This document shows positions 1 to 64,000 of a stretch of DNA of 64,000 nucleotides, piece by piece (positions within the stretch are counted from its first letter, which is position 1; every line of letters starts with the position of its first letter). The stretch spans positions 8,135 to 72,134 of the forward strand of contig JAFQGP010000115.1 in assembly GCA_017415485.1 (NCBI GenBank). Direction: 5' to 3'. The notes beneath the pieces were generated by a model that saw only the letters and a program-made list of their open reading frames with translations, ran no database searches and was not told the origin of the DNA. Origin of the DNA: Clostridia bacterium. Its GTDB lineage: Bacteria; Bacillota; Clostridia; Oscillospirales; CAG-272. The position numbers were made by a program, and so were the translations under genes.

Positions 1-1287
1 ATGCTCGCATACGCAAGCAAGGGTGCTTTCGTATTTGAAAACTGTGTAAACAAGGGCGAGATCGCTCCCACCATCGGTAAGGCTGCAGGTCTTATCGGTA
101 ACATCAACTGCAAAGACCCCGACGGTGCATCCGGCTACTACGTTACCGTTACAAACTGTGTAAACTACGGTAAGATCACCGCAGGCGGCGACGGCAACTA
201 TGCCGCAGGTATCGCTGCAACTGTTCAGAACAACCTGAACTTCACCATTACCAAGTGTCTCAACTACGGTGAGATCAACGGCACTCACGACTCCGGCGGT
301 ATCGTAGGCCACACCACTCAGGCTGTTATGAATATGTCCTTCTGTGAGAACCACGCAAAGGTCACCACCACCAGCGATCAGTACGCAGGCGGTATCTGCG
401 GATACGCATGGGGCACCAAGACCGCTTCCGTAAGCGCTGTTGACGGTCAGTATGCGAACAAGATCGAATACTGCATCAACCACGGCGAAGTTGTTGCTAA
501 CACCCGTGCAGGCGGTATCTGCGGTTCCACCGGTACCTCCAACGCTCGCGGTATCTCCCTTATCAACTACTGCCTTAACACCGCTAACGTAACCACCAAC
601 GGCACAAAGGATAACTTCTCCCTTAACACCGCAGGCGGTATCCTCGGATACGGCTACGGCACAGAGGACGTTGCATATCCCGCAGTTACAAACTGCCTCA
701 CCACCGGTAATGTAACCGCTAAGAACACCTCCGGCGCAGGCGCAAACGCAGCTTACTTCCTTGGCTACGTTAACTCCTCTCTCGCAGTTGTTACAGGCAA
801 CCAGGCACTCGGTACTCTTACCTCCGAGTCGGGCAACATCACCTCCCTTGCAAGAAACGAGGGCCACGAATTCAAGGCAGAGAACATGGCTAAGAACAGC
901 ATCCCCTCTGATGCAGCATACGCTTATACCTACGAGAACACCATCACCGACAAGAAGTACGAAGTAAGCACAACCAATGCTGCTGAGATCGCAAGCGGTA
1001 AGCTCGTATACGGCCTCAATCTTATGGCAAAGGCTATGGGTGCTCCCTCCGACGTGATCTTTATGACACTTGACGGTTCCTTCGCTCCCACTCTCGTTCC
1101 CGAGATCGGCGAGGGCGGCCTCGTTCTCAACGCGGTAGTTGCTAACGCTGACGGCACTTTCTCCAACCCCAAGCCCGCTGCACCCGTTGCTCCCACAGGT
1201 GACTCTGCTCTCATCTACATCGCAGTTGCAGTTATCTCCATCGCTACCCTTGGAGTTGCAGCTGTTGCAAAGAAGAGAGAGAACTGA
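1..1287 (+). CDS. Cell-surface beta-helix repeat protein (GLUG-like repeats), 5'-truncated by the window edge, with a C-terminal PTGDSAL/TM/KKREN sorting signal
   Basis: The ORF is open to position 1. It has about 8 repeats of CxNxGxI/V ... (A/S)GGIxG. It ends APTGDSALIYIAVAVISIATLGVAAVAKKREN and a terminator follows. Confidence 0.8.
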   Translation: MLAYASKGAFVFENCVNKGEIAPTIGKAAGLIGNINCKDPDGASGYYVTVTNCVNYGKITAGGDGNYAAGIAATVQNNLNFTITKCLNYGEINGTHDSGGIVGHTTQAVMNMSFCENHAKVTTTSDQYAGGICGYAWGTKTASVSAVDGQYANKIEYCINHGEVVANTRAGGICGSTGTSNARGISLINYCLNTANVTTNGTKDNFSLNTAGGILGYGYGTEDVAYPAVTNCLTTGNVTAKNTSGAGANAAYFLGYVNSSLAVVTGNQALGTLTSESGNITSLARNEGHEFKAENMAKNSIPSDAAYAYTYENTITDKKYEVSTTNAAEIASGKLVYGLNLMAKAMGAPSDVIFMTLDGSFAPTLVPEIGEGGLVLNAVVANADGTFSNPKPAAPVAPTGDSALIYIAVAVISIATLGVAAVAKKREN

Positions 1288-1298
1288 TTTATATATTG

Positions 1299-1326
1299 AA
1301 AAAAGACTGCTTCGGCAGTCTTTTTT
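1299..1326 (+). terminator. Rho-independent terminator (symmetric, potentially bidirectional)
   Basis: AAAAAAGACTGC-TTCG-GCAGTCTTTTTT: perfect stem with an A-tract and a T-tract. Confidence 0.8.
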
Positions 1327-1351
1327 CAATAAGAATTGATGAGGAATTTTA

Positions 1352-1380
1352 TTGACAATAAGATAATATTATGATATAAT
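1352..1380 (+). promoter_or_regulatory. Sigma-70-type promoter for the flavoprotein gene
   Basis: TTGACA (1352-1357), 17-nt spacer, TATAAT (1375-1380); about 30 nt upstream of an AAAGGAG RBS. Confidence 0.6.
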
Positions 1381-1412
1381 TAACTTAATTATATATAAAG
1401 GAGATTTTTCCG

Positions 1413-3479
1413 ATGAATAATCTTGATCCAAAATACGAAGCGTTATTTACCCCTTGGAAGGTCGGTAACGTTGAGATCAAAAACCGTATCGTAATGTGCC
1501 CGATGGGCGGAACCTCGCTTTTCGGCTGGTTCGAGCTTGGCGGATGCCATTTCGATAAGGAAGCCGCAAAGCTCTTCCTTGAGCGCGCACAGAACAACGT
1601 TGGTCTTATCATCCCCGGCATCGCACCCCTCCGCGATACTTTCTGGGGCAAGTGGCTCTGGCAGAACCCGAAGATGTTCGAGGACCTCAAGGTCTTTATG
1701 GACGAGATCCACAAGACGGGCGCAAAACTCTTCGTTCAGCTCACCGCAGGCATGGGCCGCTCCTGGGCGATCACCGAGCTTGTTGCTCCCCTTCACAAAA
1801 ACAAATTTACCCGCGCGATCCTCAAGCCCATTCTTGATACCTCGCATGAGCTTGCTTGTCCCTCTCCCCAGCCCTCGCGTTGGGCGCACGACATCATCTG
1901 CCCCGAGATTACGGTTGAGCAGATCCACGAGATCATCGAGGCTTTTGCAAAGACCGCAAAGCTCTGTATGGACGCGGGCGTTGACGGCGTCGAGGTTCAC
2001 GCTGTTCACGAGGGCTATCTCCTTGACCAGTTTGCGATCGAGTTCTTCAACAAGCGTACCGACAACTACGGCGGAAGCTTCGAGAACCGCTACCGCTTCG
2101 CAGTCGAGGTCGTTGATGCGATCAAGAAGGCTTGCGGCAAGGACTTCCCCGTTTCCCTCCGCTACTCAGTAGAGTCCAAGATGAAGGGCTTCTGCGAGGG
2201 CGCAATGCCCGGCGAGGATTACGTTGAGGTCGGACGTAATATGGAAGAATCCGAAAAGGCGGCAAAGTACCTGCAGGATGCGGGCTACGATATGCTCAAC
2301 GCCGACAACGGTACTTATGACTCCTGGTACTGGGCTCATCCGCCTATGTATATGCCCGAAAACTGCAACCTCGAGGACGTTGCACACATCAAGAAGTTCG
2401 TCGAGATTCCCGTTGTTTGTGCGGGACGTATGGATCCCGAGACGGGTGCCGCTGCCATTGCAGAGGGCAAGATCGACGGTATGGGCGTTGCGCGTCAGTT
2501 CCTGACCGACCCCGAATGGATCACCAAACTCATTGAAAACCGCATCGAGGACATCAAGCCCTGCATCTGCTGTCACGCGGGATGCTTTAACTTCTCTTCC
2601 TCGAAGGGTCACGCAAACACCCAGGATCTCACCGACACCATGGGACTTGCACGCTGCGCTCTCAACCCCGAGACTATGCAGTCAAAGAAATATAACATTC
2701 AGCCCGCAAAGAAGGCAAAGAAGGTCGCCGTCATCGGCGGCGGTATCGGCGGTATGGAAGCTGCTATCGTCTGCGCAAAGCGCGGCCACAGCGTAACTCT
2801 CTATGAAAAGTCGGGCGAGCTCGGCGGCGTATTCATCGCGGCAGCTTCTCCCTCCTTCAAGGAAAAGGATCGCGCGCTCATCGTGTGGTACAGAAGAGAG
2901 ATCTCGCGCTACCCCTCCATCACCGTTAAGCTTAACACCGAAGTCACCGACGTCAAGTCGCTCGGTGCGGACGAGGTGATCGTTGCTACCGGTGCCAAGG
3001 CAAAGAGGATCCCGATCCCCGGAGTTGAAAAGTCGATCGAAGCCGTCGATTTCCTCCTCGGCAAGAAGCAGGTTGGCGAAAGAATTGTTGTCATCGGCGG
3101 CGGTCTGACAGGATGCGAGATCGCATACGAGCTCTTCCTTCAGGGCAAGAAGCCCGCGATCGTTGAGATGATGGATGACCTCATCGTCACCCCCGGCATC
3201 TGTCTTGCAAACACCTCCTACCTCCGCGACTGCTTCAAGGCAAACAACCTGCCCGTATATCTCGAAACCGGCGTCAAGGAGATCAAGGACGGCGCGGTAG
3301 TCGTTGCCGACAAGGAAGGCAAGACTTTTGAGATCGAGGCTGATTCCGTCATCCTCTCGGTTGGATATAATCCCGCACCCATCGAAACCAAGGGCGTTCA
3401 CGTCATCGGCGACGCACAGAAAGTCGGCAACCTCCGCTCTGTAATTTGGGGAGCTTGGGACGTGGCAACAAAGATCTGA
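1413..3479 (+). CDS. NADH:flavin oxidoreductase of the 2-enoate reductase / 2,4-dienoyl-CoA reductase type (OYE barrel + Fe-S Cys motif + FAD/NAD(P) domain)
   Basis: 688 aa. OYE-like N-terminus (CPMGG, HEGYLLDQF), Cys cluster CICCHAGC, and two GxGxxG motifs (VAVIGGGIGG, VVIGGGLTG). Confidence 0.85.
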   Translation: MNNLDPKYEALFTPWKVGNVEIKNRIVMCPMGGTSLFGWFELGGCHFDKEAAKLFLERAQNNVGLIIPGIAPLRDTFWGKWLWQNPKMFEDLKVFMDEIHKTGAKLFVQLTAGMGRSWAITELVAPLHKNKFTRAILKPILDTSHELACPSPQPSRWAHDIICPEITVEQIHEIIEAFAKTAKLCMDAGVDGVEVHAVHEGYLLDQFAIEFFNKRTDNYGGSFENRYRFAVEVVDAIKKACGKDFPVSLRYSVESKMKGFCEGAMPGEDYVEVGRNMEESEKAAKYLQDAGYDMLNADNGTYDSWYWAHPPMYMPENCNLEDVAHIKKFVEIPVVCAGRMDPETGAAAIAEGKIDGMGVARQFLTDPEWITKLIENRIEDIKPCICCHAGCFNFSSSKGHANTQDLTDTMGLARCALNPETMQSKKYNIQPAKKAKKVAVIGGGIGGMEAAIVCAKRGHSVTLYEKSGELGGVFIAAASPSFKEKDRALIVWYRREISRYPSITVKLNTEVTDVKSLGADEVIVATGAKAKRIPIPGVEKSIEAVDFLLGKKQVGERIVVIGGGLTGCEIAYELFLQGKKPAIVEMMDDLIVTPGICLANTSYLRDCFKANNLPVYLETGVKEIKDGAVVVADKEGKTFEIEADSVILSVGYNPAPIETKGVHVIGDAQKVGNLRSVIWGAWDVATKI

Positions 3480-3611
3480 CGATCTTTGTTGCAATGAAAT
3501 CCGCCTTCGGCGGGTGAAATCGCGCGTTGCGCGATGAAATCGAGCTTCGCTCGGTGAAATCTTCGCCTTTGGCGAAGGTTTCGGAAGATTTTCTCGCGGG
3601 GCTCGAAAATC
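3465..3611. repeat. Hairpin-train element H1: 12-bp hairpin over the stop codon plus 4-5 GC hairpins separated by the word [AG]TGAAAT
   Basis: GCAACAAAGATC-TGAC-GATCTTTGTTGC, with the TGA stop in the loop. It is followed by aATGAAAT-ccgccttcggcgg, GTGAAAT-cgcgcgttgcgcg, ATGAAAT-cgagcttcgctcg and GTGAAAT-cttcgcctttggcgaag. Confidence 0.85.
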
Positions 3612-3632
3612 ATTTTTATTGAATGAAAGGAT

Positions 3633-4913
3633 ATGGATATGTATCTTAATGAAGAACAGCAGGCGATACTGAACGGCTCGCAGGGCGAGACTATGGCGAA
3701 GGTCATGAAGACCCTCGTTATGTTCGGTGACGCTTTCGGGGCCGAAAAGATGGTTCCCGTTACATCAAAGCACAATCACCTTGTAACCTCCTTTGGTCTC
3801 AAGGTCATGGCACCCGTTTATGACCTTATGCAGCAGCTTCTCGACGCGGGCGTAAAGTCGGGTCAGACCTTCTCGGTCGACCCCCGTCCCATCGACAAGA
3901 ACGTTCCCGCAAACTTCCTGCAGAATCTTGTTTTCAACAAGCTGATGTATACAAAGCAGGATTTCTATGAAGGACAGCTCAAGAAGCTCGGTCTTCTCTC
4001 GGATGATGCTTTCACCTGCGCTTGCTACCTCGATCAGGTCGGCAACAAGCCCGAAAAGGGCGACATCCTCTCGTGGGCAGAATCCTCCGCGGTCGTTTAC
4101 GCAAACTCCGTCCTCGGCGCGCGCTGCAACCGTAACTCGGGTATTATGGATATTATGGGCTCGATCGTCGGCTATGTTCCCTACTTCGGTCTTCTCACCG
4201 ATGAGGGCAGAAAGGCGACCTGGATCGTCAAGATCGAAACCACCAAGAAGCCCGAGGCGCAGCTTCTCGGCTCCGCTATCGGTATGAAGGTAATGGAGGA
4301 TGTTCCCTACGTTATCGGACTTGACAAGTGGATCGGCTCCGAGCTTGATGATTCGGCTTGCACCTATCTCAAGGATTTCGGTGCGGCAACCGCATCGAAC
4401 GGTGCTGTCGGACTTTACCACATCGACAACCTCACTCCCGAAGCAAAGGAGCTTGGAAAGGCACTTATTGCCGAGGGCGCAAAGGAATACGTCATCACCG
4501 ACGCCGAGCTTGAGAGAGTAAAGGCAAACTACCCCGTTATCTGGAAAGATCCCGATGCTACCCCGAAGCTCTGCTTTATGGGATGCCCCCATATGTCCCT
4601 CCAGCAGCTCAAGGATTGGACCGACAAGGTTGAAGCCGCTCTCAAAGCCGCAGGCAACAAGACCGTCCTCATTCCCACCGTCTTCACCGCACCTCCCAAG
4701 GTTCTTGAGGAGTTCAACAAGACCGATTACGCCGCTCGCCTCAAGGCAACGGGCGTTATCACCTCCTATATCTGTCCCCTTATGTATATGAACAACCCGC
4801 TCTGCAAGAAGATGCCCGTCATCACCTCGTCGAATAAGCTCCGCACCTACACCTCCGCGCGCTACTACACCGACGACGAAATTCTTGCAGCTATCACAAA
4901 GGGAGGTAAATGA
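3633..4913 (+). CDS. Aconitase X catalytic (large) subunit, DUF521 family
   Basis: 426 aa. The N-terminus MYLNEEQQAILNGSQGETMAKVMKTLVMFGDAFGAEKMVPV is typical of DUF521/AcnX. The stop overlaps the next gene's start (ATGA). Confidence 0.8.
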   Translation: MDMYLNEEQQAILNGSQGETMAKVMKTLVMFGDAFGAEKMVPVTSKHNHLVTSFGLKVMAPVYDLMQQLLDAGVKSGQTFSVDPRPIDKNVPANFLQNLVFNKLMYTKQDFYEGQLKKLGLLSDDAFTCACYLDQVGNKPEKGDILSWAESSAVVYANSVLGARCNRNSGIMDIMGSIVGYVPYFGLLTDEGRKATWIVKIETTKKPEAQLLGSAIGMKVMEDVPYVIGLDKWIGSELDDSACTYLKDFGAATASNGAVGLYHIDNLTPEAKELGKALIAEGAKEYVITDAELERVKANYPVIWKDPDATPKLCFMGCPHMSLQQLKDWTDKVEAALKAAGNKTVLIPTVFTAPPKVLEEFNKTDYAARLKATGVITSYICPLMYMNNPLCKKMPVITSSNKLRTYTSARYYTDDEILAAITKGGK

Positions 4914-5359
4914 AAATGAGAGAATTCAAAGGACGCGTTGTAACCCCCGGTACGACCAGCGCTGAAGCCGTTGTTACCACACAGGGCTTCAATACCCTCG
5001 CATCAATGCAGATGGCTCTGCAGTTCGGCGACAAACAGACCAAGTGCGGCGACCAGAACAATCCCGAGCTCAACGGCAAGCCCCTCTGCGGCAAGGCTCT
5101 CTGCCTGCCCCAGACCATCGGCTCGACCACGGGTGGTCTTGTTCTCTACTGTGCTTGCGCGATGAAGCGCCAGCCCGCTTGTATGCTCTTCTCCGAGCAT
5201 ATCGACTCTCTCGCAGCCGCAGGCGCAGTCCTTGCAAGCGTTTGGTGCGAGGACATCAATATGCCTGTTATCGACTGCCTCGGCGAGGAATTCATCAATT
5301 ACGTCAAGGACGGTATGACCGTCACCGTCAAGGAAGACGGCGTGGTAGTTGTTGACTAA
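4910..5359 (+). CDS. Aconitase X swivel (small) subunit, DUF126 family
   Basis: 149 aa. It is translationally coupled to the DUF521 gene. The pattern GRVVTPG...AVVTTQGF...GK.LCLPQTIGSTTG is typical of DUF126. Confidence 0.75.
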   Translation: MKMREFKGRVVTPGTTSAEAVVTTQGFNTLASMQMALQFGDKQTKCGDQNNPELNGKPLCGKALCLPQTIGSTTGGLVLYCACAMKRQPACMLFSEHIDSLAAAGAVLASVWCEDINMPVIDCLGEEFINYVKDGMTVTVKEDGVVVVD

Positions 5360-5375
5360 GCCACATATAACTATA

Positions 5376-5416
5376 TTGGAGGAGCCCGCAAGGGTTCCTC
5401 CAATAACATCTTTTTT
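5376..5416 (+). terminator. Rho-independent terminator after the acnX pair
   Basis: TTGGAGGAgcccgcaagggtTCCTCCAA followed by a TTTTTT run. Confidence 0.75.
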
Positions 5417-5428
5417 CGGAGGCACAAT

Positions 5429-6595
5429 TTGATAAGTATACTTTCCAAAATCTTCATCAAGGACAGCTCGGATACCTCGTCGCCCGCGGTGAGAAGTGCT
5501 TACGGCACTCTTTGCGGCATAATGGGAATCATTCTGAACGTCCTGCTTTTCGCCATCAAGCTTCTTGCGGGCGTCATCAGCGGCTCGATCTCGATCATGG
5601 CTGATGCCTTCAACAATCTCACCGACGCGGGCTCCTCGGTCATCACCCTGATCGGCTTCCGTATGTCGGGTCAGAAGCCCGACCGTGACCATCCCTTCGG
5701 TCACGGAAGAATTGAATACATCTCGGGTCTGATCGTTTCAATGCTCATAATCCTTGTCGGCTTTGAGCTTGGCAAGACTTCTGTGGGCAAGATCATCACC
5801 CCCGAACCCGTCGAATTCAGCATCGTTGCCGTCATCATCCTTGTCTGCTCGATCGCCGTCAAGGCTTATATGGCTCTTTACAACTTCCGCATCGGCAAGA
5901 AGATCTCCTCCGCAGCTATGCGCGCAACGGCGCAGGACAGCCTCAACGATACGATCGCCACCGCTGCGGTACTTCTCTGCCTCATCATCTCGCGCCTTAC
6001 CTCGTTTGATATCGACGCCTACTGCGGCCTTGCGGTTTCGGGCTTCATTCTTTTCTCGGGTCTGCGTGCGGTCAAGGAGACGATGGATCCCCTTCTCGGC
6101 ACTCCCCCGAGCGAGGAATTCATCAAACAGATCGAAAAGATCGTTTATTCCTATGAGGGCGTCGAGGGTATACACGACCTGATCGTTCACGATTACGGCC
6201 CCGCGCGCACGATGATCTCGCTCCACGCAGAGGTTTCCTGTGATTCCGACCTGCTTGAAACACACGATATGATCGACAACATAGAAAAGGAATTGCGGGA
6301 GCATCTGAATTGCGATGCCGTCATTCATATGGACCCGATAGCGACAAACGACGAGCTGACCAACTCCGTGCGCGAAAAGATCGCATCTCTCGTCACCTGC
6401 ATCGACGCAGCTCTCACCATCCACGATTTCCGTATGGTCACGGGTCCCACGCACACAAACGTCATATTCGACGTTGTCATCCCCTATGACTTCAAAAGAA
6501 GCGACGAGGAGATCCGCGCAAATATAGAAACCATTGTAAAGTCGATCGATCAGAGCTACTTTTCGGTTATAAACATCGACAGATCGTATGTTTAA
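5429..6595 (+). CDS. Cation diffusion facilitator (CDF) family metal efflux transporter
   Basis: 388 aa. TTG start after a GGAGG RBS. Six TM segments plus a C-terminal cytoplasmic domain (HDLIVHDYGP, AVIHMDP). Confidence 0.85.
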   Translation: MISILSKIFIKDSSDTSSPAVRSAYGTLCGIMGIILNVLLFAIKLLAGVISGSISIMADAFNNLTDAGSSVITLIGFRMSGQKPDRDHPFGHGRIEYISGLIVSMLIILVGFELGKTSVGKIITPEPVEFSIVAVIILVCSIAVKAYMALYNFRIGKKISSAAMRATAQDSLNDTIATAAVLLCLIISRLTSFDIDAYCGLAVSGFILFSGLRAVKETMDPLLGTPPSEEFIKQIEKIVYSYEGVEGIHDLIVHDYGPARTMISLHAEVSCDSDLLETHDMIDNIEKELREHLNCDAVIHMDPIATNDELTNSVREKIASLVTCIDAALTIHDFRMVTGPTHTNVIFDVVIPYDFKRSDEEIRANIETIVKSIDQSYFSVINIDRSYV

Positions 6596-6627
6596 GCTAT
6601 TGAATTTTATCAAATTCAATCACTTTT

Positions 6628-6668
6628 TTGACAAAAGTATTGACAAATATTATAATATAATGTATAAT
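6628..6668 (+). promoter_or_regulatory. Two overlapping consensus sigma-70 promoters upstream of the surface-protein gene
   Basis: TTGACA 6628-6633 / N17 / TATAAT 6651-6656, and TTGACA 6640-6645 / N17 / TATAAT 6663-6668. Confidence 0.55.
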
Positions 6669-6699
6669 AATTTTATCAATCTATAAAAGGAGATTAATT

Positions 6700-8097
6700 A
6701 TGAAGAAATTTTTAGCACTTGCAATCACCGCTGCTATGCTTCTTTCCTTCGCAGTAATCGGTACATCCGCTGCAGAAGTATATGACGGCACAAGCGTATC
6801 CGCTTCCCTTTCCGGCGCGGGAACAGAGGCTGATCCCTATCTTATCGCAAACGGCGCAGACCTTGCATTCTTTGCTGCAAACGCAGTAGCAGGCGCTTCC
6901 TACAAGCTCACCGCTGACATCGTCTGGGCTTCCGCTGCCGAGGCAACCAACTGGACTCCCGTTGAATTCAACGGCACCTTCGACGGAAACGGTCACTCGA
7001 TCTCCGGCCTCTGCGTCAAGGGCGAAAAGAATGCTGCATTCTTCGCAACCGCAGCCGGTGCCATCAAGAACCTTACCATTAAGGATTCCACATTTGAGGG
7101 ATCGAAGTACATCGCCGCTATTGTCGGTCAGGTAGTAGCTGCAGACGCAAAGGAATCCGCTCCTTCTCTCACGATCGAGAACTGTGTAAGCTACGCTACC
7201 CTCATCTCGACCAAGAACAGCTCACTCATCGGCTCTATGATCGGCGACGCTTTCGCTAACGCGAAGACCCCCAACTATCTCACAGTTACAGTTTCGGGTT
7301 GTGTTAACTACGGCACCATCAGCTCCACCACGGACGGCACCGTTTACGTTGGCGGTATCATCGGCCGTACCTACGGTATTCCCGCAATTGTTGAAAACTG
7401 CGCGAACTTCGGCGATCTCAACTCCATTTCCGCTATCACCGGCGGTATCGTCGGCCAGGGCGGTATCAGCGGCGATACCTACGAAGGCTTCTCTACCAAG
7501 ATCAGCAACTGCCTTAACACCGGCAACGCGACCGGCAAGCGTATCTGCGGCGGTATCATCGGCCGTGCATACCCCGGCGTATACGTTGACGGATGTGTAA
7601 ACACCGGCAGCATGACCATCACCGCTACCGATGCGGCTAAGGACGGCTACAACGATCAGCTCGGCCCCATCACCGGCCACGGCCCCGATGCAAGAGCAGA
7701 TGCAGCTACCTTCGTCAACTGCGGTGAGATCACAAACTGCTACAACTCCGCAGAAGCAGTTTTCACCAACTCGAACGATGCAGCAGCCAAGCCCTTCTAC
7801 GCTTCTCTTGCAACCAATAAAACCGCTGCAGAGCTTAACAGCGCCGCTACCGTTACCGCTCTCGGCGACGCTTGGGAGCTCAAGGACGGCGTTCTTACTC
7901 TCAAGATCGTTGCTACCGCAGGCCAGGTTGAATCCGCACAGCCCGAGGTAACAGAACCTGAGGTTACCGAGCCCGCTCCCGAAGACACCAAGCCCGCGGA
8001 TCCCGTTCCCACCGGCGACTCCGCTCTCGTTTTCGCAGTGATCGCAATCATCTCCGTCCTCGGAGTTGCTGCTGTTGCAAAGAGAAGAGAGAATTAA
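6700..8097 (+). CDS. Secreted GLUG-like beta-helix repeat surface protein with a C-terminal PTGDSAL/TM/KRREN sorting signal
   Basis: Signal peptide MKKFLALAITAAMLLSFAVIGTSAAE. Repeats of CxNxG...GGIIG/GGIVG. Ends DPVPTGDSALVFAVIAIISVLGVAAVAKRREN. Confidence 0.85.
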   Translation: MKKFLALAITAAMLLSFAVIGTSAAEVYDGTSVSASLSGAGTEADPYLIANGADLAFFAANAVAGASYKLTADIVWASAAEATNWTPVEFNGTFDGNGHSISGLCVKGEKNAAFFATAAGAIKNLTIKDSTFEGSKYIAAIVGQVVAADAKESAPSLTIENCVSYATLISTKNSSLIGSMIGDAFANAKTPNYLTVTVSGCVNYGTISSTTDGTVYVGGIIGRTYGIPAIVENCANFGDLNSISAITGGIVGQGGISGDTYEGFSTKISNCLNTGNATGKRICGGIIGRAYPGVYVDGCVNTGSMTITATDAAKDGYNDQLGPITGHGPDARADAATFVNCGEITNCYNSAEAVFTNSNDAAAKPFYASLATNKTAAELNSAATVTALGDAWELKDGVLTLKIVATAGQVESAQPEVTEPEVTEPAPEDTKPADPVPTGDSALVFAVIAIISVLGVAAVAKRREN

Positions 8098-8329
8098 GTG
8101 GACAGTGGTTAGTGGACAGTGGACAGAAAGATGCGAATGATAATTTAATTTGTATATTTGCTATCCATTGTACTAACTAATAATTTAATAGAAAAAACTC
8201 GGATATTATGACGCGTTTGCATCAAAATATCCGAGTTTTTCTATCGCTTATCCAAACGAAGTTAACAGTGCACAAAACAAAATTACTTGTCGCAACTTTC
8301 TGTTCACTGTCCACTAACCACTGTTCCCT
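8098..8329. repeat. Palindromic intergenic element E1 (GTGGACA-heptamer arms, AT-rich core with a bidirectional terminator)
   Basis: The left arm GTGGACAGTGGTTAGTGGACAGTGGACAGAAAG (8098-8130) is the reverse complement of 8296-8328 with 2-3 mismatches. The element fills essentially the whole gap between two converging stop codons (8097 and 8332). Confidence 0.9.
8192..8241. terminator. Bidirectional rho-independent terminator inside E1
   Basis: AAAAACTCGGATATT ... AATATCCGAGTTTTT, with an A-tract and a T-tract on the two sides. Confidence 0.75.
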
Positions 8330-8331
8330 TA

Positions 8332-9180
8332 CTAAGCCTTTCCCTCTTCAATAAGCTCAATAAGCTCCGCGGTGAGACCTTCGGTGTGGTGGCAAAGGCA
8401 GAGATCGGCAACCGCCTTGACACAATCAAGGGCGTTTGAAGGACAAACGGCGACGTCCGCAGCCGCGAGCATTGTCAGATCGTTCTCGTAGTCGCCGCAG
8501 GCATAGATCTTGACGGGCTTGCCAACCTTTTTCTCCACGTATTCGCGCAGAGCCGGGAGCATCGTCGCTTTTGTGGTATTGGGCGATTGGAATTCAAGAT
8601 ATGCCGCGCCGGATTTGCTTGTTTCGAATCTGCCGGGCCATTTTGCTTCGGCAGCTGAGCGGAATTCATCAATGCGCTCGTTTGATCCGCGAACGACGAG
8701 CTTGTACCAATCCGCGATCGAGACCCACTCCTCTTCGGGGAGTGTGAAGACCTTTGCGGGTGCAACTTTGTTCAGATCGCGGTCGACCTCCGGGCAACGT
8801 TCGCGCTGACCGGGTGAGGAAAGGAAGCCTTCCTCCACAGAGATCCTCGCGCCGAGGTCGGGGTATTCCTTGATCATATACTCAACAAGCTCCACTACGT
8901 GCTCGCGGTTCATCAGTCTGCCATCGATCATTTTGTCGGTGCGAAGGTCGCAAAGCATTGCGCCGTTACAACCGACAACGGGCGCGTTGACAAGGTCTGC
9001 CGCGTCGCGCCATTTGTGCTTGAGGTTGAGATTCGTTCTTCCCGTTGCGATAGTGAAATGACCTCCCTGAGCCTTGAGGCGCTCGACAGCTTCAAGATTG
9101 CGCTCGATTGGCGCGCCGTGATTGCCGAAAAAAGTGCCGTCAAGGTCGGTGACGATCAGAATATTACTTAAATCTGCCAT
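8332..9180 (-). CDS. Cof-type HAD-IIB family hydrolase (sugar-phosphatase-like)
   Basis: 282 aa. Motif I is VTDLDGTF. Cap-domain architecture and a C-terminal GDYENDLTM motif. Confidence 0.8.
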   Translation of the reverse strand: MADLSNILIVTDLDGTFFGNHGAPIERNLEAVERLKAQGGHFTIATGRTNLNLKHKWRDAADLVNAPVVGCNGAMLCDLRTDKMIDGRLMNREHVVELVEYMIKEYPDLGARISVEEGFLSSPGQRERCPEVDRDLNKVAPAKVFTLPEEEWVSIADWYKLVVRGSNERIDEFRSAAEAKWPGRFETSKSGAAYLEFQSPNTTKATMLPALREYVEKKVGKPVKIYACGDYENDLTMLAAADVAVCPSNALDCVKAVADLCLCHHTEGLTAELIELIEEGKA

Positions 9181-9181
9181 T

Positions 9182-10126
9182 TTACTGTTCCTGTCTGAAA
9201 ATTTCGATTAGATGCGACATTTCTGCGGGAAGCGGAGCCTCAAAACTCATTCTCTCCCCCGTGCGCGGATGGTCAAGTTCAAGTCTGTAAGCGTGCAGAC
9301 ATTGACCCGAAATGTATTTTGCGTGTTCCTTCGCCGCGCGGCATTTGTCGCCGCCGTAGACTTCATCGCCGAGAACGGGGTGCCCGAGGCTCGACATGTG
9401 CACGCGGATCTGATGCGTTCTGCCCGTTTCGAGCTTGCATTCGATCAAAGAAATGCCGTGAAAACGTTCTTTTACAGTCCAATGAGTAACCGCTTCACGC
9501 GCGCGACCGTCGCGGACGATCGCCATACGCTTGCGGTCAACGGGATGGCGACCTATGGGCGCGTCCACAGTTCCCGCATCCTCACGCGGTGAGCCGACGC
9601 AGATGGCAAGATAGCGCCTATATGCCGTGTGAAGCGCGATCTGCTCGGAAAGCGAGCGGTGCGCGGTGTCGTTCTTTGCAACCACAAGGAGCCCCGAGGT
9701 GTCCTTGTCGATCCTATGTACGATTCCCGGTCGCTGAACGCCGCCGATGCCCGAAAGCGAGTCACCGCAATGATAAAGCAGCGCGGAAACAAGCGTGCCC
9801 GTCATATTTCCGGGCGCGGGATGAACGACCATCCCCGTGGGCTTGTTGATGACGATGATATCGGAATCCTCATATATTATGTCAAGAGGAAGATTCTCGG
9901 GCAGAACCTCGTCGGGGAGCGGCTCGGGGCGCACGACAACAACGCTTTCGCCCTCGCGAAGAATATAATTCTTCTTGACAGCACGACCTCCGACGGTAAC
10001 TCGCCCGTCATCGCAGAGCTTCGCCGCCGCGGAACGGGAAAGCGGTTCTTCCTCCTCGGCACTCATTCGCGCAAGGAAGCTGTCAACTCGCTCGCCCGCC
10101 AAAGCGGTATAAACCGAGGTGCTCAT
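9182..10126 (-). CDS. rluD: 23S rRNA pseudouridine synthase, RluD/RluA family
   Basis: 314 aa. N-terminal S4 domain and the catalytic motif HRIDKDTSGLLVVAK. Confidence 0.9.
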   Translation of the reverse strand: MSTSVYTALAGERVDSFLARMSAEEEEPLSRSAAAKLCDDGRVTVGGRAVKKNYILREGESVVVVRPEPLPDEVLPENLPLDIIYEDSDIIVINKPTGMVVHPAPGNMTGTLVSALLYHCGDSLSGIGGVQRPGIVHRIDKDTSGLLVVAKNDTAHRSLSEQIALHTAYRRYLAICVGSPREDAGTVDAPIGRHPVDRKRMAIVRDGRAREAVTHWTVKERFHGISLIECKLETGRTHQIRVHMSSLGHPVLGDEVYGGDKCRAAKEHAKYISGQCLHAYRLELDHPRTGERMSFEAPLPAEMSHLIEIFRQEQ

Positions 10127-10614
10127 TCCGACTTCTCCTTCTCCGCCTTCTCATTCTTATATGCCTTCACGGTGTCGATGATAAGCCACAGAGAGAGCAT
10201 AAAAGTACCCACGCAAACACAGGAATCGGCAATGTTGAACACCCATTTCCAAAGGTTCGGGAAGGCGCAAAAGTCGATGAAATCTATAACGTAGCCGAGA
10301 AGCACGCGGTCGATCATATTTCCGATGCCGCCGCCGACAATGAGAATGAGCGAGGTCATCACCCATTTGCTTTTCGGCTTGTATTTGCAAATGTAATAGA
10401 TCAGCGCGATTATCATAACCGTTGAAAGCACAAGGAAGACCCAACGGTGATCGTCGAGCATTCCGAAAGCCGCGCCGTCGTTTTCAACGTAAGTGAAGCG
10501 AAGAACGCCGTCAATCAGGTAGTATGACGGCTTGCCCTGAAGCAGAGCAACGACCAGCCATTTTGAAAGCTGATCGGCAAATATTATCAAAACCAAAAGA
10601 ATAATCCAAAGCAT
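10123..10614 (-). CDS. lspA: Lipoprotein signal peptidase II
   Basis: Motifs ADQLSKW, NDGAAFG and FNIAD. I use the ATG at 10614 (MLWIILL...) because the longer ORF to 10671 runs into repeat E2. Confidence 0.85.
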   Translation of the reverse strand: MLWIILLVLIIFADQLSKWLVVALLQGKPSYYLIDGVLRFTYVENDGAAFGMLDDHRWVFLVLSTVMIIALIYYICKYKPKSKWVMTSLILIVGGGIGNMIDRVLLGYVIDFIDFCAFPNLWKWVFNIADSCVCVGTFMLSLWLIIDTVKAYKNEKAEKEKSE

Positions 10615-10657
10615 TTTGCTTTCCTTATTGTATACAAGAAGAATATTTTTCCAAAAA

Positions 10658-11016
10658 GCAAGTGCGAACAAAGCTTTCTGGGTGTCCCCTCATCACCCGC
10701 TGCGGCGGGAGCTTCTCCCAGGAGAAGCCTGGGGAACTGTGAGCTTCGTTTGATATTTCCAATTATTCATTTTTCATTATTCATTTGACCAATTTAGGTT
10801 TATAATGAATAATGAATAATTATTAATTGGCAAGAACACTTTTCTATACAATCGAAACCCAAGTAATATTAATTAACAAATTACATTCATTACTAATAAC
10901 GATAAGCTTCATTTAGATAATTCCAAATGAAGCTAACAGTGACCCCAAGGCTTCTCCTGGGAGAAGCTCCCGCCGCAGCGGGTGATGAGGGGACACCCAG
11001 AAGAATGTGTTAGCAC
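10658..11016. repeat. Long palindromic intergenic element E2 (arms about 95 bp, AT-rich core with a TTATTCA-word inner palindrome)
   Basis: The left arm GCAAGTGCGAACAAAGCTTTCTGGGTGTCCCCTCATCACCCGCTGCGGCGGGAGCTTCTCCCAGGAGAAGCC... recurs as its reverse complement at 10924-11016. The same arm family occurs at 32029 and 34919. Confidence 0.9.
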
Positions 11017-11048
11017 TATCTTTCAAAGAGCTCTAAAACAGATAAATT

Positions 11049-11082
11049 CGGGGTCGGCTCAGATCTTAATGAACCGACCCCA
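11049..11082 (-). terminator. Hairpin downstream of ileS (possible terminator)
   Basis: CGGGGTCGG ... CCGACCCC stem. The T-rich tail is better on the + strand, so its function on the minus strand is uncertain. Confidence 0.4.
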
Positions 11083-11103
11083 ATCTTTTATATTTTTTAA
11101 TGA

Positions 11104-13899
11104 TTAAAGAGTATCGATGATCTGCTTGCATCTTGCGCAGATGAAGCCTTCCTCGGTCTTTTCGCCCTCGGTGGAGTAGCACCAGCAGCGGTCGCAACGC
11201 TCGCCGTCTGCATTCTCAACGAGAACGGCGATCTTGCCTTCCTCGGGAACGTAAGCACCCTCGGGAGCAGTACCTTCAACGACGTGAGCACCGGAGGTGA
11301 TGAATACGGTCTTGAGCTCTTCCTCGGTGAACTTCGCAAGAAGCTCGAGAACGCCCTTGTCTGCGGTGTAAACAGTAACCTTGGCGTCAAGCGACTTACC
11401 AATCTTCTTCTCTGCACGGGCAATTTCAAGCGCCTTCATGACGTCATCGCGGAGAGTGAAGAGGTTTTCCCAACGCTCGGAACCGTCAAACGCGAACTTG
11501 CCTTCAGCCTTCGGCATTTCGGAAAGGTATACGCTTGTCTTGTCATCGCTCGATGCGTGAGGCATAGCCTGCCAGATCTCCTCGGCGGTGAAGGTGAGGA
11601 TGGGCGCGATCATCTTGACGAGTGCCGAGATGATGTAGTAAAGCGCGGTCTGAGCCGAGCGGCGAGCCTGAGACTTGGGATTCTCAACGTAAACTCTGTC
11701 CTTGGTGATGTCGATATAAAGCTTCGACATATCAACGGTGCAGAAGTTGTTGATCGCGTGGTAAACGAGGTGGAAGGAATAGCTGTCATAAGCCTTGCAA
11801 ACCTCTGCGATGAGAGCCTCAAGTCTTGCGAGAGCCCAACGGTCGATGTCGAGCATATCCTCAAGAGCTACACAGTCGGTATCGGGATCAAAGTCGCCGA
11901 GGTTAGCCATGATGATTCGAGCGGTGTTACGGATCTTACGGTAGGTCTCGGAGAGCTGCTTGAAGATGTTATCCGAAACGCGGACGTCAACCTGATAGTC
12001 GCTCGATGCAACCCAGAGGCGGACGAGGTCTGCGCCGTACTTCTTGACGATGTCGTCGGGGTTGATAACGTTGCCGAGGGACTTGTGCATTGCCTTGCCC
12101 TCGCCGTCAACTACCCAACCGTGGGTGAGAACGTTCTTGAAGGGAGCTTCCTTCTTACCGGAACCGATAGCGGTCAGGAGAGATGCCTGGAACCAACCGC
12201 GGTACTGGTCTGCGCCCTCAAGATATACGTCTGCGGGCCATTCTACGTCCGCGCAATCGTCAATTACCGAGAAATGAGTCGAACCCGAGTCGAACCAACC
12301 GTCGAGGGTGTTGGTCTCCTTCGAGAAATGCTTCTTGCCGCAAACGGGGCAAACGTAGTCCTCGCCGAGGATCTCGGAAGCCTCAAGGTCGAACCAAGCG
12401 TTCGAGCCCTTTTCTGCAAATACCTTTGCAACCTTGTCGATGGTCTCGTCGTTGCAGATAGCCTCGCCGCAGTCCTCGCAGTAGAATACGGGAATGGGAA
12501 GACCCCAATGACGCTGACGGGAGATGCACCAGTCTGCGCGTTCACGGATCATCTGAACCATTCTCTCGCCGCCCCAGGCAGGGAGCCAGGTTACGGGCTC
12601 GCAAGCCGCAACGGCATCATCCTTGAAGCCTGCAACAGAGCAGAACCACTGGGGAGTTGCGCGGAAGATGATGGGATTCTTGCATCTCCAGCAGTGAGGA
12701 TAGGAGTGAACTGTCTCCTCGGATGCGAAGAGAGCACCCGATTCCTTCATATCGGCAAGGATTACCTCGTTCGACTTTGCATAGTAAAGTCCCGCATATT
12801 TGCCCGCTTCCTCGGTCTGATAACCGCGGTCGTCAACGGGAACGATGATATCGATATTGTATCTCTTGCAGGTGTTATAGTCATCCGCACCAAAACCGGG
12901 AGCGGTGTGAACACATCCTGTACCGCTGTCCATGGTAACGTAGTCGGCGTTGACAACGATGGAATCGCGGTCAAGGAAGGGATGACGTGCGGTCATAAAC
13001 TCAAACTCGCGTCCGGGCATGGTGAGAACGGTCTCGTACTCCTCAATGCCGCCTGCAGCCATTGTCTTTGCCGCAAGAGCCTCTGCTACGATGTAGCAGC
13101 TACCGTCAGCCGCGCGGAGAACAACGTAGTTCTCGATGGGGTTAAGAGCGATCGCAAGGTTGCCGGGGAGAGTCCAGGTGGTAGTCGTCCAGATGATGAA
13201 GTAGGTCTTGTCGAGGTCGATGCCCGCAAGCTTGCCCTTGTCATCGTTTACCTTGAATTTAACGAAGATGGAGGTGCACTTGTCGTCTGCATACTCGATC
13301 TCAGCCTCTGCGAGAGCGGTCTCGTCGTGAGGGCACCAATAAACGGGCTTGAGACCCTTGTAGATGTATCCGCGCTTGAACATTTCGCCGAAAACGCGAA
13401 CCTCGCGAGCCTCGAACTCGGGAGCCATGGTGATGTAGGGATGCTCCCAATCCGCAACTACGCCGAGTCTCTGGAACTGAAGCGACTGCTTATCAACGAA
13501 GTCCTGCGCGAACTTGTGGCAAGCCGAGCGGAACTCCGAGATCGACATCTTCTTGCGGTCGAGCTTATTCTTCTTGATGATCGCGGACTCAATGGGCATA
13601 CCGTGGTTGTCCCATCCGGGAACGAAGGGAACGCGGTAGCCTTCCATGATCTTCGACTTATTGATAATATCCTTGAGGATCTTGTTGAGCGCGTGACCCA
13701 TGTGGATGTTTCCGTTCGAGAAGGGAGGGCCATCGTGGAGCGCAAACTGGGGCTTACCCTCTGCATTTTCGAGCAGACGGTTGTAAAGATCCTTTTCCTG
13801 CCAATACTTGAGCATATCGGGCTCGCGCTGAGGCAGATTTGCCCTCATCGCAAAGCTTGTCTGGGGCAGATTGAGTGTACTTGTGTAGTCCTTGGACAT
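11104..13899 (-). CDS. ileS: Isoleucyl-tRNA synthetase
   Basis: 931 aa. HIGH motif (NIHMGHALNK), KMSKS-like motif (AMHKSLGN), and a C-terminal Zn-finger (CDRCWCY...CARC). Confidence 0.97.
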   Translation of the reverse strand: MSKDYTSTLNLPQTSFAMRANLPQREPDMLKYWQEKDLYNRLLENAEGKPQFALHDGPPFSNGNIHMGHALNKILKDIINKSKIMEGYRVPFVPGWDNHGMPIESAIIKKNKLDRKKMSISEFRSACHKFAQDFVDKQSLQFQRLGVVADWEHPYITMAPEFEAREVRVFGEMFKRGYIYKGLKPVYWCPHDETALAEAEIEYADDKCTSIFVKFKVNDDKGKLAGIDLDKTYFIIWTTTTWTLPGNLAIALNPIENYVVLRAADGSCYIVAEALAAKTMAAGGIEEYETVLTMPGREFEFMTARHPFLDRDSIVVNADYVTMDSGTGCVHTAPGFGADDYNTCKRYNIDIIVPVDDRGYQTEEAGKYAGLYYAKSNEVILADMKESGALFASEETVHSYPHCWRCKNPIIFRATPQWFCSVAGFKDDAVAACEPVTWLPAWGGERMVQMIRERADWCISRQRHWGLPIPVFYCEDCGEAICNDETIDKVAKVFAEKGSNAWFDLEASEILGEDYVCPVCGKKHFSKETNTLDGWFDSGSTHFSVIDDCADVEWPADVYLEGADQYRGWFQASLLTAIGSGKKEAPFKNVLTHGWVVDGEGKAMHKSLGNVINPDDIVKKYGADLVRLWVASSDYQVDVRVSDNIFKQLSETYRKIRNTARIIMANLGDFDPDTDCVALEDMLDIDRWALARLEALIAEVCKAYDSYSFHLVYHAINNFCTVDMSKLYIDITKDRVYVENPKSQARRSAQTALYYIISALVKMIAPILTFTAEEIWQAMPHASSDDKTSVYLSEMPKAEGKFAFDGSERWENLFTLRDDVMKALEIARAEKKIGKSLDAKVTVYTADKGVLELLAKFTEEELKTVFITSGAHVVEGTAPEGAYVPEEGKIAVLVENADGERCDRCWCYSTEGEKTEEGFICARCKQIIDTL

Positions 13900-13936
13900 A
13901 ATGTGTATATCTCCTTAAAATTATGTAATTCAGATT

Positions 13937-15067
13937 TTATTTTTTGAGTCTTGCGCGGATGGCGTCAAGAGCACTCTTCATATCGTTAAAGGAAGTGGGA
14001 GCGGGCTTTTCTGCAGGCTTTTCTTCCTCGGCGGGAGCTTCGAGCTCTTCGGCTTTCTCTGCTTCCTCGGTTTCGGGCTCTGCTTCATCGCCGGCGAACA
14101 TTTCGTTCAGCTTTGCGGTGAGATCTTCATCCTTGACTTCTTCGGCGGGCTCGATCTCCTCGGTGGGGGCGTCAAGTCCGGCAAATCGGATGAGCTGATC
14201 TGCAATGCTTTCTTCTTCCTTGTTCTCTTCCTCGGGAGCTTCATCGGCTTCCTCTTCGATCTCGATCACCTCGGGCTCGGGGATAGCCTCGGGTTCTTCG
14301 ATCACTTCGGGTTCTTCGGTGATCTCGGGTTCGGGAGCGGACTCGGATTTTACGTCTTCCTCGGGCTCATCCTCAAATTCGGACATAAGAGCGACCTCGG
14401 CAAGAAGATCTTCTTCCTTTTCCTCGGTAGCTTCGGGGATCTGTTCGGGCTCTGCCTCTGCGGGCTCGTCCGCGAAGATCATGGGGATAACGTCGGTGGG
14501 CACGCCGTCGAGCTTGTCACCGAGCGCGTCGATGGCATCAAGAATATCCTGTGCTTTATTATTTGCAGACGTTGCAACAAGACAAGCCGATTCGCTTGCA
14601 GACTTTGATGCCTCTGCAACATCCTTTATCTGTCCGACAGCACTTGCGGCAGATTCGGCGGCATCAAGTGCATCCTCGGCGGCATCGCGCGCCTCTTCTG
14701 CGGCAGTCTTGGCAACAGAGGCAGATTCCTCAGCCTTCTTTGCCGAAATAGCCGCGTCGTTGACAACGCAAAGAGTATCGTTGACAGCATTCTTGATCGA
14801 ATCGATCTTCGCCTCAAGGGCGCCTATCATTAACTCAAGCCCCGCAACGGTGTGCTCGAGACCCGAAAGGTCTACGCTGACAGCTTCTGCGGGCGCAGCC
14901 TTCGCCTCCTCGCGAAGAGCCGCGATCTCTGCCTTGAGATCGGCATTTTCCTTGTAAAGACGTCCCGACACCGCAAAAAGCTCGGAGAGCGCGGCATCTA
15001 CGTTTTTCGAGGGATAGCTTTCACCCGAAAGAGAGTATTTTTGTTTGAAATTTTCCGGAATTTTCAT
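13937..15067 (-). CDS. DivIVA-domain protein with a long acidic E/P/A-rich C-terminal region
   Basis: Start at MKIPENF (GGAG RBS). N-terminal coiled coil LYKENADLKAEIAALREE. Position is sepF-yggT-X-ileS. The C-terminal region of about 200 aa is low complexity. Confidence 0.7.
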   Translation of the reverse strand: MKIPENFKQKYSLSGESYPSKNVDAALSELFAVSGRLYKENADLKAEIAALREEAKAAPAEAVSVDLSGLEHTVAGLELMIGALEAKIDSIKNAVNDTLCVVNDAAISAKKAEESASVAKTAAEEARDAAEDALDAAESAASAVGQIKDVAEASKSASESACLVATSANNKAQDILDAIDALGDKLDGVPTDVIPMIFADEPAEAEPEQIPEATEEKEEDLLAEVALMSEFEDEPEEDVKSESAPEPEITEEPEVIEEPEAIPEPEVIEIEEEADEAPEEENKEEESIADQLIRFAGLDAPTEEIEPAEEVKDEDLTAKLNEMFAGDEAEPETEEAEKAEELEAPAEEEKPAEKPAPTSFNDMKSALDAIRARLKK

Positions 15068-15093
15068 TATTTCTCCATTCTGCCGCGAGGGCA

Positions 15094-15381
15094 TCAAATT
15101 AGCATGGGAATACTGCCGAGCAGCGTTTGAAGCATTGCAAGAAGGATCGAGGCCAGGAAAAACGAAACGTCAAGCGGTGACCCTTGAAAGAGATTGAACT
15201 TTTCAAGCAACAAACGCACGGGCATTATGAAGGGCTCGGTAAAGAAATAAAGCACCATTGAAAGCTTGCTTTCCTCGCCCATAAAAAATATCGAAAGCAG
15301 AGCTCTTATGAGCATTGCAAAGAGCACCGCCGTAAGGATAAGGTCAACGAAATTGACCGTGAGTACCAAAAAGAGTTTCAA
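15094..15381 (-). CDS. YggT family membrane protein
   Basis: 95 aa with 2-3 TM segments. It lies directly downstream of sepF, as in Firmicutes division clusters. Confidence 0.8.
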   Translation of the reverse strand: MKLFLVLTVNFVDLILTAVLFAMLIRALLSIFFMGEESKLSMVLYFFTEPFIMPVRLLLEKFNLFQGSPLDVSFFLASILLAMLQTLLGSIPMLI

Positions 15382-15404
15382 AAACTATTCCGCCTTTCGG
15401 AATA

Positions 15405-15896
15405 TCAATAGTTGTATCCGCCAATGCCGCTAAAGCCTGCAAAGCCATATCCCTCATCCTCGGGAGCGGGCTCTTCGGATTCAATGACCTCCTCGGCAAT
15501 TTCCATGCTGTGGGGAGAAAGCATATAGGTGGTCTCGGAAACGGGCTGTATCTGTCCGCCGATGGCGTAAACAACACCGGTGAGGAAGCAAACGAGGTCG
15601 TGGGAGACCTCCTTGGTTGCGTTCTCAAGGTGAATAAGAACGGGGTGGTTCTCCATAAGTGCGTTGGCAATGATCTGTCCATCCGCAAAGGTGGTGGGAC
15701 GAATGAGCTTCATCTGCATAGGTGCGGACATAGCCGCTCCGAAGGAAGGTCTTGCGGGAGCCTGGGGCTTGGGAGCTGCGGGCTTTTCCTCCTGTGCGGG
15801 GGCTGCAAAATCCTCTTCCTGTCCGTAGTAAGCGGGATCGTAATCTTCTTCTTTAGCAGTCTTGATCTGCTTGTTGAAAATATTAAGAGATGCCAT
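15405..15896 (-). CDS. sepF: Cell division protein SepF
   Basis: 163 aa. The conserved C-terminal domain reads ...IRPTTFADGQIIANALMENHPVLIHLENA...FLTGVVYAIGG. Confidence 0.85.
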   Translation of the reverse strand: MASLNIFNKQIKTAKEEDYDPAYYGQEEDFAAPAQEEKPAAPKPQAPARPSFGAAMSAPMQMKLIRPTTFADGQIIANALMENHPVLIHLENATKEVSHDLVCFLTGVVYAIGGQIQPVSETTYMLSPHSMEIAEEVIESEEPAPEDEGYGFAGFSGIGGYNY

Positions 15897-15912
15897 TTTT
15901 TAATCCTCCGAT

Positions 15913-16644
15913 TTATTTATCATTTGTTTTATTTTTCAAGTTCATCATGTCCGCCGTCGTTCTTCCGAAAACGCTGCTTCCAAGGCGGACGATCGTTGCA
16001 CCCGCAGCGATAGCGGGGCGGTAGCTTTCGCTCATTCCCATTGAAAATATGGGCTCTCCCTCTCTTACGAGGGTGTTTTTCCAAACATCGCATCCGATGT
16101 CGTGTGTTTCTTTGAAATATCGGTAATAATCTTCGCTGCGCTCGCATTTCGGAGCCATTGTCATGAATCCGCAAAGCTCGAGGTGCGGGTATTTTGTAAG
16201 CTCGAGGCAGAAGCCGGACAGCTCCTCGGGCAAAAGCCCGCTTTTCGATTCTTCGCGCCCGATGTTGATCTCGGCAAGCACGCGGGTCGTGATCCCTCTC
16301 TTTGCCGATTGCTTTTCGATCTCCTCGGCAAGCCCGAGAGATTCAAGCGAGTGGATAAGCGCGACCTTGTCGATTATCGACTTCACCTTGTTTCTTTGCA
16401 GATGACCGATGAAGTGTATCTCGACGCGATTTTTCATCCCCTCGTAATGCTCAAGCAGGGTGTCGGTTCTGTTTTCGCCGATGACGTCAAGCCCGCGGTG
16501 CTCGCAAAGAGCATCAAGTTCCTCGGACGTGGCGTATTTTGCGGCAACAACGAGCCGCACGTTCTCGCCGCCCGCCTCGCGGATGCCCGCCATAGCGCAG
16601 TCATAACGCAAAAGCAACTCTTCAAATCTATTTTGTTCGCTCAT
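15913..16644 (-). CDS. YggS-family pyridoxal-phosphate homeostasis protein
   Basis: Motifs VVAAKYAT, HFIGHLQRNK and SMGMSESY. I prefer the ATG at 16644 (MSEQN), 1 nt after the upstream stop; the track start at 16653 is a TTG. Confidence 0.85.
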   Translation of the reverse strand: MSEQNRFEELLLRYDCAMAGIREAGGENVRLVVAAKYATSEELDALCEHRGLDVIGENRTDTLLEHYEGMKNRVEIHFIGHLQRNKVKSIIDKVALIHSLESLGLAEEIEKQSAKRGITTRVLAEINIGREESKSGLLPEELSGFCLELTKYPHLELCGFMTMAPKCERSEDYYRYFKETHDIGCDVWKNTLVREGEPIFSMGMSESYRPAIAAGATIVRLGSSVFGRTTADMMNLKNKTNDK

Positions 16645-16645
16645 A

Positions 16646-18163
16646 TCAGTCAAGTGCCTTTCCGTGATATAGATCCTTACCCGTCAGAATGATCTGCTCA
16701 AGATCGTTCAGGTGGTAGAAATAGCGCAGTGTCCTTCCCTTCGGCACGGGTATTCCGCCGTTGTCGTACACCGTTTTCTCAAGCCCCAGCCCCTCTGCAA
16801 AAGAGTGAAGCGAGGCATAATCGTCGATCTTTCCTTGATCCGGGAAGCCGAGAGAGGTATATGTCAGCGGCTTGCCGGGCTCGGCATCGGAATAATCTGC
16901 GGCAATGCAGTAGCCGTCGCCTTCAAAGATGACCTTGATCTGTCTGAAAAGGACGTATCCGCCGCCAAGCGTGTAAACGCCTGTCATTCCGTCATAGAAA
17001 CGCACCGAGGAAAGCGGAATGCGATAGCCGTGGTAGGATGCATATTCGATGCTGACGTCCTGCGTTCTGCGATAAACGAATCCATTAGGCATCTCGCTCG
17101 TCGAAAAGATCAGAAGCGCCTCGGCGCGGTCGCCATCGTCATCGTGATCGTCAAGGTCGAGCACAAGGCGTTCAAGATTCATCGTCAGCACCTTTCCGCC
17201 GTTGTCGTTGAAGGTGATGTCGTAATCCCTTCCCGACTCAAATCCCCTCGCCTTTTCCGAGTCAAAGGGCAGGCAGAGATACCATTTCGGATTGTCGAGC
17301 ATCTTTCCGACACAGCCCGCGGTATCTGCGGGTTCTTGTGCCGTCAGTTCGGCAAATTCGCCGAAGGTAATATTTTTCAGAAGCGCGGGGTCAAAGATCG
17401 CCTCGTAGCCGTCGCAGTCGCGGAAGAAATATCCCACGCTGTCGGCGTTCACGCTTCCCGTCTTCTTGCCGTAAGCGGCAACAAGTCCGCTTCTTTCGGC
17501 ATAGAGCATACTGATTTGGTTTTTTATATCCCCCGATCCGTTTTCAAGGGCATCTATACGCCCGATTGCGGAAAGGAAGGAATCCGAGATCGCGGCTGCA
17601 TCGGCATATTTGCCCTCGGAAAGCAGGAGCATGATCTCGGCATATCCCGCACTCGCATCGCGGAGTGCTTCGGGGAGACCCGTTTCGATAACACCCGTGT
17701 CCACGATCGATTCAAGCAGGGCGATCTCGCGGTCTATCTCGGCAATACGAACGCGCACGTCATCGGTGAGAGACGAATAAAGATGGCAGATCAATTCACC
17801 CACGCCGATCCTTTCGCCGTCTACAACCTGATAATCGGGCGTGCCCGATGATTTTGTGCGGACGGGACTTTCGCTTCTGACTATATAGCCAACCCCGCGG
17901 CGGTATTCCTTTTCGGTAACGTCATAGGCGGGAGTTGTCGTGACGTCGGAGGTGAAGGTCTTTACGGTATGATAACCGAAATAGAGCACCAGCCCCACCG
18001 ATGCGGCGGCAACCGCAATCGTCAGAAGCGCTGAAAAGAGGTAGGAAAAGTCAAAGCCAATCTTTCGCTCTTTCTTCTCATCGGTGCGTCCGCTATTCAC
18101 TTTTGTTATATCCGAACGCCGCGCGGTGGCAAGCGATACTTTATCTTTTCCTTGTTTTTTCAT
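16646..18163 (-). CDS. Membrane-anchored protein with an HlyD-like barrel-sandwich/coiled-coil region; function unknown
   Basis: 505 aa. Basic N-terminus, one TM segment (LFSALLTIAVAAASVGLVLYFGY), then the lipoyl-like motif GYIVRSE...VVDGERIGVGELICHL. Confidence 0.55.
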   Translation of the reverse strand: MKKQGKDKVSLATARRSDITKVNSGRTDEKKERKIGFDFSYLFSALLTIAVAAASVGLVLYFGYHTVKTFTSDVTTTPAYDVTEKEYRRGVGYIVRSESPVRTKSSGTPDYQVVDGERIGVGELICHLYSSLTDDVRVRIAEIDREIALLESIVDTGVIETGLPEALRDASAGYAEIMLLLSEGKYADAAAISDSFLSAIGRIDALENGSGDIKNQISMLYAERSGLVAAYGKKTGSVNADSVGYFFRDCDGYEAIFDPALLKNITFGEFAELTAQEPADTAGCVGKMLDNPKWYLCLPFDSEKARGFESGRDYDITFNDNGGKVLTMNLERLVLDLDDHDDDGDRAEALLIFSTSEMPNGFVYRRTQDVSIEYASYHGYRIPLSSVRFYDGMTGVYTLGGGYVLFRQIKVIFEGDGYCIAADYSDAEPGKPLTYTSLGFPDQGKIDDYASLHSFAEGLGLEKTVYDNGGIPVPKGRTLRYFYHLNDLEQIILTGKDLYHGKALD

Positions 18164-18186
18164 TAATATTTGCTGTTTTTCGTAAT

Positions 18187-19125
18187 TTATTTATCGATCC
18201 ATTCCCGAATTCGGCTGATAAGCGCCTCGGTCGGGTCGGGAAGATCGGGACGGAGCTCAACGGTTTCGATATAATTCTTCGCGCCGAACCATGTCACCTG
18301 TCTTTTTGCATACTGCCTTGTGGCAATTATAAGCCGTTCGCGAGCGTCGGCAAGCGACACCTCACCGCGAACGTAACCGAGCATTTCCTTGTATCCGATC
18401 GCCTGCGCGGCGGTGGGATTTTTCTCGAAAATGCCCATTTCGAGTAGCTTTTTCGTTTCCTCAAGCAGCCCCGTGGCAAGCATTTCGTCAACTCTCGCCT
18501 CAATTCGGGCATATCGCTCTGCCATATCGGTGCGGCGAAGCTCGAAGGCAAGGAAGTCATATTTCGCGGGCGAGGCAAGCGCATCGAGCTCGCTTTTTTT
18601 CTTGCCCGTGGTTTCAAATATTTCAAGCGCACGTATAACGCGGCGGACGTTGTTTTCGTGGATCTTTGCGGCACTTTCGGGATCGACTTCGGAGAGTCGC
18701 AGATGAAGCGCGTGCGCTCCAAGCTCTTGTGCTTCCCTCTCAAGACGCTCGCGGACGTCGCTTCTGCCGCCGCATTCGTCGAATGGACGCTCAAATAACA
18801 GGGTGTCAAGGTAAAGCCCCGTGCCTCCGCAAATGATGGGAAGTTTACCGCGCGAGAGGATGTCGTTTATAGCCTTTTCGGCATCTTCAGCATAATCTGC
18901 GCAGGAATATGGGCGCATCGGATCGACGAAATCTACCGTGTGATGCGGCGCACGGGCAAGCTCCTCGGGGGTGGGCTTTGCGGTGCCGATGTCCATTTCA
19001 CGATAGATCTGCATCGAGTCGCAGCATACTATCTCTCCGCCCAGCCTCTCGGCAAGCGCGATTGCAAGACCCGTTTTTCCCGAGGCGGTGTGTCCGACAA
19101 CGGCAACTATCTTTGGCTTGCTCAT
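18187..19125 (-). CDS. miaA: tRNA dimethylallyltransferase
   Basis: 312 aa. P-loop GHTASGKTGLAIALA, with MiaA-like sequence throughout. Confidence 0.9.
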   Translation of the reverse strand: MSKPKIVAVVGHTASGKTGLAIALAERLGGEIVCCDSMQIYREMDIGTAKPTPEELARAPHHTVDFVDPMRPYSCADYAEDAEKAINDILSRGKLPIICGGTGLYLDTLLFERPFDECGGRSDVRERLEREAQELGAHALHLRLSEVDPESAAKIHENNVRRVIRALEIFETTGKKKSELDALASPAKYDFLAFELRRTDMAERYARIEARVDEMLATGLLEETKKLLEMGIFEKNPTAAQAIGYKEMLGYVRGEVSLADARERLIIATRQYAKRQVTWFGAKNYIETVELRPDLPDPTEALISRIREWIDK

Positions 19126-20123
19126 ACCTTTATCGGATTATTCGCCGCGGCTGAAAAATCGTCGGGGTATCTTCTTTCCTTGCCGAAAAGCTTCTTCTTC
19201 GGCATCGAAACAAGCTCGGTGGGTACGTAGGGCCCATATGGCTCCTCAAAATAAACCACGCCATCCGCAATCTTTTCACCCTTTTCGGCGCAATCGGGGA
19301 TGAGCGAGTAATAAGGCTCGCCGAAGGTGCAGGCAACGCCAAGCTCAAGCGGCACACCCTGCCACCACCAGGAAATGACTCCGCTTTCCCCGCGGCAGAT
19401 CTGTCCGAAGAAGCCGCCGACGGTCAGAGTCAGCGATTTCAGCAGTCTGCGAAGTGCGAATTTCCACTCCTCGATCTCGTAAAGAGCATCGGGCATACGG
19501 ATCGAAATTCGGTTGGTGCGAAGTCCCGCGCGCTTTGCCTCGGCGCGGTTCGCATCGTTGATATGAACATGAGTTACGGGCTTCTGCGCATACCAGATCG
19601 GCGTCGGAGTATCCTTCAAAAACTCAACAAAAGCGTTCCTATCGCCATAAACCTGCTCGGGCGGCATTTCTTTTCCGTACTTCGACGGAAGCGCAAAGGG
19701 CAATTCTCTCTCGAGCAGAGAAACTATATCCTCATAAAGATCCTCGAAGCGTTTTTCACAGGAAAACCAAACCGAAAGCGTAAGCATCGGGGTGAATTCC
19801 GTGATCTGCGGGGGCAGAAGCTTTTCGGTACAAAAGGCTATCGGCTTGCCGGTTTCCTCAACCGCTCCGTCAAGCGAGCCCGCAAGTTTGAGCGCAAATT
19901 TGCGCGCGTACTGCTCCGAGCTTTCGAACTCATAGTCCGAAAGGCGCGCGTGCACGAGATGGCAGATGCCGTCGAGCGATAAAAGTATCTCGGCGGGAAT
20001 TTCATCAATTGCCGCCTCTCTGTTTTCGATCAGTTCAAAAGTGCAATCGCTGATCTTCGGTAATCTGAAATCCTCGTCCGGCGCAAGGCGCGTCCATATT
20101 TTGAAATCTATTACTCCGTTCAT
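19122..20123 (-). CDS. Hypothetical protein (333 aa), translationally coupled to miaA
   Basis: Long ORF with native GC content. Its stop overlaps the miaA start by 4 nt. I recognise no domain. Confidence 0.6.
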   Translation of the reverse strand: MNGVIDFKIWTRLAPDEDFRLPKISDCTFELIENREAAIDEIPAEILLSLDGICHLVHARLSDYEFESSEQYARKFALKLAGSLDGAVEETGKPIAFCTEKLLPPQITEFTPMLTLSVWFSCEKRFEDLYEDIVSLLERELPFALPSKYGKEMPPEQVYGDRNAFVEFLKDTPTPIWYAQKPVTHVHINDANRAEAKRAGLRTNRISIRMPDALYEIEEWKFALRRLLKSLTLTVGGFFGQICRGESGVISWWWQGVPLELGVACTFGEPYYSLIPDCAEKGEKIADGVVYFEEPYGPYVPTELVSMPKKKLFGKERRYPDDFSAAANNPIKV

Positions 20124-20130
20124 TTTTTCC

Positions 20131-20574
20131 TCATTGAATTGATTTTCTCGCGGTAGATCCGTATTCTCTTTTCATCGCATCCACAGAAACTACCCATTGT
20201 TTGCCAAATTTGCAAACATCCACTCCGTTGACAAGCTTTCCGTAAGATATAGCCTTTCGAAGTGTGCTTTCATTCAAGCCCCAAAGCTCCGTCGCATCAC
20301 CAAAGGACATCAAACCGTCAAACGGCGTATCAACTTGAACTCCATTCTCCCAAAGCTCATCGCAGGAAAGATCGAGATCGTCGTTCCAAACGATCCCATA
20401 TCCACCCACATCCACAGACACACACTCAAACTCGGCGTTATTGCGCAACTCCAAAAAATCCGGGATTTTTTCAAACAAGCTCTTTACGTCGTAAATTTTT
20501 GTAATTCCTTCTGAAAATTGCACGCTGAGCCTGTAATCGGGCAGAGGAAAGACGTTTTTTATCTTGTGAAACAT
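20131..20574 (-). CDS. DUF2442-domain protein fused to a C-terminal helix-turn-helix
   Basis: The N-terminus I..V.PLPDYRLSVQFSEG..KIYDV is DUF2442-like. The C-terminus ELWGLNESTLRKAISYGKL is HTH-like. The gene is AT-rich. Confidence 0.65.
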   Translation of the reverse strand: MFHKIKNVFPLPDYRLSVQFSEGITKIYDVKSLFEKIPDFLELRNNAEFECVSVDVGGYGIVWNDDLDLSCDELWENGVQVDTPFDGLMSFGDATELWGLNESTLRKAISYGKLVNGVDVCKFGKQWVVSVDAMKREYGSTARKSIQ

Positions 20575-20588
20575 AATTCAGCCTCCAA

Positions 20589-20843
20589 TCATTCAAGCGG
20601 CGGAATCTTCTTGAACTCCTGAGTTTTCCATATCTCCATCAAGGTATCTTTATGCAAAGAGATCCACTCACGAACCATTTCAAGCGCCTTATTTGGAAGG
20701 TAACCGTCAAGCACTTCTCCGGTCGTAAAATCTATCGCTGCAACATCTTCGTTGTATATCGCGTGAATATGCGGCGGATTGTGCTCGCTTTGAAGAAAAT
20801 ACATTCGGATTATTATTCCGTAAAATCTTGATAAAACAGGCAT
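20589..20843 (-). CDS. DUF4160-domain protein
   Basis: 84 aa. The N-terminus MPVLSRFYGIIIRMYFLQSEHNPPHIHAIY is the DUF4160 signature. It is paired with the DUF2442 gene 14 nt downstream. Confidence 0.75.
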   Translation of the reverse strand: MPVLSRFYGIIIRMYFLQSEHNPPHIHAIYNEDVAAIDFTTGEVLDGYLPNKALEMVREWISLHKDTLMEIWKTQEFKKIPPLE

Positions 20844-20907
20844 ATTGCTCTCCTTTCGGGTATAACCTGTCTACATTATATCACGATATCGTGATATTGT
20901 CAATATC

Positions 20908-21987
20908 TTATTCAATAAACATCGCATCGCCGAAGGAGAAGAATCTGTATTTCTCGCGGACGGCGGTATTGTAGACCTCGAGCATCTTTTCGCGCTCGTA
21001 GAAAGCCGAAACGAGCATCAGAAGCGTCGATTTGGGAAGGTGGAAGTTGGTTATCAGCGCGTCGGTCGCCTTGAAGCGATAGCCGGGGTAGATGAAAATG
21101 CCCGTGTCGCCGCTGATTGGATGAACGATGCCGTTTTCATCCGAAACGCTTTCAAGCGTTCTGCAGGATGTTGTGCCGACGCAGATGGTTCGTCCGCCTG
21201 CGGCACGGCGGCTGTTGATGATGTTTGCGCTTTCCTCGCTCACCGAGATATATTCGGTGTGCATAATGTGCTCGCCGATGTTCTCCTCCTTGACGGGACG
21301 GAAAGTTCCAAGCCCCACGTGGAGCATTACGGGAACGACGGCGACTCCCTTTGCTTTGATACGTTCAAGCAGCTCGGGAGTGAAGTGAAGACCCGCTGTC
21401 GGCGCGGCGGCAGAACCCTCACGCTTAGCATATACTGTCTGGTAGCGGGACTTATCGCGAAGCTTCTCCGTGATGTAGGGCGGCAGGGGCATAACACCGA
21501 CCTCGGAGAGCATATCGTAAACGTTCGCATAACAATTTTTGTCGTATTCGAGCTTGACGAGGCGGTTGCCCTCCTCGACAATATCCTCGACCGTTGCAGT
21601 GAGGACTCCGTTTCCGAAGACCATCTTCATTCCGATGCGAGCGCGTTTTCCGGGTTTCACGAGAGTTTCCCAAAGATCGTCGCCGCGCTGACGGAGAAGG
21701 AGAAGCTCGACCATCGCCTCTTCTCTGCCCTCGGCGTGTCCGTAAAGACGGGCGGGAATCACCTTTGAATCGTTGACAACAAGCGTGTCGCCCTCGCGCA
21801 GATGATCGATCAGATCGTAGAAATGCTTGTGCGAAAGCTCACCGCTTTTTCGGTCAACGCAGAGCAGACGCGAGGAATCGCGGGGCTCGGCGGGGTGCTG
21901 CGCTATCTGCTCCTCGGGGAGAAAATAGTCAAAATCGGACGTGCAAAGACTCGTTTCGGGCTTTGCATTTATAATAATATCGCTCAT
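20908..21987 (-). CDS. queA: S-adenosylmethionine:tRNA ribosyltransferase-isomerase
   Basis: Start at MSDIII... (ATG at 21987). FDYFLPEEQIAQHPAEPRDSSRLL is the QueA N-terminus. The 47-aa upstream extension in the track is AT-rich promoter DNA. Confidence 0.92.
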   Translation of the reverse strand: MSDIIINAKPETSLCTSDFDYFLPEEQIAQHPAEPRDSSRLLCVDRKSGELSHKHFYDLIDHLREGDTLVVNDSKVIPARLYGHAEGREEAMVELLLLRQRGDDLWETLVKPGKRARIGMKMVFGNGVLTATVEDIVEEGNRLVKLEYDKNCYANVYDMLSEVGVMPLPPYITEKLRDKSRYQTVYAKREGSAAAPTAGLHFTPELLERIKAKGVAVVPVMLHVGLGTFRPVKEENIGEHIMHTEYISVSEESANIINSRRAAGGRTICVGTTSCRTLESVSDENGIVHPISGDTGIFIYPGYRFKATDALITNFHLPKSTLLMLVSAFYEREKMLEVYNTAVREKYRFFSFGDAMFIE

Positions 21988-22081
21988 TTTTAATCTCTCA
22001 TTAAGTATAATTAGCCTATTATATATATTATATAATAAAACCGCGAAAAAAGCAATATTTATTTTGAGAAAGGAGCAAATT

Positions 22082-22954
22082 TTGAGTAAATTTTCTTTGT
22101 TTTTCGGTGCAGCGACGGCGCTCGTCACGCCGTTTGAGCAAAACGGCGCACTCGACCTCGATTCTTACCGAAAGCTCTTGCGTTTTCAGCTCGACGAGGG
22201 CATCGACGCGCTTCTCGTCTGCGGCACGACGGGAGAGACCCCGACCCTGTCCGACGATGAGTGCCTGACCCTGCTTTGCGAAGCAGTCAAAACGGTGCAA
22301 AAGAGCGTTCCCGTCATAATGGGAGTCGGCTCGAACTGCACCGAACACGCAGTTGAAAAAGCTCGCGCGGCAGAGCAAAACGGTGCCGACGCACTCCTCG
22401 CCGTCACCCCCTATTACAACAAATGTACCCCCTCGGGGCTCGTCCGACACTACCGCGAGATAGCCGCGGCGACCTCCCTGCCCATCATCGTCTACACCGT
22501 CCCCTCGCGCACGGGAATGACGATCCCGCCCTCAGTCTGGGGCGAGCTTTTCGCCATTCCGAACATAATCGGCATCAAGGATGCGACCGGTGACATCGCC
22601 TACGGAGCGCAATTTTTGTCTTATTTCGGGGAAGAATCCTGCCTCTGGTCAGGCAACGACAACGCCACTTTACCCCTGCTTTCACTCGGTTCCGAGGGGG
22701 TGATTTCGGTGCTTTCAAACGTCAAACCAAGGGAAACGTCCGCCCTCTGCCACACCTACGCCGAGGGCAAAATCCGAGAAGCAAAGGATCTCGCCGCCTC
22801 ACTTTTACCCCTCGCCGATGCCCTGTTCTGCGAGGTAAATCCCATCCCCGTAAAAGCCGCTCTGTCGATGATGGGAATATGTAAACCATATTGCAGACTG
22901 CCGCTGACGACGGCAGCAGAAACAACATTTAATCGATTAAAAAAACTATTATAA
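22082..22954 (+). CDS. dapA: 4-hydroxy-tetrahydrodipicolinate synthase
   Basis: TTG start at 22082, 6 nt after AAGGAG. Motifs TALVTPF, CGTTGE and the catalytic-Lys region IIGIKDATGD. Confidence 0.88.
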   Translation: MSKFSLFFGAATALVTPFEQNGALDLDSYRKLLRFQLDEGIDALLVCGTTGETPTLSDDECLTLLCEAVKTVQKSVPVIMGVGSNCTEHAVEKARAAEQNGADALLAVTPYYNKCTPSGLVRHYREIAAATSLPIIVYTVPSRTGMTIPPSVWGELFAIPNIIGIKDATGDIAYGAQFLSYFGEESCLWSGNDNATLPLLSLGSEGVISVLSNVKPRETSALCHTYAEGKIREAKDLAASLLPLADALFCEVNPIPVKAALSMMGICKPYCRLPLTTAAETTFNRLKKLL

Positions 22955-22995
22955 ATCAAAAAGCTGTTGCCTCGTTGCAACAGCTTTTTGATTTA
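22953..22995. terminator. Bidirectional terminator between dapA and the ATPase gene
   Basis: AAATCAAAAAGCTGTTGC...GCAACAGCTTTTTGATTT, a near-perfect palindrome between converging stops. Confidence 0.8.
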
Positions 22996-24222
22996 TATCA
23001 TCCAAATCGGAACGATCAGATTATCTCTGTCAAAAGCACCGAACTGCTCTGCCATACAAAGCACCGCGCCCGTACCGACTTGTAAGGGTGATTTATCTAT
23101 CACACCAAAAGTCTTGATGATTCGCTTATCTGGCGTTGCGGTCTTCTTGATCTCAAGCGGGCAAAGCTTGCCGTCACCCTCCATGATCACGTCTATCTCC
23201 TTTGCGTCGCGGTCGCGATAAAAGTAAAGGTATGGCTCGAGTCCTGCGTTCTGATAACCTTTCATGATCTCTGACACCGTAAAGTTTTCAAGAAGCGCAC
23301 CGCTCATTGCTCCGCTCTCGGCAACCTCGGGAGAAGACCATTTTGTAAGATAACAAACAAGACCGGTATCATAAAAATACACCTTCGGAGTCTTTATCGT
23401 TCTCTTAAGCAGATTGTTAGAATACGGATGAAGCAAGAAAATTATCCCAAGTGTTTCGAGAATATCAACCCACGCTTTTGCAGTATTTACATCAATATCC
23501 GCATCTTCTGCCAGAGCGTGATAATTGAGCAGTTGAGCGGTTCGCGCGGCAACTGCGGTAATGAATCTGTTGAATTTAAGAGCATCCACAGTTCCCGAAA
23601 TATCCCTCACGTCACGTTCCACATAAGTTGAAACGTAAGATGAATAATACATATTTCTATCCGCATACAGCCCGCTGACTATACCCGGCATCGAGCCCTT
23701 CCATATACGCTCAAAAATTTCGGGTGTGGTCATAGAATTGAACTTTTTGCTTTCGGAGAGTAGGATGTTAAAATCGGTTGTGAAGGGAACCAAGTCAGCA
23801 CCAATGATCTCGCGCTGTGACATCGGGGACATATGCAAAAGCGCAACTCGTCCCGCAAGCGACTCTTGCACACCGCGCATAAGCCGGAAGATCTGCGATC
23901 CCGTCATCCAGAAATCCCCCGGATTGTGATACTTGTCAATATGAATTTTTATATAGGTAAAGAGCTCGGGCGCGTACTGTACTTCATCTATCAGCACGGG
24001 AGGCTTGTGCAGTTGCAAAAACAATGCAGGATCGTTTTTTGCCATATCTCGCATCGTAAGATCATCAAGAGAAACATATTCACGCCCCTTGTTTTCTTTT
24101 TCCGCAAGCAAACGAAGCATAGTCGTCTTTCCCGCCTGGCGCGGTCCTGTCACCAAAATCGCGGAATAAGACTTTGAAAGCTCCAATATCCTGTTTTCCA
24201 TATGACGAATAATATAGCTCAT
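22993..24222 (-). CDS. AAA-family ATP-binding protein (AAA_14 + DUF4143 architecture)
   Basis: Start at MSYIIRHM (24222). Walker A is GPRQAGKTT and Walker B is VLIDEVQ. The C-terminal region is DUF4143-like. The gene is AT-rich. Confidence 0.8.
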   Translation of the reverse strand: MSYIIRHMENRILELSKSYSAILVTGPRQAGKTTMLRLLAEKENKGREYVSLDDLTMRDMAKNDPALFLQLHKPPVLIDEVQYAPELFTYIKIHIDKYHNPGDFWMTGSQIFRLMRGVQESLAGRVALLHMSPMSQREIIGADLVPFTTDFNILLSESKKFNSMTTPEIFERIWKGSMPGIVSGLYADRNMYYSSYVSTYVERDVRDISGTVDALKFNRFITAVAARTAQLLNYHALAEDADIDVNTAKAWVDILETLGIIFLLHPYSNNLLKRTIKTPKVYFYDTGLVCYLTKWSSPEVAESGAMSGALLENFTVSEIMKGYQNAGLEPYLYFYRDRDAKEIDVIMEGDGKLCPLEIKKTATPDKRIIKTFGVIDKSPLQVGTGAVLCMAEQFGAFDRDNLIVPIWMI

Positions 24223-24489
24223 AATTTTCACTCCATTAACAAAATTGCGGCAGATATTTATGCTAATACTATTATAGCCGAAAAACGGCGTTTTGTCAAG
24301 CATTTTTCGGCTAATATTTGTTTGCACCAAAGATTAGCCGAAGTTTTTTGTTCATTTACAACTCAAGCTCCACTTATTCAACCTGCGGTTAACACCATGT
24401 TTCCTGACAATACCTTTACAAATCGCGAAAATGTGTTATAATTATAGCAGAAGCAGACGTCGGCTTACTTTTATCAACGGAGGTTCACT

Positions 24490-25560
24490 ATGGAAATGAA
24501 CATCGGCGCTAACATCAAGCGCTTACGAAATGAAAAAAATATTACACAAGAACAGCTTGCAACGGCAATGAACGTAAGCTGCGCCGCCGTCAGCAAATGG
24601 GAACGCGGCGAGACCTATCCCGACATCACGCTCCTTCAACCCCTCGCCTACTTTTTCGAGGTTACACTTGACGATCTTATGGGGTACGATCAGGAAAAGA
24701 TCAAAGCGAAGATCAATGAAGTTATTAACCTCTATAAAAAGCATTGGTTCTCGAAAAAGGGCCGCGAGATCATCGTCAAGGCATATCACGACTATCCAAA
24801 TGATTATAACATTATGCACTACTATATGTGGAATATCGGCGGAGATATGGCGGACAACGATCCCGCCGTGCTGATTGCCCATAAGGATGAATTTCTGTCG
24901 ATCTGCAATAAAATACTTGATGGCTGTACCGATGAAAGGATTCGCCTCAGCGCATGGAATATGCGTGCAAAGATACTCCATGCAGAAGGCAAAACGGACA
25001 AAGCCTTGGAGATTTATAAGGCTAAGTTTACAGACTGGTATGGAACATGCACTCAGAAGACAGAACAGTTATTTGCCAAAGACACAGACGAATATTATTT
25101 CCACGTTCAAAAGAATATGTATGAGCTTGTTGACTTTGCGGCAGACAAACTCGGCAGGACTGTATTCTTCAATCCTACACTTTCGATGGCAGAAAAGTCA
25201 GAACATGCATTGCATTGCGGCGATGTGATATTGGCTGCATTTGAAGATACGGGAGAAACGTTCTTCCTGATGCTTGCTCAATCCTTCCTCGGAAGAATTG
25301 AAAACGATCTGTACTATCGTGGCGGAACGGATGAGCAGGTCATTGCCGTTATGGATAAGAATCTATATGCGAAAAAAATGCTCCACGAACTGAGAGCGAA
25401 TAACGAAGCTTTAGATCATTCCTTTGACCGCTTCCCCGAAGATTCACGGGATAATCGTTTCAAATTCAATCTTGATTACCGTAGCAACGCTACGAAAGGC
25501 AGACGCGCCGAGCTGTTGGATAATCCGGAATACGTCAAGGTGCTCGAAAAATACAAATAA
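24490..25560 (+). CDS. XRE-family HTH regulator with a long helical-repeat (TPR-like) C-terminal domain
   Basis: 356 aa. HTH is IKRLRNEKNITQEQLATAMNVSCAAVSKWERG, followed by about 290 aa of helical repeats. GGAGG RBS. Confidence 0.75.
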   Translation: MEMNIGANIKRLRNEKNITQEQLATAMNVSCAAVSKWERGETYPDITLLQPLAYFFEVTLDDLMGYDQEKIKAKINEVINLYKKHWFSKKGREIIVKAYHDYPNDYNIMHYYMWNIGGDMADNDPAVLIAHKDEFLSICNKILDGCTDERIRLSAWNMRAKILHAEGKTDKALEIYKAKFTDWYGTCTQKTEQLFAKDTDEYYFHVQKNMYELVDFAADKLGRTVFFNPTLSMAEKSEHALHCGDVILAAFEDTGETFFLMLAQSFLGRIENDLYYRGGTDEQVIAVMDKNLYAKKMLHELRANNEALDHSFDRFPEDSRDNRFKFNLDYRSNATKGRRAELLDNPEYVKVLEKYK

Positions 25561-25572
25561 CAACATAAAAAT

Positions 25573-25599
25573 CCGCGCTCGCCTTTTCGGCGGGCGCGG
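25573..25599. terminator. Hairpin terminator between the converging regulator genes
   Basis: CCGCGCTCGCC-TTTT-CGGCGGGCGCGG (one mismatch), placed between the stops at 25560 and 25609. Confidence 0.6.
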
Positions 25600-25608
25600 G
25601 TAAATTAT

Positions 25609-26694
25609 TTAGCATTCCTCAATCATCTTCTTAAAATCTTCACGCTCGCGGAGAGGATCGAAAACACTCATGGTTTTGATTCTTTCGAGCCAAAGATCTG
25701 CATGAGGCGTGTATGGCAGAGGATCGCTATAATCGTCAGCATACTTATCGAGCATAAGGCAAGTGTATTCGCCCTTGCCTTGAGCCTTTACTCTGTCGTA
25801 TTCAACACCGTGTTTTTTGGCTTCCCACAGTTTCTCAACAGCCTTTGCGTGATCCCCGTCATGGAGCGCGATCTCTGCCTGCTTGAAGCAGATCATATAC
25901 ATCATGGCGTTAAATCCGTTAAAATTATCATCGGTAATGATGGCACGGATAATCTTTTCCTCGGTTTCAAGTGCAACACGGGTGCGATCATCCTCGATAT
26001 CACCAAAAAGCCACAAGCCGAAAAGATTATTTGCCAGTCTACCCAGTGAGTTTCTTATCATCTTTTGCCGATGGCGCAGTAACTCATCCCCGTGCAGACA
26101 TTGCAGCAGAGCATCATCGCGCGTCATTCCGATAGATTCCGGCAGCATTTCAGCATACTTTTTCGCCTCGTCATACATTTTCAAGCATCGATAATCATTA
26201 ACGATATCATATATCGTCGATCTTCTGAGTTTTTCATCCTCGCAATCCTCGAGTATCATCATATAATGCTTCAAAGAGCTCTCCATGTACTCTCTGAAAA
26301 GCTCGGGGGATTCCTTTTTGTGATTATTTGCAACATAAAACTCGGTTCTCGCAAGCCAGGAGAGATACTTGAACTCACCCGGATATTCGGCAACCGCCTG
26401 TGATGCAGTCTTATATTCCTCTTTTGGATCATCCGTCAGCCAGAAATTTCGGTATTCCGCATCAAAATAAGCCTTGCGCTCGTCAACCCTTTCTTCATTC
26501 AACCCAAGCAACTCATCCGCAGAAACATGGAAGAGCCTCGTCAAGGGCACGAGCATTGCAAGATCCGGGCTTGTGATACCGCATTCCCACTTCGATATCG
26601 CCTGATATGATACATTCAGATATTCCGCCATCTTTTCCTGGGTTAGATTGTTTTTCTTTCTCAAATCCTTGATTTTTTCGCCCAATGTCATCAT
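25609..26694 (-). CDS. XRE-family HTH regulator with a helical-repeat (TPR-like) C-terminal domain, paralogous to 24490-25560
   Basis: HTH is IKDLRKKNNLTQEKMAEYLNVSYQAISKWECG. The track start at 26700 is a GTG; the ATGs at 26694 and 26691 sit better relative to the GAGGTG RBS. Confidence 0.75.
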   Translation of the reverse strand: MMTLGEKIKDLRKKNNLTQEKMAEYLNVSYQAISKWECGITSPDLAMLVPLTRLFHVSADELLGLNEERVDERKAYFDAEYRNFWLTDDPKEEYKTASQAVAEYPGEFKYLSWLARTEFYVANNHKKESPELFREYMESSLKHYMMILEDCEDEKLRRSTIYDIVNDYRCLKMYDEAKKYAEMLPESIGMTRDDALLQCLHGDELLRHRQKMIRNSLGRLANNLFGLWLFGDIEDDRTRVALETEEKIIRAIITDDNFNGFNAMMYMICFKQAEIALHDGDHAKAVEKLWEAKKHGVEYDRVKAQGKGEYTCLMLDKYADDYSDPLPYTPHADLWLERIKTMSVFDPLREREDFKKMIEEC

Positions 26695-26826
26695 TTTCAC
26701 CTCACAAAAAATTTCGAATCCGGATTACGGTTATATTATATCAAAGGCAATGAAAAAAAGCAATAACTTGTTTTTTGCACAGAACTCAACCCGGAAGTGA
26801 GTTGGCGAATGCATTTTAAACTAAAT

Positions 26827-26870
26827 CATTAGCGGTGACGATGCGCAAATACGCATTTTCACCGCTAATG
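26827..26870 (-). terminator. Nested hairpin downstream of the SGNH hydrolase gene
   Basis: CATTAGCGGTGA ... TCACCGCTAATG, enclosing the inner hairpin ATGCG-caaata-CGCAT. Confidence 0.55.
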
Positions 26871-26896
26871 TATCATAATTCAATTATGTTAAGCTA

Positions 26897-28132
26897 TCAA
26901 TTTGCGCCCTTGAACTTCGCGTATTCCGAAGCAATGAACTGCTCCATATAGGGCAGAACGTACTTCATGCCTTCGAGATTCAGATGGCTTACGTCGGTCG
27001 GCTCAATACAGTACTGCTTGCGGAAATTAGCGTCATTCATATTGACTCCGATGGTATTGGGATCAGCCGCGTAGAGGCAGACGATCCTCTTGTCATTGCG
27101 GTGCTCCGCGAGCTTGCGCATTGCGTTGGCGTAATCGACGTTCGAAAGTCCCGTAGCGGCGACCTTGCCCGTGTGATACCAAGGGGTCACAAGGATAATG
27201 AGCGCGTTCGGATAGGTCTTGAGCATACCGTCAAGCATAATATTGATGCTTCCCATAAAGGTCTTTGAATCGCGCGATTCGAGATCGCCGATCGGAACCT
27301 CCTTTGAGCGGTCGTTTCGTCCGCCCTCGAGGAGGATGACGTCGGCATCGCCCTTTGCCATTCTGGTATAACGCAGGACCATCGGGTTCTTGTCTGTTAC
27401 GTAATCCGACATCGTACTTCCGCCGATACCGTAATTTACGTAATCCATTCCGTACTTCTCGCCGAGCATATTTACCCAAGTTGCCTCTTTACCAAGAGAA
27501 GAACCGCCGAAATAGCTGTCACCCATAGCATACATGGTTATGCCCATAAGGATCTTGTTGAAATCATCCTGCGTTTTGAGAACAGTATAATCGTTTGCAA
27601 CCTCGAGAGACGCCGCATCGGTGCTTGCTTCTATGTATTTGACGAATTCTCTGACCGCAAGTGAGGTCAGATAATCGGTCGTACCGATAAGAACGAGCTT
27701 ATTTCCGCTGACGCAGACCTTGTACTCGCCGGGCTGAAGCGATGCGAGAACCTCGACGCTTTCGGGGCGGTTCGTCTCGCCGATAAGTATCTCGGGAGCC
27801 TCGGAAGTGTAAGTTTCGCCCTTTGCGAGTCCCTTGACCCAGTCATCCTGCGGCTTCAGGGTGACACCGTATTTGTCGGTGACAGCCTTACGCAGATCTG
27901 ACATAGCGTCGAGAATAAAACTCTGACACTCGGTGGGGCGGACGATAACGTAATCGCTGGCGCCATTCGATGCGAGAAGAAGTCCCGTGGGCACGGGCAC
28001 GGTGGTTTCTTCAACAGTTGTTTCTGCGGGGATCTCTGCCGCCGTTGTTTCTTCGCCCGAGCCTCCCGCGCAAGCCGCAAAGGAAGGAAGGATCATACAC
28101 AGAACCAAAAGTATAATCGTGATCTTTTTCAT
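26897..28132 (-). CDS. Lipoprotein: N-terminal domain of unknown function plus a C-terminal SGNH/GDSL hydrolase
   Basis: Lipobox LPSFAAC. SGNH blocks AMGDSYFGG, EGGRND and DVSHLN. Confidence 0.75.
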   Translation of the reverse strand: MKKITIILLVLCMILPSFAACAGGSGEETTAAEIPAETTVEETTVPVPTGLLLASNGASDYVIVRPTECQSFILDAMSDLRKAVTDKYGVTLKPQDDWVKGLAKGETYTSEAPEILIGETNRPESVEVLASLQPGEYKVCVSGNKLVLIGTTDYLTSLAVREFVKYIEASTDAASLEVANDYTVLKTQDDFNKILMGITMYAMGDSYFGGSSLGKEATWVNMLGEKYGMDYVNYGIGGSTMSDYVTDKNPMVLRYTRMAKGDADVILLEGGRNDRSKEVPIGDLESRDSKTFMGSINIMLDGMLKTYPNALIILVTPWYHTGKVAATGLSNVDYANAMRKLAEHRNDKRIVCLYAADPNTIGVNMNDANFRKQYCIEPTDVSHLNLEGMKYVLPYMEQFIASEYAKFKGAN

Positions 28133-28149
28133 AGTCTTTTATCCTTTCA

Positions 28150-28716
28150 TTAATTAATATCATCAAGGCGTTTTTTTATCGCCTTCATATCATTCAGCAT
28201 ATCTTCCTTGCGGCGCGGATCGCGGAGGAGTGCGGCGGGGTGGAAGACGGCGGTCATTGCGAAATCGCCCTTCTCGACCCAGGTTCCGTGCTCCTGCGTG
28301 ATCTTGTAATCGGGCTTGATGAGCCTCATAGCCGCGATCCTGCCGAGACAGACGATCACTTTCGGACGGATGAGCCTTACCTGCTCGCGGAGAAAATCTA
28401 TGCACGCGTCTTCCTCTGCGGGGAGAGGATCACGGTTCTTGGGCGGACGGCATTTGAGGATATTCGCGATATACACGTCCTCGCGCTTGATGTCAACGGC
28501 GTAAAGAAAACGGTCAAGGAGCTGTCCCGCGCGGCCGACAAAGGGAGTTCCCGAAAGATCCTCCTGCTCGCCGGGTGCTTCGCCGACGAACATCAGATCT
28601 GCATTCCTGTTACCCGTTCCGAAAACGCAATTTGTGCGCGTTTCGCAAAGGGAGCACTTCGTGCACTCGCAGCACTTCGCCTCAAGAGCTTCCCACCTTG
28701 CATCTATGTTATCCAT
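28150..28716 (-). CDS. Uracil-DNA glycosylase, family 4
   Basis: N-terminal Cys cluster ([10 protein letters not shown]), plus GEAPGEQED...PFVGRAG and FHPAALLR. Confidence 0.88.
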
Positions 28717-28778
28717 AAATCAAACCTCCGAATCGATATATAATTATTATATCAATGCTCGGAGCTTTTGTCAAGTAT

Positions 28779-29321
28779 TTATGCAAAATCCGCCAATCTC
28801 TGCACGGCATTCTCCGCAAAAATGGCACGGGCGTGCTCTTTTATGTATCCTTCGATCTTTTCGCAGTCGCGGCGGCAGCCGAATTCATTTATCACAGCCG
28901 CCTCGAGCGGCAACCGCTCGTCTCGGTCAACTTCGGGAAGGATCAAGGCAAACGCACCCTCGGGGAGCGCATAAGCAGAACTGCATTTGCCGAGACCGCG
29001 CGTGTGAAGGATGCGGCAAAGCGCGATCATCGACTGTATCGTGTCAAAAATGCAGACCGACGCGTCGGTTTCCTTTATTCCGCTCGTAAGCGCGACGCGC
29101 GTGACGAACATCTCGCAACCGCCGCCCCTCGAGGGAAAGACCTGAACGAGCAGCCGCCCGCTTTCGATATCGAATCCGCAATCATTGTGCGCCATCTCAA
29201 GCACGGGCTTGAACCCGCGCCTCAGCGCACTCTCACCGTCGCATTCGATATTGTATTTTTTCATATCTTCTGCGCTCAACATTATCTTGAGCTTCGAATT
29301 GCTTATAAGAATAAGTTCCAT
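28779..29321 (-). CDS. MecA-like adaptor protein (short form)
   Basis: 180 aa. The N-terminus [25 protein letters not shown] resembles the MecA N-terminal domain. Confidence 0.6.
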
Positions 29322-29412
29322 ATCAACCTCGCAAAAAATTTCGTTACACTATAATTATAATCTATTTTGCGACGAAATGTAACCCCTAAAAAGGTGGGAA
29401 ACTGGGAAATTA

Positions 29413-29713
29413 GTGGGCAGATCAGAGTGGACAGTGGACAGATCAGAGTGGACAGTGGACAGTGGACAGTGAACAGAAAGATGCGAATGATATTTTTATT
29501 TATCTTTTCTGTTAATTATTAAACAAATAATTTAATATATAAAACTCTCGGATATCTTGAATTCCTTCAAATATCCGAGAGTATTTTTTATTGCTTATTA
29601 CTCTTTAGTATAATACAAAAACTCTATGTTTTGCACAAAATTATTGCAGCAACCCGCATCTTTCTGTCCACTGTCCACTAACCACTGTCCACTCTTATCT
29701 GACCACTGTCCAC
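29413..29713. repeat. Palindromic intergenic element E3 (GTGGACA-heptamer arms, same family as E1)
   Basis: The left arm has (GTGGACA)n interspersed with GATCAGA and ends CAGAAAGATGCGAATGA as in E1. The right arm CTTTCTGTCCACTGTCCACTAACCACTGTCCAC is the exact reverse complement of the E1 left arm. Confidence 0.9.
29541..29589. terminator. Terminator hairpin in the E3 core
   Basis: ACTCTCGGATAT ... ATATCCGAGAGT followed by TTTTTT. It is homologous in position and sequence to the E1 core hairpin, with a TC/GA insertion pair in the stem. Confidence 0.7.
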
Positions 29714-29718
29714 TTTGC

Positions 29719-30936
29719 TTAAAACAGCTTATACTTCCCCTCCGCTCCCGCTCTCTTCTCGATTCCCGCGGTAAAATCGGGGAACGCCATGGGCGCGCCG
29801 CCTTGCTTGATCGACTGCTCGGAAAGGGGCGTTACTGCCATGAGGATAGCAGAGTCGTAAATATCTATCGGTACGGGTGTGCCGTCCTTGATCGCGGTGA
29901 TGAAGGAGTCGAGGACGAGGAAGTCCATTCCGCCGTGACCGGTCTTGATGCCCGCCTCGAGGTAGTCGCGCCAGAGCTTAGGCATATATTTTTCCTCATA
30001 CTGCGAGTAGTTGCCCCAGAAATTCTTCCACTTGAAGTGGTCGCTTTCCTGATGGTCGGCGTCGCTGTAGACCGACATATTATCCTGCATAAACCAAGCC
30101 TTTGTGCCGTGGATCTCAAGTCCGCGCGAATAGGGACGCGGCAGGGTGGTGTCGAGAGTCAGACGCACGGTCTGACCGAATTCGGTGGTAAGGATCGTTG
30201 TGATAATATCACCCTGCGCCCACTTGCCGTCGGCGTAAGTCTGGTCGCGGTCAGGGTGATTTTTGATATAAGTATCAAGTCCCGCGCTCTTGGAGGAGAA
30301 GGAGGAAACGCTTGTAAACTTATTTCCGTGACCGATGCCGAGAAGCACGTTGAGCGGACCAAGCTCGTGGGTGGGATAGTTTTCACCGCAGCGGCTGCGG
30401 TAGTTGCGGTGGCGGTAATGACGGTTTACAAGCCCCATCGAGATCTCCTCGCGAAGGTCGTGGCAATAGCCGCCGCAAAGGTGGACGATCTCGCCGAAGA
30501 AGTTGTCCGCGTTCATCGCGTAAAGAGTCTGCTCGAGTCTGCCGTAACAGCAGTTTTCAAGCATCATCGCGGGCGTGCCCGTCTCGCGGTGAGCCTCGCA
30601 AAGCTGAATGCACTCGTCGATGGAGTAAGCGCCTCCAACCTCAAAAGCAACCGGCTTGCCCGCCTTCATCGAAGCGACAGCCGCGGGAACGTGGTTTTCC
30701 CAAGCCGAGAAGACGAATACCATCTCGACTTCGGGCGAAGCGATAAGCTCCTCATAATTCAGATAGATCTTGGGATCGTGTCCGAGAGCCGCGATCTTTT
30801 CCTTCATATCGTCACATCTGTCCTGATATTCGTCGCAGATAGCGGTGACCGCGCAGTTTTCGTGCTCGGCAACAAGAGTTCCCATTGTCTTTCCGCGACA
30901 GCCGAGACCGATTATACCAACCTTGATCTTTTCCAT
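29719..30936 (-). CDS. Gfo/Idh/MocA-family NAD-dependent oxidoreductase (GH109-like)
   Basis: 405 aa. Rossmann N-terminus KVGIIGLGCRG, with a C-terminal alpha/beta domain. Confidence 0.8.
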   Translation of the reverse strand: MEKIKVGIIGLGCRGKTMGTLVAEHENCAVTAICDEYQDRCDDMKEKIAALGHDPKIYLNYEELIASPEVEMVFVFSAWENHVPAAVASMKAGKPVAFEVGGAYSIDECIQLCEAHRETGTPAMMLENCCYGRLEQTLYAMNADNFFGEIVHLCGGYCHDLREEISMGLVNRHYRHRNYRSRCGENYPTHELGPLNVLLGIGHGNKFTSVSSFSSKSAGLDTYIKNHPDRDQTYADGKWAQGDIITTILTTEFGQTVRLTLDTTLPRPYSRGLEIHGTKAWFMQDNMSVYSDADHQESDHFKWKNFWGNYSQYEEKYMPKLWRDYLEAGIKTGHGGMDFLVLDSFITAIKDGTPVPIDIYDSAILMAVTPLSEQSIKQGGAPMAFPDFTAGIEKRAGAEGKYKLF

Positions 30937-30940
30937 AGTC

Positions 30941-31984
30941 TTATACTCCCAGATACATTAAAATGAGCTCAACGGTTGCAACGAGCGCGTCGGCGTGGGT
31001 GCGCTCCATTCCGTGCGATGCGTGAACACCGGGGCCGATCAGCGCTCCGGGAACGTCGTGGCCCGCACGCCACATAGCTCCAACGTCGGAGCCGTAATAG
31101 GGGTAGAGGTCAACGCAATAAGGAAGCTCTGCCGCCTTCGCCATATCGATCAGCTTCGAGGTCAGCTCATAGTCATAAGGACCGCCCGCATCCTTTGCGC
31201 AGATCGAAAGAGTGTGCTCGTCGCACTTGAGATCCTTGCCTATGCAACCCATATCAACGGCAAGCATCGACTCGAGATTTTCGGGCACGAACGCCGCGCC
31301 GTGACCGACCTCCTCATACATCGAAACGAGGAATTTAATGTCCTTTTCGGGAACGATGCCCGCATCCTTCATAATTTTGAAGGCGGTGAGAATGCAAGCC
31401 ACGCTCGCCTTGTCGTCGATGAAGCGCGACTTGAGATAACCGCTTTCGGTAACGACGGTCTTGGGATCGAAGCATATGTAGTCGCCGTTTTCAATGCCGA
31501 GCGCGCGGGTGTCCGCCGCACTCTTTACGTTCTCGTCGAGGCGAACGTACATATTGTCTGCGTCACGCGAGCGGCTGCGCGCATCCGAATATACGTGAAC
31601 CGAGGGAGAACGCGAGAGGATAGTTCCCGTGTATCTCTTGCCCTCGCGGGTAATAACGAAGCAGTATTCACCGTCAAGCGAGTTGCAAAGAACTCCGCCG
31701 ACGGGAGCAAAATTGAGGTCACCGTTTCCGTCGATCGATCGAACCATCGCGCCGAGAGTGTCGCAATGCGCCGCAACACCGAGCGCGGAAGAATGATCCT
31801 TGCCCTCGTAAGTCATAAAGAAGCAGCTCTTCTTGGTAGCCTCAAGAGAGAGCCCCTGCTCCTCCGCAATATCCGCGAGCAGCGAAGCGATCTCGCGCGA
31901 ATATCCGCTCGGCGAAGGCACGTCCATCAGACGCTTCACGGTGTCAAAACAATATGATAAGTATTTTTCTCTGTCGAATTTCAT
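30941..31984 (-). CDS. M42-family metallopeptidase (glutamyl aminopeptidase / FrvX-like)
   Basis: 347 aa. Contains PSPSGYS and AAHCDTLG, with M42-like sequence throughout. Confidence 0.8.
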   Translation of the reverse strand: MKFDREKYLSYCFDTVKRLMDVPSPSGYSREIASLLADIAEEQGLSLEATKKSCFFMTYEGKDHSSALGVAAHCDTLGAMVRSIDGNGDLNFAPVGGVLCNSLDGEYCFVITREGKRYTGTILSRSPSVHVYSDARSRSRDADNMYVRLDENVKSAADTRALGIENGDYICFDPKTVVTESGYLKSRFIDDKASVACILTAFKIMKDAGIVPEKDIKFLVSMYEEVGHGAAFVPENLESMLAVDMGCIGKDLKCDEHTLSICAKDAGGPYDYELTSKLIDMAKAAELPYCVDLYPYYGSDVGAMWRAGHDVPGALIGPGVHASHGMERTHADALVATVELILMYLGV

Positions 31985-32028
31985 TTTATGTTCCTTTCTT
32001 TTGAGAAAAGTGTATTTTCTATAAAATC

Positions 32029-32423
32029 AGTGCGAACATAGACGCACTCGGTGTCCCCTCATCACCCGCTACGTCAGAACCCCAAAAACGCGCAAGCGCG
32101 TTTCCGGGAACCCGACGGCTGGAGCTTCTCCCAGGAGAAGCCTAAGGAAAGCTGTCGCTTTGAGCTAAATATTTCTCTGTTAGAGAAATGCTAAATTTTC
32201 GCTATGCAAAAGCTAAATACGCGCTTTGCGCGAGCTAAATATTCCGCCAAAGCGGAATGCAAAGGTAGAAATTTGCCAAGGCAAATTTCAATTTCATTTA
32301 ATTAATGATACGAATATTAGACAATACCAAACGAAGCTCACAGTAACCCCAGGCTTCTCCTGGAAGAAGCTCCCTCCGCAGAGGGTGATGAGGGGACACC
32401 CAGAAAGCTTTGTTCGCACTTGC
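32029..32423. repeat. Long palindromic intergenic element E4 (E2 arm family) with a central GCTAAAT hairpin train
   Basis: The arms GGTGTCCCCTCATCACCCGC...GGAGCTTCTCCCAGGAGAAGCC pair with their reverse complement at 32345-32423. The core at 32162-32292 has 5 hairpins separated by GCTAAAT. It is about 90% identical to E6. Confidence 0.9.
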
Positions 32424-32488
32424 TATTCTACTAAAATCGAAAATTTTCGCCTCGGCGAAAATTCACCTTAACTCTGCACTCTGAACTC

Positions 32489-33193
32489 TTAACTCTGCAC
32501 TATCTTTCGGATAATATGTCCCGCCATAATCAACCCTACCGCTCCCGGCACAAACGACAGGCTTCCCGGCGTATTTCTGCCGTTTTCGCTCTCAAGCCCT
32601 TGCGCCTTGATCGGCTCTTCGTCCGACCAGACGACGTCAAGCTTCTTGATACCTTTTTCCTTCATCTTCTTCCGCATAATTTTCGCAAGCGGGCAGACGC
32701 TCGTTTTGCTGATGTCGGATATGCGGAAACGCTCGGGATAAAGCTTGTTCCCCGCGCCCATCGAGGCAATAACGGGAACTCCCGCCGCATCTGCGCGGCA
32801 GATTAGCTCGACCTTTGCCGCGACGGTATCGACCGCGTCGGCAATGAAATCGAACTGCGAGAGGTCGATCTCGTCGGCATTTTCGGGCAGATAAAAGAGA
32901 TTGACGGGATGCACCTTACATTCGGGATTGATCGAAAGAATGCGCTCCGCCATAACCTCGGATTTTGGTCTGCCGACGGTATCCTGTGTCGCAATGATCT
33001 GGCGGTTTACGTTCGAGGTCGAAACCGTGTCGCCGTCAATGACTGTCAGCTCGCCGACCCCCGCGCGTGCCAAAGCCTCGCAAAGATGTCCGCCGACACC
33101 GCCAAGCCCGAAGACCGCAACGTGCGCCGATCTCAATCTGTTCACGCCCTCCTCGCCAAGCAAAGCCCGCGTGCGTGTATCGTCAAGTTGCAT
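32489..33193 (-). CDS. tcdA: tRNA threonylcarbamoyladenosine dehydratase (ThiF/HesA fold)
   Basis: 234 aa. Nucleotide-binding loop VFGLGGVGG, with TcdA/CsdL-like sequence. Confidence 0.85.
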   Translation of the reverse strand: MQLDDTRTRALLGEEGVNRLRSAHVAVFGLGGVGGHLCEALARAGVGELTVIDGDTVSTSNVNRQIIATQDTVGRPKSEVMAERILSINPECKVHPVNLFYLPENADEIDLSQFDFIADAVDTVAAKVELICRADAAGVPVIASMGAGNKLYPERFRISDISKTSVCPLAKIMRKKMKEKGIKKLDVVWSDEEPIKAQGLESENGRNTPGSLSFVPGAVGLIMAGHIIRKIVQS

Positions 33194-33215
33194 TTTGTCA
33201 CCTCATTTTGCCAAT

Positions 33216-33905
33216 TTATAACTCTGTCAAAACATCACCATTGAAATAATATATATTCTCTTTCTTATAACCGTAAAGCGAATCTTTTATACCGATGTGC
33301 GGCTCAAATGTAAAGAAACCGGTCTCGCTCAACTTGCGCTGATTACCTTTTTCGATATAAATTCGATCCGATTTCTTTCGTACTATGGAATGACCGAGAT
33401 TACCCAAGAAATCCAAATTGATAAAACCGTTGGAAGTTATATATTCATTCATATGATAATACAGTCCCTCAAAAGTGGTATTTCGATCAGCAAATCTCAG
33501 CAGTTCTTTATGAAGTTTTTCTTCCATAAGGAGTCCGTTTTTCCATTCAGAGTTTTGAATTACATCAATATTTTCAACAACCGCGCCATTTTCGATAATT
33601 ATTGTTCGTGCATAATCGCCCCATACAGATTCTTTTGAAGGACTCAAATCAATAGTAATAATATCACTATCTCCGATAGATTTATCGGCAGTTTTGTATT
33701 TCTTTCCCGAAACGGAAAGCGCTGTTTCATCCGATGAAAAGACAAAAGCGCCTACATCCCAATACCAAAATGAATCTGCTCCGAGCTCAAGCATTTTATT
33801 TTCGCATAAACTGCGAATATCAATAAGAGTCATTCCGGGCTTTATTTCTCCCTTTATATACTCCATCGTGAATTTCGCTATCTGTTGTACTTCTAAATTG
33901 GTCAT
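33216..33905 (-). CDS. M24-family metallopeptidase-fold protein (small, AT-rich gene)
   Basis: Start at MTNLEVQQ (33905); the upstream ORF extension reads through repeat E5. Motifs DLSP....WGDYARTI and GHSI... / FTFEPH resemble the pita-bread fold. Confidence 0.6.
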   Translation of the reverse strand: MTNLEVQQIAKFTMEYIKGEIKPGMTLIDIRSLCENKMLELGADSFWYWDVGAFVFSSDETALSVSGKKYKTADKSIGDSDIITIDLSPSKESVWGDYARTIIIENGAVVENIDVIQNSEWKNGLLMEEKLHKELLRFADRNTTFEGLYYHMNEYITSNGFINLDFLGNLGHSIVRKKSDRIYIEKGNQRKLSETGFFTFEPHIGIKDSLYGYKKENIYYFNGDVLTEL

Positions 33906-33934
33906 TTCTGTCCTTTCCGCAAATACAGACTTTG

Positions 33935-34154
33935 TCCTCCTCATCCACCACTGCCGTGGTCCCCCTTCCCCGCTGGGGAAGGCTTGTTGAGCGAGTGCTG
34001 ACATTGACTGTATGGGGTGATTTTGCAGTGCTTTTAGAAACGCTGGTAAATGCTCAATACTATTGCACTATACGATGTTCATAAGATCAAGTGAGACTAT
34101 AATTTAGCCTTCCCCAGCGGGGAAGGGGGACCACGGCAGTGGTGGATGAGGAGG
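33935..34154. repeat. Palindromic intergenic element E5 (same arm architecture as E2/E4/E6, different hairpin sequences)
   Basis: TCCTCCTCATCCACCACTGCCGTGGTCCCCCTTCCCCGCTGGGGAAGGC (33935-33983) pairs with its reverse complement at 34107-34154. Confidence 0.85.
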
Positions 34155-34347
34155 ACATTATCGCAGCAAATTGTATTCAGAAATCAAGTTGTAATGTAAT
34201 ATCGTTATAATTCTATCACAATTCCCCGAAATATGCAATAGAAATTTCAAAAGAGGTGCGTAAGTATGCAAAAAAATCTTTACAAGAGGGAAAAAATGGT
34301 GTATAATTATTCTGTATAAATATAAAATAATATTTTGAGGTGATAAT

Positions 34348-34899
34348 ATGCAAAGTATTGATATGACCGAGCGGCGCATTGACGGGCGCGAGGTCTATTC
34401 GGGCAAGATACTTCACGTTATGGTCGACCGTGTAACGCTTCCCGACGGCAAGGAGGCGACGCGCGAGTACGTCGGTCATCCCGGTGCGGTTTGCGTCGTT
34501 CCGATAAACGAAAAAGGCGAGGTGCTCTGCGTTCGTCAGTTCCGTTACACACACGGGCGCGTCTTCCTTGAAATTCCCGCGGGCAAGCTTGAGCCCGGCG
34601 AGACCGACCGACCCGCGGCGGCTCTGCGCGAGCTGCGTGAGGAAACGGGAGCCGTTTGCGAGACCTTGACTCACATCGGCGACTTCGTCCCCTCCCCCGC
34701 GATCCTCGGTGAGGTCATCTCGATGTATATTGCAGAGGGGCTTTCGATCGGCGAGACCGACCCCGATGACGACGAATTCATCGACGTTGAGGCAATTCCG
34801 CTCGACAAACTCGCCGAAATGTGCGTCTCGGGTGAGATAACCGATGGAAAAACTATCGCTGCGGTTCTTAAAGCGAAGTACATTTTTGATAAGAGATGA
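34348..34899 (+). CDS. NUDIX hydrolase, ADP-ribose pyrophosphatase type
   Basis: 183 aa. Nudix box GKLEPGETDRPAAALRELREETG. Confidence 0.85.
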   Translation: MQSIDMTERRIDGREVYSGKILHVMVDRVTLPDGKEATREYVGHPGAVCVVPINEKGEVLCVRQFRYTHGRVFLEIPAGKLEPGETDRPAAALRELREETGAVCETLTHIGDFVPSPAILGEVISMYIAEGLSIGETDPDDDEFIDVEAIPLDKLAEMCVSGEITDGKTIAAVLKAKYIFDKR

Positions 34900-34918
34900 T
34901 AATTGACTTTATCATTTA

Positions 34919-35285
34919 GCAAGTGCGAACAAAGCTTTCTGGGTGTCCCCTCATCACCCGCTACGTCAGAACCCCAAAAACGCGCAAGCGCGTTTCCGGG
35001 AACCCGACGGCGGGAGCTTCTCCCAGGAGAAGCCTAGGGAGTCTAACGCCTTGAGCTAAATATTTCTCTCTTAGAGAAATGCTAAATTTTTGCTATGCAA
35101 AAGCTAAATTCGCGCTTTGCGCGAGCTAAATATTCCGCTAAAGCGGAATGCAAAGGTAGAAATTTGCCAATGCAAATTTCAATTTAATAAATAATTCGAA
35201 GATTCGAGAATTCCAAACGAAGCTCACAGTAACCCCAGGCTTCTCCTGGGAGAAGCTCCCGCCGCAGCGGGTGATGAGGGGACAC
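34919..35285. repeat. Long palindromic intergenic element E6 (near-copy of E4, same orientation)
   Basis: Same arms as E4, and the same GCTAAAT hairpin train at 35053-35183. Confidence 0.9.
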
Positions 35286-35352
35286 CGTTTGTGCCCAATG
35301 AACACAAGTGAATATTCACTTTAACGATAAAAATTAATCAAGGAGTCCCAAA

Positions 35353-36867
35353 ATGAAACTCAATTACAAACGCACTTTATTTGTCGGATTCGCATTTTTC
35401 CTCATTTGCGCCTTCTGGCAGGCTTATGACACCATCGTTCCCAAGATCCTGACCGACCGCTTCGGTATGTCGCAGTTCTGGTCGGGCGCAATTATGGCTA
35501 TCGACAACATTCTCGCGCTCTTCCTTCTTCCCCTCTTCGGCATCCTTTCGGATAAGACAAAATCCAAGCTCGGACGCCGCACACCCTTCATCATCTTCGG
35601 CACTCTGATCGCGGCGACTGCGCTCATTTCGCTTTCCTTCGTCGATTCAATGCAGCTTGACCGCCTCGGTAACATTGCCGACATCAACTCCGAGGAAGCA
35701 CGCGCAGTCCTTTATGATTATGACTACGGCTCGCCCCTCGCGACTCCCGACGGCGTTGAATACACCCTCTCGGACGAATTCTCCCGCGAGGAGTTCCTCA
35801 CTCTCTCGCCCACGCTTGAAAACGGCAAGGCAAACCCCGATTACACCAATTTCGTCGTTCCCGCGCGCTCGGCTTATATCGCACGCGAGATCGTCGGCAA
35901 GGATCCTTCCGCGCTGATAACCTTCATCGCCGTGCTCTTTGTGTTGCTCCTTTCAATGGCGACCTTCCGCACTCCCGCCGTCGCGCTGATGCCCGACGTT
36001 ACGCCGCGCCCCTTGCGTTCCAAGGCTAACGCCGTCATCAATCTGATGGGCACCATTGGCGGAAGCCTTATCCTCGGACTCGGTATGATTCTTGCCACGG
36101 GCTCGACCAAGAACACGTATATGCCCTACACAGGCTATTTCTGCATCGTTGCGGGAATTATGCTTGTCAGCCTTGTGATCTTCCTTTCAACCGTCCGCGA
36201 GCGCAAATTCGTTGCGGAAATGGAAGAGATCAGCCGTAAAAACGCTATCCAAGAGGGCAACGACGAGGACGATGCATCCGGCAGCCGCAAGCTTTCGGGC
36301 GCGGAAAGGCTCTCGCTCATCCTCCTGCTTGCATCCGTTGTGCTTTGGTTCTTCGGCTACAACGCCGTAACGAGCAAATACTCGGTCTATGCGGGACGCG
36401 TTCTTCAGCTTGACTACAACTCCACCCTCCTCGTTGCAAACATTGCCGCCCTCATCGCATATCTCCCCGTCGGCTTCATTGCCACCAAGTTCGGCAGAAA
36501 GAAGACGATCCTCGCGGGCGTTATTATGCTCTCGGGCGCGTTCCTCACCGCATCCTTCCTTGACGCGGGAACTCCCCTGCCCGTTATGATGATCCTCTTC
36601 GCCATCGCGGGTATCGGATGGGCAACCATCAACGTCAACTCCTTCCCCATGGTCGTCGAGCTTGCACGCGGCGGTAACGTCGGCAAGTACACCGGCTTCT
36701 ACTACACCGCAAGTATGGCGGCACAGACCCTCACCCCCGTCGTTTCGGGTTATCTTATGGACTCCTTCGGACTCAAGATTCTCTTCCCCTACGCCGCTAT
36801 CTTCGCAGCAGGCGCGTTCATCACAATGCTCTTCGTCCGTCACGGCGACTCCAAACCCACGAAATGA
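35353..36867 (+). CDS. MFS transporter (glycoside/cation-symporter-like)
   Basis: 504 aa, about 12 TM segments, with a long extracytoplasmic or central loop. Confidence 0.75.
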   Translation: MKLNYKRTLFVGFAFFLICAFWQAYDTIVPKILTDRFGMSQFWSGAIMAIDNILALFLLPLFGILSDKTKSKLGRRTPFIIFGTLIAATALISLSFVDSMQLDRLGNIADINSEEARAVLYDYDYGSPLATPDGVEYTLSDEFSREEFLTLSPTLENGKANPDYTNFVVPARSAYIAREIVGKDPSALITFIAVLFVLLLSMATFRTPAVALMPDVTPRPLRSKANAVINLMGTIGGSLILGLGMILATGSTKNTYMPYTGYFCIVAGIMLVSLVIFLSTVRERKFVAEMEEISRKNAIQEGNDEDDASGSRKLSGAERLSLILLLASVVLWFFGYNAVTSKYSVYAGRVLQLDYNSTLLVANIAALIAYLPVGFIATKFGRKKTILAGVIMLSGAFLTASFLDAGTPLPVMMILFAIAGIGWATINVNSFPMVVELARGGNVGKYTGFYYTASMAAQTLTPVVSGYLMDSFGLKILFPYAAIFAAGAFITMLFVRHGDSKPTK

Positions 36868-36878
36868 GGTAAATTCAA

Positions 36879-37691
36879 ATGACGATCGTTTATATCCTTC
36901 TCGCTCTCATCGCGCTTTCCGCGCTCTACGTTTTCCTTCTCCGTCCCCGTCCCCAGCCCAAGACCTCGGTTGAGCCCCTCAAGGTGGACTATGCCCACCG
37001 CGGACTCCACGGCGACTTTGCCGTTGAAAACACCATGCAGGCTTTCTACGCCGCCGAGCGCGAGGGCTACGGCATCGAGCTTGATGTTCGACTCTCCAAG
37101 GACAACCAAGTTGTCGTTTTCCACGATGACACTCTCCAGCGTATGTGCGACCGCACCGAGCGCGTTGATTCAAAGACAGCTTCCGAGCTTTCTTGGATGG
37201 AGATCAAGGGTACCTACGAGAGAATTCCCCTTTTCGAGGACGTCCTTGCGGGAATCGACCCCACAACACCCCTCTGCATCGAGCTTAAAGGCAACGATCC
37301 CCGCCTTTGCGTTGAGCTTTCAAAGCTCCTTGACAAGGAAGACAGATTCTATTCGGTCAAATCCTTCAACCCGATGCTCATCTCCTGGTATCGCAAAAAC
37401 CGCCCGAGAGTTGTGCGCGGCGTGCTCGTTTCGAACTTCCTCGCGAAGGGACACAAGGGCAACATTTTCACCCGCTTCATCGCAACCACAATGGTACTCA
37501 ACTGCATCGCACAGCCCGACTACATCTCCTATGACTGCCGCCACCCGAAGCTCTTGCCCCTTGTGATCTGCAAGAAGCTTTATAACGTCCTGACATTCAC
37601 CTGGACAGTAAACACCCCCGAGCTTTACGGCGAGGCAAAGGCAAAGGGCGACATCCCGGTTTTTGAAGGCTTCGAGCCCAAGAGATATTGA
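36879..37691 (+). CDS. Membrane-anchored glycerophosphodiester phosphodiesterase
   Basis: N-terminal TM segment. GDPD motifs HRGLHG..ENT, GIELDVRLSKDNQVVVFHD. Confidence 0.8.
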   Translation: MTIVYILLALIALSALYVFLLRPRPQPKTSVEPLKVDYAHRGLHGDFAVENTMQAFYAAEREGYGIELDVRLSKDNQVVVFHDDTLQRMCDRTERVDSKTASELSWMEIKGTYERIPLFEDVLAGIDPTTPLCIELKGNDPRLCVELSKLLDKEDRFYSVKSFNPMLISWYRKNRPRVVRGVLVSNFLAKGHKGNIFTRFIATTMVLNCIAQPDYISYDCRHPKLLPLVICKKLYNVLTFTWTVNTPELYGEAKAKGDIPVFEGFEPKRY

Positions 37692-37692
37692 T

Positions 37693-38532
37693 ATGAGAGA
37701 TAATTACGACATTTTGAAGACCGAGGGCAGAAACCCTCGCACAATGGACATTGATAAGCTTTCCTCACTCGAAATGGTGCGCCTGATAAATCAGGAGAAC
37801 CGAGCCGTTGAGGACGGCATCGATGAGGCACTCCCCGAGATTGCGGCGGCTATTGATATGATAAGCGAAGCCATCGAGGCGGGGGGCCACGTCATTTATA
37901 TCGGCTGCGGCACTTCGGGCAGACTCGGCATCGTCGATGCCTCCGAATGCCCGCCCACCTTTGGCGTTGATTATGATCTTTTCCGCGGCGTTATCGCGGG
38001 CGGCAAGGAAGCCGTTTTCCGCGCGACCGAGAACGCCGAGGACAGCGAGGAAAAGGGTATGGCCGCCATCGAAGCCGACGGCGCGGCCAGAGGCGACGTT
38101 GTAGTCGGACTTTCCGCGTCGGGACGCGCGCCCTTCGTCATCGGCGCACTCAAAAAGGCAAAAGAACTCGGCTGCAAGACGATCTCCGTAACCTGCAACC
38201 CCGGCTCGCTTATGGAAAACTGCGCTGATATTGCCGTTTCGGTTTACGTCGGCCCCGAGGTAATTTCGGGCTCCACAAGACTCAAAGCCGGCACGGCACA
38301 GAAACTGATACTTAATATGTTCTCCACCTGCGCGATGATAAAGACGGGCAAAGTGCGCTCGAACCTCATGGTAAACGTCCGCCCGACCAACGAAAAGCTC
38401 GTTGAACGCGCGACACGCATCATTATGCAACTTTCCGACGCCGACAGAGAGACCGCCGAAAGACTGCTTGCGGAGTACGGCGAGGTGCCCGCGGCGCTGG
38501 ATGCGTATGAAAGTGCAAAAGGCAAAATGTAA
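37693..38532 (+). CDS. murQ: N-acetylmuramic acid 6-phosphate etherase
   Basis: Start at MRDNYDILKTEGRNPRTMDID. SIS domain GCGTSGRLG. The ATG lies 2 nt after the upstream stop. Confidence 0.9.
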   Translation: MRDNYDILKTEGRNPRTMDIDKLSSLEMVRLINQENRAVEDGIDEALPEIAAAIDMISEAIEAGGHVIYIGCGTSGRLGIVDASECPPTFGVDYDLFRGVIAGGKEAVFRATENAEDSEEKGMAAIEADGAARGDVVVGLSASGRAPFVIGALKKAKELGCKTISVTCNPGSLMENCADIAVSVYVGPEVISGSTRLKAGTAQKLILNMFSTCAMIKTGKVRSNLMVNVRPTNEKLVERATRIIMQLSDADRETAERLLAEYGEVPAALDAYESAKGKM

Positions 38533-38844
38533 AATGCAAAATGTAGGTGAATTTTCTCGCTTCGCTCAAAAATTTTCATTTGAATACAAGCAGCTTAAAG
38601 TTTTGATCGAACTTTTTCAAAAGTTCGCAGAGCTCGAGACAGCGTCTCGATTCAATGCAAAAGCTTCAGCTTTTGCCTCCGTGCTTCAAAATGGCGAAGC
38701 TTCGCTTCGACATTTTGGACAGAGTCAATACTTCCCGATTGTAGGGAAGTGCAGCTCTTGCGGTTTTCCGAAGGAAAATGGAGGCGTAAGCCGAGAAGCA
38801 AGAGTTGCAACTTGCCGTAGGCAAGTATTTGCGCTCTGTCACCC
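38521..38844. repeat. Structured repeat H2 (left module, copy A)
   Basis: It begins with (C/T)AAAATG x3 across the murQ stop. Positions 38549-38844 are homologous to 42879-43101, and the module ends GCGCTCTGTCACCC. It carries extra hairpins inserted at 38755-38830. Confidence 0.85.
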
Positions 38845-38904
38845 TTTGCTGAATAAAATTATTTAGCAAATTGGCTTTACATCTCTCTATTTTGGAGAAT
38901 CCCT

Positions 38905-39114
38905 ATGAAAAAGAACCTTATCTGGAACATTATCTTAATAATCGGCATCATCCCTTTCATACTTCCGTTCGCTTTCGGCATATACAAAATTTCGATCGAA
39001 AGCTGGACGATGTTCGATTGGCTCGTTATGTACTCGTACATTTTTTGGCCCACTTATATCGTCGGCGCGGTAGTTATCGCGATTTCGATCATTGGAAGAT
39101 TCATAAAAAAGTGA
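38905..39114 (+). CDS. Small hydrophobic membrane protein (69 aa), the AT-rich cargo of element copy A
   Basis: MKKNLIWNIILIIGIIPFILPFAF..., with 2-3 TM segments. AT-rich codon usage unlike its neighbours. The stop lies inside the first hairpin of H3. Confidence 0.5.
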   Translation: MKKNLIWNIILIIGIIPFILPFAFGIYKISIESWTMFDWLVMYSYIFWPTYIVGAVVIAISIIGRFIKK

Positions 39115-39275
39115 AGGAGCAAAACCTCCCCGCGGGGAGGTTTTACTCCTTCCAAACAGCCTGCGGGGCGCAGTCTGTTTGAAGCGCAAGGGAATTTCGC
39201 CCTCTGCGGAGGGCGACTTAAGGCTCTGCCTTAAGAAACCGCAACCTTTTGAAAAAGGTTGACCAAAACTTTGAT
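39111..39275. repeat. Structured repeat H3 (right module, copy A)
   Basis: GTGAAGGAGCAAAACCTCCCCGCGGGGAGGTTTTACTCCTTC... contains five hairpins and is homologous to 44837-45001 with compensatory stem changes. Confidence 0.9.
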
Positions 39276-39295
39276 CTTTTTTGTTAGTTGGTAAA

Positions 39296-40630
39296 ATGAA
39301 AACACAATTTCAAGCTAAAATTGAAGAGATAACCGCCTCCGCGATCCCGATGCATATGCCGGGGCATAAGCGCAACACAGCGCTGCTCGGCGACGATCTT
39401 CCCTACTCCGTTGACCTCACCGAGATCGACGGCGCGGACGATCTGCACGATCCCGAGGAAGGCGGCATTATCGGCTCGCTCTGCGAAAGATTTGCCTCGC
39501 TTTACGGCGCAAGATCGGCGCATCCCCTCGTGAACGGCTCGACCTGCGGCATCCTTGCGGGCATCCGAACGCTGACCAAGCCGAACGATTCCGTCATCGT
39601 CGCGCGCAACTGCCACAAATCGGTCTGGCACGCGATCGAGATCTGTCGCCTCAATCCCACCTGCATCCTCCCGCCCATCACCCCGGAGCACGGCATCTGC
39701 GGCGCGATCACGGCTGAGGCAGTCGAAGACGCATTTGTGCTCTCGGGCGGCGCGACTTGCGTGATCCTCACCTCGCCTACATACGAGGGCGTGATCTCGG
39801 ATATCGACGCGATTGCGGAAGTATGCAAAAAGTACAATGCCGCGCTCTTCGTCGATGCCGCTCACGGCGCACACCTCGGATTTTCGAAACACTTCCCCGA
39901 CTTCCCGCGAGGCGCAGATATCGCCGTGACAAGTCTGCACAAGACCCTCCCCGCGCTGACGCAGACCGCGCTCGGACTCGTTTTCAACGATAAATATTCC
40001 TCCGCCTACGCGCGCAATCTCGGCATCTTCGAAACGAGCAGTCCTTCCTATATATTAATGAACTCGATCGCAAAATGCGCCGATATCCTTTCGGACTGCC
40101 GCGAGATGTTCGATAATTACCGCGCGATGCTCGATGACTTTTACGCCTCGACAAAACCGCAAATGCTCTCGCTCATCAAAACCGATGACATCGGCAAGAT
40201 TTCGATCTCAACGAGAAATACGACCTTCACCGGCAGCTCTATCGCAGATGCTTTGCGTAACAGATTCCGCATCGAGCCTGAAATGGTGCATTCGGATTAT
40301 CTCCTCTGCATGACCTCGATCTGCGACACCTCGGAGAATCTTTTCGCCCTCTCTCGCGCGATCATGGAGCTTGACGGGGAGGCTGAATGTTCGGAAGGCA
40401 GAACTTATCCCTCCTTCATCACCGAGCTGCCGCCCGTAGAGATCCCGCTTACCGACGCGGTCTGGCTCGATCTTCCCGACGGCGGCGAGGTCTCAAACGC
40501 CTACGTTTGGGTCTATCCCCCCGGCGTTCCCCTGCTTCTGCCCGGCGAAAGAGTCACCGAGGAAATAAAAAATCACCTCGAAATGCTGAAAAATTCGGGG
40601 ATTTCGCCAAAAATCATCAAAACCTCTTGA
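39296..40630 (+). CDS. PLP-dependent Orn/Lys/Arg decarboxylase-family protein
   Basis: Start at MKTQFQ (ATG 39296). IPMHMPGHKR is the family hallmark, and SLHKTLP provides the PLP lysine. Confidence 0.8.
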   Translation: MKTQFQAKIEEITASAIPMHMPGHKRNTALLGDDLPYSVDLTEIDGADDLHDPEEGGIIGSLCERFASLYGARSAHPLVNGSTCGILAGIRTLTKPNDSVIVARNCHKSVWHAIEICRLNPTCILPPITPEHGICGAITAEAVEDAFVLSGGATCVILTSPTYEGVISDIDAIAEVCKKYNAALFVDAAHGAHLGFSKHFPDFPRGADIAVTSLHKTLPALTQTALGLVFNDKYSSAYARNLGIFETSSPSYILMNSIAKCADILSDCREMFDNYRAMLDDFYASTKPQMLSLIKTDDIGKISISTRNTTFTGSSIADALRNRFRIEPEMVHSDYLLCMTSICDTSENLFALSRAIMELDGEAECSEGRTYPSFITELPPVEIPLTDAVWLDLPDGGEVSNAYVWVYPPGVPLLLPGERVTEEIKNHLEMLKNSGISPKIIKTS

Positions 40631-40695
40631 CAAATGCGCCAAAATCATTTATACTATATAGTGCATATTTAATAATCGAAAGGTGGAATTTTATT

Positions 40696-40842
40696 ATGAA
40701 GAGAATTCGTACTATCAATACTCGTGACCTCAAGGCTTCCGTTAAGAACGGCGGATGCGGCGAGTGCCAGACCTCCTGCCAGTCCGCTTGCAAGACCTCT
40801 TGCGGTGTTGCTAACCAGGCTTGCGAGAAAAAGGCAAAGTAA
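40696..40842 (+). CDS. scfA: SCIFF (six-cysteines-in-forty-five) ranthipeptide precursor
   Basis: 48 aa: MKRIRTINTRDLKASVKNGGCGECQTSCQSACKTSCGVANQACEKKAK. AGGTGG RBS. It was embedded in a longer track ORF. Confidence 0.92.
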   Translation: MKRIRTINTRDLKASVKNGGCGECQTSCQSACKTSCGVANQACEKKAK

Positions 40843-40844
40843 GT

Positions 40845-40879
40845 AAAATAAGCCGCCGCAAATAGCGGCGGCTTATTTT
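40845..40879 (+). terminator. Terminator/attenuator hairpin immediately after scfA
   Basis: AAAATAAGCCGCCG-caaata-GCGGCGGCTTATTTT. Confidence 0.75.
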
Positions 40880-40880
40880 G

Positions 40881-41090
40881 CGATATAGATCCTTGCGGAT
40901 CTGTGATATACGCAGAGCGTGCGATATACCTTCGGCACGATATGCCCCTTCGGGGCGTGATTTCACGTTCGCCTTCGGCGAACATATCGTATCGCGCTTT
41001 GCACGATATATCGTACTGTTTGCCAAAGGCAAACAGTATATCGTATGAGCATAGCGAATATATCGTGTTTACTAAATAAACGAGGTTAAC
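40881..41090. repeat. Hairpin-train element H4 (word CGATAT / ATATCG, overall palindromic)
   Basis: About 9 GC hairpins (gatccttgcggatc, gccccttcggggc, gttcgccttcggcgaac, actgtttgccaaaggcaaacagt ...). The spacer is (G)CGATAT(A) in the left half and ATATCGT in the right half. The centre is cgtgatttcacg. Confidence 0.85.
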
Positions 41091-41092
41091 CG

Positions 41093-41464
41093 ATGAATAA
41101 TATCACTATACGCGAATTAGCAGTAGAATTGACCGTTGAAATTACGCAAATATGCGATAATATCAAAGGAAGAAGCGTTTTCATAAATCAAATTTTGAGA
41201 TCCTGTTCTTCCATCGGAGCAAATTCCGCAGAAGCCAAATATGCACAAAGTTCCGCAGACTTCATTCACAAATTGGAAATCTCACTCAAAGAATGCTATG
41301 AAACCGATTATTGGCTTGAAATCCTTTATAAAACCAATTCAATGGATAAAGAAACATATATAAGATTGTTAAATAAATGCGGTTCTATTCGCAGAAAGCT
41401 TATTGCCTCCATAACAACGGCAAAAGCAAATTCAGAACAGCAATCCGGAGGTACAACAAAATGA
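41093..41464 (+). CDS. Four-helix-bundle protein (23S rRNA intervening-sequence protein family, PF05635/TIGR02436)
   Basis: 123 aa. Contains ...QILRSCSSIGANSAEAKYAQSSADFIHKLEISLKECYETDYWLEIL. AT-rich. Its stop overlaps the scfB ATG (ATGA). Confidence 0.85.
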   Translation: MNNITIRELAVELTVEITQICDNIKGRSVFINQILRSCSSIGANSAEAKYAQSSADFIHKLEISLKECYETDYWLEILYKTNSMDKETYIRLLNKCGSIRRKLIASITTAKANSEQQSGGTTK

Positions 41465-42843
41465 TCCATTCCTATAAACTTGGCGGTTACAATATCGTCC
41501 TTGACGTCGGCTCGGGCGCGGTGCACGCGGTTGATGATCTTGCCTATGACGTCATAAATCTCTACGAAACCAAGTCGGCAGACGAGATCGTCTCGGTCTG
41601 CCTTGAAAAATTCGCCTCCGAAGGTATCACCGAAGAGGACATCCGCGACACGATCTCCGACGTTGAAGAGCTCAAACAGAGCGGCAAACTTTACGCCGAG
41701 GATATCTATGCGCCCCTCGTCGGCAAGCTCAAGAACAATTCCAACATCGTCAAGGCACTCTGCCTGCACGTCGCGCACACCTGCAACCTCAACTGCGAAT
41801 ACTGCTTCGCGGCACAGGGTCGATTCCACGGCGAACGCGCCCTGATGTCATTTGAGGTCGGCAAGCGCGCGCTTGATTTCCTTGTTGAAAACTCGGGAAC
41901 CCGCCACAATCTTGAAGTCGACTTCTTCGGCGGCGAGCCGCTGATGAACTGGCAGGTCGTCAAGGATCTCGTTGCCTACGCGCGCTCGATCGAGGAAGCC
42001 GCAGGCAAGCATTTCCGCTTCACGCTGACGACAAACGGCGTGCTGATCGACGACGACGTCATTGATTTTGCCAACAAAGAGATGGACAACGTCGTTCTCT
42101 CGCTCGACGGCAGACGCCACGTGCACGACAACCTCCGCAAAACTGTGAACGGTCAGGGCAGCTATGACCTGATCCTTCCGAAGTTCAAGGAATTCGTCAC
42201 CCGCCGCGGCGACAAGGGCTACTATATGCGCGGTACATACACCAAGTTCAACACCGATTTCTGCTCCGACATCATCCACATGGCTGACGAAGGCTTTACC
42301 GAGCTTTCGATGGAGCCCGTAGTCTGCCCTCCCGGCGACCCCTACGCACTCGGCGACGAGGATCTGCCCGTGCTTTACGATCAGTATGAAAAGCTCGCCT
42401 TTGAGATGATGGACCGCAAGAAGCGCGGCAAGCCGATCACCTTCTATCACTATATGCTCGACCTTGAGGGCGGCCCCTGCATCTACAAGAGAATTTCCGG
42501 CTGCGGCTCGGGCACCGAGTATATGGCTGTCACCCCTTGGGGCGACCTTTACCCCTGCCATCAGTTCGTCGGCGACGAAAAATACCTCCTCGGCGACATC
42601 TGGAAGGGCGTAACGAACGACGCCATCCGCGACGAATTCCGCTCCTGCTCGGCATATTCGAGAGAGGAATGCCGCGACTGCTGGGCCAGACTCTACTGCT
42701 CCGGCGGCTGCGCCGCGAACTCCTACCACGCAACCGGAAGCGTAAACGGCGTTTATGAGTACGGATGTAAGCTGTTCAAGAAACGAATCGAGTGCGCGAT
42801 CATGCTGAAGGTCGCGGAATCCCTCGAAAACGAAGAAGAATAA
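41461..42843 (+). CDS. scfB: SCIFF radical SAM/SPASM maturase
   Basis: Start at MIHSYKLGGYNIVLDVGSGAVHAVDD. CNLNCEYC radical-SAM motif and a Cys-rich SPASM C-terminus (CRDCWARLYCSGGCAANS). Confidence 0.92.
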   Translation: MIHSYKLGGYNIVLDVGSGAVHAVDDLAYDVINLYETKSADEIVSVCLEKFASEGITEEDIRDTISDVEELKQSGKLYAEDIYAPLVGKLKNNSNIVKALCLHVAHTCNLNCEYCFAAQGRFHGERALMSFEVGKRALDFLVENSGTRHNLEVDFFGGEPLMNWQVVKDLVAYARSIEEAAGKHFRFTLTTNGVLIDDDVIDFANKEMDNVVLSLDGRRHVHDNLRKTVNGQGSYDLILPKFKEFVTRRGDKGYYMRGTYTKFNTDFCSDIIHMADEGFTELSMEPVVCPPGDPYALGDEDLPVLYDQYEKLAFEMMDRKKRGKPITFYHYMLDLEGGPCIYKRISGCGSGTEYMAVTPWGDLYPCHQFVGDEKYLLGDIWKGVTNDAIRDEFRSCSAYSREECRDCWARLYCSGGCAANSYHATGSVNGVYEYGCKLFKKRIECAIMLKVAESLENEEE

Positions 42844-43101
42844 GTTGCTAGTTGCTAGACGCTAGTTGCTAGTTGAAGGTTAATTTCCGCCCTGATCGGG
42901 CGGAAATTTTCATTCTAATTAAAGAGCAGGAAAGTTTTCGTCCACCTTTTTCAAAAGGTGGCGGAGCACGAGGCAGAGCCTCGGACTAATGCGAAAGCTT
43001 CAGCTTTCGCTTCTGCGCTTCAAAATGACGAAGCTCTGCTTCGGCATTTTGGACAGAGTCAACACTTCCCGAATGTAGGGAAGTGTTGCGCTCTGTCACC
43101 C
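42844..43101. repeat. Structured repeat H5 (left module, copy B)
   Basis: It begins with GTTGCTA-type heptamers x5 directly after the scfB stop, continues with sequence homologous to 38549-38844, and ends GCGCTCTGTCACCC. Confidence 0.9.
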
Positions 43102-43121
43102 CTTATTATTTAATATTCAAA

Positions 43122-43164
43122 GGCACACTTTTCGGTAAAAGCCGATTGGTGTGCCAACTTTTTT
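43122..43164 (+). terminator. Rho-independent terminator (plus-strand T-tail)
   Basis: GGCACAC...GTGTGCC followed by TTTTTT. Confidence 0.65.
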
Positions 43165-43489
43165 ATTCAAGTGAATTCAGATATACTTCAAGCAGTTGCT
43201 TAGCAGTTTCGCGATTCTTCTCAGGGAGTAAATCAACTCGTTCGGCAAGTGTTGCGCCGATTGGCACAATTATCTGATCTTCAACAAAAATATCGTTCGG
43301 AGTAATGCCCAACGCCTCGCATATTCTAAGCACACTCTCGATGCGCATATTAACGCTTCCTCTTTCGATATCAGCGTAAGTGCGATCAGAAAGTCCCGCC
43401 TCCTCCGCAACCTGTGCCTGCGTAAGCCCTTTTTGTTTTCTTATGGCATACAATTTATTTCCTATTTCCATCAAATCAAAAACAAGCAT
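43163..43489 (-). CDS. Small XRE-family HTH repressor-like protein
   Basis: 108 aa. HTH is LYAIRKQKGLTQAQVAEEAGLSDRTYADIERG. AT-rich. It is divergent from a consensus promoter. Confidence 0.8.
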   Translation of the reverse strand: MLVFDLMEIGNKLYAIRKQKGLTQAQVAEEAGLSDRTYADIERGSVNMRIESVLRICEALGITPNDIFVEDQIIVPIGATLAERVDLLPEKNRETAKQLLEVYLNSLE

Positions 43490-43537
43490 CTTAATTCCCC
43501 TTTTTATTATATATAGGAATTATAGCACCATTTTATC

Positions 43538-43566
43538 TTGACAAAAAGGAGTTTCAGTGCTATAAT
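43538..43566 (+). promoter_or_regulatory. Perfect consensus sigma-70 promoter with a flanking inverted repeat (candidate operator)
   Basis: TTGACA (43538-43543), N17, TATAAT (43561-43566). The inverted repeat TTATAGCAC (43519-43527) / GTGCTATAA (43556-43564) overlaps the -10 element. Confidence 0.7.
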
Positions 43567-43608
43567 ATAGGAAGTAAGATTCTTATTTGTTTTCAAGGAG
43601 GTATTACA

Positions 43609-43803
43609 ATGAAAAAATATGTTCTTAATGAATCTACAGGTACGCTACACATTCTCGGTTATTGTACACATTCGACACATAAGTTTGACAATGCAATTAC
43701 ATTCGAAACAGAACAAGAAGCATACAAATTTGCTGGCAAGCATATTAAGCTTTGCAAGCTATGTGAAAGAAAAAAAGAAGCAATCTTAAAAGAACAAAAC
43801 TAA
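43609..43803 (+). CDS. Small Cys/His-containing protein (64 aa), possible zinc-binding
   Basis: AGGAGG RBS. Contains LHILGYCTHSTH ... CKLCERKK. AT-rich. I recognise no family. Confidence 0.5.
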   Translation: MKKYVLNESTGTLHILGYCTHSTHKFDNAITFETEQEAYKFAGKHIKLCKLCERKKEAILKEQN

Positions 43804-43831
43804 TTATGCATTAAAGAAAGGAATATAATCC

Positions 43832-44563
43832 ATGAAAAAATTTATTGCAATATTATTAGCGGTAATTATGTGTTTTTCCCTAGTTTCATGCGGAAAGAAA
43901 GTGGCTTTTGAATTAACACAAAATGCATTTTTTGAGATAAGCAAGTCTGTAGATATTTTGAAGCAGATCAGCAATGACATTATTAGCGCGTGGACGATAG
44001 GTATTTATGATGAATCAACATTAAAACACTATGGTGATGGATTTGATTGGTTATGTGAAAACGTTTCATTATCAAGAGATGATATGCTTGATGGATTAGC
44101 ATATTATAAAAGTCTTGGTATTCAACCCGAATACGTAGAAATTTTATGTGATCCGGAATTAGGATTATATAATGATTATTATGAATACCATAAAGAAGCA
44201 GTACGAAAACTTTATGATATGTATTTCTATACCAGTTATGAGGAAACAGGTATATTAAATGTTTACGATAAAGTGTTCACAGGTTGTGTAATGTTGGTCG
44301 TATACTCTTACGAGGCGAACGGAAAGCTCAGCGAAATCGAACAATCTCTTACATCCGCTGAAACAAAAATCAAAGAATTGAGCAATAAGCATTCAAACTA
44401 TGAGCATTACGAAAACATAAAAGAATATTATTCTACTGCTAGGACTATGTATAATTTCTGCAAATTGCCCACTGGAACATTAGAGCAAGCTAAGAGCAAC
44501 ATAAACGATTATAAAAACACAGCAGATTCGTGTTATAACAGTATGTATTACTTTTTCCAGTAG
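43832..44563 (+). CDS. Lipoprotein of unknown function (243 aa)
   Basis: Lipobox FSLVSCG. AT-rich, helical, Tyr/Glu-rich. Confidence 0.6.
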   Translation: MKKFIAILLAVIMCFSLVSCGKKVAFELTQNAFFEISKSVDILKQISNDIISAWTIGIYDESTLKHYGDGFDWLCENVSLSRDDMLDGLAYYKSLGIQPEYVEILCDPELGLYNDYYEYHKEAVRKLYDMYFYTSYEETGILNVYDKVFTGCVMLVVYSYEANGKLSEIEQSLTSAETKIKELSNKHSNYEHYENIKEYYSTARTMYNFCKLPTGTLEQAKSNINDYKNTADSCYNSMYYFFQ

Positions 44564-44599
44564 ACACTGCAACAAAATTTTCATTCTATGCAGTAAAGT

Positions 44600-44836
44600 T
44601 GACGATATATCAAGAGCCCTCCCGCTTGCGGGAGGGTTGGGAGGGGAGTCAGCGGCGCGCGAAATTTGAGCACCAAAACCAAACTCAAAGCGAAATATAA
44701 TAAAAATGTGAAAATCCGCCGCGGCGGATTTTTCCTTTACGTTCCGCGGTGCGGAACATATCGCATCGCGAAGCGATATATCGTATCCGCAGGATATATC
44801 GCGCCGAAGGCATATCGTGCGCCCTGCGGGCGCAGG
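44600..44836. repeat. Hairpin-train element H6a (ATATCG word)
   Basis: ccctcccgcttgcgggaggg and aaatccgccgcggcggattt, followed by gttccgcggtgcggaac-ATATCGC-atcgcgaagcgat-ATATCGT-atccgcaggat-ATATCGC-gccgaaggc-ATATCGT-gcgccctgcgggcgc. Confidence 0.85.
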
Positions 44837-45001
44837 GTGAAGGAGCAAAAATCTCCCGCAAGGGGAGATTTTACTCCTTCCGAACCGTCGACGGGGCGTC
44901 GCCGGTTCGAAGCACAAGGAAATTTCGCGCTCTGCGGAGCGCGACTTAAGGCTCTGCCTTAAGAAACCGCAAACTTTTGAAAAAGTTTGATCAAAACTTT
45001 T
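44837..45001. repeat. Structured repeat H6b (right module, copy B)
   Basis: Collinear with 39111-39275. Linkers are identical (TTACTCCTTCC, CTTAAGGCTCTGCCTTAAGAAACCGCAA) and the stems differ by paired substitutions. Confidence 0.9.
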
Positions 45002-45024
45002 CCGCTGATATAGTTAAATTGTTC

Positions 45025-45053
45025 TTGACATCCCCGCGCGGGCGTGGTACAAT
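45025..45053 (+). promoter_or_regulatory. Sigma-70-type promoter for the glycan cluster
   Basis: TTGACA (45025-45030), N17, TACAAT (45048-45053). Confidence 0.55.
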
Positions 45054-45091
45054 TATCTTAGAGAAAAACTTCATCGATCGGAGGAAGACTT

Positions 45092-46117
45092 ATGGAAAAT
45101 AAAATTCGTTTTGCCGTCATCGGCACCGAGGGCATCGGACGCAGTCACATTGAGGGCATCCTCAGAAATGAAAACGCCGTCCTCGCCGCGCTTTGCGATG
45201 TTGACGAAGCGGGTGTTAAGGCTCGTGCCGAAAAGCACGGGCTCCCGACATATTACACCGACTACAAGGACATGCTCCGCGCGGGAGGCTTTGACTGCGT
45301 TGTCGTCTGCTCCCCCGACTCCTTCCACAAGGATCAGTGTGTCGATTCGCTTGAAGCGGGCTATCACGTGCTCTGTGAAAAGCCGCTTGCAATGCGACTT
45401 GATGAATGCGAGGCTATCATTGCCGCCGCACGCGCATCGGGCAAGAAATTCATGGTCGGTCAGGTCTGCCGCAAGACTCCCGCCTTCGCGCTGATGAAGG
45501 AAATGGTCGACCGCGGCGACATCGGCGAGCTTTTCTACGTTGAATCCGAATACGCGCATGATTACTCGATCCTTGGCAGAGGCGAATGGCGCAAGGATCC
45601 CTCCTACATCCGCCATCCCGTTGTCGGCGGCGGCTGTCACGCGATGGACCTCCTCCGCTGGATCGCGGGCGACCCCACCGAGGTCTTTGCCTACGCAAAC
45701 CACAAGGTGCTCACCGATTGGCCCGTTGACGACTGCACGATCTCGATCCTCAAATATCCCAACGAAGTCATCGGCAAGGTGCTGACCTCGATCGGCTGCA
45801 AGCGCCCCTACACGATGCGCACCCAGCTTTTCGGCTCAAAAGGCACCATCCTCGGCGACAACAAATCGCCATATATCACCCTCTTCACGCCCTGCATTGA
45901 TGAAAAGGGCAAGCACTCCTTCAAGGAGGAGCAGATCCCGATCGACATCAACCACCACAATATGACCGCCGAGATCGGCGATATGTGCGACATCATCCTT
46001 GGCAAAAAGGAGCTTGAGATCGACGTCATCGAGGGCTCGAACACGGTTGCCGTCTGCCTCGCCGCAGTTGAATCGGCAAAGACAGGACTCCCCGTAAATC
46101 CCAAATACTTCAATTAA
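45092..46117 (+). CDS. Gfo/Idh/MocA-family oxidoreductase
   Basis: 341 aa. Rossmann N-terminus RFAVIGTEGIGRSH and the EKP motif (LCEKPLA). Confidence 0.85.
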   Translation: MENKIRFAVIGTEGIGRSHIEGILRNENAVLAALCDVDEAGVKARAEKHGLPTYYTDYKDMLRAGGFDCVVVCSPDSFHKDQCVDSLEAGYHVLCEKPLAMRLDECEAIIAAARASGKKFMVGQVCRKTPAFALMKEMVDRGDIGELFYVESEYAHDYSILGRGEWRKDPSYIRHPVVGGGCHAMDLLRWIAGDPTEVFAYANHKVLTDWPVDDCTISILKYPNEVIGKVLTSIGCKRPYTMRTQLFGSKGTILGDNKSPYITLFTPCIDEKGKHSFKEEQIPIDINHHNMTAEIGDMCDIILGKKELEIDVIEGSNTVAVCLAAVESAKTGLPVNPKYFN

Positions 46118-46133
46118 AGGTAGGTTAAAGACC

Positions 46134-47459
46134 ATGTTAAGAGTTGGATTTTCCGAATTTGATATAACCCCGCCCGTGGGCAAGCTCATCCCCGGCGGTT
46201 TCACACCGTGTCTGACAAGCGAACCCGCGCGCGGCAAGCTCCTTGCAACCGCCGCAGCTTTCGACGTTGACGGGGGCGGCCTTATTCTCGTGTCCGTCGA
46301 CACCCTCTCCTTCCACGTAAACACCGCCGACCGCATCCGTCAGACCATTTCGGATGACACGGGCGTTCCCTTTGACCGCATCCTCGTCGGCGCGACTCAC
46401 ACCCACACGGGCGGCGCCTGCGACTATCAGCTTTGGCTCTGTCCCCCCGACCCCGAGGTTGCTTCCGTGACCGAAAAGGGCGCGATCACCGCCGCTATTG
46501 AGGCATATAAGAACCTTTCCGATGCCGCGATCGGCACGGGCAAGGGCGCGGAGGACCGTTACAGCTTCTGCCGCGACATCCGCCTTACCGACGGCTCGAT
46601 CAAGATGAATCCCAACCGCGCGCACCGCGAGCTTATGGTTGCGCCGATCAGCACCCCCGACTACGCCGTCAACGTGATGCGTATCGACTCCGCAGAGGGC
46701 GACGTGCGCGGCTTCATCGTCAACTATGCAAACCACCCCGACTGTCACCAGAAAAACAAGAGTAGCTTCAGCGCCGACTTCCCCGGTGCGCTCCGCCGAG
46801 GTCTGAAGCGCGTTTACGGCGAGGACATCTTCGTTCTCTTCTTCAACGGCACAGCGGGCGACATCAACTGCATCGACTGGCTCGGCACCACCTCGGATTC
46901 CTACTACGGCGGCACGAAAAACGCGCCCGAGGCTATCGGCGCGGGTCTGACATCCACCGTCGTTGAGATCAACGCCGACATTAAGGCTGATAATTCCGCT
47001 CCCGAGATCGCTTCGATCTCGAAGAACCTCATCCTCGCGCGCCGCTATAAATCGGACGCCGACTACGCGTGGGCACAGGAGATCGCCAAGGATATGGCTT
47101 CGCACGACGCGATGTCGAGAGCCTTTGCGACCGAGTATCTTGAGTCCGACGATGACGTCAGCCCCGAGATCCCCTTCGAGATCCACACCATCCGCCTTGG
47201 CGACTGGGCGATCGTCGGTCTGCCCTCCGAGATCTTCACCGAGGTCGGCAAGCGGATCAAGACGGCTTCTCCCTTTGAAAACACCGTTATTTTCGAGCTT
47301 GCAAACGGCACGCACGGATATATCGCGACCAAGATCATCCACGAAAGCACGGCTTATGAATCGAGAGTCAGCAAGGTCAACGCCTGCACCGCCTCCGACA
47401 GCGCAGATCGCATCGTCGAAGCGGCTCTCCGTCAGCTTGAGGAACTGAAAAATGTATAA
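46134..47459 (+). CDS. Neutral/alkaline ceramidase-N-like hydrolase-fold protein (function uncertain)
   Basis: 441 aa. The N-terminus LRVGFSEFDITPPVGKLIPGG ... GATHTHTGG resembles the ceramidase_alk N-terminal domain. Confidence 0.55.
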   Translation: MLRVGFSEFDITPPVGKLIPGGFTPCLTSEPARGKLLATAAAFDVDGGGLILVSVDTLSFHVNTADRIRQTISDDTGVPFDRILVGATHTHTGGACDYQLWLCPPDPEVASVTEKGAITAAIEAYKNLSDAAIGTGKGAEDRYSFCRDIRLTDGSIKMNPNRAHRELMVAPISTPDYAVNVMRIDSAEGDVRGFIVNYANHPDCHQKNKSSFSADFPGALRRGLKRVYGEDIFVLFFNGTAGDINCIDWLGTTSDSYYGGTKNAPEAIGAGLTSTVVEINADIKADNSAPEIASISKNLILARRYKSDADYAWAQEIAKDMASHDAMSRAFATEYLESDDDVSPEIPFEIHTIRLGDWAIVGLPSEIFTEVGKRIKTASPFENTVIFELANGTHGYIATKIIHESTAYESRVSKVNACTASDSADRIVEAALRQLEELKNV

Positions 47460-49410
47460 GATATTCAAATATTCCGATCATCCCACCGTTGATTTCGCCG
47501 CCGAGGAGCTGAAAAAGTATCTCAGGATGATGATGCCCCGCTGCGGCGAGATCGAGATCACGACCGACGAGCGCGACGGCGACGGCTTCGTTCTCGCACT
47601 CTCTGCCGACATCGGCATCGATCTGCCCGAAACAGATGAACCCGAGCTTGACGACGTCATCGTCATCAACACAAACGAGCACGGCGGCATCATCGCGGGC
47701 AGTAATCCGCGCGCGCTTCTGATCGCGGTCTACGAATATCTGCGTCAGAACGGCTGCCGTTGGCTCTATCCCGGCGTTGACGGCGAGTTTATCCCCGTTA
47801 CAGACCTCAAAGCGGTCAATTACCGCAAAATGGCTGACCTTCGTGTCCGCGCACAATGCAACGAGGGCGCGGAGTATCAGGCCTCTATGATCGAAACCAT
47901 CGATTTCTCTCCCAAGATCGGGCTCAACTCCTATATGATCGAGTTCGACAACCCGAAAACCTACTATAATTCCTATTACAACCACAAAAACAATCTCGCC
48001 AACCGCTTGCCCGAGCCGATCACCTCTGAGCAGGTGCTTCAATGGAAGCGCGCCTGCGAAGCGGAGATCGCGAAGCGTTCACTCATCTTTCAGGATATGG
48101 GACACGGCTGGACGGCTGAGCCCTTCGGGATCGACACCACCGAGGGCTGGACGAAGGACGCGGGCAATCCGATCCCCGAGGAAAGCCGCGATTTCGTCGC
48201 GTTCACCGAGGGTTCGCGCTCGCTTTATCACGGCGTTGCGCTGAACACGAATTTCTGCATGTCAAACCCGAAGGCGCGCGAGATCGTTGCAAAGGCGATC
48301 GCCGATTATGCCGAGATCAGCCCGCAAGTAAACTACCTCCACGTTTGGCTCGCCGACAACAGGAATAACCATTGCGAGTGCGAGGAGTGCAAAAAGCAAA
48401 CCGTTTCGGATTGGTACGTTATGCTTCTCAACGCCATCGACGAGGAGCTGACGGCACGCGGACTTGCCACCCGAATTGCATATATCGCGTATTACGACAC
48501 CGCCTTCCCGCCCGTGACCGAAAAGATCAAGAACCCCGACCGCTTTGTGCTTCTGCTTGCGGCGATCACGCGCGACTACACCGAAACGCCCGATATGTCC
48601 GCCACGGGCAAGGAACTGCCGAAGTTCACGTTGAACAAAAACGTCTTCCCGAGCGACCTTGGGGACTACATCCGCTATTCCGAGGGGTGGCAGGAGACCG
48701 CCTTCACACCGAAATTCTGCTACGAATACCATTTTTGGGTACATCAGTACTATGACATCGGCGGCATTCGCCTTGCCGAGCGGCTTTACGAGGACGTCCG
48801 TGCCTACCGCGAGGCGGGCTTCTTCGGCATCATTCAGGACGGCTCACAGCGCTCCTTCTTCCCCAACGGCTTCCCCTTCTACGTCTACTCGCGCGCGATG
48901 TACGACAAGGAGGTAAGCTTTGAGGAGCTTCGCGAGGACTATTTCAGCCACGCTTACGGCGAAAATTGGCGCGAGATCTCCGAATATCTCGAGAAGATCT
49001 CGGATATCTTCGACGTCAATTACCTCGAAGTTCCGCACAGATCGGCAACGGCAAGGAAACTCGTCTCTCCCGAACGCGCAGAAGCGCTCAAAGAGATCGC
49101 TCCCCTTTGCGCGGAAATGGCAAAGAAGCTCCGCGCGTGGAGAAAGATGCCGCAAAGAAGGATCTCCGGCCTCTCGCTGCGACTTCTCGAGCTCCACGCC
49201 GAGTATTGCACGGGGCTTGCAGAGTCTATGATCCTCACCGCCGAGGGCAAGGCGGACGAGGCTTTCGATGCCTTCAACGCCCTCTTTGACTCCTTTGGCA
49301 GCCACGAATTTGAGATAGAACGCTATTTTGACCATTACCTTGCATACTCCGCGCTGAGGCGCAGCCTGCACGCGGGCAAAAACAGAGTTGAAAGAGAGGA
49401 GATCGGATAA
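47452..49410 (+). CDS. DUF4838-like putative glycoside-hydrolase-related protein
   Basis: 652 aa. It overlaps the upstream gene by 8 nt. The N-terminal domain resembles GH20b/GH67N-type modules. The family assignment is tentative. Confidence 0.5.
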   Translation: MYKIFKYSDHPTVDFAAEELKKYLRMMMPRCGEIEITTDERDGDGFVLALSADIGIDLPETDEPELDDVIVINTNEHGGIIAGSNPRALLIAVYEYLRQNGCRWLYPGVDGEFIPVTDLKAVNYRKMADLRVRAQCNEGAEYQASMIETIDFSPKIGLNSYMIEFDNPKTYYNSYYNHKNNLANRLPEPITSEQVLQWKRACEAEIAKRSLIFQDMGHGWTAEPFGIDTTEGWTKDAGNPIPEESRDFVAFTEGSRSLYHGVALNTNFCMSNPKAREIVAKAIADYAEISPQVNYLHVWLADNRNNHCECEECKKQTVSDWYVMLLNAIDEELTARGLATRIAYIAYYDTAFPPVTEKIKNPDRFVLLLAAITRDYTETPDMSATGKELPKFTLNKNVFPSDLGDYIRYSEGWQETAFTPKFCYEYHFWVHQYYDIGGIRLAERLYEDVRAYREAGFFGIIQDGSQRSFFPNGFPFYVYSRAMYDKEVSFEELREDYFSHAYGENWREISEYLEKISDIFDVNYLEVPHRSATARKLVSPERAEALKEIAPLCAEMAKKLRAWRKMPQRRISGLSLRLLELHAEYCTGLAESMILTAEGKADEAFDAFNALFDSFGSHEFEIERYFDHYLAYSALRRSLHAGKNRVEREEIG

Positions 49411-50498
49411 TGAAACACATCATCATCGGACGCACCGAAAACGGATTTTACCGCTATCAGGGTTGGCCGACCGTTTGCATTGACGAAAACGGCGTGCTTT
49501 ACACCGTTTGCTCGGGAAACAGACTCGGACACCTTTGCGTTTTCGGCAAGAACTTCCTTTACAAAAGCTTTGACGGCGGCGAGAGCTGGACTCCGCCCAT
49601 CGTCATCAACGACACCTACCTTGACGACCGCGACGCGGGAATAACCTACCTCGGTGACGGCAAGATGCTTCTGACCTATTTCTGCCACCCCTGGCAGTTT
49701 TACGCCGAAAGACGCGGTTGGATCGACAGCTACGCAACCGAAGTCACCCGCCCGATGGCAGAGGGTATACTGAACGGATATGCCAATATGCCCGAAGAGC
49801 ACAATAAATACGGCTCCTTCGTCCGTCTCTCGCAGGATTACGGAAACACTTGGGGCGAGGCTGTCAAGGTGCCCGTCACCGCACCTCACGGACCGATCAA
49901 GCTAAAAAACGGCAAGCTTTTCTTCCTCGGCAAGGAATTCCACTCCGGTGACGAATCGCTCGAACAGGGCGCTATCTACGCCTTTGAGAGTGCCGATGAC
50001 GGAAAGACCTGGCAGAAGCTTTGCAAGATCGACTTCCCCGAGGGACTTGACAAGAACAATATGCACGAGCCCCACGCAGTTGAACTGCCCGACGGCACGA
50101 TCGTCGGCTCCATCCGCGCACAGGGCGAGGGTGTGCCGCACAAATTTTCGATCTTCAACTGCACATCGACCGACGGCGGCAAGAGCTTTTCGCATCCCGA
50201 ATGCCTCGGCATCAGCGGCTCGCCCCCTCACCTTTTGCTTCACTCCTCGGGCGCGCTCATTCTCACATACGGCCGCCGCGAAGCTACCTTCGGCGAGCGC
50301 GTTATGATAAGCCGCGACGGCGGCAAGACCTGGGGCGAGGAGCACGCCCTCACCGAAGCCTACTGCAACGATCTCGGCTACCCCGCAACCACCGAACTCC
50401 CCGACGGCTCGCTCGTCACCGTTTACTACGAAAGATACAAGGACGATAAATTCACTTCGATACTATGCGTAAAGTGGAGAATTGAGGAGTTTGAATAA
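49410..50498 (+). CDS. BNR/Asp-box repeat protein (sialidase-like six-bladed propeller)
   Basis: 362 aa. Five Asp-boxes: SFDGGESW, SQDYGNTW, SADDGKTW, STDGGKSF, SRDGGKTW. No signal peptide is apparent. Confidence 0.8.
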   Translation: MKHIIIGRTENGFYRYQGWPTVCIDENGVLYTVCSGNRLGHLCVFGKNFLYKSFDGGESWTPPIVINDTYLDDRDAGITYLGDGKMLLTYFCHPWQFYAERRGWIDSYATEVTRPMAEGILNGYANMPEEHNKYGSFVRLSQDYGNTWGEAVKVPVTAPHGPIKLKNGKLFFLGKEFHSGDESLEQGAIYAFESADDGKTWQKLCKIDFPEGLDKNNMHEPHAVELPDGTIVGSIRAQGEGVPHKFSIFNCTSTDGGKSFSHPECLGISGSPPHLLLHSSGALILTYGRREATFGERVMISRDGGKTWGEEHALTEAYCNDLGYPATTELPDGSLVTVYYERYKDDKFTSILCVKWRIEEFE

Positions 50499-50538
50499 AA
50501 CAAAACGGATACAGCCGCGGCTGTATCCGTTTTGTTTG
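50499..50538. terminator. Bidirectional terminator
   Basis: AAACAAAACGGATACAGCCGCGGCTGTATCCGTTTTGTTT, a perfect palindrome between converging stops. Confidence 0.85.
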
Positions 50539-52860
50539 TTATTTTTTGATCTTGACCGAGATCACCCAATCTCCCGCGTCAGGTTTAGCGGGGAGTGTAT
50601 ATGTTCCGTCGGTAACCGTCACGGTGAATGCATCACCGTATTCGCCGGTGATGCAACTGAACCATTGAACCTCGTATTCGCCGTTTGCCATTGCCGTAAG
50701 CTTGCCAAGCTTACCGTTGGTGTTATTGCCATAGAAGTAGCCGAGATAAAGCTCGTTACCGATATGGCAGACCGAATACTTGCAGGAGCCGGGCTGATAG
50801 AAATAGGATTTATTGAAGCAGGGCACAAGGCGCCACCATTCATATTTCTGAAGATAATCTTTGATATAAGTTATCTGCTCACCGGACTCCAGATACAGTC
50901 CCTCTATCCAGTTCAGTCCTTTATCAAAGGTCTCGCCGTATGAGTCGATTATCGTTCTGGTTTCGTAGTCGGGATATCCGTTTTGCGCCCAGAAAATGCT
51001 CCATATGGGCTGTGCTCCGTAGCCGTATCCGAACTGACCGTTCATATACGCACCCCACGCTTGGATACGGACACCATATCCGCTTCCGCCGCTTTCGTCC
51101 CAATGGTCATACGGACCCTCGTAGTTTACAACGGGCTTACAGCCGTAATTATTGTAAAACTCCTTTGCCCACTCCCAATTTATTCCGTTGAAAGCATAGT
51201 TATACTGTGCCGCGTACCAAGAGTGATTTTCCGAATCATCAAAGCGTGAATTTTCAACACGGGTATAAATCGAATTTTCCTGATGACATGTGGACGGATG
51301 ATCGTACGGATCATATTTTGCGACCCAGTCCATTACGTAGAACCACGGATTCGTCTCGGGAGTTGCCGCGCAGTCGCCGCGGTCAACGCCGTAATAATCG
51401 TTGTCGCCCTCCTGCGTGGTCGCCCACATAACGGGATACGCACTATACCTTGCAACCCAATAGCGAGATAGCTTTTCAAGCTGCTCGTCAGTAATCTTTC
51501 CGCCGAAATATGCGCTCATTAAGGTCGTTGGATATCCAAACTGAGTATTTGAATGAACAAGTCCGTAATCAGCTATTATTTTAAAATAGCGATCATATTG
51601 CTCGAACTTTTCCAGCATAAAGTCATTTACGCCAAGGGTGAAGATATTTTCGGCTCCATCCTGAAACCATATCTGATCGTTGACATCCCACCAATAAAGG
51701 GGTTGCGACTGAATAACGGTATAGCCTTGCTCGGCACGGTAGTTAATAATATAATCAAACTGCGAGGTGATGCCGTACTGATCTGCGATCTCCTTGGTGA
51801 TACCCGCGACCTTTTGGGTCTCGACTGAGCCGTATCCGTCGATCTCCTCTATCGCAAGAGTCCAATGAGTATCGCCAAGATAGAAGAAGGGCGTGCCGTC
51901 ATCATACATAAAATAGTTTTTTCCCGGCTCGGTCTTGACAAATCCGTGCTTGTAGATATCGAGATTACCCGAGTATTCCTTACAGAGCACGCTGCCGCCG
52001 CGATGATGCAGACCGCTGTTTGCGGTATCGGTGCATACGGTATAAAAGCTCCACTCACCAACCTCTGTGGGTGCGAAACGAACCTTCCAGCTCGTTCCGC
52101 CGTCCCAAAATGCAGGAACTTTGAGCGCAGTACCGCTTGACTTATTATAAAAAATAACGTCGGTGTCAACAGTATAAACCGGATTTTCGTATTCCTTTGA
52201 GCTTTCAAATTCGATCTCGCAGGCTACCCATTTTTCGGTCTCTGCCTTGAATAATTCGCCAACGGGTGTAATATTTTCCACTATAGCTTCGTCCTTTTTA
52301 CCATTTTCGGATGAATACGCCGAGTCAATAATATTGAGACTTTCGGGAATGAGAGGCTCGCCTCCCTCGGCAGCGGCTATATAATCGTTTATAAATCTCT
52401 CTGTGGCAACAACCGTGAGATTATCGTTGTAACCAATGATAACGATCTTGTTTCCAACAGCGCGGATGGCATACTCACCCACAGAAAGAGTGAGATAGAC
52501 CTCGCGGCTCTCACGGCGGTTTGTCTCGCCAACGAGTATTTCAGCACCTTCGCTGATATATTCACCAGCCATGGGCTTGCCCTGCACCCAGTCATCCGTA
52601 TCCTTGACAGAGATACCGAGCTTCTCCTCAATTGTGGATTTTATGCTTTTGATTGCCGAAAAAAGGGTTGTAGAGCATTTTTCGGGACGAACGAGAGTAT
52701 ACAAAAGCTCTCCGTTTTCAATTAATTTAAGATAAGTCTCTTCTTTTTCGGTTTCGAGAGAGGTCGTTTCCTGAGGAAGAGTCTCCTCGGGAACGTCCGT
52801 ACATCCAAAAATCGGAATCATCATAAGAAGAGCGAGAATAAAGCTTATGAATTTTTTCAT
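50539..52860 (-). CDS. Lipoprotein: N-terminal domain shared with 26897-28132, plus DUF5060 and DUF4038 (GH140-like glycoside hydrolase)
   Basis: Lipobox PIFGCT. DUF5060-like segment VPAFWDGGTSWKVRFAPTEVGEWSF. DUF4038 hallmark DGTPFFYLGDTHW. Confidence 0.7.
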   Translation of the reverse strand: MKKFISFILALLMMIPIFGCTDVPEETLPQETTSLETEKEETYLKLIENGELLYTLVRPEKCSTTLFSAIKSIKSTIEEKLGISVKDTDDWVQGKPMAGEYISEGAEILVGETNRRESREVYLTLSVGEYAIRAVGNKIVIIGYNDNLTVVATERFINDYIAAAEGGEPLIPESLNIIDSAYSSENGKKDEAIVENITPVGELFKAETEKWVACEIEFESSKEYENPVYTVDTDVIFYNKSSGTALKVPAFWDGGTSWKVRFAPTEVGEWSFYTVCTDTANSGLHHRGGSVLCKEYSGNLDIYKHGFVKTEPGKNYFMYDDGTPFFYLGDTHWTLAIEEIDGYGSVETQKVAGITKEIADQYGITSQFDYIINYRAEQGYTVIQSQPLYWWDVNDQIWFQDGAENIFTLGVNDFMLEKFEQYDRYFKIIADYGLVHSNTQFGYPTTLMSAYFGGKITDEQLEKLSRYWVARYSAYPVMWATTQEGDNDYYGVDRGDCAATPETNPWFYVMDWVAKYDPYDHPSTCHQENSIYTRVENSRFDDSENHSWYAAQYNYAFNGINWEWAKEFYNNYGCKPVVNYEGPYDHWDESGGSGYGVRIQAWGAYMNGQFGYGYGAQPIWSIFWAQNGYPDYETRTIIDSYGETFDKGLNWIEGLYLESGEQITYIKDYLQKYEWWRLVPCFNKSYFYQPGSCKYSVCHIGNELYLGYFYGNNTNGKLGKLTAMANGEYEVQWFSCITGEYGDAFTVTVTDGTYTLPAKPDAGDWVISVKIKK

Positions 52861-54317
52861 GATAACACCTTTCTGATCGTCTCAACAACACCGACATTCG
52901 TCCATATCGAAATTACTGAAAGAGCAGCGGTCAAAACGCCGAATATCGGCTTTTCGTAACCCTCGCTCTTCTCGGTCAGATTCATAAGAACAGCCGCCGA
53001 GATCATTGCGAGTATCACGGAAATATCGTAAACGTATCTCATATTGACTCCGCCGAGGCAGAAATCCGAGAAGGCTATGCCAAGGGCGAGAACGGCGGTC
53101 ACGCAGACCATTGCTGTCTTCCACACATCCCTCTCGCCGCGATGCTTTTCGATAAGCGCGAGGCGGGGATAGAGAAGAATACCGAGGGGCAGACCGTAAG
53201 CAAAGACTCCGCAGGCGCGGTCGGCGTAGAAATACCTTGCTTCTTTGGGCAATACCATAATTCTCTGCATCTCAATGAAGGGCTTCGCCTCACTTTGCCA
53301 CATCGGGCAGAGGAAATAGGAGAAGAAGGACGAGAAAAGGTACTTGAGATCGATCGTATTCAGCGAAACGTCGCTGACGGTGAGCTGATAATTCGCGCCG
53401 AAATCAAGCGGCGAGCCGAAACGCGCGTTGTTATACCACATTACGGCAAGCGCGCCCGCGATCAGGGGGAGTGCGAAGGATGCGACTGTCAAAAGCCCGT
53501 CCTTCAAGGTATCCTTGCGGATCTTGAAAATGAATTCGATAAAGAGCGGGAAAACGGCGACGCACATCAGCGCGACAGTCGGGCGCGACCATACGGTCAG
53601 CGTCAGCGCAAGCGCGGCAAGGACGAGCATTATCATTCTCGCCCACAGCTTCTCTTCCCTCATCGAGCGAACCGCGAGGGCGACGAAAGCCATCGAGAAG
53701 GTCTGCGCCGAGAGCACGGCGACGTAATACATATCCGAGCAAAGCACGCCGAGGTAAACTCCGCTTGCGCAAACGGTTCCCGCAAGTCCGATCAGAAAGA
53801 GCCAAAGATTCGGCTTTTTGATAAATCGGATCACGACCTCGCGATAGGCAAGCGCAGTCGCGATCACCGCTGCGATGGCGAGGATCAGGCAAGTGAGCGA
53901 TATATTCGGCAGCTTGCCCGTCAGCGCGTATATCGGCGAGTGGACGGTGATGATCGGCGCGATGCCGAAATAGGAATAGTATTTTCCCTCGAAAAATGCG
54001 TAATCCCAATTATATCTCGCTCCGGAATTTTTTCTTTCGGTTGGGTCATACGGATTTTCAAGCGCGGCAAGTCTGTGGTCTACTTCGAGATCAAGCTCGA
54101 TCTGTCCCTTTTGCCATGCATCGAACTGCCTGATATAAATATCCGTCGGCACACGACCGCCAACCTCGTATTCGATCAGCTCGGGCTCCTTGCCCATCGT
54201 GGGGAAGCACGTGGCGGCGAGTATCAGCACGACAAGAAAAAAGAGAATATTGTTATATATATTTTTCGGGCTGAAATGCGCGCCCGCGATTCTTTTTATA
54301 GTCTTCATTGGTTTCAC
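52857..54317 (-). CDS. Polytopic membrane protein (GT-C-like glycosyltransferase fold suspected)
   Basis: 486 aa, about 11 TM segments, with an extracytoplasmic first loop. Its stop overlaps the start of the downstream glycosidase lipoprotein gene. Confidence 0.5.
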   Translation of the reverse strand: MKPMKTIKRIAGAHFSPKNIYNNILFFLVVLILAATCFPTMGKEPELIEYEVGGRVPTDIYIRQFDAWQKGQIELDLEVDHRLAALENPYDPTERKNSGARYNWDYAFFEGKYYSYFGIAPIITVHSPIYALTGKLPNISLTCLILAIAAVIATALAYREVVIRFIKKPNLWLFLIGLAGTVCASGVYLGVLCSDMYYVAVLSAQTFSMAFVALAVRSMREEKLWARMIMLVLAALALTLTVWSRPTVALMCVAVFPLFIEFIFKIRKDTLKDGLLTVASFALPLIAGALAVMWYNNARFGSPLDFGANYQLTVSDVSLNTIDLKYLFSSFFSYFLCPMWQSEAKPFIEMQRIMVLPKEARYFYADRACGVFAYGLPLGILLYPRLALIEKHRGERDVWKTAMVCVTAVLALGIAFSDFCLGGVNMRYVYDISVILAMISAAVLMNLTEKSEGYEKPIFGVLTAALSVISIWTNVGVVETIRKVLS

Positions 54318-54434
54318 CTCGGTAATATTATACCATCAGCAGGCAATAAAGTCAAGAATCGGACTGATTTTATTCTTGACAAGAAATAGATTTTATGATA
54401 TAATGTTCTGTCAAATCATCGAAAGGACAATAAT

Positions 54435-55307
54435 ATGATAATACATTCTTTTTTGCACGCGATCGAGCACACCCTGCCGATCATACCTTTTTTATACTTG
54501 ACTTATCTGCTGATGGAGCTACTTGAGCGAAAAGCGGGAGGCAAAATGCAAAGGATAATTTCGGACGCAGGAAAATTCGGACCTATCCTCGGTGCCCTGC
54601 TCGGTGTAGTGCCTCAATGCGGCTTTTCCGCCGTCGGATCGGGTCTTTATGCGGGCAGGGTGATCACGACGGGAACACTTCTTGCAATCTTCCTTTCGAC
54701 ATCCGACGAAATGCTGCCTTTGCTCATTTCATCGGGCGCACCGATCGGACTGATACTAAAAATTCTCGCATCAAAGTTGATAATCGCCGCGATTGCGGGC
54801 ATTGCAGTTGACGGTATCACAAGGATCATCGCCAAGGATAAAAACGAAAAACACAAGATCGGCGAGATCTGCTCGGCAGAACATTGCCATTGCGACAGCC
54901 AATCGATATGGCTTGCCTCTCTCGTGCACACACTCAAGATCACGGCAAGCGTCTTTACCGTCAGCTTCGCGCTTGAGATCGCACTTGAACTGCTCGGCGA
55001 GAATTTTCTTTCGGGTATCCTTACGGGAACGCCCGTTATCGGCTGTCTTTTTGCAGCAATAGTCGGACTCATCCCCAACTGCGCGTCATCGGTCGCGATC
55101 ACACAGCTTTATCTTGAAGGCGTCATATCGTCGGGCGCAATGCTCTCGGGACTCCTCGTCGGCGCGGGGATCGGAATCCTTGTCCTCCTCCGTGCTAACC
55201 GACCGCTCAAAGACTCCATTCGCGTCATTGCTATCCTATTCGGTATCGGACTCGCCGCAGGACTTGTCTTTGATCTGATCTCTATAGGAACAATAATCAA
55301 TATATAG
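54435..55307 (+). CDS. 10-TM putative metal exporter (ArsP_2-like)
   Basis: 290 aa. Contains GVVPQCGFSAVGSGLYAGRVITTGTLLAIFLSTSDEMLPLLIS, and a second half-repeat with PNCASSV. Confidence 0.55.
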   Translation: MIIHSFLHAIEHTLPIIPFLYLTYLLMELLERKAGGKMQRIISDAGKFGPILGALLGVVPQCGFSAVGSGLYAGRVITTGTLLAIFLSTSDEMLPLLISSGAPIGLILKILASKLIIAAIAGIAVDGITRIIAKDKNEKHKIGEICSAEHCHCDSQSIWLASLVHTLKITASVFTVSFALEIALELLGENFLSGILTGTPVIGCLFAAIVGLIPNCASSVAITQLYLEGVISSGAMLSGLLVGAGIGILVLLRANRPLKDSIRVIAILFGIGLAAGLVFDLISIGTIINI

Positions 55308-55338
55308 AAAACACCCGCACAGCGGGTGTTTTCTATAT
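55303..55338. terminator. Bidirectional terminator
   Basis: ATATAGAAAACACCCGC-acag-CGGGTGTTTTCTATAT. Confidence 0.85.
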
Positions 55339-55341
55339 AGA

Positions 55342-57057
55342 TCAGTTCGTCTTCTCTCCGTAAACGAGGATCTCGCGGGTATTGATGGTGTTGTATTTGT
55401 TTTCTTCGTCATTTCTGCCGACAATGACGCCAACACGGATATACTGTCCCTCGACACCGCCCATATCAAACAGGCAGGTGACCTTCGAGGTATTGCCGTT
55501 CCAGGGGTCCTTCGGCGAGGTTCCGCAGTTGACAAGATCGGTTCCTGTCACCTGATTCCAGCAAGCCGTAGGCACCTGGGTCCAATTCACTCCGTCATCG
55601 CTGACATAGACAGCAGCAACTCCGGGGAATCCCTCAAGGCTTCCCGAAGCGAATCCCATTGCATCAAACTTGTGCTTCGAGCCGAAATTGAGGGTGATAA
55701 GGCAGGTATAGGGAGAATTTGCATCGACCTCGCCCTTGATGTTATAGGTCTTATCGTCAAAGACGAAGTTTGCCATAAAGGAGTTGCCCCAGTGGCCGTT
55801 GACAAGGTTTTCGACAGCTGTGGTGTAGCCCTTTGCGGAGGAATCCATTTTTTCGATACCTATTACCGAAACACCGTAGCCGATATCGGCAATGTCAGCC
55901 TTCTGCGCGTCGGTAAGTCCCGTGGTCGAATACTCGGTCGATGCGATCGCATTCTTGGTGCCGAGAATACCCGAGAAGCTCTTGCCGTTCGGGTATGTTC
56001 CGCCCTCGAGGACGGAGATGAGCTTCGACTTCGGGAAAGCGGTCAGGTTCTTCATAGCCGAAGCATCGACCGCATAGGTCTTCTCAACGAATTCAACGCC
56101 GACAGACGAGGTCTTGTACTTTTCGGGGATCGCGGGAGTCTCCCAAACAGCCTTGCGAGCCGCTTCTTTGAGAACAGCCGCCGCTTCATCGGTAAGATTT
56201 GCATTGTAATCGACCGTGGTGGGATCGATACCCGTGATCTTTGCAAAGATCGTCATCGCCGCGAGATAGCTTCCCGTAGCGTTGGGGTGGGTCAGGTCGG
56301 AATCATAGAGGTTGATGTTCTTGTTATTGTTATAAACGTCAAAGAAAGCAAGACCCGCATATGCAATGTCGATACCGAGCTCGGCGCCGATAGCCTCGTA
56401 TGCCGCGCTGATCATCCAGGTCATACTCTCGTTGGTCCAGCCGTTTTCCTTGAGAACGCTGTGTCCCTCTTTTCTGCCCCAGGTGCCGTAGAGAATGGGG
56501 GTCGCGCCGTCTGCAATCACCTTTGCGGCAAGGTTGCGCACGCCGGTGTAGAACTTATCGGGGTACAGCGCGGGGCAGGTGCTCTGCTCCTGCAGAACGA
56601 TGTAATCGTAATCGCGGAGCTTAAGCGCGGAGTCAACCTTCGCGCCGACCTCGTCGGTCGACTTTGCGGAATCGATCAGATACCATCCGCCCTTGGTGAT
56701 ACGGGTGACGGTGGCATCATAGCCCGCCGCCTTCAGTATCTTCGCAAAGATCTGCTCGGGCATATCGTTATAATGAGTATAGCTGTTTCCGATAAAGAGG
56801 AAATTGTATTTCTTGCTCTTGTCGAGGACCGTGGTTTCGGGCTCGGCGGTGGTCTCGGGAGCGGGCTCGGTCGCCTCGGTCTCGGGAGCGGGCTCGGTCG
56901 CCTCGGTCTCGGGAGCGGCAGTGGTTACTTCAATTTCGGGTGCTTTGGTGGTTTCCTCGGGGGCTGTGGTGACTTCACCTTCGCCCGTGCAGGCAACACC
57001 CGCAAAAAGCATTGAGAAAAGCAAAAGCATTGCGATCAATCTCTTTTTCATTGTCAT
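55342..57057 (-). CDS. Lipoprotein with a DUF4886 (SGNH-like) domain and a C-terminal discoidin-like domain
   Basis: Lipobox FAGVACT. T/E/P-rich linker with the EATEPAPET repeat. FLFIGNSYTHYNDMP is DUF4886-like. Confidence 0.6.
   Translation of the reverse strand: MTMKKRLIAMLLLFSMLFAGVACTGEGEVTTAPEETTKAPEIEVTTAAPETEATEPAPETEATEPAPETTAEPETTVLDKSKKYNFLFIGNSYTHYNDMPEQIFAKILKAAGYDATVTRITKGGWYLIDSAKSTDEVGAKVDSALKLRDYDYIVLQEQSTCPALYPDKFYTGVRNLAAKVIADGATPILYGTWGRKEGHSVLKENGWTNESMTWMISAAYEAIGAELGIDIAYAGLAFFDVYNNNKNINLYDSDLTHPNATGSYLAAMTIFAKITGIDPTTVDYNANLTDEAAAVLKEAARKAVWETPAIPEKYKTSSVGVEFVEKTYAVDASAMKNLTAFPKSKLISVLEGGTYPNGKSFSGILGTKNAIASTEYSTTGLTDAQKADIADIGYGVSVIGIEKMDSSAKGYTTAVENLVNGHWGNSFMANFVFDDKTYNIKGEVDANSPYTCLITLNFGSKHKFDAMGFASGSLEGFPGVAAVYVSDDGVNWTQVPTACWNQVTGTDLVNCGTSPKDPWNGNTSKVTCLFDMGGVEGQYIRVGVIVGRNDEENKYNTINTREILVYGEKTN
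56851..56918. repeat. 27-nt tandem repeat (2.5 copies) encoding the linker of the lipoprotein
   Basis: GGTCTCGGGAGCGGGCTCGGTCGCCTC x2 plus a partial copy; on the minus strand it encodes (EATEPAPET)n. Confidence 0.9.
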
Positions 57058-57113
57058 TGATCCTTTCGGGTAATTATAAGATAATATAATAATATATTAT
57101 TTTACCCGATTTG

Positions 57114-57779
57114 TCAAGTGTTTTTTGCGATTTTCATCAATTCCTGCCAAGTGACAACGCCCGCGACCGAGTCTGCCGTGATTCCGCGGCTCCTTTGAAA
57201 CGCTGCCAGCGCCTTCGCAGTTGCGGGACCGAAGCTTGAGTCACATTCAATCTTTGCGCCGTGAAAGTTGAGAAGCGTCTGCAAAAGCTTGACCTCTTCG
57301 CCCTTGGCGCCTCGCTTGAGCAGTTTTCTTTCTTGTATTACAGTCAATTTGTTCACCTCACTTAAATCCTTATCAAAATATTTTTCCGGATCGACCCACT
57401 CGCCGAAAAGCGAGATCCCGAAGTGCAAATGTGCCCCCGTGCTTCTTCCCGTGCTGCCCATATAGCCAAGGATCTCCCCTTTTACCACCTTATCGCCCTT
57501 TTTCACCCGAAGCGTGCCTTTTTTGAAGTGGCAATAGAGCGTGACGAGCGTTTCATCGTGCCTGATCTTGCAATAATAACCCGAGCGCGAATTATATCCC
57601 GCCTCGATGACTTCACCCGAGTCGAACGCAACCACATAATCCGACACCGCACCGCCGTTTTCGGCAACGGCGACAAGATCGACTCCTGTGTGATGCTCTT
57701 TTTTGCCAAATATCACGCGCGAGCCGAATGGATACGTGATCTTATATCTGTCATAATTCTTAAAAAATCTCGAAGCCAT
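57114..57779 (-). CDS. M23 peptidase fused to a PG_binding_1 domain (endolysin-like)
   Basis: Contains HTGVDL and GSTGRSTGAHLHF. C-terminal LLKRGAKGEEVKLLQTLL...FGPATAKALAAFQ. Confidence 0.85.
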   Translation of the reverse strand: MASRFFKNYDRYKITYPFGSRVIFGKKEHHTGVDLVAVAENGGAVSDYVVAFDSGEVIEAGYNSRSGYYCKIRHDETLVTLYCHFKKGTLRVKKGDKVVKGEILGYMGSTGRSTGAHLHFGISLFGEWVDPEKYFDKDLSEVNKLTVIQERKLLKRGAKGEEVKLLQTLLNFHGAKIECDSSFGPATAKALAAFQRSRGITADSVAGVVTWQELMKIAKNT

Positions 57780-57780
57780 C

Positions 57781-58212
57781 TTATGCCGCTCCCCTTTTCA
57801 GCGCTTTGATCTCTCCGCGAAGCGATTCGATCTCGGCGCGGAGCTGATCGAGCTCGCTCGGCGCATACTCCTTCGGCTCACGCCCGCCGGGGTAAGCGGT
57901 ATCAATGACCCGAAGCTCGCCGCGCGCGCTGACGAGTCTGTTTCCGCCCGAGTCGATTCCATCAAGCACAAACACCGCAGTTCCCGCATTCGCCATGACC
58001 TCATCGGGCACTCTGACAGCATTTTCGCTTAACAGCAAAGCCACTCCATCGCCCCCGCCCGCGGGAAAAAAGGTTACCCGCTTATTCATCCCCTGCCAAT
58101 CGGGCGAAAGATCGAACACGATCCGGCAGCTCCCGAAACTCCCGCGCGTGCCCGCCACCGCCCAATCGGGCGTCAATTTCCAAAGATCTGCTTTAATATT
58201 GATTTCCTTCAT
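57781..58212 (-). CDS. Hypothetical protein (143 aa) coupled to the M23 peptidase gene
   Basis: There is a 1-nt gap to the downstream gene. C-terminal coiled coil ELDQLRAEIESLRGEIKALK. Possibly phage-derived. Confidence 0.5.
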   Translation of the reverse strand: MKEINIKADLWKLTPDWAVAGTRGSFGSCRIVFDLSPDWQGMNKRVTFFPAGGGDGVALLLSENAVRVPDEVMANAGTAVFVLDGIDSGGNRLVSARGELRVIDTAYPGGREPKEYAPSELDQLRAEIESLRGEIKALKRGAA

Positions 58213-58292
58213 CAGTTTCTCCTTTCATTTTGCCATCCAAAATAGATTTTAGCATATAAACAAACAGAGTGACTGACAGAAAACTGTCGCAA

Positions 58293-58326
58293 CAAAAAAG
58301 CTGCCGGCTCATTAAGAGCCGACAGC
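58293..58326 (-). terminator. Rho-independent terminator after the surface-protein gene
   Basis: On the minus strand: GCTGTCGGCTC-ttaat-GAGCCGGCAGC followed by TTTTTT. Confidence 0.75.
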
Positions 58327-58352
58327 AATGTTAGTCGATTATTAATTTATAA

Positions 58353-59987
58353 TCAGTTTTCTCTTCTCTTTGCAACAACTGCAACTCCGCAAAGGGAGAT
58401 AACAGCAACAACAGCGAAGATGAGAGCGGAGTCGCCGGTGGGAACGGGATCTGCAGGAACTTCGGGCTCGGTGATAACGGGATCAAGCTTGCCCTCGGGA
58501 TCCGAGATAATGAGTCCCTTGTAGATGTTGATATCCTTGTACTCTGCAACAAGGCTCTTGTTGTGGAGGTAGAAGCCTACACAAACCTGGAAACCGGACT
58601 CGTGAGGATAAGGAGTGCCATCGGTAGCCTTGGTGGTGTTGGTCATATCGATAACGTTGTAGGAGATCCACTTGCCTTCGGTGTTGAGGTAGTAAATGGT
58701 AGCCTGGTAACCGTGCATCTCAACGCGGAAGGTTGCGTAACCGTCTGCATCGTGGCCGAGGTCTTCAACAGGAACATACTCCTTGCCGGGAGTGTTGATG
58801 TTTGTGATCTTGGTGGAACCGTGCTCGGTTGCGAAGGAACCGGTCTGGAAGTTACCGTAGATATTGAAGGAGTTGTTGAAGGGATGGAGGGTAGGAACTG
58901 CGAAGCAGAAACCGGTGTTCTTTGCGCCGGTCTTTACCTTCCACTCAGTGGTGTATCTGGTCTCGGAGTTGATCTCAAGGCCTTCAACGATAGAACCGTA
59001 GTATGTACCCTTTTCTGCGGAGCCGTCCTGCTCGATCTTGATGTAGTCCTTATCAGCGGGATCAAGAGTGATGTTGAACTTTTCGCCGTTAGCAGCAAGG
59101 AAACGTGCGGAGAAGCCGGTATCCTTTCTCGAGAAATCGGGGGTAAAGAGAATGTCGCCGGTCTTAGCCTTATCGTAACCGGTTACGGAAGCACCCTCAA
59201 CGTAGTAGTCGGGGTAAGTGGGGTTCTTAACGGTGTTGCCTTCGTAAACAACAGCATCCTTGATGGTGATAGCTGCGCCCGGGTTGTAGAGGTATGCGGA
59301 GAGACCGAAGTTGGGAGCAACCTCAAGAAGACCGGTGTTGAATGCATCATACTCGTCGATGTATACGTTGTTGATGAATACCTTAACGTTTGCACCGGTA
59401 ACTACGAAATCGATGTCAACGAAGCCCTCAGCGTCAACTGCGGAGAGGTACTTTGCGTCGGTAACGTAAGCATCGCCATAGAAAATGGAACCGATGGACT
59501 TACCGCCTGCACCGTAGCTCATTACGTGACGGATGTTGGGACAACCGTAGTAGCCAACAAGAGATTTGTAACCAAGGTCAAGAAGATACTGAGCCTCGGT
59601 GTTGGTGGGCATGTTGATGAACACACCTGCGTTGCCGGAAGCGAGCTTACCGTCGGTATCGGTGTAAGCAACTGCCATCTTCATAGAGAAGGTGTAGTTC
59701 TTGCCCTCGCCGTAGGTGAGACCCTTGATTGCGCCGCCCCAGAATGCACGGCCTGCAGCAGTACCTGCATAGGTAACGGTTGCGGACTTGCCGTCATCGG
59801 AAACGGTTGTTGCGAGAGTTCCGTCGCCCTTGAGGAGACAGAAATCTGCGGGAGCGTACTTGTCGTCGCCCTTGAAGTTGACTTCATAGAGAACGTCGCC
59901 TTCCTTAGCGGAAGCGGTGATTCCCATAGCAGCAACAAGCGCGAGGATCATTGTGAGAGAAAGAATTGCGCTGAGGATCTTTTTCAT
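58353..59987 (-). CDS. Secreted surface protein (beta-sandwich/lectin-like, function unknown) with a PTGDSAL/TM/KRREN sorting signal
   Basis: Signal peptide MKKILSAILSLTMILALVAAMGITASA. Ends DPVPTGDSALIFAVVAVISLCGVAVVAKRREN. It is a paralogue of the next gene. Confidence 0.8.
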   Translation of the reverse strand: MKKILSAILSLTMILALVAAMGITASAKEGDVLYEVNFKGDDKYAPADFCLLKGDGTLATTVSDDGKSATVTYAGTAAGRAFWGGAIKGLTYGEGKNYTFSMKMAVAYTDTDGKLASGNAGVFINMPTNTEAQYLLDLGYKSLVGYYGCPNIRHVMSYGAGGKSIGSIFYGDAYVTDAKYLSAVDAEGFVDIDFVVTGANVKVFINNVYIDEYDAFNTGLLEVAPNFGLSAYLYNPGAAITIKDAVVYEGNTVKNPTYPDYYVEGASVTGYDKAKTGDILFTPDFSRKDTGFSARFLAANGEKFNITLDPADKDYIKIEQDGSAEKGTYYGSIVEGLEINSETRYTTEWKVKTGAKNTGFCFAVPTLHPFNNSFNIYGNFQTGSFATEHGSTKITNINTPGKEYVPVEDLGHDADGYATFRVEMHGYQATIYYLNTEGKWISYNVIDMTNTTKATDGTPYPHESGFQVCVGFYLHNKSLVAEYKDINIYKGLIISDPEGKLDPVITEPEVPADPVPTGDSALIFAVVAVISLCGVAVVAKRREN

Positions 59988-60037
59988 AATCAGATTCCTT
60001 TCTTTATTTTTCGGTCATACCGAATTGATACAATATA

Positions 60038-60066
60038 ATAATATCATTTTTATTCTTATTTGTCAA
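60038..60066 (-). promoter_or_regulatory. Promoter of 58353-59987 (followed by a conserved leader hairpin at 60010-60024)
   Basis: On the minus strand: TTGACA, N17, TATTAT. The leader is TGTATCAATTCGGtatgaCCGAAA. Confidence 0.55.
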
Positions 60067-60086
60067 TAGTAAATTACATTTTTCTA

Positions 60087-60116
60087 TAAAAAGACCGCCT
60101 CACGAGGAGGCAGTCT
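60087..60116 (-). terminator. Terminator after 60137-61855
   Basis: On the minus strand: AGACTGCCTC-ctcg-tGAGGCGGTCT followed by TTTT. Confidence 0.65.
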
Positions 60117-60136
60117 TGATTATGTTGATGAATTTA

Positions 60137-61855
60137 TCAGTTTTCTCTTCTCTTTGCGATGGTTGCAACGCCGAGAACGGAGATGATAGCAACAACTGCG
60201 AAGATGAGAGCGGAGTCACCGGTGGGAACGGGATCAGCGGGCTCTGTTACTTCGGGCTCGGTCTCAACGGGAGGAACATAGTTCGCGATATCGGTGAGAG
60301 TACCCTTGTAAAGAGCAACGTCCTTCATACCGAATGTAGCCATATCGTGGTAGATGTAAAGGCCGCATGCAACCTGAGGAGCAGCTGCAAATTCAGCAGC
60401 GGTGCCGTGGTAGGACTCGAAGAGTACCCACGCGCCGGTAGCATCCTTGTAGTATACGTTCCAAGTGTAACCGTCAACGGTTACAGCCATATCAGCATAG
60501 CCCTCAGCGTCGAACGCGATGTTCTTCTCGAGGTTAGCAAACTTGGTGTAGGAGGTGGTCTTTACGGTCTCGTGACCCTTGATCTTGGTGCCGCTGATAG
60601 CGATAACCATATCGGAATCTGCGCTGCCGTTGAAGTTGCCGTAGAAGTTGTAGAGCTGTGCCCAGTTGTACTTCATATTGGTCTCATCAAGATTGAAGAG
60701 AATGCCGCCGCGGAGCTCGTTGGACTTAACCTTGTAGGTGAAGGTGTAAACGGTGTCAGCGGTGTACTCAAGAGAACCGATAGCGCCGCCCCACCAGGTA
60801 GCACCCTGGCCTGCATCCTTCATAGCTGCATCGGTGGGCTTTTCAAAGTCGATCTTGGAGCCGTCATCGGAAACGGTGATGTTAAGGTCGGTACCTGCAA
60901 GATAGAGCATCTTGGGGTCGAAATCGGTGCCGTTCTTGAAGTTTACGTCGGTAAGCTTTGCGCCAAGGCCTGCCTTAGCATAAGCATCCATAGTGAGCGA
61001 CTTTGCGTTGAGAGCCATTGCGCCGGACCAGTCTTCCTTTACTGCGCCTTCGCGGAGTGCGGGATAGGTGAAGCCCTTAGCGGTGTAGATGTTGCCCTCG
61101 TATACAACAGCATCCTTGAAGGTTACGGAACCTGCGTTGTAAACGTAGAAAATGAGAGCGAGATCATCGTAGTTGTTTGCGAAGGGGATATAGTCCTCGT
61201 CAAAGAACTCGCCGTTGATGAATACACGGTAAACGAAGCCGTCAACTTCGATGGAAACCTTGCAGAAACCGTCTGCGTCGGGAGTGTAAAGACCGCCAAC
61301 ATAGTTGGAGCCGTCACTTACGTAAAGACCGTAGTCCTTGCTGCCCGCGCCACGAGAAAGGGTGTTCTTGGGAGTACCGTTCCAGCCCTCGGGAGTGCCG
61401 TAGTAGCCTCTGAGAGCGTTCATGGTATCGGTGTACTTGCTGTTGTTGGGAGTAATTGCTGCCCAATCGCCTTCAACGACGTCCTTGTTGCCATTGATGT
61501 ATACACCGAAGTTCTGCATTGCGTCCTTGCCTTCGATGGAGTTGTCAGCGAGAACTTCAACAGTGTACTTCTTGCCTTCGCCGATCTTGAGACCGTCGAG
61601 GATGTCGCCGTAGAAGTATCTCTTGGACTTGGTGACAACGGTGATGGTTGCTGCAGAGCCGTCTTCGGAAACTTCTGCTGTAACACCGTCTGCCTTGCCG
61701 TTTGTAGCAAACATATTGAACGAATACTTGTCGTCGTTCTTGAAGTTGATCTTACGAAGAACGTCGCCTTCCTTAGCGGAAGCGGAGATTCCCATAGCCG
61801 CAACGAGCGAGAGAATCATAACAAGCGAGAGAAGTGCGCTGAAAATTCTTTTCAT
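60137..61855 (-). CDS. Secreted surface protein, paralogue of 58353-59987, with a PTGDSAL/TM/KRREN sorting signal
   Basis: Start at MKRIFSALLSLVMILSLVAAMGISASA (61855). Ends DPVPTGDSALIFAVVAIISVLGVATIAKRREN. Confidence 0.8.
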   Translation of the reverse strand: MKRIFSALLSLVMILSLVAAMGISASAKEGDVLRKINFKNDDKYSFNMFATNGKADGVTAEVSEDGSAATITVVTKSKRYFYGDILDGLKIGEGKKYTVEVLADNSIEGKDAMQNFGVYINGNKDVVEGDWAAITPNNSKYTDTMNALRGYYGTPEGWNGTPKNTLSRGAGSKDYGLYVSDGSNYVGGLYTPDADGFCKVSIEVDGFVYRVFINGEFFDEDYIPFANNYDDLALIFYVYNAGSVTFKDAVVYEGNIYTAKGFTYPALREGAVKEDWSGAMALNAKSLTMDAYAKAGLGAKLTDVNFKNGTDFDPKMLYLAGTDLNITVSDDGSKIDFEKPTDAAMKDAGQGATWWGGAIGSLEYTADTVYTFTYKVKSNELRGGILFNLDETNMKYNWAQLYNFYGNFNGSADSDMVIAISGTKIKGHETVKTTSYTKFANLEKNIAFDAEGYADMAVTVDGYTWNVYYKDATGAWVLFESYHGTAAEFAAAPQVACGLYIYHDMATFGMKDVALYKGTLTDIANYVPPVETEPEVTEPADPVPTGDSALIFAVVAIISVLGVATIAKRREN

Positions 61856-61905
61856 AATTTTCTTTCCTTTCAAAAATTTCGGCTTTGCCGAATTGATACA
61901 TAATA

Positions 61906-61934
61906 ATGATACCACTTTTGTGCGAATTTGTCAA
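61906..61934 (-). promoter_or_regulatory. Promoter of 60137-61855 (followed by a conserved leader hairpin at 61878-61892)
   Basis: On the minus strand: TTGACA, N17, TATCAT. The leader is TGTATCAATTCGGcaaagCCGAAA. Confidence 0.55.
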
Positions 61935-62058
61935 GCAAAATCGAAATTTTCTTGACAAATTAAAAAATTATATAATAAATGCGAAAACAAAAACAGCCCA
62001 AAAACGGCGGTTTTGTGATCGCATTTTATTTTTTTATTCAAAAAGGAAGGTTGCGCGG

Positions 62059-62334
62059 ATGAAGGTGCTTGAAAAAGGCGTGATGCCGAACAAAACGAAA
62101 ATTCAAATTGAGGATTGGAGCGGTGACTATACATTTCTCGCACACGCCGACACGATTGCCGCGTATCCGACAAACAGACACGGTGAGCGATTCAGAGCAG
62201 AAAAGAGATTTGAAAGCGGCGATGCGGCGGCGTGTGCATTCAAAGAACTGTTGAGCGGGAAGGCAACGCTTGACGATTACGGATTCACGACAATGCACGC
62301 GGGGCGGTCAATCCCCTATCAAGAAAAAATGTAA
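62059..62334 (+). CDS. Hypothetical protein (91 aa)
   Basis: ATG at 62059 after GGAAGG. MKVLEKGVMPNKTKIQIEDWSGDY... I recognise no family. Confidence 0.45.
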   Translation: MKVLEKGVMPNKTKIQIEDWSGDYTFLAHADTIAAYPTNRHGERFRAEKRFESGDAAACAFKELLSGKATLDDYGFTTMHAGRSIPYQEKM

Positions 62335-62350
62335 AGGAGGCGGCAGCGGG

Positions 62351-62599
62351 ATGACATATCACTATTTATCATATGAAGATCGGCAGGAGATCGAACAGCG
62401 TTATTCGCAGGGGGAACGCCCCGAAGATATTGCGGCGGTGGTTGGCGTACATACCGCCACGATATACAGAGAACTTGAACGCGGGTACACAGGCGAAAAG
62501 GACGAAAGCGGAAAGCCGAAGTACAGCGCGGACATCGGACAAAGTAAGCAGAAAAACAGTTTTCGCCGGAGAGGGCGGACACCAAACGCCGCGTGTTGA
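62351..62599 (+). CDS. Helix-turn-helix protein (IS30-type N-terminal HTH-like)
   Basis: MTYHYLSYEDRQEIEQRYSQGERPEDIAAVVGVHTATIYRELERG. Confidence 0.6.
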   Translation: MTYHYLSYEDRQEIEQRYSQGERPEDIAAVVGVHTATIYRELERGYTGEKDESGKPKYSADIGQSKQKNSFRRRGRTPNAAC

Positions 62600-62611
62600 G
62601 GAGGATGGGAT

Positions 62612-62788
62612 ATGCAACTGTGTGAGATCAAGCGATTTGATGGCAAATGCCGCATCAGCATTCCGAAGGAATATGTGGCGGGCGCGGGCGGCAAACCGAA
62701 TCAACGTGCGTATGTTTCTTTCGATGAAGAAACCAAAGAAATCAAAATCACTTTGAAGCAGGAGAACGAAGCCGATGGGAACGTGTGA
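62612..62788 (+). CDS. AbrB/SpoVT-like small DNA-binding protein (58 aa; not in the ORF track)
   Basis: GAGGAGG RBS. MQLCEIKRFDGKCRISIPKEYVAGAG... has a looped-hinge-helix-like R-I-S-I-P-K pattern. Confidence 0.4.
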   Translation: MQLCEIKRFDGKCRISIPKEYVAGAGGKPNQRAYVSFDEETKEIKITLKQENEADGNV

Positions 62789-63020
62789 CATCATCCGTGG
62801 CGGGCGCGAATATCACATATCGCCACATTTTATTTATAAATACAATCTGACAAAAGATGCGTTACGCCGCGCACGAAAAAACGGATTGCCGTACATAAAG
62901 GAATCGGGCGTGTACTTTTACAACGAAAACGATTTCCACGATTATTATGCGGGGCGCATCGGAAATGATGTTAAAAGAAAACAGGAGGTTAAACATGGCA
63001 ACACACATCAAAACAATTAA
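62775..63020 (+). CDS. Hypothetical protein (81 aa)
   Basis: It overlaps the previous gene by 14 nt. MGTCDIIRGGREYHISPHFIYKYNLTKDALRRARKNGLPY... Confidence 0.4.
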   Translation: MGTCDIIRGGREYHISPHFIYKYNLTKDALRRARKNGLPYIKESGVYFYNENDFHDYYAGRIGNDVKRKQEVKHGNTHQNN

Positions 63021-63357
63021 AAACGACAATGGCGATACCATTGACATCGTTGTGGATATTTCCACGATGCACGGGTACACAGGATCAACACCGTGCCATT
63101 TCATCAAGATCGTTGATTTGCGAATCAAGCGTTGCAGAAAACGCACATGGGAGGACATCGGACAAGCCATTTCGGATGATTACAATTTCCGCAAACAACC
63201 GATTGGCAAAGAGCGCGACACATACAAGATGCAAATTTTCCTTCAGTATATCACGCCCGAACAGGCGAAAGCGGCGATCATGGAAGCGTATGAAGCCATC
63301 AAGCCGGATACAAGCATCATCGACATCGCGGCGCAGAACGTGAAACGGGAGGTGTGA
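62995..63357 (+). CDS. Hypothetical protein (120 aa)
   Basis: ATG at 62995 after an AGGAGG RBS. MATHIKTIKNDNGDTIDIVVD... Confidence 0.5.
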   Translation: MATHIKTIKNDNGDTIDIVVDISTMHGYTGSTPCHFIKIVDLRIKRCRKRTWEDIGQAISDDYNFRKQPIGKERDTYKMQIFLQYITPEQAKAAIMEAYEAIKPDTSIIDIAAQNVKREV

Positions 63358-63360
63358 ATC

Positions 63361-63447
63361 ATGGAATCTGTTTTGATAACGGCGATCATTTGCATCACGG
63401 TCATCATCGTGTTTGCGATCATGTCAAAGAACAGCGGAAGGAAGTGA
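63361..63447 (+). CDS. 28-aa single-TM peptide (not in the ORF track)
   Basis: GGGAGG RBS. MESVLITAIICITVIIVFAIMSKNSGRK. Confidence 0.35.
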   Translation: MESVLITAIICITVIIVFAIMSKNSGRK

Positions 63448-63452
63448 ACGGC

Positions 63453-64000
63453 ATGACGGTCAATATTTTTGATACGGCGAATCGGTACAATCTCATATAT
63501 GCCGATCCGCCGTGGAAACAAAGCCGCGGCGGGAAAAAGAGTGTCCGCGCGAATTCAAGCGGAAAGCCACTTGAATATCCCGTTTGTTCCCTATCTGAAA
63601 TCAAAGAGCATTTGAAACAGGCGGATTCCCTTGCGGAAGGTGACACCATTCTGTTCCTATGGACGATTGACAAATATCTGTTTGAAGCGCAGCAGATGGC
63701 GGAGGAAATGGGATACAAATTGCACGCCCGCATGATTTGGGATAAGGTCACAGGCATTCCCGCGGCGTTCACGGTGCGTTACGGTCACGAATATCTGCTG
63801 TATATGTACAAAGGAAAATTGATGCCCGTGGCAAAGGATGAACGCGGGAAAATACATACAGTATTCCGCGAAAAGGTGCAGCGGCACAGCCAAAAGCCGG
63901 AAATTGCATACAACATCATCGAGCGGTTATATCCCGACACAAACAAAATCGAACTATACGCCCGCAAACATCGCGCCGGGTGGGATTGTTGGGGGAACGA
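63453..64000 (+). CDS. MT-A70-family N6-adenine DNA methyltransferase, 3'-truncated by the window edge
   Basis: My own translation gives MTVNIFDTANRYNLIYADPPWK...FLWTIDKYL...HSQKPEIAY...ELYARKHRAGWDCWGN. It contains the DPPW catalytic motif. The ORF is open to the window end. Confidence 0.85.
   Translation, partial: MTVNIFDTANRYNLIYADPPWKQSRGGKKSVRANSSGKPLEYPVCSLSEIKEHLKQADSLAEGDTILFLWTIDKYLFEAQQMAEEMGYKLHARMIWDKVTGIPAAFTVRYGHEYLLYMYKGKLMPVAKDERGKIHTVFREKVQRHSQKPEIAYNIIERLYPDTNKIELYARKHRAGWDCWGN

Follow-up and report, generated by a model that had tools for sequence, protein, structure and literature searches.

The 64,000-nt stretch of DNA analysed here, referred to as the window, contains two related 165-nt copies whose hairpin stems differ by paired changes. 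The locus raises the question of whether such changes mark a structured RNA gene or an element of another kind. An earlier note on this DNA had read them as the result of selection on secondary structure rather than on primary sequence.

Structure of the modules in the window

The two copies were designated RA and RB. They were collinear as previously described, with 86% identity over 164 nt by blastn. Both were predicted to fold into five consecutive hairpins (H1 to H5) with energies of -80.2 and -73.4 kcal/mol, respectively, compared to approximately -44 kcal/mol for shuffled sequences (z ~-8). The structure-aware alignment, running from GTGAAGG to AAAACTTT, contained 19 substitutions. Fourteen of these made up seven fully compensated stem pairs; four of the pairs belong to H2, divided equally between its outer and inner stems, and H1, H3 and H5 have one each. 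Two more converted a C.T mismatch in H2 to T.C. The remaining three were unpaired, two in the H2-H3 linker and one in the tail. There were no uncompensated stem changes. The stem pairs listed in the earlier note were all correct, and where it had claimed at least six compensatory pairs seven were found. When 19 random substitutions were placed on the RA/RB structure in 1,000,000 simulations the maximum was five compensated pairs, reached once (P<1e-6). The stem compensation between RA and RB is real and beyond chance.

The window contained four such modules arranged as two inverted pairs with the tails pointing outward (Table 1). The L-type modules LA and LB were 80% identical to each other and 64-67% identical to the reverse complement of RA/RB over ~145 nt. 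Four-way and then eight-way alignments gave a common five-hairpin order with common linkers and a common end. The shared linkers were GGGTGA at the head and TTTGAAGC after H2. The shared end consisted of a hairpin built on the core CTTTTGAAAAAG and then GAnnAAAACTTT. LA and RA enclose a 69-aa ORF (island A), whose stop codon falls in the GTGA that is conserved at the head of RA. Between LB and RB lie three ORFs and additional hairpins (island B). The conserved right-hand frame of island B comprises a CCCTCCCGCTTGCGGGAGGG hairpin, a bidirectional terminator and an array of hairpins joined by ATATCG linkers. No further true copies were predicted in the 64 kb window by the covariance model with filters off. 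A match at 22077-22153 scored 17.8 bits, lay within a coding sequence and was classed as a chance match.

Table 1. Modules, their parts and neighboring features in the window
Feature	Position	Strand	Remarks
Gut-1 RNA	3492-3565		True copy (Rfam RF01706)
LA	38597..38844	-	L-type module, five-hairpin architecture reverse-complemented; 49 bits
LA tail and H5	38597-38627
LA H4	38633-38650
LA H3	38657-38676
LA H2	38687-38717
LA H1	38718-38840
Mini-element	38752..38835	+	~80 nt, nested in LA H1
69-aa ORF	38905..39114	+	Island A cargo, hydrophobic, between LA and RA; conserved in L120 and L147
RA	39108..39272	+	R-type five-hairpin module; R1 model 94.2 bits for 39193-39272
RA H1	39113-39152		Nested; inner stem with A/T runs, terminator-like
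RA H2	39153-39181
RA H2-H3 linker	39182-39196
RA H3	39197-39216		Loop TGCG
RA H4	39217-39235		Loop CTCTG
RA H5	39242-39261		Core CTTTTGAAAAAG
RA tail	39262-39272		ACCAAAACTTT
LB	42931..43102	-	L-type module; 54 bits
LB tail and H5	42931-42961
LB H3	42991-43010
LB H2	43021-43051
LB H1	43052-43097
Island B cargo	43163..44563		Three ORFs
XRE-type HTH gene	43163-43489	-	Island B
64-aa ORF	43609-43803		Island B
243-aa protein	43832-44563		Island B; lipoprotein-like N-terminus
Right-hand frame	44617..44836	+	Island B, conserved, upstream of RB
Bidirectional terminator	44711-44732		Within right-hand frame
RB	44834..45000	+	Second R-type module; 93.5 bits (R1 model); near-identical copy in relative L147
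RB H1	44839-44880
RB H2	44881-44909
RB H3	44925-44944
RB H4	44945-44963
RB H5	44970-44989
RB tail	44990-45000

Distribution of the module family

A collection of species-representative genomes was searched with the 27-nt end motif, 22 bases of which were specified. At least 119 loci were obtained. Among the listed loci nearly all were from uncultured Oscillospiraceae, Acutalibacteraceae, Ruminococcus or "Eubacteriales" gut MAGs. The listed loci also included many copies in one Aminicenantes MAG and others in Anaerolineae and Deferrimicrobium MAGs. The covariance model R1 identified 132 copies in 100 sources. Most of the Clostridia copies contained H4, and about half contained H3 with its CTGCGG loop. 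Copies from Aminicenantes shared only H5 and the 11-nt tail, and their adjacent hairpins were of other types. One copy (locus L076) is from a cultured bacterium, Acutalibacter sp. 1XD8-33. The last three hairpins (H3-H5) were present in at least 130 copies across gut Oscillospirales-type MAGs. RA and RB are thus not the only two members, since four modules are present in the window and at least 130 copies elsewhere; a family of just these two would, by the earlier note, have counted against its reading. The full five-hairpin module was confined to close relatives of the window (L035, L144, L145/146 and L147-149). The invariance of CTTTTGAAAAAG...GAnnAAAACTTT follows from its use as the search pattern. 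Conservation is also seen outside this pattern, in the H3 loop (CTGCGG) and at the stem ends TTTCGC/GCGA.

Copies were extragenic in 126 of 143 cases and several occurred per MAG. Copies were enriched at contig ends, with 34 of 123 located within 300 nt of an end compared to 7.2 expected, as is typical of multi-copy repeats in short-read assemblies. Modules occurred either solo or as inverted, tails-outward pairs around a few tens of bases or around accessory genes. Compact tails-outward pairs measured 286-555 bp. In L144 an L+R unit measures ~370 bp and is empty between the heads.

Searches of Rfam at gathering and permissive thresholds assigned no family to the four modules, and the best sub-threshold matches were to unrelated hairpin families. 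Plasmid and phage collections gave no BLAST match to the modules. A plasmid or phage origin was rejected. The end-motif pattern had nine matches in IMG/VR, and in L136, one of five syntenic contigs, the motif was inside an ORF without the complementary stem and was attributed to chance. Protein coding was also rejected, as copy lengths differ by non-multiples of 3 and the longest reverse frame of the R-type contains an in-frame stop. Module translations matched nothing in Pfam or NCBIfam. The two database proteins that matched a reverse frame were both further repeat copies. No description of this hairpin-chain family was found in a full-text literature search.

Covariation, strand behavior and turnover of the stems

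Covariation was measured in an alignment of 46 H3-H4-H5 cores constructed using MAFFT (A3) and in 131 distinct copies aligned to the model (A5). RNAalifold recovered H3 and H5 from A3, in which double changes were present in 11 of 19 pairs. In A3 98.1% of cells were paired, compared to 83% in shuffles and ~48% with slid partners. The number of double-changed cells in A3 was 129 (shuffle mean 31), and the observed values were reached in 0 of 500 shuffles. In A5 389 cells were double-changed and 18 of 20 pairs covaried. A larger alignment had been put forward as a check on the first reading, and covariation in it was far above the shuffles. Because the search pattern did not include the 5' arm of H5, the perfect complementarity of this arm is free of search bias. 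The H5 arm pairs seen were AAG/CTT, CAC/GTG, GAG/CTC, AAA/TTT, CAA/TTG, AAC/GTT and GAC/GTC. Pairing of the tail with the 3' arm of H5, which would form a different hairpin, was rejected because tail and stem do not covary.

Pairing was kept, but the pattern typical of an RNA encoded on one strand was absent, which qualifies the earlier claim of selection on pairing. G-U pairs accounted for 4 of 872 cells in A3 and ~49 of 2237 in A5 (0.5-2.2%). Many stem swaps were GC to CG or AU to CG; these are transversions, for which a wobble intermediate is impossible. G-T pairs made up 4.7 and 6.2% of predicted stems on the two strands compared to 16% in shuffles. Among flanking ORFs on the tail side, 67 had their 3' end and 43 their start towards the module, and on the head side 50 were co-directional and 45 opposed. 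Within the window both module orientations lie between co-directional plus-strand genes. Because G-U pairs are scarce, swaps are often transversions and orientation is near random, the data point to hairpins that behave as Watson-Crick palindromes of DNA or that have to fold in transcripts of either strand.

The modules were found to have no conserved promoter or terminator that would delimit a transcription unit. Terminator scans called the H1 region of RA on the minus strand only and, in RB, only the inner H1 stem on the plus strand. Calls for H3 and H5 were on the minus strand, weak and different between RA and RB. No call fell in H4. A T-run is missing from the L-type H1, as it is from four of the five hairpins. 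An outward promoter from TTGACC in the tail was rejected as there was no conserved -10 and real promoters were located further downstream.

Selection at the RNA level would make the modules multi-hairpin 3'-UTRs, terminators, mRNA stabilizers or Gut-1-like small RNAs, and this is considered unlikely. The strong covariation and the low folding energy agree with it, but the modules have no match in Rfam, their orientation is near random and their few G-U pairs show no strand asymmetry. The R-type H1 is terminator-like and begins at the 69-aa ORF's stop codon, and loops resemble stable tetraloops (UGCG in H3, GCAA in H1 of RB and UUCG in H2 of LA). The lack of a conserved promoter or terminator and of a T-run in most hairpins argues the other way. 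Folding in transcripts of either strand would also explain the restriction to Watson-Crick pairs. A similarly built hairpin chain in the window is curated as Gut-1 RNA. The Gut-1 RNA motif (RF01706), the nearest curated element in kind, is a hairpin chain with variable complementary stems and conserved linkers in gut Clostridia-like genomes (Weinberg et al. 2010, PMC2864571). The modules belong to another sequence family. The Gut-1 model did not score either RA or RB and reached 24 bits, below the threshold of 50, on the array beside RB. The Gut-1 units repeat one linker, whereas the module has five distinct hairpins in fixed order.

The hairpin elements are dynamic over short time scales. Some paired changes were point compensations at orthologous sites. 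The H3 stem is GACCTC/GAGGTC in L120 and GCCCTC/GAGGGC in the window, and the outer H1 stem reads AATGAG/CTCATT in L145 as against AAGGAG/CTCCTT in the window. In L145 one T and one A were lost from the two arms of H5. Other paired changes were swaps of whole hairpin alleles between copies. In the L147 orthologue of LA, next to a decarboxylase gene with 97% identity, H4 and H3 were the same and H2 was the same except for one loop base. The whole H5 stem and tail, however, corresponded to the LB allele, with CGAAC/GTTCG and GATC becoming CCACC/GGTGG and GACG. This block exchange means that part of the apparent compensation between paralogues comes from the reassortment of hairpin alleles that were already complementary. 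RB and its L147 orthologue differed only in loops, a bulge and a linker. Across copies the first stem base correlates with the tail (GATC, GACC, GACG), which looks like inheritance within subfamilies.

Larger units also come and go. The L120 orthologue is without H1 and H2, a 72-nt stretch with AAGG at both ends. L147 has 38 extra nt between H2 and H3, consisting of two TTCG-loop hairpins. The mini-element lies in H1 of LA in the window, is absent from the L147 orthologue, and was also present within H3 of L035 and between H4 and H5 of L149. A single 22-nt hairpin unit in a neighboring array distinguishes L145 from L146.

Quasi-palindrome correction proceeds by template switching or by mismatch repair in extruded hairpins (the Ripley-type model). 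Self-templated arm correction of this kind, together with gene conversion, could produce compensation as a functionless mutational by-product in elements that are neutral spacer junk. Intermediates are almost absent, as this predicts, with 4 G-U cells and few mismatches vs. 129 double changes. The frequent transversion swaps, the whole H5 allele replaced near a 97% identical gene, the duplicated or inserted hairpin units and the unrelated array families that replace each other in slots also fit. However, loops, linkers and tail are conserved across many genera, and the H5 core and tail across phyla, which self-templated correction does not account for. The conserved order of the five hairpins and the consistently tails-outward island borders also speak against neutral junk, and this explanation is judged quite unlikely. 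The same conservation limits the original claim that selection acted on structure and not on primary sequence. The pairing is kept, but loops, linkers and tail are conserved in sequence as well.

Repeat class and gene slots framed by modules

The best-supported reading is that the hairpin-chain modules are a new family of an already known kind of repeat. On balance RA and RB are probably copies of a non-coding modular interspersed palindromic repeat in the class of REP/BIME, MITE and mobile-insertion-cassette elements. The earlier note had stated that ordinary decaying repeats lack the compensatory pattern. This is true, but REP- and MITE-type palindromic interspersed repeats do show it, and the pattern is therefore the mark of a repeat class, not of a discrete RNA gene. 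Structure-preserving evolution is expected of palindromic repeats.

The REP/BIME elements of enterobacteria are extragenic and multi-copy, occur in either orientation to genes and keep their pairing while the stems vary. They are mosaics of hairpins and conserved linkers with side effects on transcript ends. The modules resemble them in being mostly extragenic, pairing-conserved and mosaic, and in lying in either orientation to genes; several copies occur per MAG, with four in the 64-kb window. They differ in that five different hairpins follow each other in a set order over ~165 nt, whereas REP is one palindrome of 20-40 nt in alternating orientation. The modules have no GTAG-type 5' motif, and RAYT was not found in the sequence scanned. 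In contrast to lineage-specific REP families the last hairpin and tail are common to several phyla.

MITEs with structured arms include Correia/NEMIS of Neisseria, bcr1 of Bacillus cereus and BOX/RUP of pneumococci. Likeness to these was found in the non-coding units of 286-555 bp, the long terminal inverted repeats, the stable predicted folds and the assembly breaks. The modular build resembles the A-B-C build of BOX. The L and R modules are mutually inverted with a shared 27-nt terminal motif, as are the terminal repeats of a MITE. The inverted arms are, however, only ~65% identical, each arm is a chain of palindromes, solo arms are common, and no target-site duplication or parent insertion sequence was found. 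MIC231 of the Bacillus cereus group has IS231 ends and is moved by a known transposase in trans. Like mobile insertion cassettes, islands A and B have inverted-repeat ends and passenger genes and no transposase. Unlike MIC231, the modules have no known partner transposase and the framed slots are fixed in related genomes. Integron attC sites were rejected as candidates, as the module has five separate hairpins instead of a single imperfect one, the ends have no GTTRRRY core on direct reading and the scanned ORFs include no integrase.

For a repeat of this class, the hairpins would matter in single-stranded or extruded DNA. An enzyme encoded elsewhere may recognize them and move or recombine the elements. 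Alternatively, mismatches in an extruded hairpin may be repaired against the other arm. Gene conversion would spread new stem sequences between copies. At the RNA level the hairpins are probably secondary terminators or 3'-end protectors in either transcribed direction.

If this reading is correct, a large intergenic share in uncultured gut Oscillospirales-type bacteria would consist of fast-evolving hairpin-chain repeats. Such repeats would break short-read assemblies and create spurious ORFs through the long open frames that cross the modules. In covariation screens they would pass for structured RNAs, and the curated Gut-1 motif may itself be such a repeat. G-U scarcity together with orientation independence would offer a simple test of whether an element is a palindromic repeat at the DNA level or a true RNA gene. 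The bracketed variable slots and the 27-nt hairpin-tail motif in four phyla would hint at a recognition or mobilization system.

In the window ORFs scanned with Pfam there was no predicted transposase, RAYT or integrase. There was no transposase between or near copies and no gene family was enriched near them. The modules were rejected as insertion-sequence ends, as copy pairs enclose ordinary genes and no gene family is enriched nearby. A tblastn search for a Y1 transposase with approximate IS608 TnpA and E. coli RAYT queries was negative in the window and ~150 loci, a search of low power. No direct repeat indicating a target-site duplication was present at the tails of seven units, and the inverted repeat often ran ~10-27 nt beyond the tails, so the true ends may lie further out. 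Modules keep their position in relatives whose neighboring gene is 83-97% identical, and recent transposition of whole modules is therefore not supported.

Three syntenic loci were located through homologues of the adjacent decarboxylase (97, 88, and 83% identity). The conserved order was NUDIX, MFS, GDPD, SIS, slot A, decarboxylase, SCIFF, (IVP), radical SAM maturase, slot B and GFO oxidoreductase. Slot A holds the 69-aa ORF in the window, Imm26 and the 69-aa ORF in L147, and Imm26 in L149; in L148 it falls outside the covered sequence. Slot B holds an HTH gene, the 64-aa ORF and the 243-aa protein in the window, an HTH gene and a methyltransferase in L147, two HTH genes in L148, and HTH, LRR and zinc-ribbon protein genes in L149. 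Where covered, the slots in all four lie between a left-hand module in reverse complement and a right-hand module in forward orientation, and the tails point outward. The sole exception was the right side of slot A in L149, which is another hairpin array. The module subtype at a given border can differ among genomes. Bracketing of the slots could partly be a by-product of hairpin elements being present in almost every sizeable spacer. Only the consistently outward direction of the tails, in ~7 independent cases, speaks against this.

Neisseria minimal mobile elements are fixed slots with strain-variable genes and small border repeats, and their exchange is ascribed to recombination in flanking genes after transformation. 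The slots described here are similar in being sites flanked by conserved genes, with different genes per strain and small repeats at the borders. The inverted L+R unit could be viewed as a landing pad or recombination frame, with cargo genes entering between the heads or whole islands exchanged through the modules as portable homology or site-specific recombination sites, although this is very unlikely. The unit is empty in L144, contains the 69-aa gene in the window and contains Imm26 and the 69-aa gene in L147. Island B carries four cargos in four genomes, always between outward-pointing modules. Homology between the window and L147 starts at ~44614, inside the frame of island B, and the two genomes have different subtypes of the left module. 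The same picture would, however, result from ordinary homologous recombination acting on core genes at the flanks, and no recombinase is present in or near the islands. Solo modules and pairs flanking core genes are common, and the right border of island A in L149 is the other array. Elsewhere copy pairs flank ordinary genes such as those for a GH10 xylanase, an aminotransferase and an ABC transporter.

It is rather improbable that the modules are the ends of cross-phylum non-autonomous cassettes, in which the L+R unit is a carrier or landing pad for accessory genes and an enzyme encoded elsewhere, e.g., of HUH type, recognizes the invariant H5 core and tail as a single-stranded hairpin. Such cassettes would account for covariation restricted to Watson-Crick pairs, for the conservation of loops and tail, for the module-aimed insertions of the mini-element and for the variable islands. 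Turnover in the syntenic region extends to the NUDIX-MFS spacer, where the repeat family of the window differs from that in L147 and L149.

Gut-1 and the hairpin arrays of the window

A true copy of Gut-1, a curated hairpin-chain RNA motif of Rfam, was found in the window. Its hairpins form a chain with (G/A)TGAAAT linkers, which continues for one more hairpin beyond the end of the RF01706 model. This copy and the other hairpin arrays of the window look like one kind of object. The resemblance prompts the question of what Gut-1 itself represents, an RNA gene or a DNA-level repeat.

Two of these arrays consist of short hairpins. The first has a near-identical counterpart in L147, a syntenic locus in which the neighboring decarboxylase is 97% identical. 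The second contains a weak minus-strand Gut-1 match (24 bits). Arrays with a different linker, (A/C)TTAACT, were found in related loci. The L145 and L146 contigs are near-identical apart from exactly one hairpin unit of 22 nt in these arrays. The array in L149 lies at the site expected to carry an R-type (forward) five-hairpin module.

Coordinates of repeats, hairpin arrays and the inserted gene
Feature	Location	Details
Gut-1 RNA, true copy	window 3492-3590	RF01706, 75.6 bits
Short-hairpin array, first	window 40880-41085	UUCG/GNRA-like loops, GATAT(A)TCG linkers between hairpins
Short-hairpin array, second	window 44735-44836	UUCG/GNRA-like loops, GATAT(A)TCG linkers between hairpins
(A/C)TTAACT arrays	L145 1264-1400 (compared with L146); L149 6900-6990	
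Mini-element	window 38752-38835; L035 2618-2695; L149 14773-14851	~80 nt
R-type module variant	L147 1666-1825	
Second repeat family	window 10657-10997, 32026-32400, 34918-35286	~370 bp, n = 3
Third repeat family	window 8091-8329, 29406-29714	
23S rRNA intervening-sequence protein gene	window 41093-41464	PF05635, E 8.5e-23

Insertions and variants in the five-hairpin modules

A mini-element, forming two or three hairpins by itself, was nested in the modules at three distinct insertion positions, with both relative orientations represented. LA, the L-type (reverse complement) module at 38597-38844, has an orthologue in L147 that is without it. AAGT is present at either side of the window mini-element, possibly as a 4-bp duplication. 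In the R-type variant of L147 a single longer hairpin (CTTAAGAAACTTTTTGGAAAAAGTTTCTTAAG) represents H4 and H5 fused, and the outer stem of H2 (CAAAACG/CGTTTTG) is a third complementary allele.

Second and third repeat families

The second repeat family is bounded by an outer inverted repeat (GGTGTCCCCTCATCACCCGC... / ...GCGGGTGATGAGGGGACACC), within which lies a chain of hairpins joined by GCTAAAT linkers. The NUDIX-MFS spacer holds the third listed copy in the window, whereas in L147 and L149 the first family occupies it, in the form of an R-type module. In the third family, an AT-rich core containing a hairpin is flanked on one side by GTGGACAG octamers in tandem and on the other, ~200 bp away, by their reverse complement.

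Intervening-sequence protein gene and direct repeats

The 23S rRNA intervening-sequence protein gene separates the SCIFF peptide gene from its radical SAM maturase gene. It is present in the window, L147 and L148 and absent from L149 and L120, indicating an insertion polymorphism within this conserved gene pair.

At 34-722 and 7174-7538, the window contains short direct repeats with a spacing of 99-123 nt. They appear to lie within coding sequence, possibly that of repeat proteins. Listed with these is 56851-56931, where a perfect 27-nt tandem repeat occupies 56851-56904.

Follow-up and report, generated by a model that had tools for sequence, protein, structure and literature searches.

The stretch between scfA and scfB seems likely to hold a horizontally spreading module, composed of a repeat array and the gene of a protein that would bind it, which was wedged into the SCIFF operon and is not a SCIFF component. 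The two parts of the module, a Gut-1-type array and a PF05635 four-helix-bundle protein, are probably partners, because more than 70 further loci of gut bacteria combine the two as well and the repeat changes with the protein. The window, i.e., the whole stretch of DNA that was analyzed, comprises 64,000 nt, and all positions refer to it.

The SCIFF locus and its insert

40627..40655, + strand: sigma-70-like promoter TTGACA-17-TATACT upstream of scfA, with 11/12 consensus matches
40696..40842, + strand: scfA, SCIFF precursor peptide of 48 aa (TIGR03973, 85.6 bits, cut-off 50; PF13165, 85.9 bits, cut-off 27)
40845..40879, + strand: attenuator- or terminator-like hairpin after scfA, with a 15-bp stem and a 5-nt loop; the insert starts at its 3' foot
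40878..41447, + strand: whole inserted module, ~570 nt, from the alignment of filled and empty alleles, with junctions compared across lineages
41082..41085, + strand: Shine-Dalgarno GAGG of the bundle gene, at a distance of 7 nt from the start codon; other modules have a ribosome-binding site at the same position
41093..41464, + strand: PF05635/TIGR02436 four-helix-bundle gene (Avd-like, "S23/IVS protein"), 123 aa (PF05635, 81 bits, cut-off 33.8; TIGR02436, 89.2 bits, cut-off 24)
41447..41451, + strand: Shine-Dalgarno GGAGG of scfB within the 3' end of the bundle ORF, at a distance of 9 nt from the scfB start codon, as read from the sequence
41461..42843, + strand: scfB, radical-SAM/SPASM SCIFF maturase of 460 aa (TIGR03974, 758.9 bits, cut-off 425)

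Both scfA and scfB are canonical SCIFF equivalogs, and the latter scores 562 with the "not_ScfB" exception model NF040492, under its cut-off of 855. The first-pass annotation had placed the two genes 618 nt apart, which is exact when counted between the stop of scfA and the start codon of scfB, and the gap holds all that was described for it: the hairpin, the ATATCG train, and the 123-aa PF05635 gene, whose stop overlaps the scfB start (ATGA, 41461-41464). Precursor and maturase genes are, with this distance and the intervening gene, not directly adjacent in the window. The bundle gene is also as AT-rich as had been claimed, with a GC content of ~0.35 against ~0.57 (0.34 to 0.37, compared with 0.55 to 0.60 in scfB and the upstream decarboxylase gene).

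The proposal that a normally compact scfA-scfB pair was interrupted by an insertion is borne out by alleles lacking the module. Three loci (L013, L015, and L018) encode a 460-aa ScfB identical to that of the window and have the two genes directly adjacent, with a 54-nt spacer that keeps the hairpin and carries neither train nor bundle gene. The module is also missing from two outgroup SCIFF loci (L246 and L247; ScfB 77 to 78% identical), where scfA and scfB lie 125 to 223 nt apart. In filled alleles, it takes the place of 9 nt (AAATGATAT) of the native scfA-scfB spacer. The left junction differs between filled and empty alleles (TTGC versus AAAT) and is not clean, and neither a target-site duplication nor terminal inverted repeats flanking the gene were found at the filled/empty junctions. 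The polymorphism within the species may reflect either loss or a retained ancestral allele.

Not all relatives have the compact spacing seen in these three loci and in the outgroups: sister lineages with 9 to 11% divergence in scfB share the insert at the same position, so that a recent insertion was rejected. At least four lineages, up to 11% divergent in scfB, have filled alleles, and the empty ones are confined to one species, with pairwise scfB divergence between its contigs of ≤2.6%. Judged from this distribution, the module entered the SCIFF locus long ago, is clade-specific there, and is still polymorphic. The same distribution could mean that SCIFF loci of this type had all three genes ancestrally and that the compact alleles are simple deletions, with no insertion at all. 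We regard this as highly improbable, since the ScfB relatives at 77 to 78% identity lack the module, its GC content is still far under the host level, dozens of unrelated contexts carry the same module, and the junction of the empty allele is unlike the product of a simple deletion from the present filled allele. The explanation that we favor leaves room for an old insertion that was later lost again.

The promoter upstream of scfA is the sole good match ahead of the entire scfA-module-scfB string and is the same in filled and empty alleles; a consensus scan of the insert gave no convincing promoter for the bundle gene or scfB. The strong terminator described earlier for the gap is present in the sense that hairpin 40845-40879, with TTATTTTG directly after its 15-bp stem, has on the + strand the G+C-rich stem and T-run of an intrinsic terminator (tail TTATTTTGCG). 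It is, however, a putative terminator or attenuator native to the SCIFF locus, because it also exists in the three alleles without the insert, where the tail is TTATTAAATG and the T-run is weaker. A terminator hairpin follows scfA in the outgroup SCIFF loci as well.

The overlap of bundle gene and scfB is real, and the dependence of scfB translation on the bundle gene that was deduced from it is possible but not required, because scfB keeps its own Shine-Dalgarno. The last ~9 residues of the bundle protein (..QQSGGTTK) form a lineage-specific extension running through this site. Both GGAGG and the overlap are kept in all scfB-linked lineages (overlap in L019, L239, L241-244, and L245), and the arrangement persisted through ~10% scfB divergence. 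This conservation would agree with recruitment of the bundle gene to serve SCIFF maturation specifically, as a regulator or an accessory, which is one of two possibilities raised by the first-pass annotation. We nevertheless consider recruitment very unlikely: strains with identical ScfB and the outgroup SCIFF loci do without the module, none of the SCIFF-related family models includes the bundle gene, and the SCIFF context was found in one lineage only, the other 79 surveyed loci lying in other contexts, where tight spacing to an arbitrary same-strand gene is a general habit of the module.

Association of array and bundle gene

3492..3565, + strand: bona fide Gut-1, a solo left arm with four TGAAAT heptamers and three hairpins (Rfam, 75.6 bits, gathering score 50)
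40878..40968, + strand: left arm of the array, a diverged Gut-1-type unit (full-length match to Rfam RF01706, 40.7 bits, E = 6e-7, gathering score 50)
40880, 40903, 40921, and 40937, + strand: left-arm heptamers GCGATAT, (G)TGATAT, GCGATAT, and (A)CGATAT, respectively, with a small hairpin after each
40967..41065, + strand: right arm of the array, hairpins alternating with ATATCG at 40984, 41008, 41038, and 41060
44741..44834, + strand: solo right arm of the ATATCG class, four ATATCG and hairpins, without a bundle gene

The hairpin train (40878-41070) carries eight CGATAT/ATATCG hexamers, with ATATCG in the right arm and its reverse complement in the left. The 253-nt spacer folds with -111 kcal/mol (z = -9.6 compared with shuffled sequences), and right-arm hairpin 41044-41059 has a tandem G.A core. 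Like Gut-1, the left arm consists of four heptamers with three small hairpins between them; it differs in its heptamer, GCGAUAU, which is changed at two positions relative to the consensus GUGAAAU, and its score of 40.7 bits is under the gathering score of 50. An Rfam scan of the whole window at the gathering threshold returned only the Gut-1 at 3492, and the array at 40878 was seen only with an E-value threshold. The Gut-1 at 3492-3565 follows directly after a long hairpin (3465-3492) and has no bundle gene. The window contains 82 copies of ATATCG, where 43 would be expected.

The AlphaFold2 model of the bundle protein (pLDDT of 92.9; helices 6-21, 28-48, 54-80, and 86-118) predicts the Avd/"S23" fold. 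Foldseek matched it to 2rld (TM 0.79), 2gsc (TM 0.81 to 0.83), and Avd 4dwl and the DGR RNP 8ub7 (TM 0.74 to 0.79); 2rld, 2gsc, and 4dwl are each among the matches with chains up to E. The conserved PF05635 motif G-x2-R-x3-S-x3-N-x2-E (PMC3936711) is present, and R36, S40, N44, and E47 are invariant in the alignments. The protein is 42% identical to BT_0352 and near neutral (pI of 8.3). PF05635/TIGR02436 was its only family match, with no recognizable nuclease, recombinase, or HUH motif. None of the PADLOC and PHROGs models matched, and assignment to a defense system or phage family was rejected. No further copies of the gene were found in the window by tblastn.

Related genes, 67 to 97% identical at the amino acid level, numbered at least 573 among GTDB species representatives of several Clostridia families. 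The array lies 5' of the bundle gene in 64 of 72 relatives from other Clostridia (at least four, mostly seven or eight, ATATCG/CGATAT in 300 nt), compared with 0.8 hexamers on the downstream side of the 72 genes. This supports the other earlier suggestion, that train and bundle gene travel together, and more distant clades have such trains with other heptamers. In the 64 relatives, four GCGATAT with hairpins are followed by four ATATCGC with hairpins, an order of arms (LLLLRRRR) found in 34/61 loci. The arrays were analyzed by regular expressions and anchors; automatic alignment is ambiguous because the repeated heptamers are identical. The 260 distinct spacer sequences retain folding, with means of -2.76 kcal/mol in the left arm (-0.58 when shuffled) and -3.63 in the right arm (-0.96 when shuffled), and stem positions of the left arm are Watson-Crick paired in 77% of cases versus 28% after shuffling.

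The surroundings of the module are diverse. The only recurrent neighbor is rlmD, immediately upstream in 27 of 72 loci, and clustering of 148 flanking ORFs from 80 loci gave no recurrent reverse transcriptase, nuclease, or recombinase partner. A large serine recombinase adjoins two loci and is not a general neighbor. Across the 80 loci, the mean GC content is 0.37 in the bundle gene and 0.45 in the flanks. A same-strand gene follows in 68 of 76 loci, often ≤30 nt away, and type-B modules have a conserved 3' segment ending in ATATCGaaAGGAG before the next gene. In many modules, an extended -10 box (TGnTATAAT) precedes the first hairpin closely and a ribosome-binding site follows the last heptamer, because of which the array of gene-linked modules is read as a transcribed leader.

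The heptamer differs by protein clade, and both arms change jointly and stay complementary. It is GCGATAT/ATATCGC in the clade of the window, GTGAAAT/ATTTCAC in L099, L100, and L222, GTGATAT/ATATCAC in L223 and L227-238, and GTGAAGC/CTTCAC in L251 and L252, some of these classes being based on one to three independent loci. With the Gut-1 model, left arms that precede PF05635 genes and belong to the GTGAAAT and GTGATAT classes score 50.7 to 72.9 bits, so that Gut-1 at or above its gathering score lies directly upstream of a PF05635 gene in seven loci (L099, L100, L222, L223, L227, L233, and L236). The right arm of L100 matches Gut-1 on the opposite strand.

The association holds in one direction. 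A metagenome scan for the right-arm pattern gave 120 matches, none of them with a bundle gene (98/101 for the positive control); 86 did not pass the hairpin test or proved to be unrelated tandem repeats, and ~34 are genuine-looking gene-less arrays. The gene thus implies the array, and the converse was rejected. These ~34 arrays and the two solo arms in the window suggest that an array can persist without a neighboring gene. Mere coincidence, in which generic REP-like hairpin repeats abound and one of them happens to adjoin an unrelated small gene, could appeal to the several further multi-hairpin repeat families of the window. These families lack the heptamer, and we give coincidence hardly any credence, since it is already contradicted by the upstream position of the same specific array across the survey, by the change of heptamer with protein clade, and by the Gut-1 matches upstream of PF05635 genes.

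Proposed mechanism, a DNA-level alternative, and implications

The 570 nt from the scfA hairpin to the scfB ribosome-binding site are one copy of a conserved two-part module. The first part consists of two convergent Gut-1-type units, ~four GCGAUAU and then ~four AUAUCGC, with a small variable hairpin accompanying each, and the second, immediately downstream, encodes an Avd-like four-helix-bundle protein of ~115 aa (PF05635). In the mechanism that we propose, this protein, probably a pentamer like its solved relatives, would bind its own array through the heptamers and/or the stem-loops, most likely in the leader RNA, as Avd does with stem-loops of the DGR RNA. Binding would exert feedback control on the bundle gene and on whatever is coupled downstream, and gene-less arms elsewhere in the genome would serve as additional binding sites. 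The module would spread horizontally, with a preference for landing right after a stem-loop and just 5' of a same-strand gene, and may have arrived behind the native scfA hairpin in an ancestor of the species group. Transcription of scfB would then come from read-through from the scfA promoter, and its translation from the Shine-Dalgarno that the lengthened end of the bundle ORF contains, with the ATGA overlap.

The identity and conservation of the module, the link of heptamer to protein clade, the polymorphism in presence and absence, and the fold are all shown by the analysis. We infer that the protein binds the array from their co-occurrence, the clade-linked change of heptamer, and the analogy with Avd; action on RNA, autoregulation, and the mode of movement we likewise infer. 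In the minimum-free-energy structure of canonical arrays, left and right heptamers pair into a long rod. Recognition at the DNA level would also fit these sequences, because a site and its inverted copy are complementary in any case. Counts of G.U pairs (21 sense versus 6 antisense in the right arm, 5 sense versus 19 antisense in the left arm) do not decide between RNA and DNA, because each arm favors a different strand, a bias that a simple sense-RNA model does not predict.

The whole module could then be a selfish element acting at the DNA level, whose arms are single-stranded or cruciform sites of recombination or transposition, with the bundle protein as a trans-acting helper that maintains or mobilizes them and any effect on scfB merely collateral. 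Besides the opposite strands of the G.U pairs, several observations agree with this: arrays far outnumber genes; the same array has four different right flanks in L110, L119, L206, and L221; arrays are permuted (R-L) in L071, L124, and L132; and partial duplication left an extra left arm 3' of the gene in L041, L053, L089, L095, L052, and L082. Unit and whole-array copy numbers also vary among samples with identical protein, a second PF05635 gene may lie nearby in either orientation, the solo arms of the window occur in both orientations relative to flanking genes, and the Coxiella IVS with a PF05635 ORF was described as a selfish element (PMC4990558). We hold this explanation to be possible but doubtful, since the protein has no recognizable catalytic motif of a nuclease, recombinase, or HUH enzyme, neither a target-site duplication nor a clean junction was seen, and array orientation is fixed between promoter and ribosome-binding site in gene-linked copies. 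In addition, Gut-1 was judged an RNA by Rfam curators (PMC2864571), and Avd, the sole family member of known function, binds RNA.

Under the array-and-binding-protein module that we favor, the near-constant pair of arms upstream of the gene, the clade-linked heptamer, and the stem-loop-binder fold together give one testable cognate-pair hypothesis for Gut-1 and PF05635, both long-standing orphans, with DGR Avd as the only functionally understood PF05635 member. The natural heptamer classes provide built-in specificity controls for binding. As a tentative extension, to which we lean less than to the module itself, PF05635 "IVS/S23/Avd-like" proteins in general may be sequence-specific binders of heptamer arrays, each clade with its own heptamer, forming a ribonucleoprotein or mobile module independent of a reverse transcriptase. 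If so, the cognates would be GUGAAAU (Gut-1), GUGAUAU, GCGAUAU, and GUGAAGC in Clostridia, along with tandem heptamers of the GUAAUUC type in cyanobacteria and purine-rich GUGAAAG runs in Treponema; the module would wedge after stem-loops into operons, historically 23S rRNA, while preserving downstream expression; and a function would be assigned both to the Gut-1 RNA and to a very large protein family, orphans so far. The favored module would also explain why PF05635 genes are wedged in operons (cas, R-M, and SCIFF) and in rRNA. For genome mining of RiPPs, a gene between scfA and scfB need not belong to the pathway, and strains with identical ScfB that differ in whether a structured 570-nt spacer parts precursor from maturase make the SCIFF locus a natural experiment.

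Comparison with known systems

REP/REPIN sequences are short palindromic repeats dispersed in many copies, and RAYT is a single-copy gene, always flanked by the same repeats, with the type of repeat matching the clade of the gene. This combination of REP/REPIN repeats and a RAYT gene was reportedly described by Nunvar in 2010 and by Bertels and Rainey in 2011. The bundle system resembles it in its dispersed repeats and in the match between repeats and gene clades. In contrast to RAYT, an HUH/Y1 transposase, the bundle protein has no catalytic motif of such an (IS200/IS605-like) enzyme; the arrays of the window are also composites of heptamers and variable hairpins, not single palindromes.

In ToxIN (type III toxin-antitoxin) and CsrB/RsmZ-CsrA, a repeat RNA, with repeats between or on hairpins, is paired with an RNA-binding protein that is small and oligomeric. 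The repeats of ToxIN are 36-nt direct repeats, and its ToxN acts as an endoribonuclease. The bundle module is similar in that its repeat array would be transcribed beside the gene of such a protein or act on the protein, but it has no homology to these systems and no sign of toxicity.

Gut-1 was described by Weinberg et al. in 2010 as a stand-alone noncoding RNA of human gut metagenomes only, without function or gene association (PMC2864571). The left arm of the window has its four heptamers parted by three small covarying hairpins, and differs in being one half of a convergent pair that forms the leader of a protein gene, besides its heptamer and subthreshold score. The bundle protein belongs with PF05635/TIGR02436 (2rld and 2gsc) by its HMM scores, its R-x3-S-x3-N-x2-E motif, and a fold TM of ~0.8. 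This family is very large (searches returned thousands of close relatives) and its function is unassigned; the literature searched held no mention of a link between it and heptamer/hairpin arrays.

Members of PF05635 are known to be wedged inside operons and in 23S rRNA IVS elements, and the 23S IVS with a PF05635 ORF of Coxiella and Leptospira are regarded as selfish (PMC4990558). The insert shares with them a small PF05635 ORF, long-range complementary segments able to form an extended stem, and insertion that leaves a conserved transcription unit of the host intact. In the IVS, however, the stem flanks the ORF, lies within rRNA, and is excised by RNase III, whereas both arms of the window are upstream of the ORF in an mRNA leader, and the gene is outside any rRNA gene; an Rfam scan found no rRNA in the window, and the element lies between two protein-coding genes.

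Avd is a pentamer with a "positively-charged" barrel that binds RNA stem-loops capped by GNRA/UNCG loops, beside its own gene cassette (bioRxiv 10.1101/2023.10.23.563531). No RT Pfam family was found for called genes within 6 kb on either side of the locus, and because the reverse transcriptase is absent, a DGR TR/VR pair is unlikely here. The bundle protein has the predicted fold of Avd (4dwl and 8ub7) with only ~15% identity, and is less basic than the Avd barrel. The RNA partner of Avd is one stem-loop, whereas that of the bundle protein would be a repeat array.

The locus and its filled and empty alleles

The first-pass annotation had described scfA and scfB as split by a hairpin, a hexamer train and a PF05635 gene with an ATGA overlap, and each of these elements was confirmed in the sequence. 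The features of the locus are as follows.

40627-40655, + strand: scfA promoter, upstream of scfA
40696-40842, + strand: scfA, 48 aa (TIGR03973, 85.6 bits; PF13165 match)
40845-40879, + strand: post-scfA hairpin, 15-bp stem, then TTATTTTG
40878-41065, + strand: hairpin train, small hairpins among four CGATAT-type and four ATATCG hexamers
41093-41464, + strand: bundle ORF, 123 aa (PF05635, 81 bits; TIGR02436, 89 bits)
41447-41451, + strand: scfB Shine-Dalgarno sequence GGAGG, within the 3' end of the bundle ORF
41461-42843, + strand: scfB, 460 aa (TIGR03974, 759 bits; well apart from the "not_ScfB" exception model)

The distance between scfA and scfB is 618 nt, and the TGA of the bundle ORF overlaps the scfB ATG (ATGA). 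The 253-nt noncoding stretch folds far more strongly than its shuffles (z = -9.6), and the GC content of the bundle ORF is 0.34 to 0.37, against 0.55 to 0.60 in its neighbors.

The exact bundle protein was found on more than 24 metagenomic or MAG contigs, with the arrangement scfA-bundle-scfB in every one. The exact 460-aa ScfB was also present on three contigs (L013, L015, and L018) where scfA and scfB are spaced by just 54 nt; these module-free alleles, together with outgroups that have no bundle gene, support the earlier proposal of an insertion. In the alignment of filled and empty alleles, the flanks and the post-scfA hairpin were identical, showing that the hairpin is native to the SCIFF locus and that the train and the bundle gene are gained or lost as one. 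After the hairpin, the short alleles continue with AAATGATATGAGGTAAAAAATG(scfB) and the long allele with TTGCGATAT, ~570 nt and CCGGAGGTACAACAAAATG. No target-site duplication was found in this alignment, and the junctions were not clean. The bundle ORF finishes with nine codons (..QQSGGTTK) that pass through the present scfB Shine-Dalgarno sequence, and related bundle proteins elsewhere end ~9 residues earlier. Transcription of scfB would proceed by read-through from the scfA promoter across the post-scfA hairpin, the T-tract of which is better in the filled than in the empty allele, and its translation would start from the GGAGG and may be coupled to that of the bundle ORF.

The insertion event is old: same-tailed bundle proteins (85 to 97% identical) lie between scfA and scfB in L019, L239 to L244, and L245, and the scfB genes of L019 and L239 to L244 are 9 to 11% divergent from that of the window. 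Contigs of the window's species carry filled as well as empty alleles, and their scfB genes differ pairwise by no more than 2.6%. Two more distant loci (L246 and L247; ScfB 77 to 78% identical) showed scfA, a strong terminator hairpin, a spacer of 125 to 223 nt and scfB, with no bundle gene in their SCIFF loci. This distribution shows that the module entered an ancestor of the species group and remains polymorphic. The empty alleles may be losses, retained ancestral alleles or recombinants. At L245 (GCA_054292565.1, JAZPKP010000062.1), an Orn/Lys/Arg-decarboxylase-like gene, upstream of scfA in the window, is found downstream of scfB; the module-scfB junction is unchanged and the neighborhood is rearranged around the conserved block.

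Array architecture and its relation to Gut-1 RNA

Among 2,920 relatives retrieved with the bundle protein as query, the best 120 were 72 to 95% identical and mostly 113 to 118 aa long. A scan of one genome per GTDB species gave at least 573 loci, and the 80 that were fetched were all from Clostridia MAGs of animal guts. Among the 72 loci with a full upstream flank, 64 carried at least 4, mostly 7 to 8, CGATAT/ATATCG hexamers within 300 nt upstream of the gene, while the mean downstream was 0.8. PF05635 genes in other genomes are thus associated with hairpin trains, and the idea that the gene travels with the hairpin element is supported. Placed side by side, the upstream regions revealed the following order.

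Part 1: often an extended -10 box (TGnTATAAT)
Part 2: long variable hairpin
Part 3: cag
Part 4: tGCGATATa x4, a small hairpin after each
Part 5: center, the reverse complement of the first unit and first hairpin arm
Part 6: tATATCGCa x4, a hairpin after each
Part 7: RBS, then ATG

The order LLLLRRRR (four left-arm, then four right-arm units) was found in 34 of 61 loci, and most others were near-variants. Under a strict test, the center was complementary to the first unit and first hairpin arm at 29 of 60 loci; six different 7-mers were involved, and the center therefore covaries. The hairpin spacers were highly diverse (120 distinct sequences in left arms and 140 in right arms), with a mean MFE of -2.76 kcal/mol in left arms (-0.58 when shuffled) and -3.63 kcal/mol in right arms (-0.96 when shuffled). 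Watson-Crick pairs occupied 77% of left-arm stem positions, against 28% in shuffled sequences, and many right-arm hairpins combined a GNA triloop with a tandem G.A core (36 cases on the sense strand, 0 on the antisense strand). The train between scfA and scfB is a somewhat eroded copy, with one left heptamer degenerate and the center shortened; the copy in the sister-lineage locus L241 is cleaner.

At a permissive Rfam threshold, the left arm of this train (40878-40968) matched Gut-1 (RF01706) over its full length with E = 6e-7; its 40.7 bits fall short of the gathering score, which is 50. The Gut-1 consensus, CAaUGAAAU-hairpin-GUGAAAU-hairpin-GUGAAAU-hairpin-GUGAAAU, has the same unit with another heptamer. 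When first described in 2010, Gut-1 was known solely from human gut metagenomes; it was judged to be an RNA and had no function or gene association (PMC2864571). Bundle genes ~46 to 54% identical showed the same array architecture with other heptamers, the two arms being always complementary, so that the heptamer varies with the protein clade; some of the heptamer classes comprise just one to three independent loci. The pairs are given as left / right.

GCGATAT / ATATCGC: window clade
GTGAAAT / ATTTCAC: L099, L100, L222
GTGATAT / ATATCAC: L223, L227 to L232 (after a tRNA gene); L233 to L238 (after trmO)
GTGAAGC / CTTCAC: L251, L252

In seven loci, GTGAAAT and GTGATAT left arms scored as bona fide Gut-1 (50.7 to 72.9 bits) directly upstream of a PF05635 gene, and the right arm of L100 matched Gut-1 on the opposite strand (47.5 bits), so that a full array consists of two convergent Gut-1 units. 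More distant family members had plain tandem heptamers upstream: TTATTCA x4 then TGAATAA x4 in L253 and, without hairpin spacers, GTAATTC x4-5, with or without GGAATTT x6, in the cyanobacterial-type loci L226, L254, and L255, and, in L225 (Treponema saccharophilum pTS1), ~40 purine-rich GTGAAAG/GTGGAAAG units followed by their pyrimidine complement. An AAGAAAT-type run was also found at L258, another distant PF05635 locus with plain heptamer runs. Heptamer repeats may be a feature of the whole PF05635 family. The window locus is one member of a widespread module, both parts of which were formerly known as orphans, and the literature searched contained no report of the association of Gut-1-type arrays with PF05635 or of clade-specific heptamers.

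Genomic context and turnover of the arrays

Of 76 loci, 68 had a same-strand downstream gene, often starting no more than 30 nt away, and the downstream genes were very diverse (88 of 148 flanking ORFs were singletons). One module subtype has a conserved ~90-nt 3' segment that ends in ATATCGaaAGGAG right before the next gene. Distant family members lie between hsdS and hsdR (Monoglobus) and between helicase and methyltransferase genes (Dolichospermum), and one has been described between cmr3 and cmr2 (PMC3936711). Wedging before scfB with a Shine-Dalgarno sequence and a stop/start overlap is therefore normal behaviour of the family rather than a SCIFF-specific adaptation, and the suggested recruitment into SCIFF regulation was not supported, tight same-strand wedging being common to diverse contexts. 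The Monoglobus pectinilyticus member (L224, NZ_OY725736.1 80984-81205) is an unannotated, truncated PF05635 ORF in a type I restriction-modification operon.

Upstream, 43 of 60 loci have a hairpin of at least 6 bp, typically 10 to 14 bp, directly adjoining the first heptamer. This edge hairpin is the tRNA terminator in tRNA-linked copies and the scfA hairpin in the window. The upstream gene is rlmD (TIGR00479, 366 bits) in 27 of 72 loci, and in these copies rlmD's own final codons make up the edge hairpin (10 to 14 bp). In nine such loci (L020, L028, L040, L044, L051, L052, L054, L063, and L068), it spans about -40 to 0 from the first heptamer and varies among lineages with the host sequence; its 5' arm codes for ..ESLVCL, and its 3' arm for a tail (for example, QKQTN) with the stop codon. 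It has the look of host sequence duplicated in inverted form, or of a hairpin under very strong selection at the array edge.

When a metagenome collection was scanned for a pattern of three right-arm units (98 of 101 controls recovered), 120 loci emerged, none with a bundle gene. Of these, about 34 appear to be genuine arrays of heptamers and hairpins, comprising 24 solo right arms, 6 L-R, and 4 R-L. One array was found with four different right flanks (L110, L119, L206, and L221), and in some gene-linked loci the array was permuted or an additional left arm followed the gene. At trmO loci, one or two arrays, differing in unit number, lie ahead of the gene for an identical bundle protein. These gene-less, permuted, duplicated, and re-flanked arrays show that arrays outnumber genes and turn over quickly, in which they resemble REP/REPIN repeats and their RAYT gene. 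A selfish, REP/RAYT-like mechanism acting on DNA would account for the gene-less and permuted arrays and for the opposite-strand G.U bias of the two arms; it is a serious rival to an RNA-level role, though we consider it the less likely of the two.

In the human gut P0197 loci (L233 to L238), left-arm unit number varies, arrays are single or in tandem pairs, and trmO lies 220 to 690 nt from the gene. Another PF05635 gene lies ~2.3 kb downstream, in opposite orientations among samples, and an inversion between arrays is suggested. L223 (MT835815.1, "Bacteriophage sp.") carries the same tRNA-array-bundle locus as the 2.4-Mb chromosomal contig of L227, making its phage label doubtful for that region.

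The window itself holds two solo arms and at least three further multi-hairpin intergenic repeat families (copies 79 to 91% identical, without heptamers).

3492-3565: canonical Gut-1, solo left arm (75.6 bits; four TGAAAT heptamers, three hairpins)
44741-44834: solo right arm of the ATATCG class, four ATATCG units with hairpins, no bundle gene
38542-38751 and 42874-43085: repeat-family copies
39111-39272 and 44837-45000: repeat-family copies
32029-32400 and 34922-35286: repeat-family copies
10654-10768 and relatives: repeat-family copies
43163-43489, - strand: HTH/Xre-type gene within an AT-rich island

The Gut-1 copy (region 3465-3580) directly follows a 12-bp hairpin at the upstream gene's end, and the next gene on this strand starts ~75 nt further on. 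A right arm is missing, and the 64 kb showed no further PF05635 gene, whatever the class. Beyond the solo right arm come GAAGGAG and a further repeat family. Copies of the hairpin GCTTCTCCCAGGAGAAGC are found at 10711, 32124, 35016, and 35239. The decarboxylase-scfA-module-scfB block, together with the AT-rich island (43100-44600, GC ~0.30) downstream of scfB, lies between copies of two of the repeat families. Two ORFs of the island (64 and 243 aa) had no family match. Strains with the same ScfB carry other genes at this position (DHDPS in L007 and a methyltransferase in L013), so the downstream flank is also variable.

The bundle protein and the putative transcribed leader

The AF2 model of the window protein is a four-helix bundle (pLDDT 92.9). 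Its best structural matches (TM 0.75 to 0.83) were BT_0352 (2rld, 42% identical), Xcc0516 (2gsc), the DGR protein Avd (4dwl), and 8ub7, which is Avd within the DGR ribonucleoprotein; 2rld, 2gsc, and 4dwl are each listed with chains up to E. The family motif R-x3-S-x3-N-x2-E was invariant in the aligned relatives. The pentameric Avd binds RNA stem-loops ~9 bp long with GNRA or UNCG caps, and such stem-loops were predicted in 207 of 278 DGRs (bioRxiv 10.1101/2023.10.23.563531). No reverse transcriptase was recorded within 6 kb of the window locus, none recurred among the 148 flanking ORFs of the 80 loci, and the bundle protein had no match in PADLOC or PHROGs.

We cautiously favor a model in which protein and array form a cognate pair and the transcribed leader is the site of action, given the fixed promoter-array-RBS order, the judgment in Rfam that Gut-1 is an RNA and the precedent of stem-loop binding by Avd. 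In the predicted MFE structures of canonical leaders, left heptamers pair with right heptamers in a nested manner (18 to 24 of 24 bases), suggesting that the leader could alternate between a long rod and a beads-on-a-string form. In the latter, the hairpins would evenly space single-stranded heptamers for an oligomeric ring, while the long L:R rod is reminiscent of the stems of 23S rRNA IVSs.

Follow-up and report, generated by a model that had tools for sequence, protein, structure and literature searches.

In Streptococcus pneumoniae and S. suis, BOX elements are organised as boxA-boxB(n)-boxC with boxE/boxF ends, and target duplications and a candidate cognate IS have been reported for them (PMC3049150), neither of which we found for the hairpin repeat described here. 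Like BOX, the hairpin repeat is a composite, modular intergenic repeat of Firmicutes whose two end modules differ from each other and whose internal modules are optional. Length variation between strains, a tight predicted fold, sites in UTRs and operons and nesting in other repeats are also shared. No similarity to BOX in sequence is expected. Unlike BOX, which we compared by its description, each end of the hairpin repeat is a chain of five to six separate perfect hairpins. In addition, its internal unit, XY, occurs at many positions and in both orientations, whereas the BOX internal module forms a tandem array at one position.

REP sequences form a single family of short palindromes that share a conserved head motif, reach hundreds of copies and have RAYT transposases (PMC2817692). 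Like REPs and BIMEs, the hairpin repeat forms palindromic mosaics that are dynamic, species-specific and extragenic, lie in both orientations and occur as single units or inverted pairs (PMC2817692). However, where REPs are defined as one family of imperfect 20–40 nt palindromes at very high copy number, at least seven unrelated palindromes are combined here in a fixed order. Bacterial MITEs (Correia/NEMIS, ERIC, RUP, Nezha) are likewise small, non-coding, multi-copy and highly base-paired (PMC2229807, PMC10969869), and have in common with the hairpin repeat inverted terminal similarity, presence or absence at orthologous sites and insertion in transcribed regions. We count 24–25 aligned copies in the window and nine MAGs, with at most five per MAG. 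The start of the left module (hairpins H2-H3) matches the reverse complement of the right-module end over 27–58 nt with a score of 39–57, compared to a shuffle maximum of 24. Two orthologous sites are empty (L139, L143), one lacks the right module (L001) and another the cargo (L005). Unlike MITEs, the hairpin repeat is not AT-rich, showed no convincing short target duplication and sometimes carries cargo genes, and its ends are long, hairpin-rich and internally asymmetric. It works like BOX, BIMEs and MITEs; we do not assign it to any of these groups.

Two further comparisons concern an RNA motif and a mutational process. Gut-1 consists of simple hairpins spaced by the constant 7-mer GUGAAAU; it is known from gut metagenomes only and has no known function (PMC2864571). 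A Gut-1 RNA (RF01706) and a second, weaker match lie in the same window, and the Gut-1 plan of hairpins with a constant 7-mer spacer resembles several other arrays there. The left modules differ from it, as their hairpins are fixed in sequence and order and their linkers are not a repeated 7-mer; the Gut-1 model found no match in either copy. The orphan Gut-1 motif may belong to the phenomenon described here. Template switching, also known as quasi-palindrome mutagenesis, can make and repair perfect stems and, in a single event, introduce paired changes of several bases (PMC8794818). Being a mutational process, it is no element family: it would account for the perfect stems and for the a-a'-a arm triplications seen here, and it leaves the spread to unrelated loci unexplained. 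The hairpin repeat family was not described in the literature that we searched on nested and fold-back bacterial repeats and on Gut-1 function. The left module forms one arm of this newly described intergenic repeat, which uncultured gut Clostridia carry in multiple copies.

Anatomy, copies and stem pairing

The window, i.e. the whole stretch of 64,000 nucleotides that was analysed, holds two left modules, copy A and copy B (Table 1). Each is a chain of near-perfect hairpins in the order H1, H2, H3, H4, a two-tier H5 and a clamp around H7, and the two copies are 79% identical across 189 nt. The sequence details that the earlier note had quoted for both copies, including four paired differences, were all present where it had placed them. 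Its estimate of about 75 nt of extra hairpins in the clamp of copy A was close, as the block measures exactly 77 nt and sits inside the same clamp as that of copy B.

Table 1. Positions of the modules, their parts and neighbouring features in the window.
Feature	Position	Strand	Description
Gut-1 RNA (RF01706)	3492-3565		75.6 bits
Second Gut-1 match	40878-40968		40.7 bits, below the 50-bit threshold
Period-7 tandem array, AAAATGY-type	38510-38547	+	Overlaps murQ stop codon, 5' of copy A; TRF
Copy A	38549-38844		Left module
Copy A H1	38549-38577		Outer, optional hairpin; pairing only in the AATTTT/AAAATT outer stem
Copy A palindrome P	38597-38615		AAAGTTTTGATCGAACTTT; left edge of copy A
Copy A core	38608-38751		H2, H3, H4, H5, clamp 5' arm, H7; folding, covariation, RNAalifold
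Copy A stem	38608-38627		CGAACTTTT/AAAAGTTCG
Copy A stem	38634-38650		TCGAGAC/GTCTCGA
Copy A stem	38657-38676		GCAAAAGC/GCTTTTGC
Copy A clamp 5' arm	38718-38724		Pairs with 38834-38840
Copy A XY insert block	38752-38828		77 nt, nested in clamp multiloop between H7 and clamp 3' arm; folds into own hairpins
Copy A clamp 3' arm	38834-38840		CTCTGTC
Copy A cargo	38905-39114	+	69-aa membrane-like ORF between left and right modules
Copy A right module	39111-39276		Outer end is the inverted left-module H2/H3 end; palindrome P at 39255
Period-7 tandem array, TAG-N4	42841-42879	+	Unit AGTTGCT; begins at SCIFF maturase stop codon, 5' of copy B; TRF
Copy B	42879-43101		Left module
Copy B H1	42880-42911		AATTTCCGCCC/GGGCGGAAATT; weakly terminator-like
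Copy B core	42931-43097		P-like edge, H2, H3, H4, H5, clamp and H7; no insert
Copy B H2	42942-42961		CCACCTTTTTCAAAAGGTGG
Copy B H3	42969-42983		CGAGGC-aga-GCCTCG
Copy B H4	42991-43010		GCGAAAGC-ttca-GCTTTCGC
Copy B H5	43021-43051		
Copy B clamp and H7	43052-43097		GACAGAG..CACTTCCC-gaatgta-GGGAAGTG..CTCTGTC
Copy B cargo	43122-44836		Between left and right modules; includes one terminator
Xre-type HTH gene in copy B cargo	43163-43489	-	
ORF in copy B cargo	43609-43803		Unknown function; GC 0.37-0.40
ORF in copy B cargo	43832-44563		Unknown function; GC 0.37-0.40
Hairpin array in copy B cargo	about 44590-44835		GATAT-type spacer
Copy B right module	44837-45009		Ends in palindrome P (44982) and CCGCTGAT; directly upstream of GFO/IDH/MocA promoter

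The full unit reads, from its outer left end, period-7 array, H1, linker, P, left module (H2-H3-H4-H5-clamp(H7)), optional cargo and right module. The right module in turn is ordered R1-R3, H3', H2', P, so that its outer end mirrors the left. P is a palindrome of about 18 nt, AAAGTTTGATCAAACTTT, found at the outer edges of both modules in the form AAAGTTT(T)GATC(R)AA(A)CTTT. As a palindromic direct repeat, P could be a target or, equally, a recombination substrate. At one locus (L010) an inverted left module takes the place that the right module has in copy B, with an identical arrangement of the hairpin array on one side and the GFO promoter on the other. Given this swap, the inverted terminal similarity and the shared P, the left and right modules make up a single fold-back design whose halves can be exchanged. 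At loci orthologous to copy A the period-7 arrays are made of different 7-mers with the period unchanged, and in L144 and L129 the right side carries a mirror-image H1. The a-a'-a arm triplication AAAGTTTTG-at-CAAACTTTT-tc-AAAAGTTTG, which lies at a module edge, resembles a product of template switching.

To the possibility raised with the earlier note that no further copies exist, a genome scan with an exact left-module pattern, covering one genome per species, gave a clear answer: it returned 22 further copies in nine Eubacteriales/Clostridia MAGs. Each of these MAGs, which are fragmented, had 2–5 exact-pattern matches, and more diverged copies at the same loci were recovered by blastn-short. 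Copies sit at gene ends and within operons. The record titles of two MAGs name dairy-cattle and goat colon. The left module had no BLAST match among plasmid and phage records, and the insert pattern had 0 matches in viral contigs. A loose left-module pattern (18 bases with a variable gap) hit 106 viral-contig loci, which we presume to be chance matches and left out.

The paired changes between homologous stems that the earlier note had reported are real. In 24 copies (window and nine MAGs) aligned after excision of the large insert, 98.1% of the cells in 53 stem pairs form a base pair, and sliding the 3' partner by 1–3 columns lowers this figure to 34–46%. Changes on both sides were found in 19 of the 53 stem pairs, none of 500 shuffles matched any of five pairing measures, and RNAalifold independently returned the same hairpins. 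Compensation extends to changes beyond the selection of the search pattern: within the pattern's own region L004b carries CAAAATC/GATTTTG and the clamp GGACTTAAT/ATTAAGTCC, and the clamp of L134 reads GACGTAAGTG/CACTTACGTC. Since pairing statistics, RNAalifold and copies unreachable by the search pattern agree, we regard covariation as solid. RNAalifold also proposed a long-range helix around H3 and H4 (columns 51-54 / 107-110); it has four pairs and no double-sided changes and is unsupported. Folding z-scores relative to shuffles on the two strands were -10.3 and -9.65 for copy B and -5.2 and -6.5 for copy A. Equal folding on both strands is what chains of perfect Watson-Crick palindromes are expected to show. 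We rejected the module as a candidate intrinsic terminator, as the clamp lacks a T-tract behind it and, of the hairpins, just H1 of copy B looks weakly like a terminator.

The repeat family is specific to its lineage and multi-copy, with a mosaic, nested and fold-back build. Copies come and go at orthologous sites, and the stems stay perfect without strand bias. We propose, with a probability of roughly 0.6, that the left module is an arm of a fold-back, modular family of palindromic repeats that is maintained at the level of DNA, with any effect on transcripts being secondary. The family would be built of perfect DNA palindromes, or "hairpin bricks", and within one clade of uncultured gut Clostridia it has reached many intergenic sites that are unrelated to one another. 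Its turnover would be fast: whole bricks would be gained and lost, paralogous copies would exchange hairpin alleles, and XY would nest, mostly in hairpin tips. Replication template switching in palindromes may be the DNA-level process that keeps the stems perfect, and gene conversion between copies would shuffle hairpin alleles. To spread to new loci the family would need either a putative enzyme that acts in trans or recombination at P, which both modules share. As several copies lie inside operons, copies are probably transcribed. In operon transcripts they would form orientation-independent stem-loops that, similarly to REP and BOX, may affect mRNA decay or read-through as a by-product.

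Turnover at orthologous sites

To follow one site across species, we traced the murQ-decarboxylase junction, at which copy A lies, through MurQ homologues. The two genes are 8 nt apart without modules in L139 (MurQ 75% identical to that of the window) and overlap without modules in L143 (84%). The junction is a plain terminator in L138 and L140 (81 and 70%, respectively). In L142 (83%) a 7-mer array and H1 are accompanied by an array of hairpins, always spaced by ATATCACT. L144 (90%) is mirror-symmetric: a 7-mer array, H1 and a linker lead to a solo palindrome P, followed on the other side by the mirrored linker, an inverted H1 and a 7-mer-spaced hairpin array. The window, L017, L014, L001 and L009 have the left module, with a right module that is full, collapsed (L014) or absent (L001), and with XY in varying positions. 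The content of one junction differs radically between species with 83–95% MurQ identity.

Comparison of related loci showed a similar turnover. L013 carries a gene between its modules that the orthologous L005 is without. L004 and L007 have flanks that are 93.5–97.6% identical and a core of only 83.6%, with stems paired in both. The opposite holds for L002/L006 and L003/L022, where the cores are 99–100% identical (100% in L002/L006) and the flanks only 71–96%. This all-or-nothing pattern fits a block exchange of hairpin alleles among paralogues better than gradual evolution. The higher conservation of core than flank in L002 and L006 is an observation that we counted against the DNA-repeat reading.

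It is possible, though in our view doubtful, that the hairpins are kept for their use to the host, as RNA or DNA structures that work in either orientation, in which case the repeat family would be domesticated and not selfish. Protection of mRNA 3' ends, operon insulation or partial termination, and binding sites for nucleoid or RNA-binding proteins are the candidate roles, and they share this doubt. Stems that are more conserved than linkers, copies that are more conserved than their own flanks and positions at gene ends or inside operons would all suit such a function, as would the terminator-like tendency of H1 in copy B; effects of this kind are reported for REP/BIME and BOX (PMC2817692, PMC3049150). 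However, close relatives do without modules at the murQ junction (L139, L143, L138, L140), the same orthologous site has radically different content in species at 83–95% MurQ identity, and no consistent T-tract follows the module.

The XY insert and the nesting of hairpins

The extra sequence of about 77 nt in some copies is always the same discrete two-part unit of 76–79 nt, which we call XY. Part X is a multi-hairpin of about 55 nt, GCNNCTCTG...CAGAGNNGC, and part Y a hairpin of about 22 nt, AAYTTGCC-gna-GGCAARTATTT. XY is found at no fewer than eight sites, in both orientations and in left as well as right modules. A metagenome scan for its core gave nine matches, six of which are additional genuine copies; those in L132, L135 and L136 are chance matches to the insert pattern in high-GC DNA.

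Cataloguing the insertion points across copies showed XY in the clamp multiloop (copy A, L008, L137), in the 5' arm and loop of H4 (L001, with Y alone in L130), in H3 in reverse orientation (L020, L130) and in H1 (L009), and Y alone in the H5 loop (L130). Other units lie in reverse orientation beyond the module's outer end (L019, L134), inside right modules (L131, L133) and in one further context (L129). In the interior of left modules all five XY sites are hairpin tips or the clamp multiloop. Two of these five sites (L001, L020) show damage to the host stem on its 5' arm, and there the helix around the insert is lost. Small indels are confined to loops and linkers.

The earlier note had proposed that the element grows by inserting new hairpins inside existing loops. 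For left modules this part held: the inserts are at tips or in the multiloop, and the random indels outside loops that would speak against growth in loops were not seen. The catalogue did not bear out a single growing RNA, since the extra sequence is a recurring unit that also occurs outside hairpins, in right modules and beyond the module end, in both orientations, and has damaged two of five host stems. As XY occupies many sites, both orientations and places outside the left module, it is a brick of its own. The proposal is therefore partly supported: hairpin gain at loops is real, and it reflects the nesting of a recurring DNA brick and not the growth of an RNA. The loops of XY are GNRA (GTAA/GTGA) and GNA and are kept in a fixed orientation, a point that we counted against the DNA-repeat reading.

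Nesting in tips could also come from a process of hairpin accretion, in which palindromic bricks arise at, or home to, the tips of DNA hairpins and the GATC-centred palindrome and so give nested fold-backs. We consider this rather unlikely. No more likely are its two extensions, namely that the flanking period-7 (NAG-N4) and 7-mer-spaced arrays, Gut-1 being one example, would come from the same process, and that its driver would be a putative hairpin-specific enzyme or RNA-binding factor and not ordinary transposition. Nesting at tips, together with the link to period-7 and Gut-1-like arrays, offers a system in which the origin and spread of palindromic repeats can be studied.

Strand, orientation and cargo

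A strand-specific structured RNA, either non-coding or cis-regulatory (e.g. in the 3'-UTR of the upstream gene), in which selection on the RNA would hold the helices and new ones would accrete in loops in the manner of rRNA expansion segments, seems improbable to us, although several observations speak for it. Covariation is strong, and indels and most nested insertions spare the middle of stems. The GNRA and GNA loops of XY are conserved, and the murQ-decarboxylase site is inside an operon, so that the module there is probably transcribed. Finally, the copies that keep both the period-7 array and H1 (five independent loci) all lie behind a co-oriented upstream gene. This co-orientation hints at some constraint at the transcript level, and we counted it against the DNA-repeat reading.

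Selection on an RNA should let G·U pass but not A·C. Among 19 non-Watson-Crick cells we found eight G·T and eight A·C, i.e. no strand bias, on a small count of 16 informative cells. Re-orienting the copies by their neighbouring gene gave about four G·U and six A·C in a hand tally, again without an excess of G·U. With respect to neighbouring genes, 8 of 13 independent loci are co-oriented with the upstream gene and five are reversed (serpin, argD, ptsI, GFO, L002/L006). Unpaired columns have a major-allele frequency of 0.81 and paired columns one of 0.94, so that stems are more conserved than loops and junctions; most functional RNAs show the reverse pattern. A search of both left modules against Rfam gave no family at the gathering score, and even at E<=10 the sole overlap was HOXB13-AS1 with E = 8.4, which we take as noise. 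Among the features of an Rfam-type RNA we found covariation, and did not find a covariance-model match, strand specificity or conserved unpaired nucleotides. An RNA gene also sits poorly with the substitution of an inverted left module for the right module (L010), with the presence of the same insert in both orientations and with the two nested insertions that broke their host stem.

The equality of G·T and A·C, the mixed orientation, the less conserved unpaired columns and the missing Rfam match mean that covariation does not make the left module an RNA gene. Paired changes combined with mixed orientation and no excess of G·U instead point to maintenance of palindromes at the DNA level. The left module behaves like selfish or recombining repeat DNA and not like a dedicated RNA gene; the reading as a growing RNA is only partly supported. 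For the discovery of RNA motifs in metagenomes this is a caution, as repeated elements can show strong covariation of their helices without being RNA genes.

Left and right modules pair in the same orientation and lie 30 nt to 1.7 kb apart. The spacing is 30–45 nt in L005, L011 and L015, where left is joined directly to right in roughly 350 nt without an ORF. It consists of the 69-aa ORF in copy A and L017, of one gene in L013, L016 and L018, and of 1.7 kb of low-GC cargo with the Xre regulator in copy B. The 69-aa ORF of copy A is conserved in L001, L014 and L017, and a Pfam search assigned it to no family. Cargo types are Xre HTH regulators, small membrane proteins and lipoprotein-like proteins. 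This unreported repeat family adds about 0.2–2 kb of structured DNA, and sometimes accessory genes, to compact operon junctions.

Equally improbable is that the two modules are the ends of a cargo-carrying mobile cassette, transposon-like or like a mobile insertion cassette, that moves whole genes and is mobilised in trans: same-orientation pairs around accessory-type cargo, a cargo GC of 0.37–0.40 in copy B compared to about 0.53 in the surrounding window, outer ends that are inverted copies of one another and the absence of the whole left-ORF-right block in L139 and L143 would fit, but cargo has come or gone independently of the ends between the orthologous L005 and L013, L001 keeps the left module and ORF with the right module missing, left modules also occur alone and inverted, and no transposase was found in the 29 ORFs scanned. 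An integron gene cassette was also considered, given the small ORFs enclosed by structured repeats; the ORFs scanned included no integrase. No convincing short target-site duplication was seen at the outer edges or XY junctions, where flanks are too diverged or ends fuzzy. The 29 ORFs, taken from near the copies and from low-GC parts of the window, likewise gave no integrase or RAYT-like gene in Pfam; their matches were housekeeping genes, Xre HTH, LytTR, serpin and similar only.

Arrays built on seven nucleotides

Immediately downstream of gene ends, and on the 5′ side of H1 (the outer optional hairpin of the left module), we found tandem arrays of 3-9 units with a period of seven nucleotides. 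The unit varies, even between orthologous loci (AAAATGY, AGTGRAA, AGGGCAG, AGTAAAA). Most arrays keep the period, together with an AG(T) that leads the unit (NAG-N4). In sequence pattern they resemble HutP's (UAG-N4)x3 site.

A second type of array consists of differing small perfect hairpins with a single constant 7-mer between them. The spacers found were GCTAAAT, GATATAT-like, GTGAAAT, ATATCACT and NTTAACT. The array at 3492-3565 is a true match to the Gut-1 RNA (75.6 bits), and the segment 40878-40968 of another array matches Gut-1 below threshold. Gut-1 may be one example of a general type of 7-mer-spaced array in this clade.

Positions of the arrays, fold-back elements and associated regions (window positions unless a locus in another genome or metagenome, L, is named)
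Feature	Window	Other loci or remarks
Period-7 tandem arrays	8097-8126, 10762-10820, 29412-29476, 29664-29714, 32470-32501, 38510-38547, 42841-42879	L004, L007, L008, L014, L017, L018, L142, L144
7-mer-spaced hairpin arrays	3492-3565, 35040-35150, 40878-41070, 44740-44830	L142 3395-3490; L144 3470-3580
Fold-back cassette, two copies	8086-8330, 29406-29714	at two gene junctions
Three-copy repeat family	10657-10997, 32026-32400, 34918-35286	repeat search entries D2, D4, D7, D11, D14
SCIFF precursor and radical-SAM maturase region	40697-42843	
GAGY/GCUU helix, copy B	about 42964-42967 with 43017-43020	
Low-GC island	43100-44570	between copy B's left and right modules

Fold-back elements and other repeats

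Both copies of the fold-back cassette have inverted ends composed of 7-mer repeats: (AGTGGAC)n comes first and (GTCCACT)n last, and the A/T-rich sequence between them has a terminator-like hairpin at its centre. The three-copy family, whose outer part is a long inverted repeat (GTGTCCCCTCATCACCCGC...GGGAGCTTCTCCCAGGAGAAGCC) around a 7-mer-spaced hairpin array, is a further nested fold-back element. Two additional repeat pairs (D1 and D8; 58352-61934), 77-86% identical and spaced about 1.8 kb apart, probably derive from adjacent paralogous genes. A perfect 27-nt tandem repeat of 2.5 copies was detected within an ORF region at 56851-56918.

A predicted long-range helix in the left module

RNAalifold predicted a 4-bp long-range helix, GAGY/GCUU, around the core hairpins H3 and H4 (columns 51-54 with 107-110 of A3, the left-module alignment). 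Because G·U is present within the helix in 24/24 copies, it would be strand-specific. No double-sided changes in this helix were observed among the 24 aligned copies, and it may be a chance prediction.

Inserted genes and neighbouring loci

In the low-GC island (GC 0.37-0.40, vs about 0.53) lie two ORFs with no Pfam match, one lipoprotein-like, and an Xre-type HTH gene that is transcribed divergently. Genes of the Xre HTH type also adjoin further copies of the repeat, at L003, L016, L020 and the MurQ-homologue locus L140. Between the SCIFF precursor and the radical-SAM maturase we detected a hairpin array and an inserted ORF (41093-41464) of the 23S-rRNA-IVP/four-helix-bundle type, which overlaps the annotated maturase start; the same spacer in L139, another MurQ-homologue locus, contains a single hairpin only. 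L143, a relative with an empty murQ-decarboxylase junction, bears a transposase gene of the IS30 type (HTH_38 and rve; 4715-5755) directly downstream of the decarboxylase gene.
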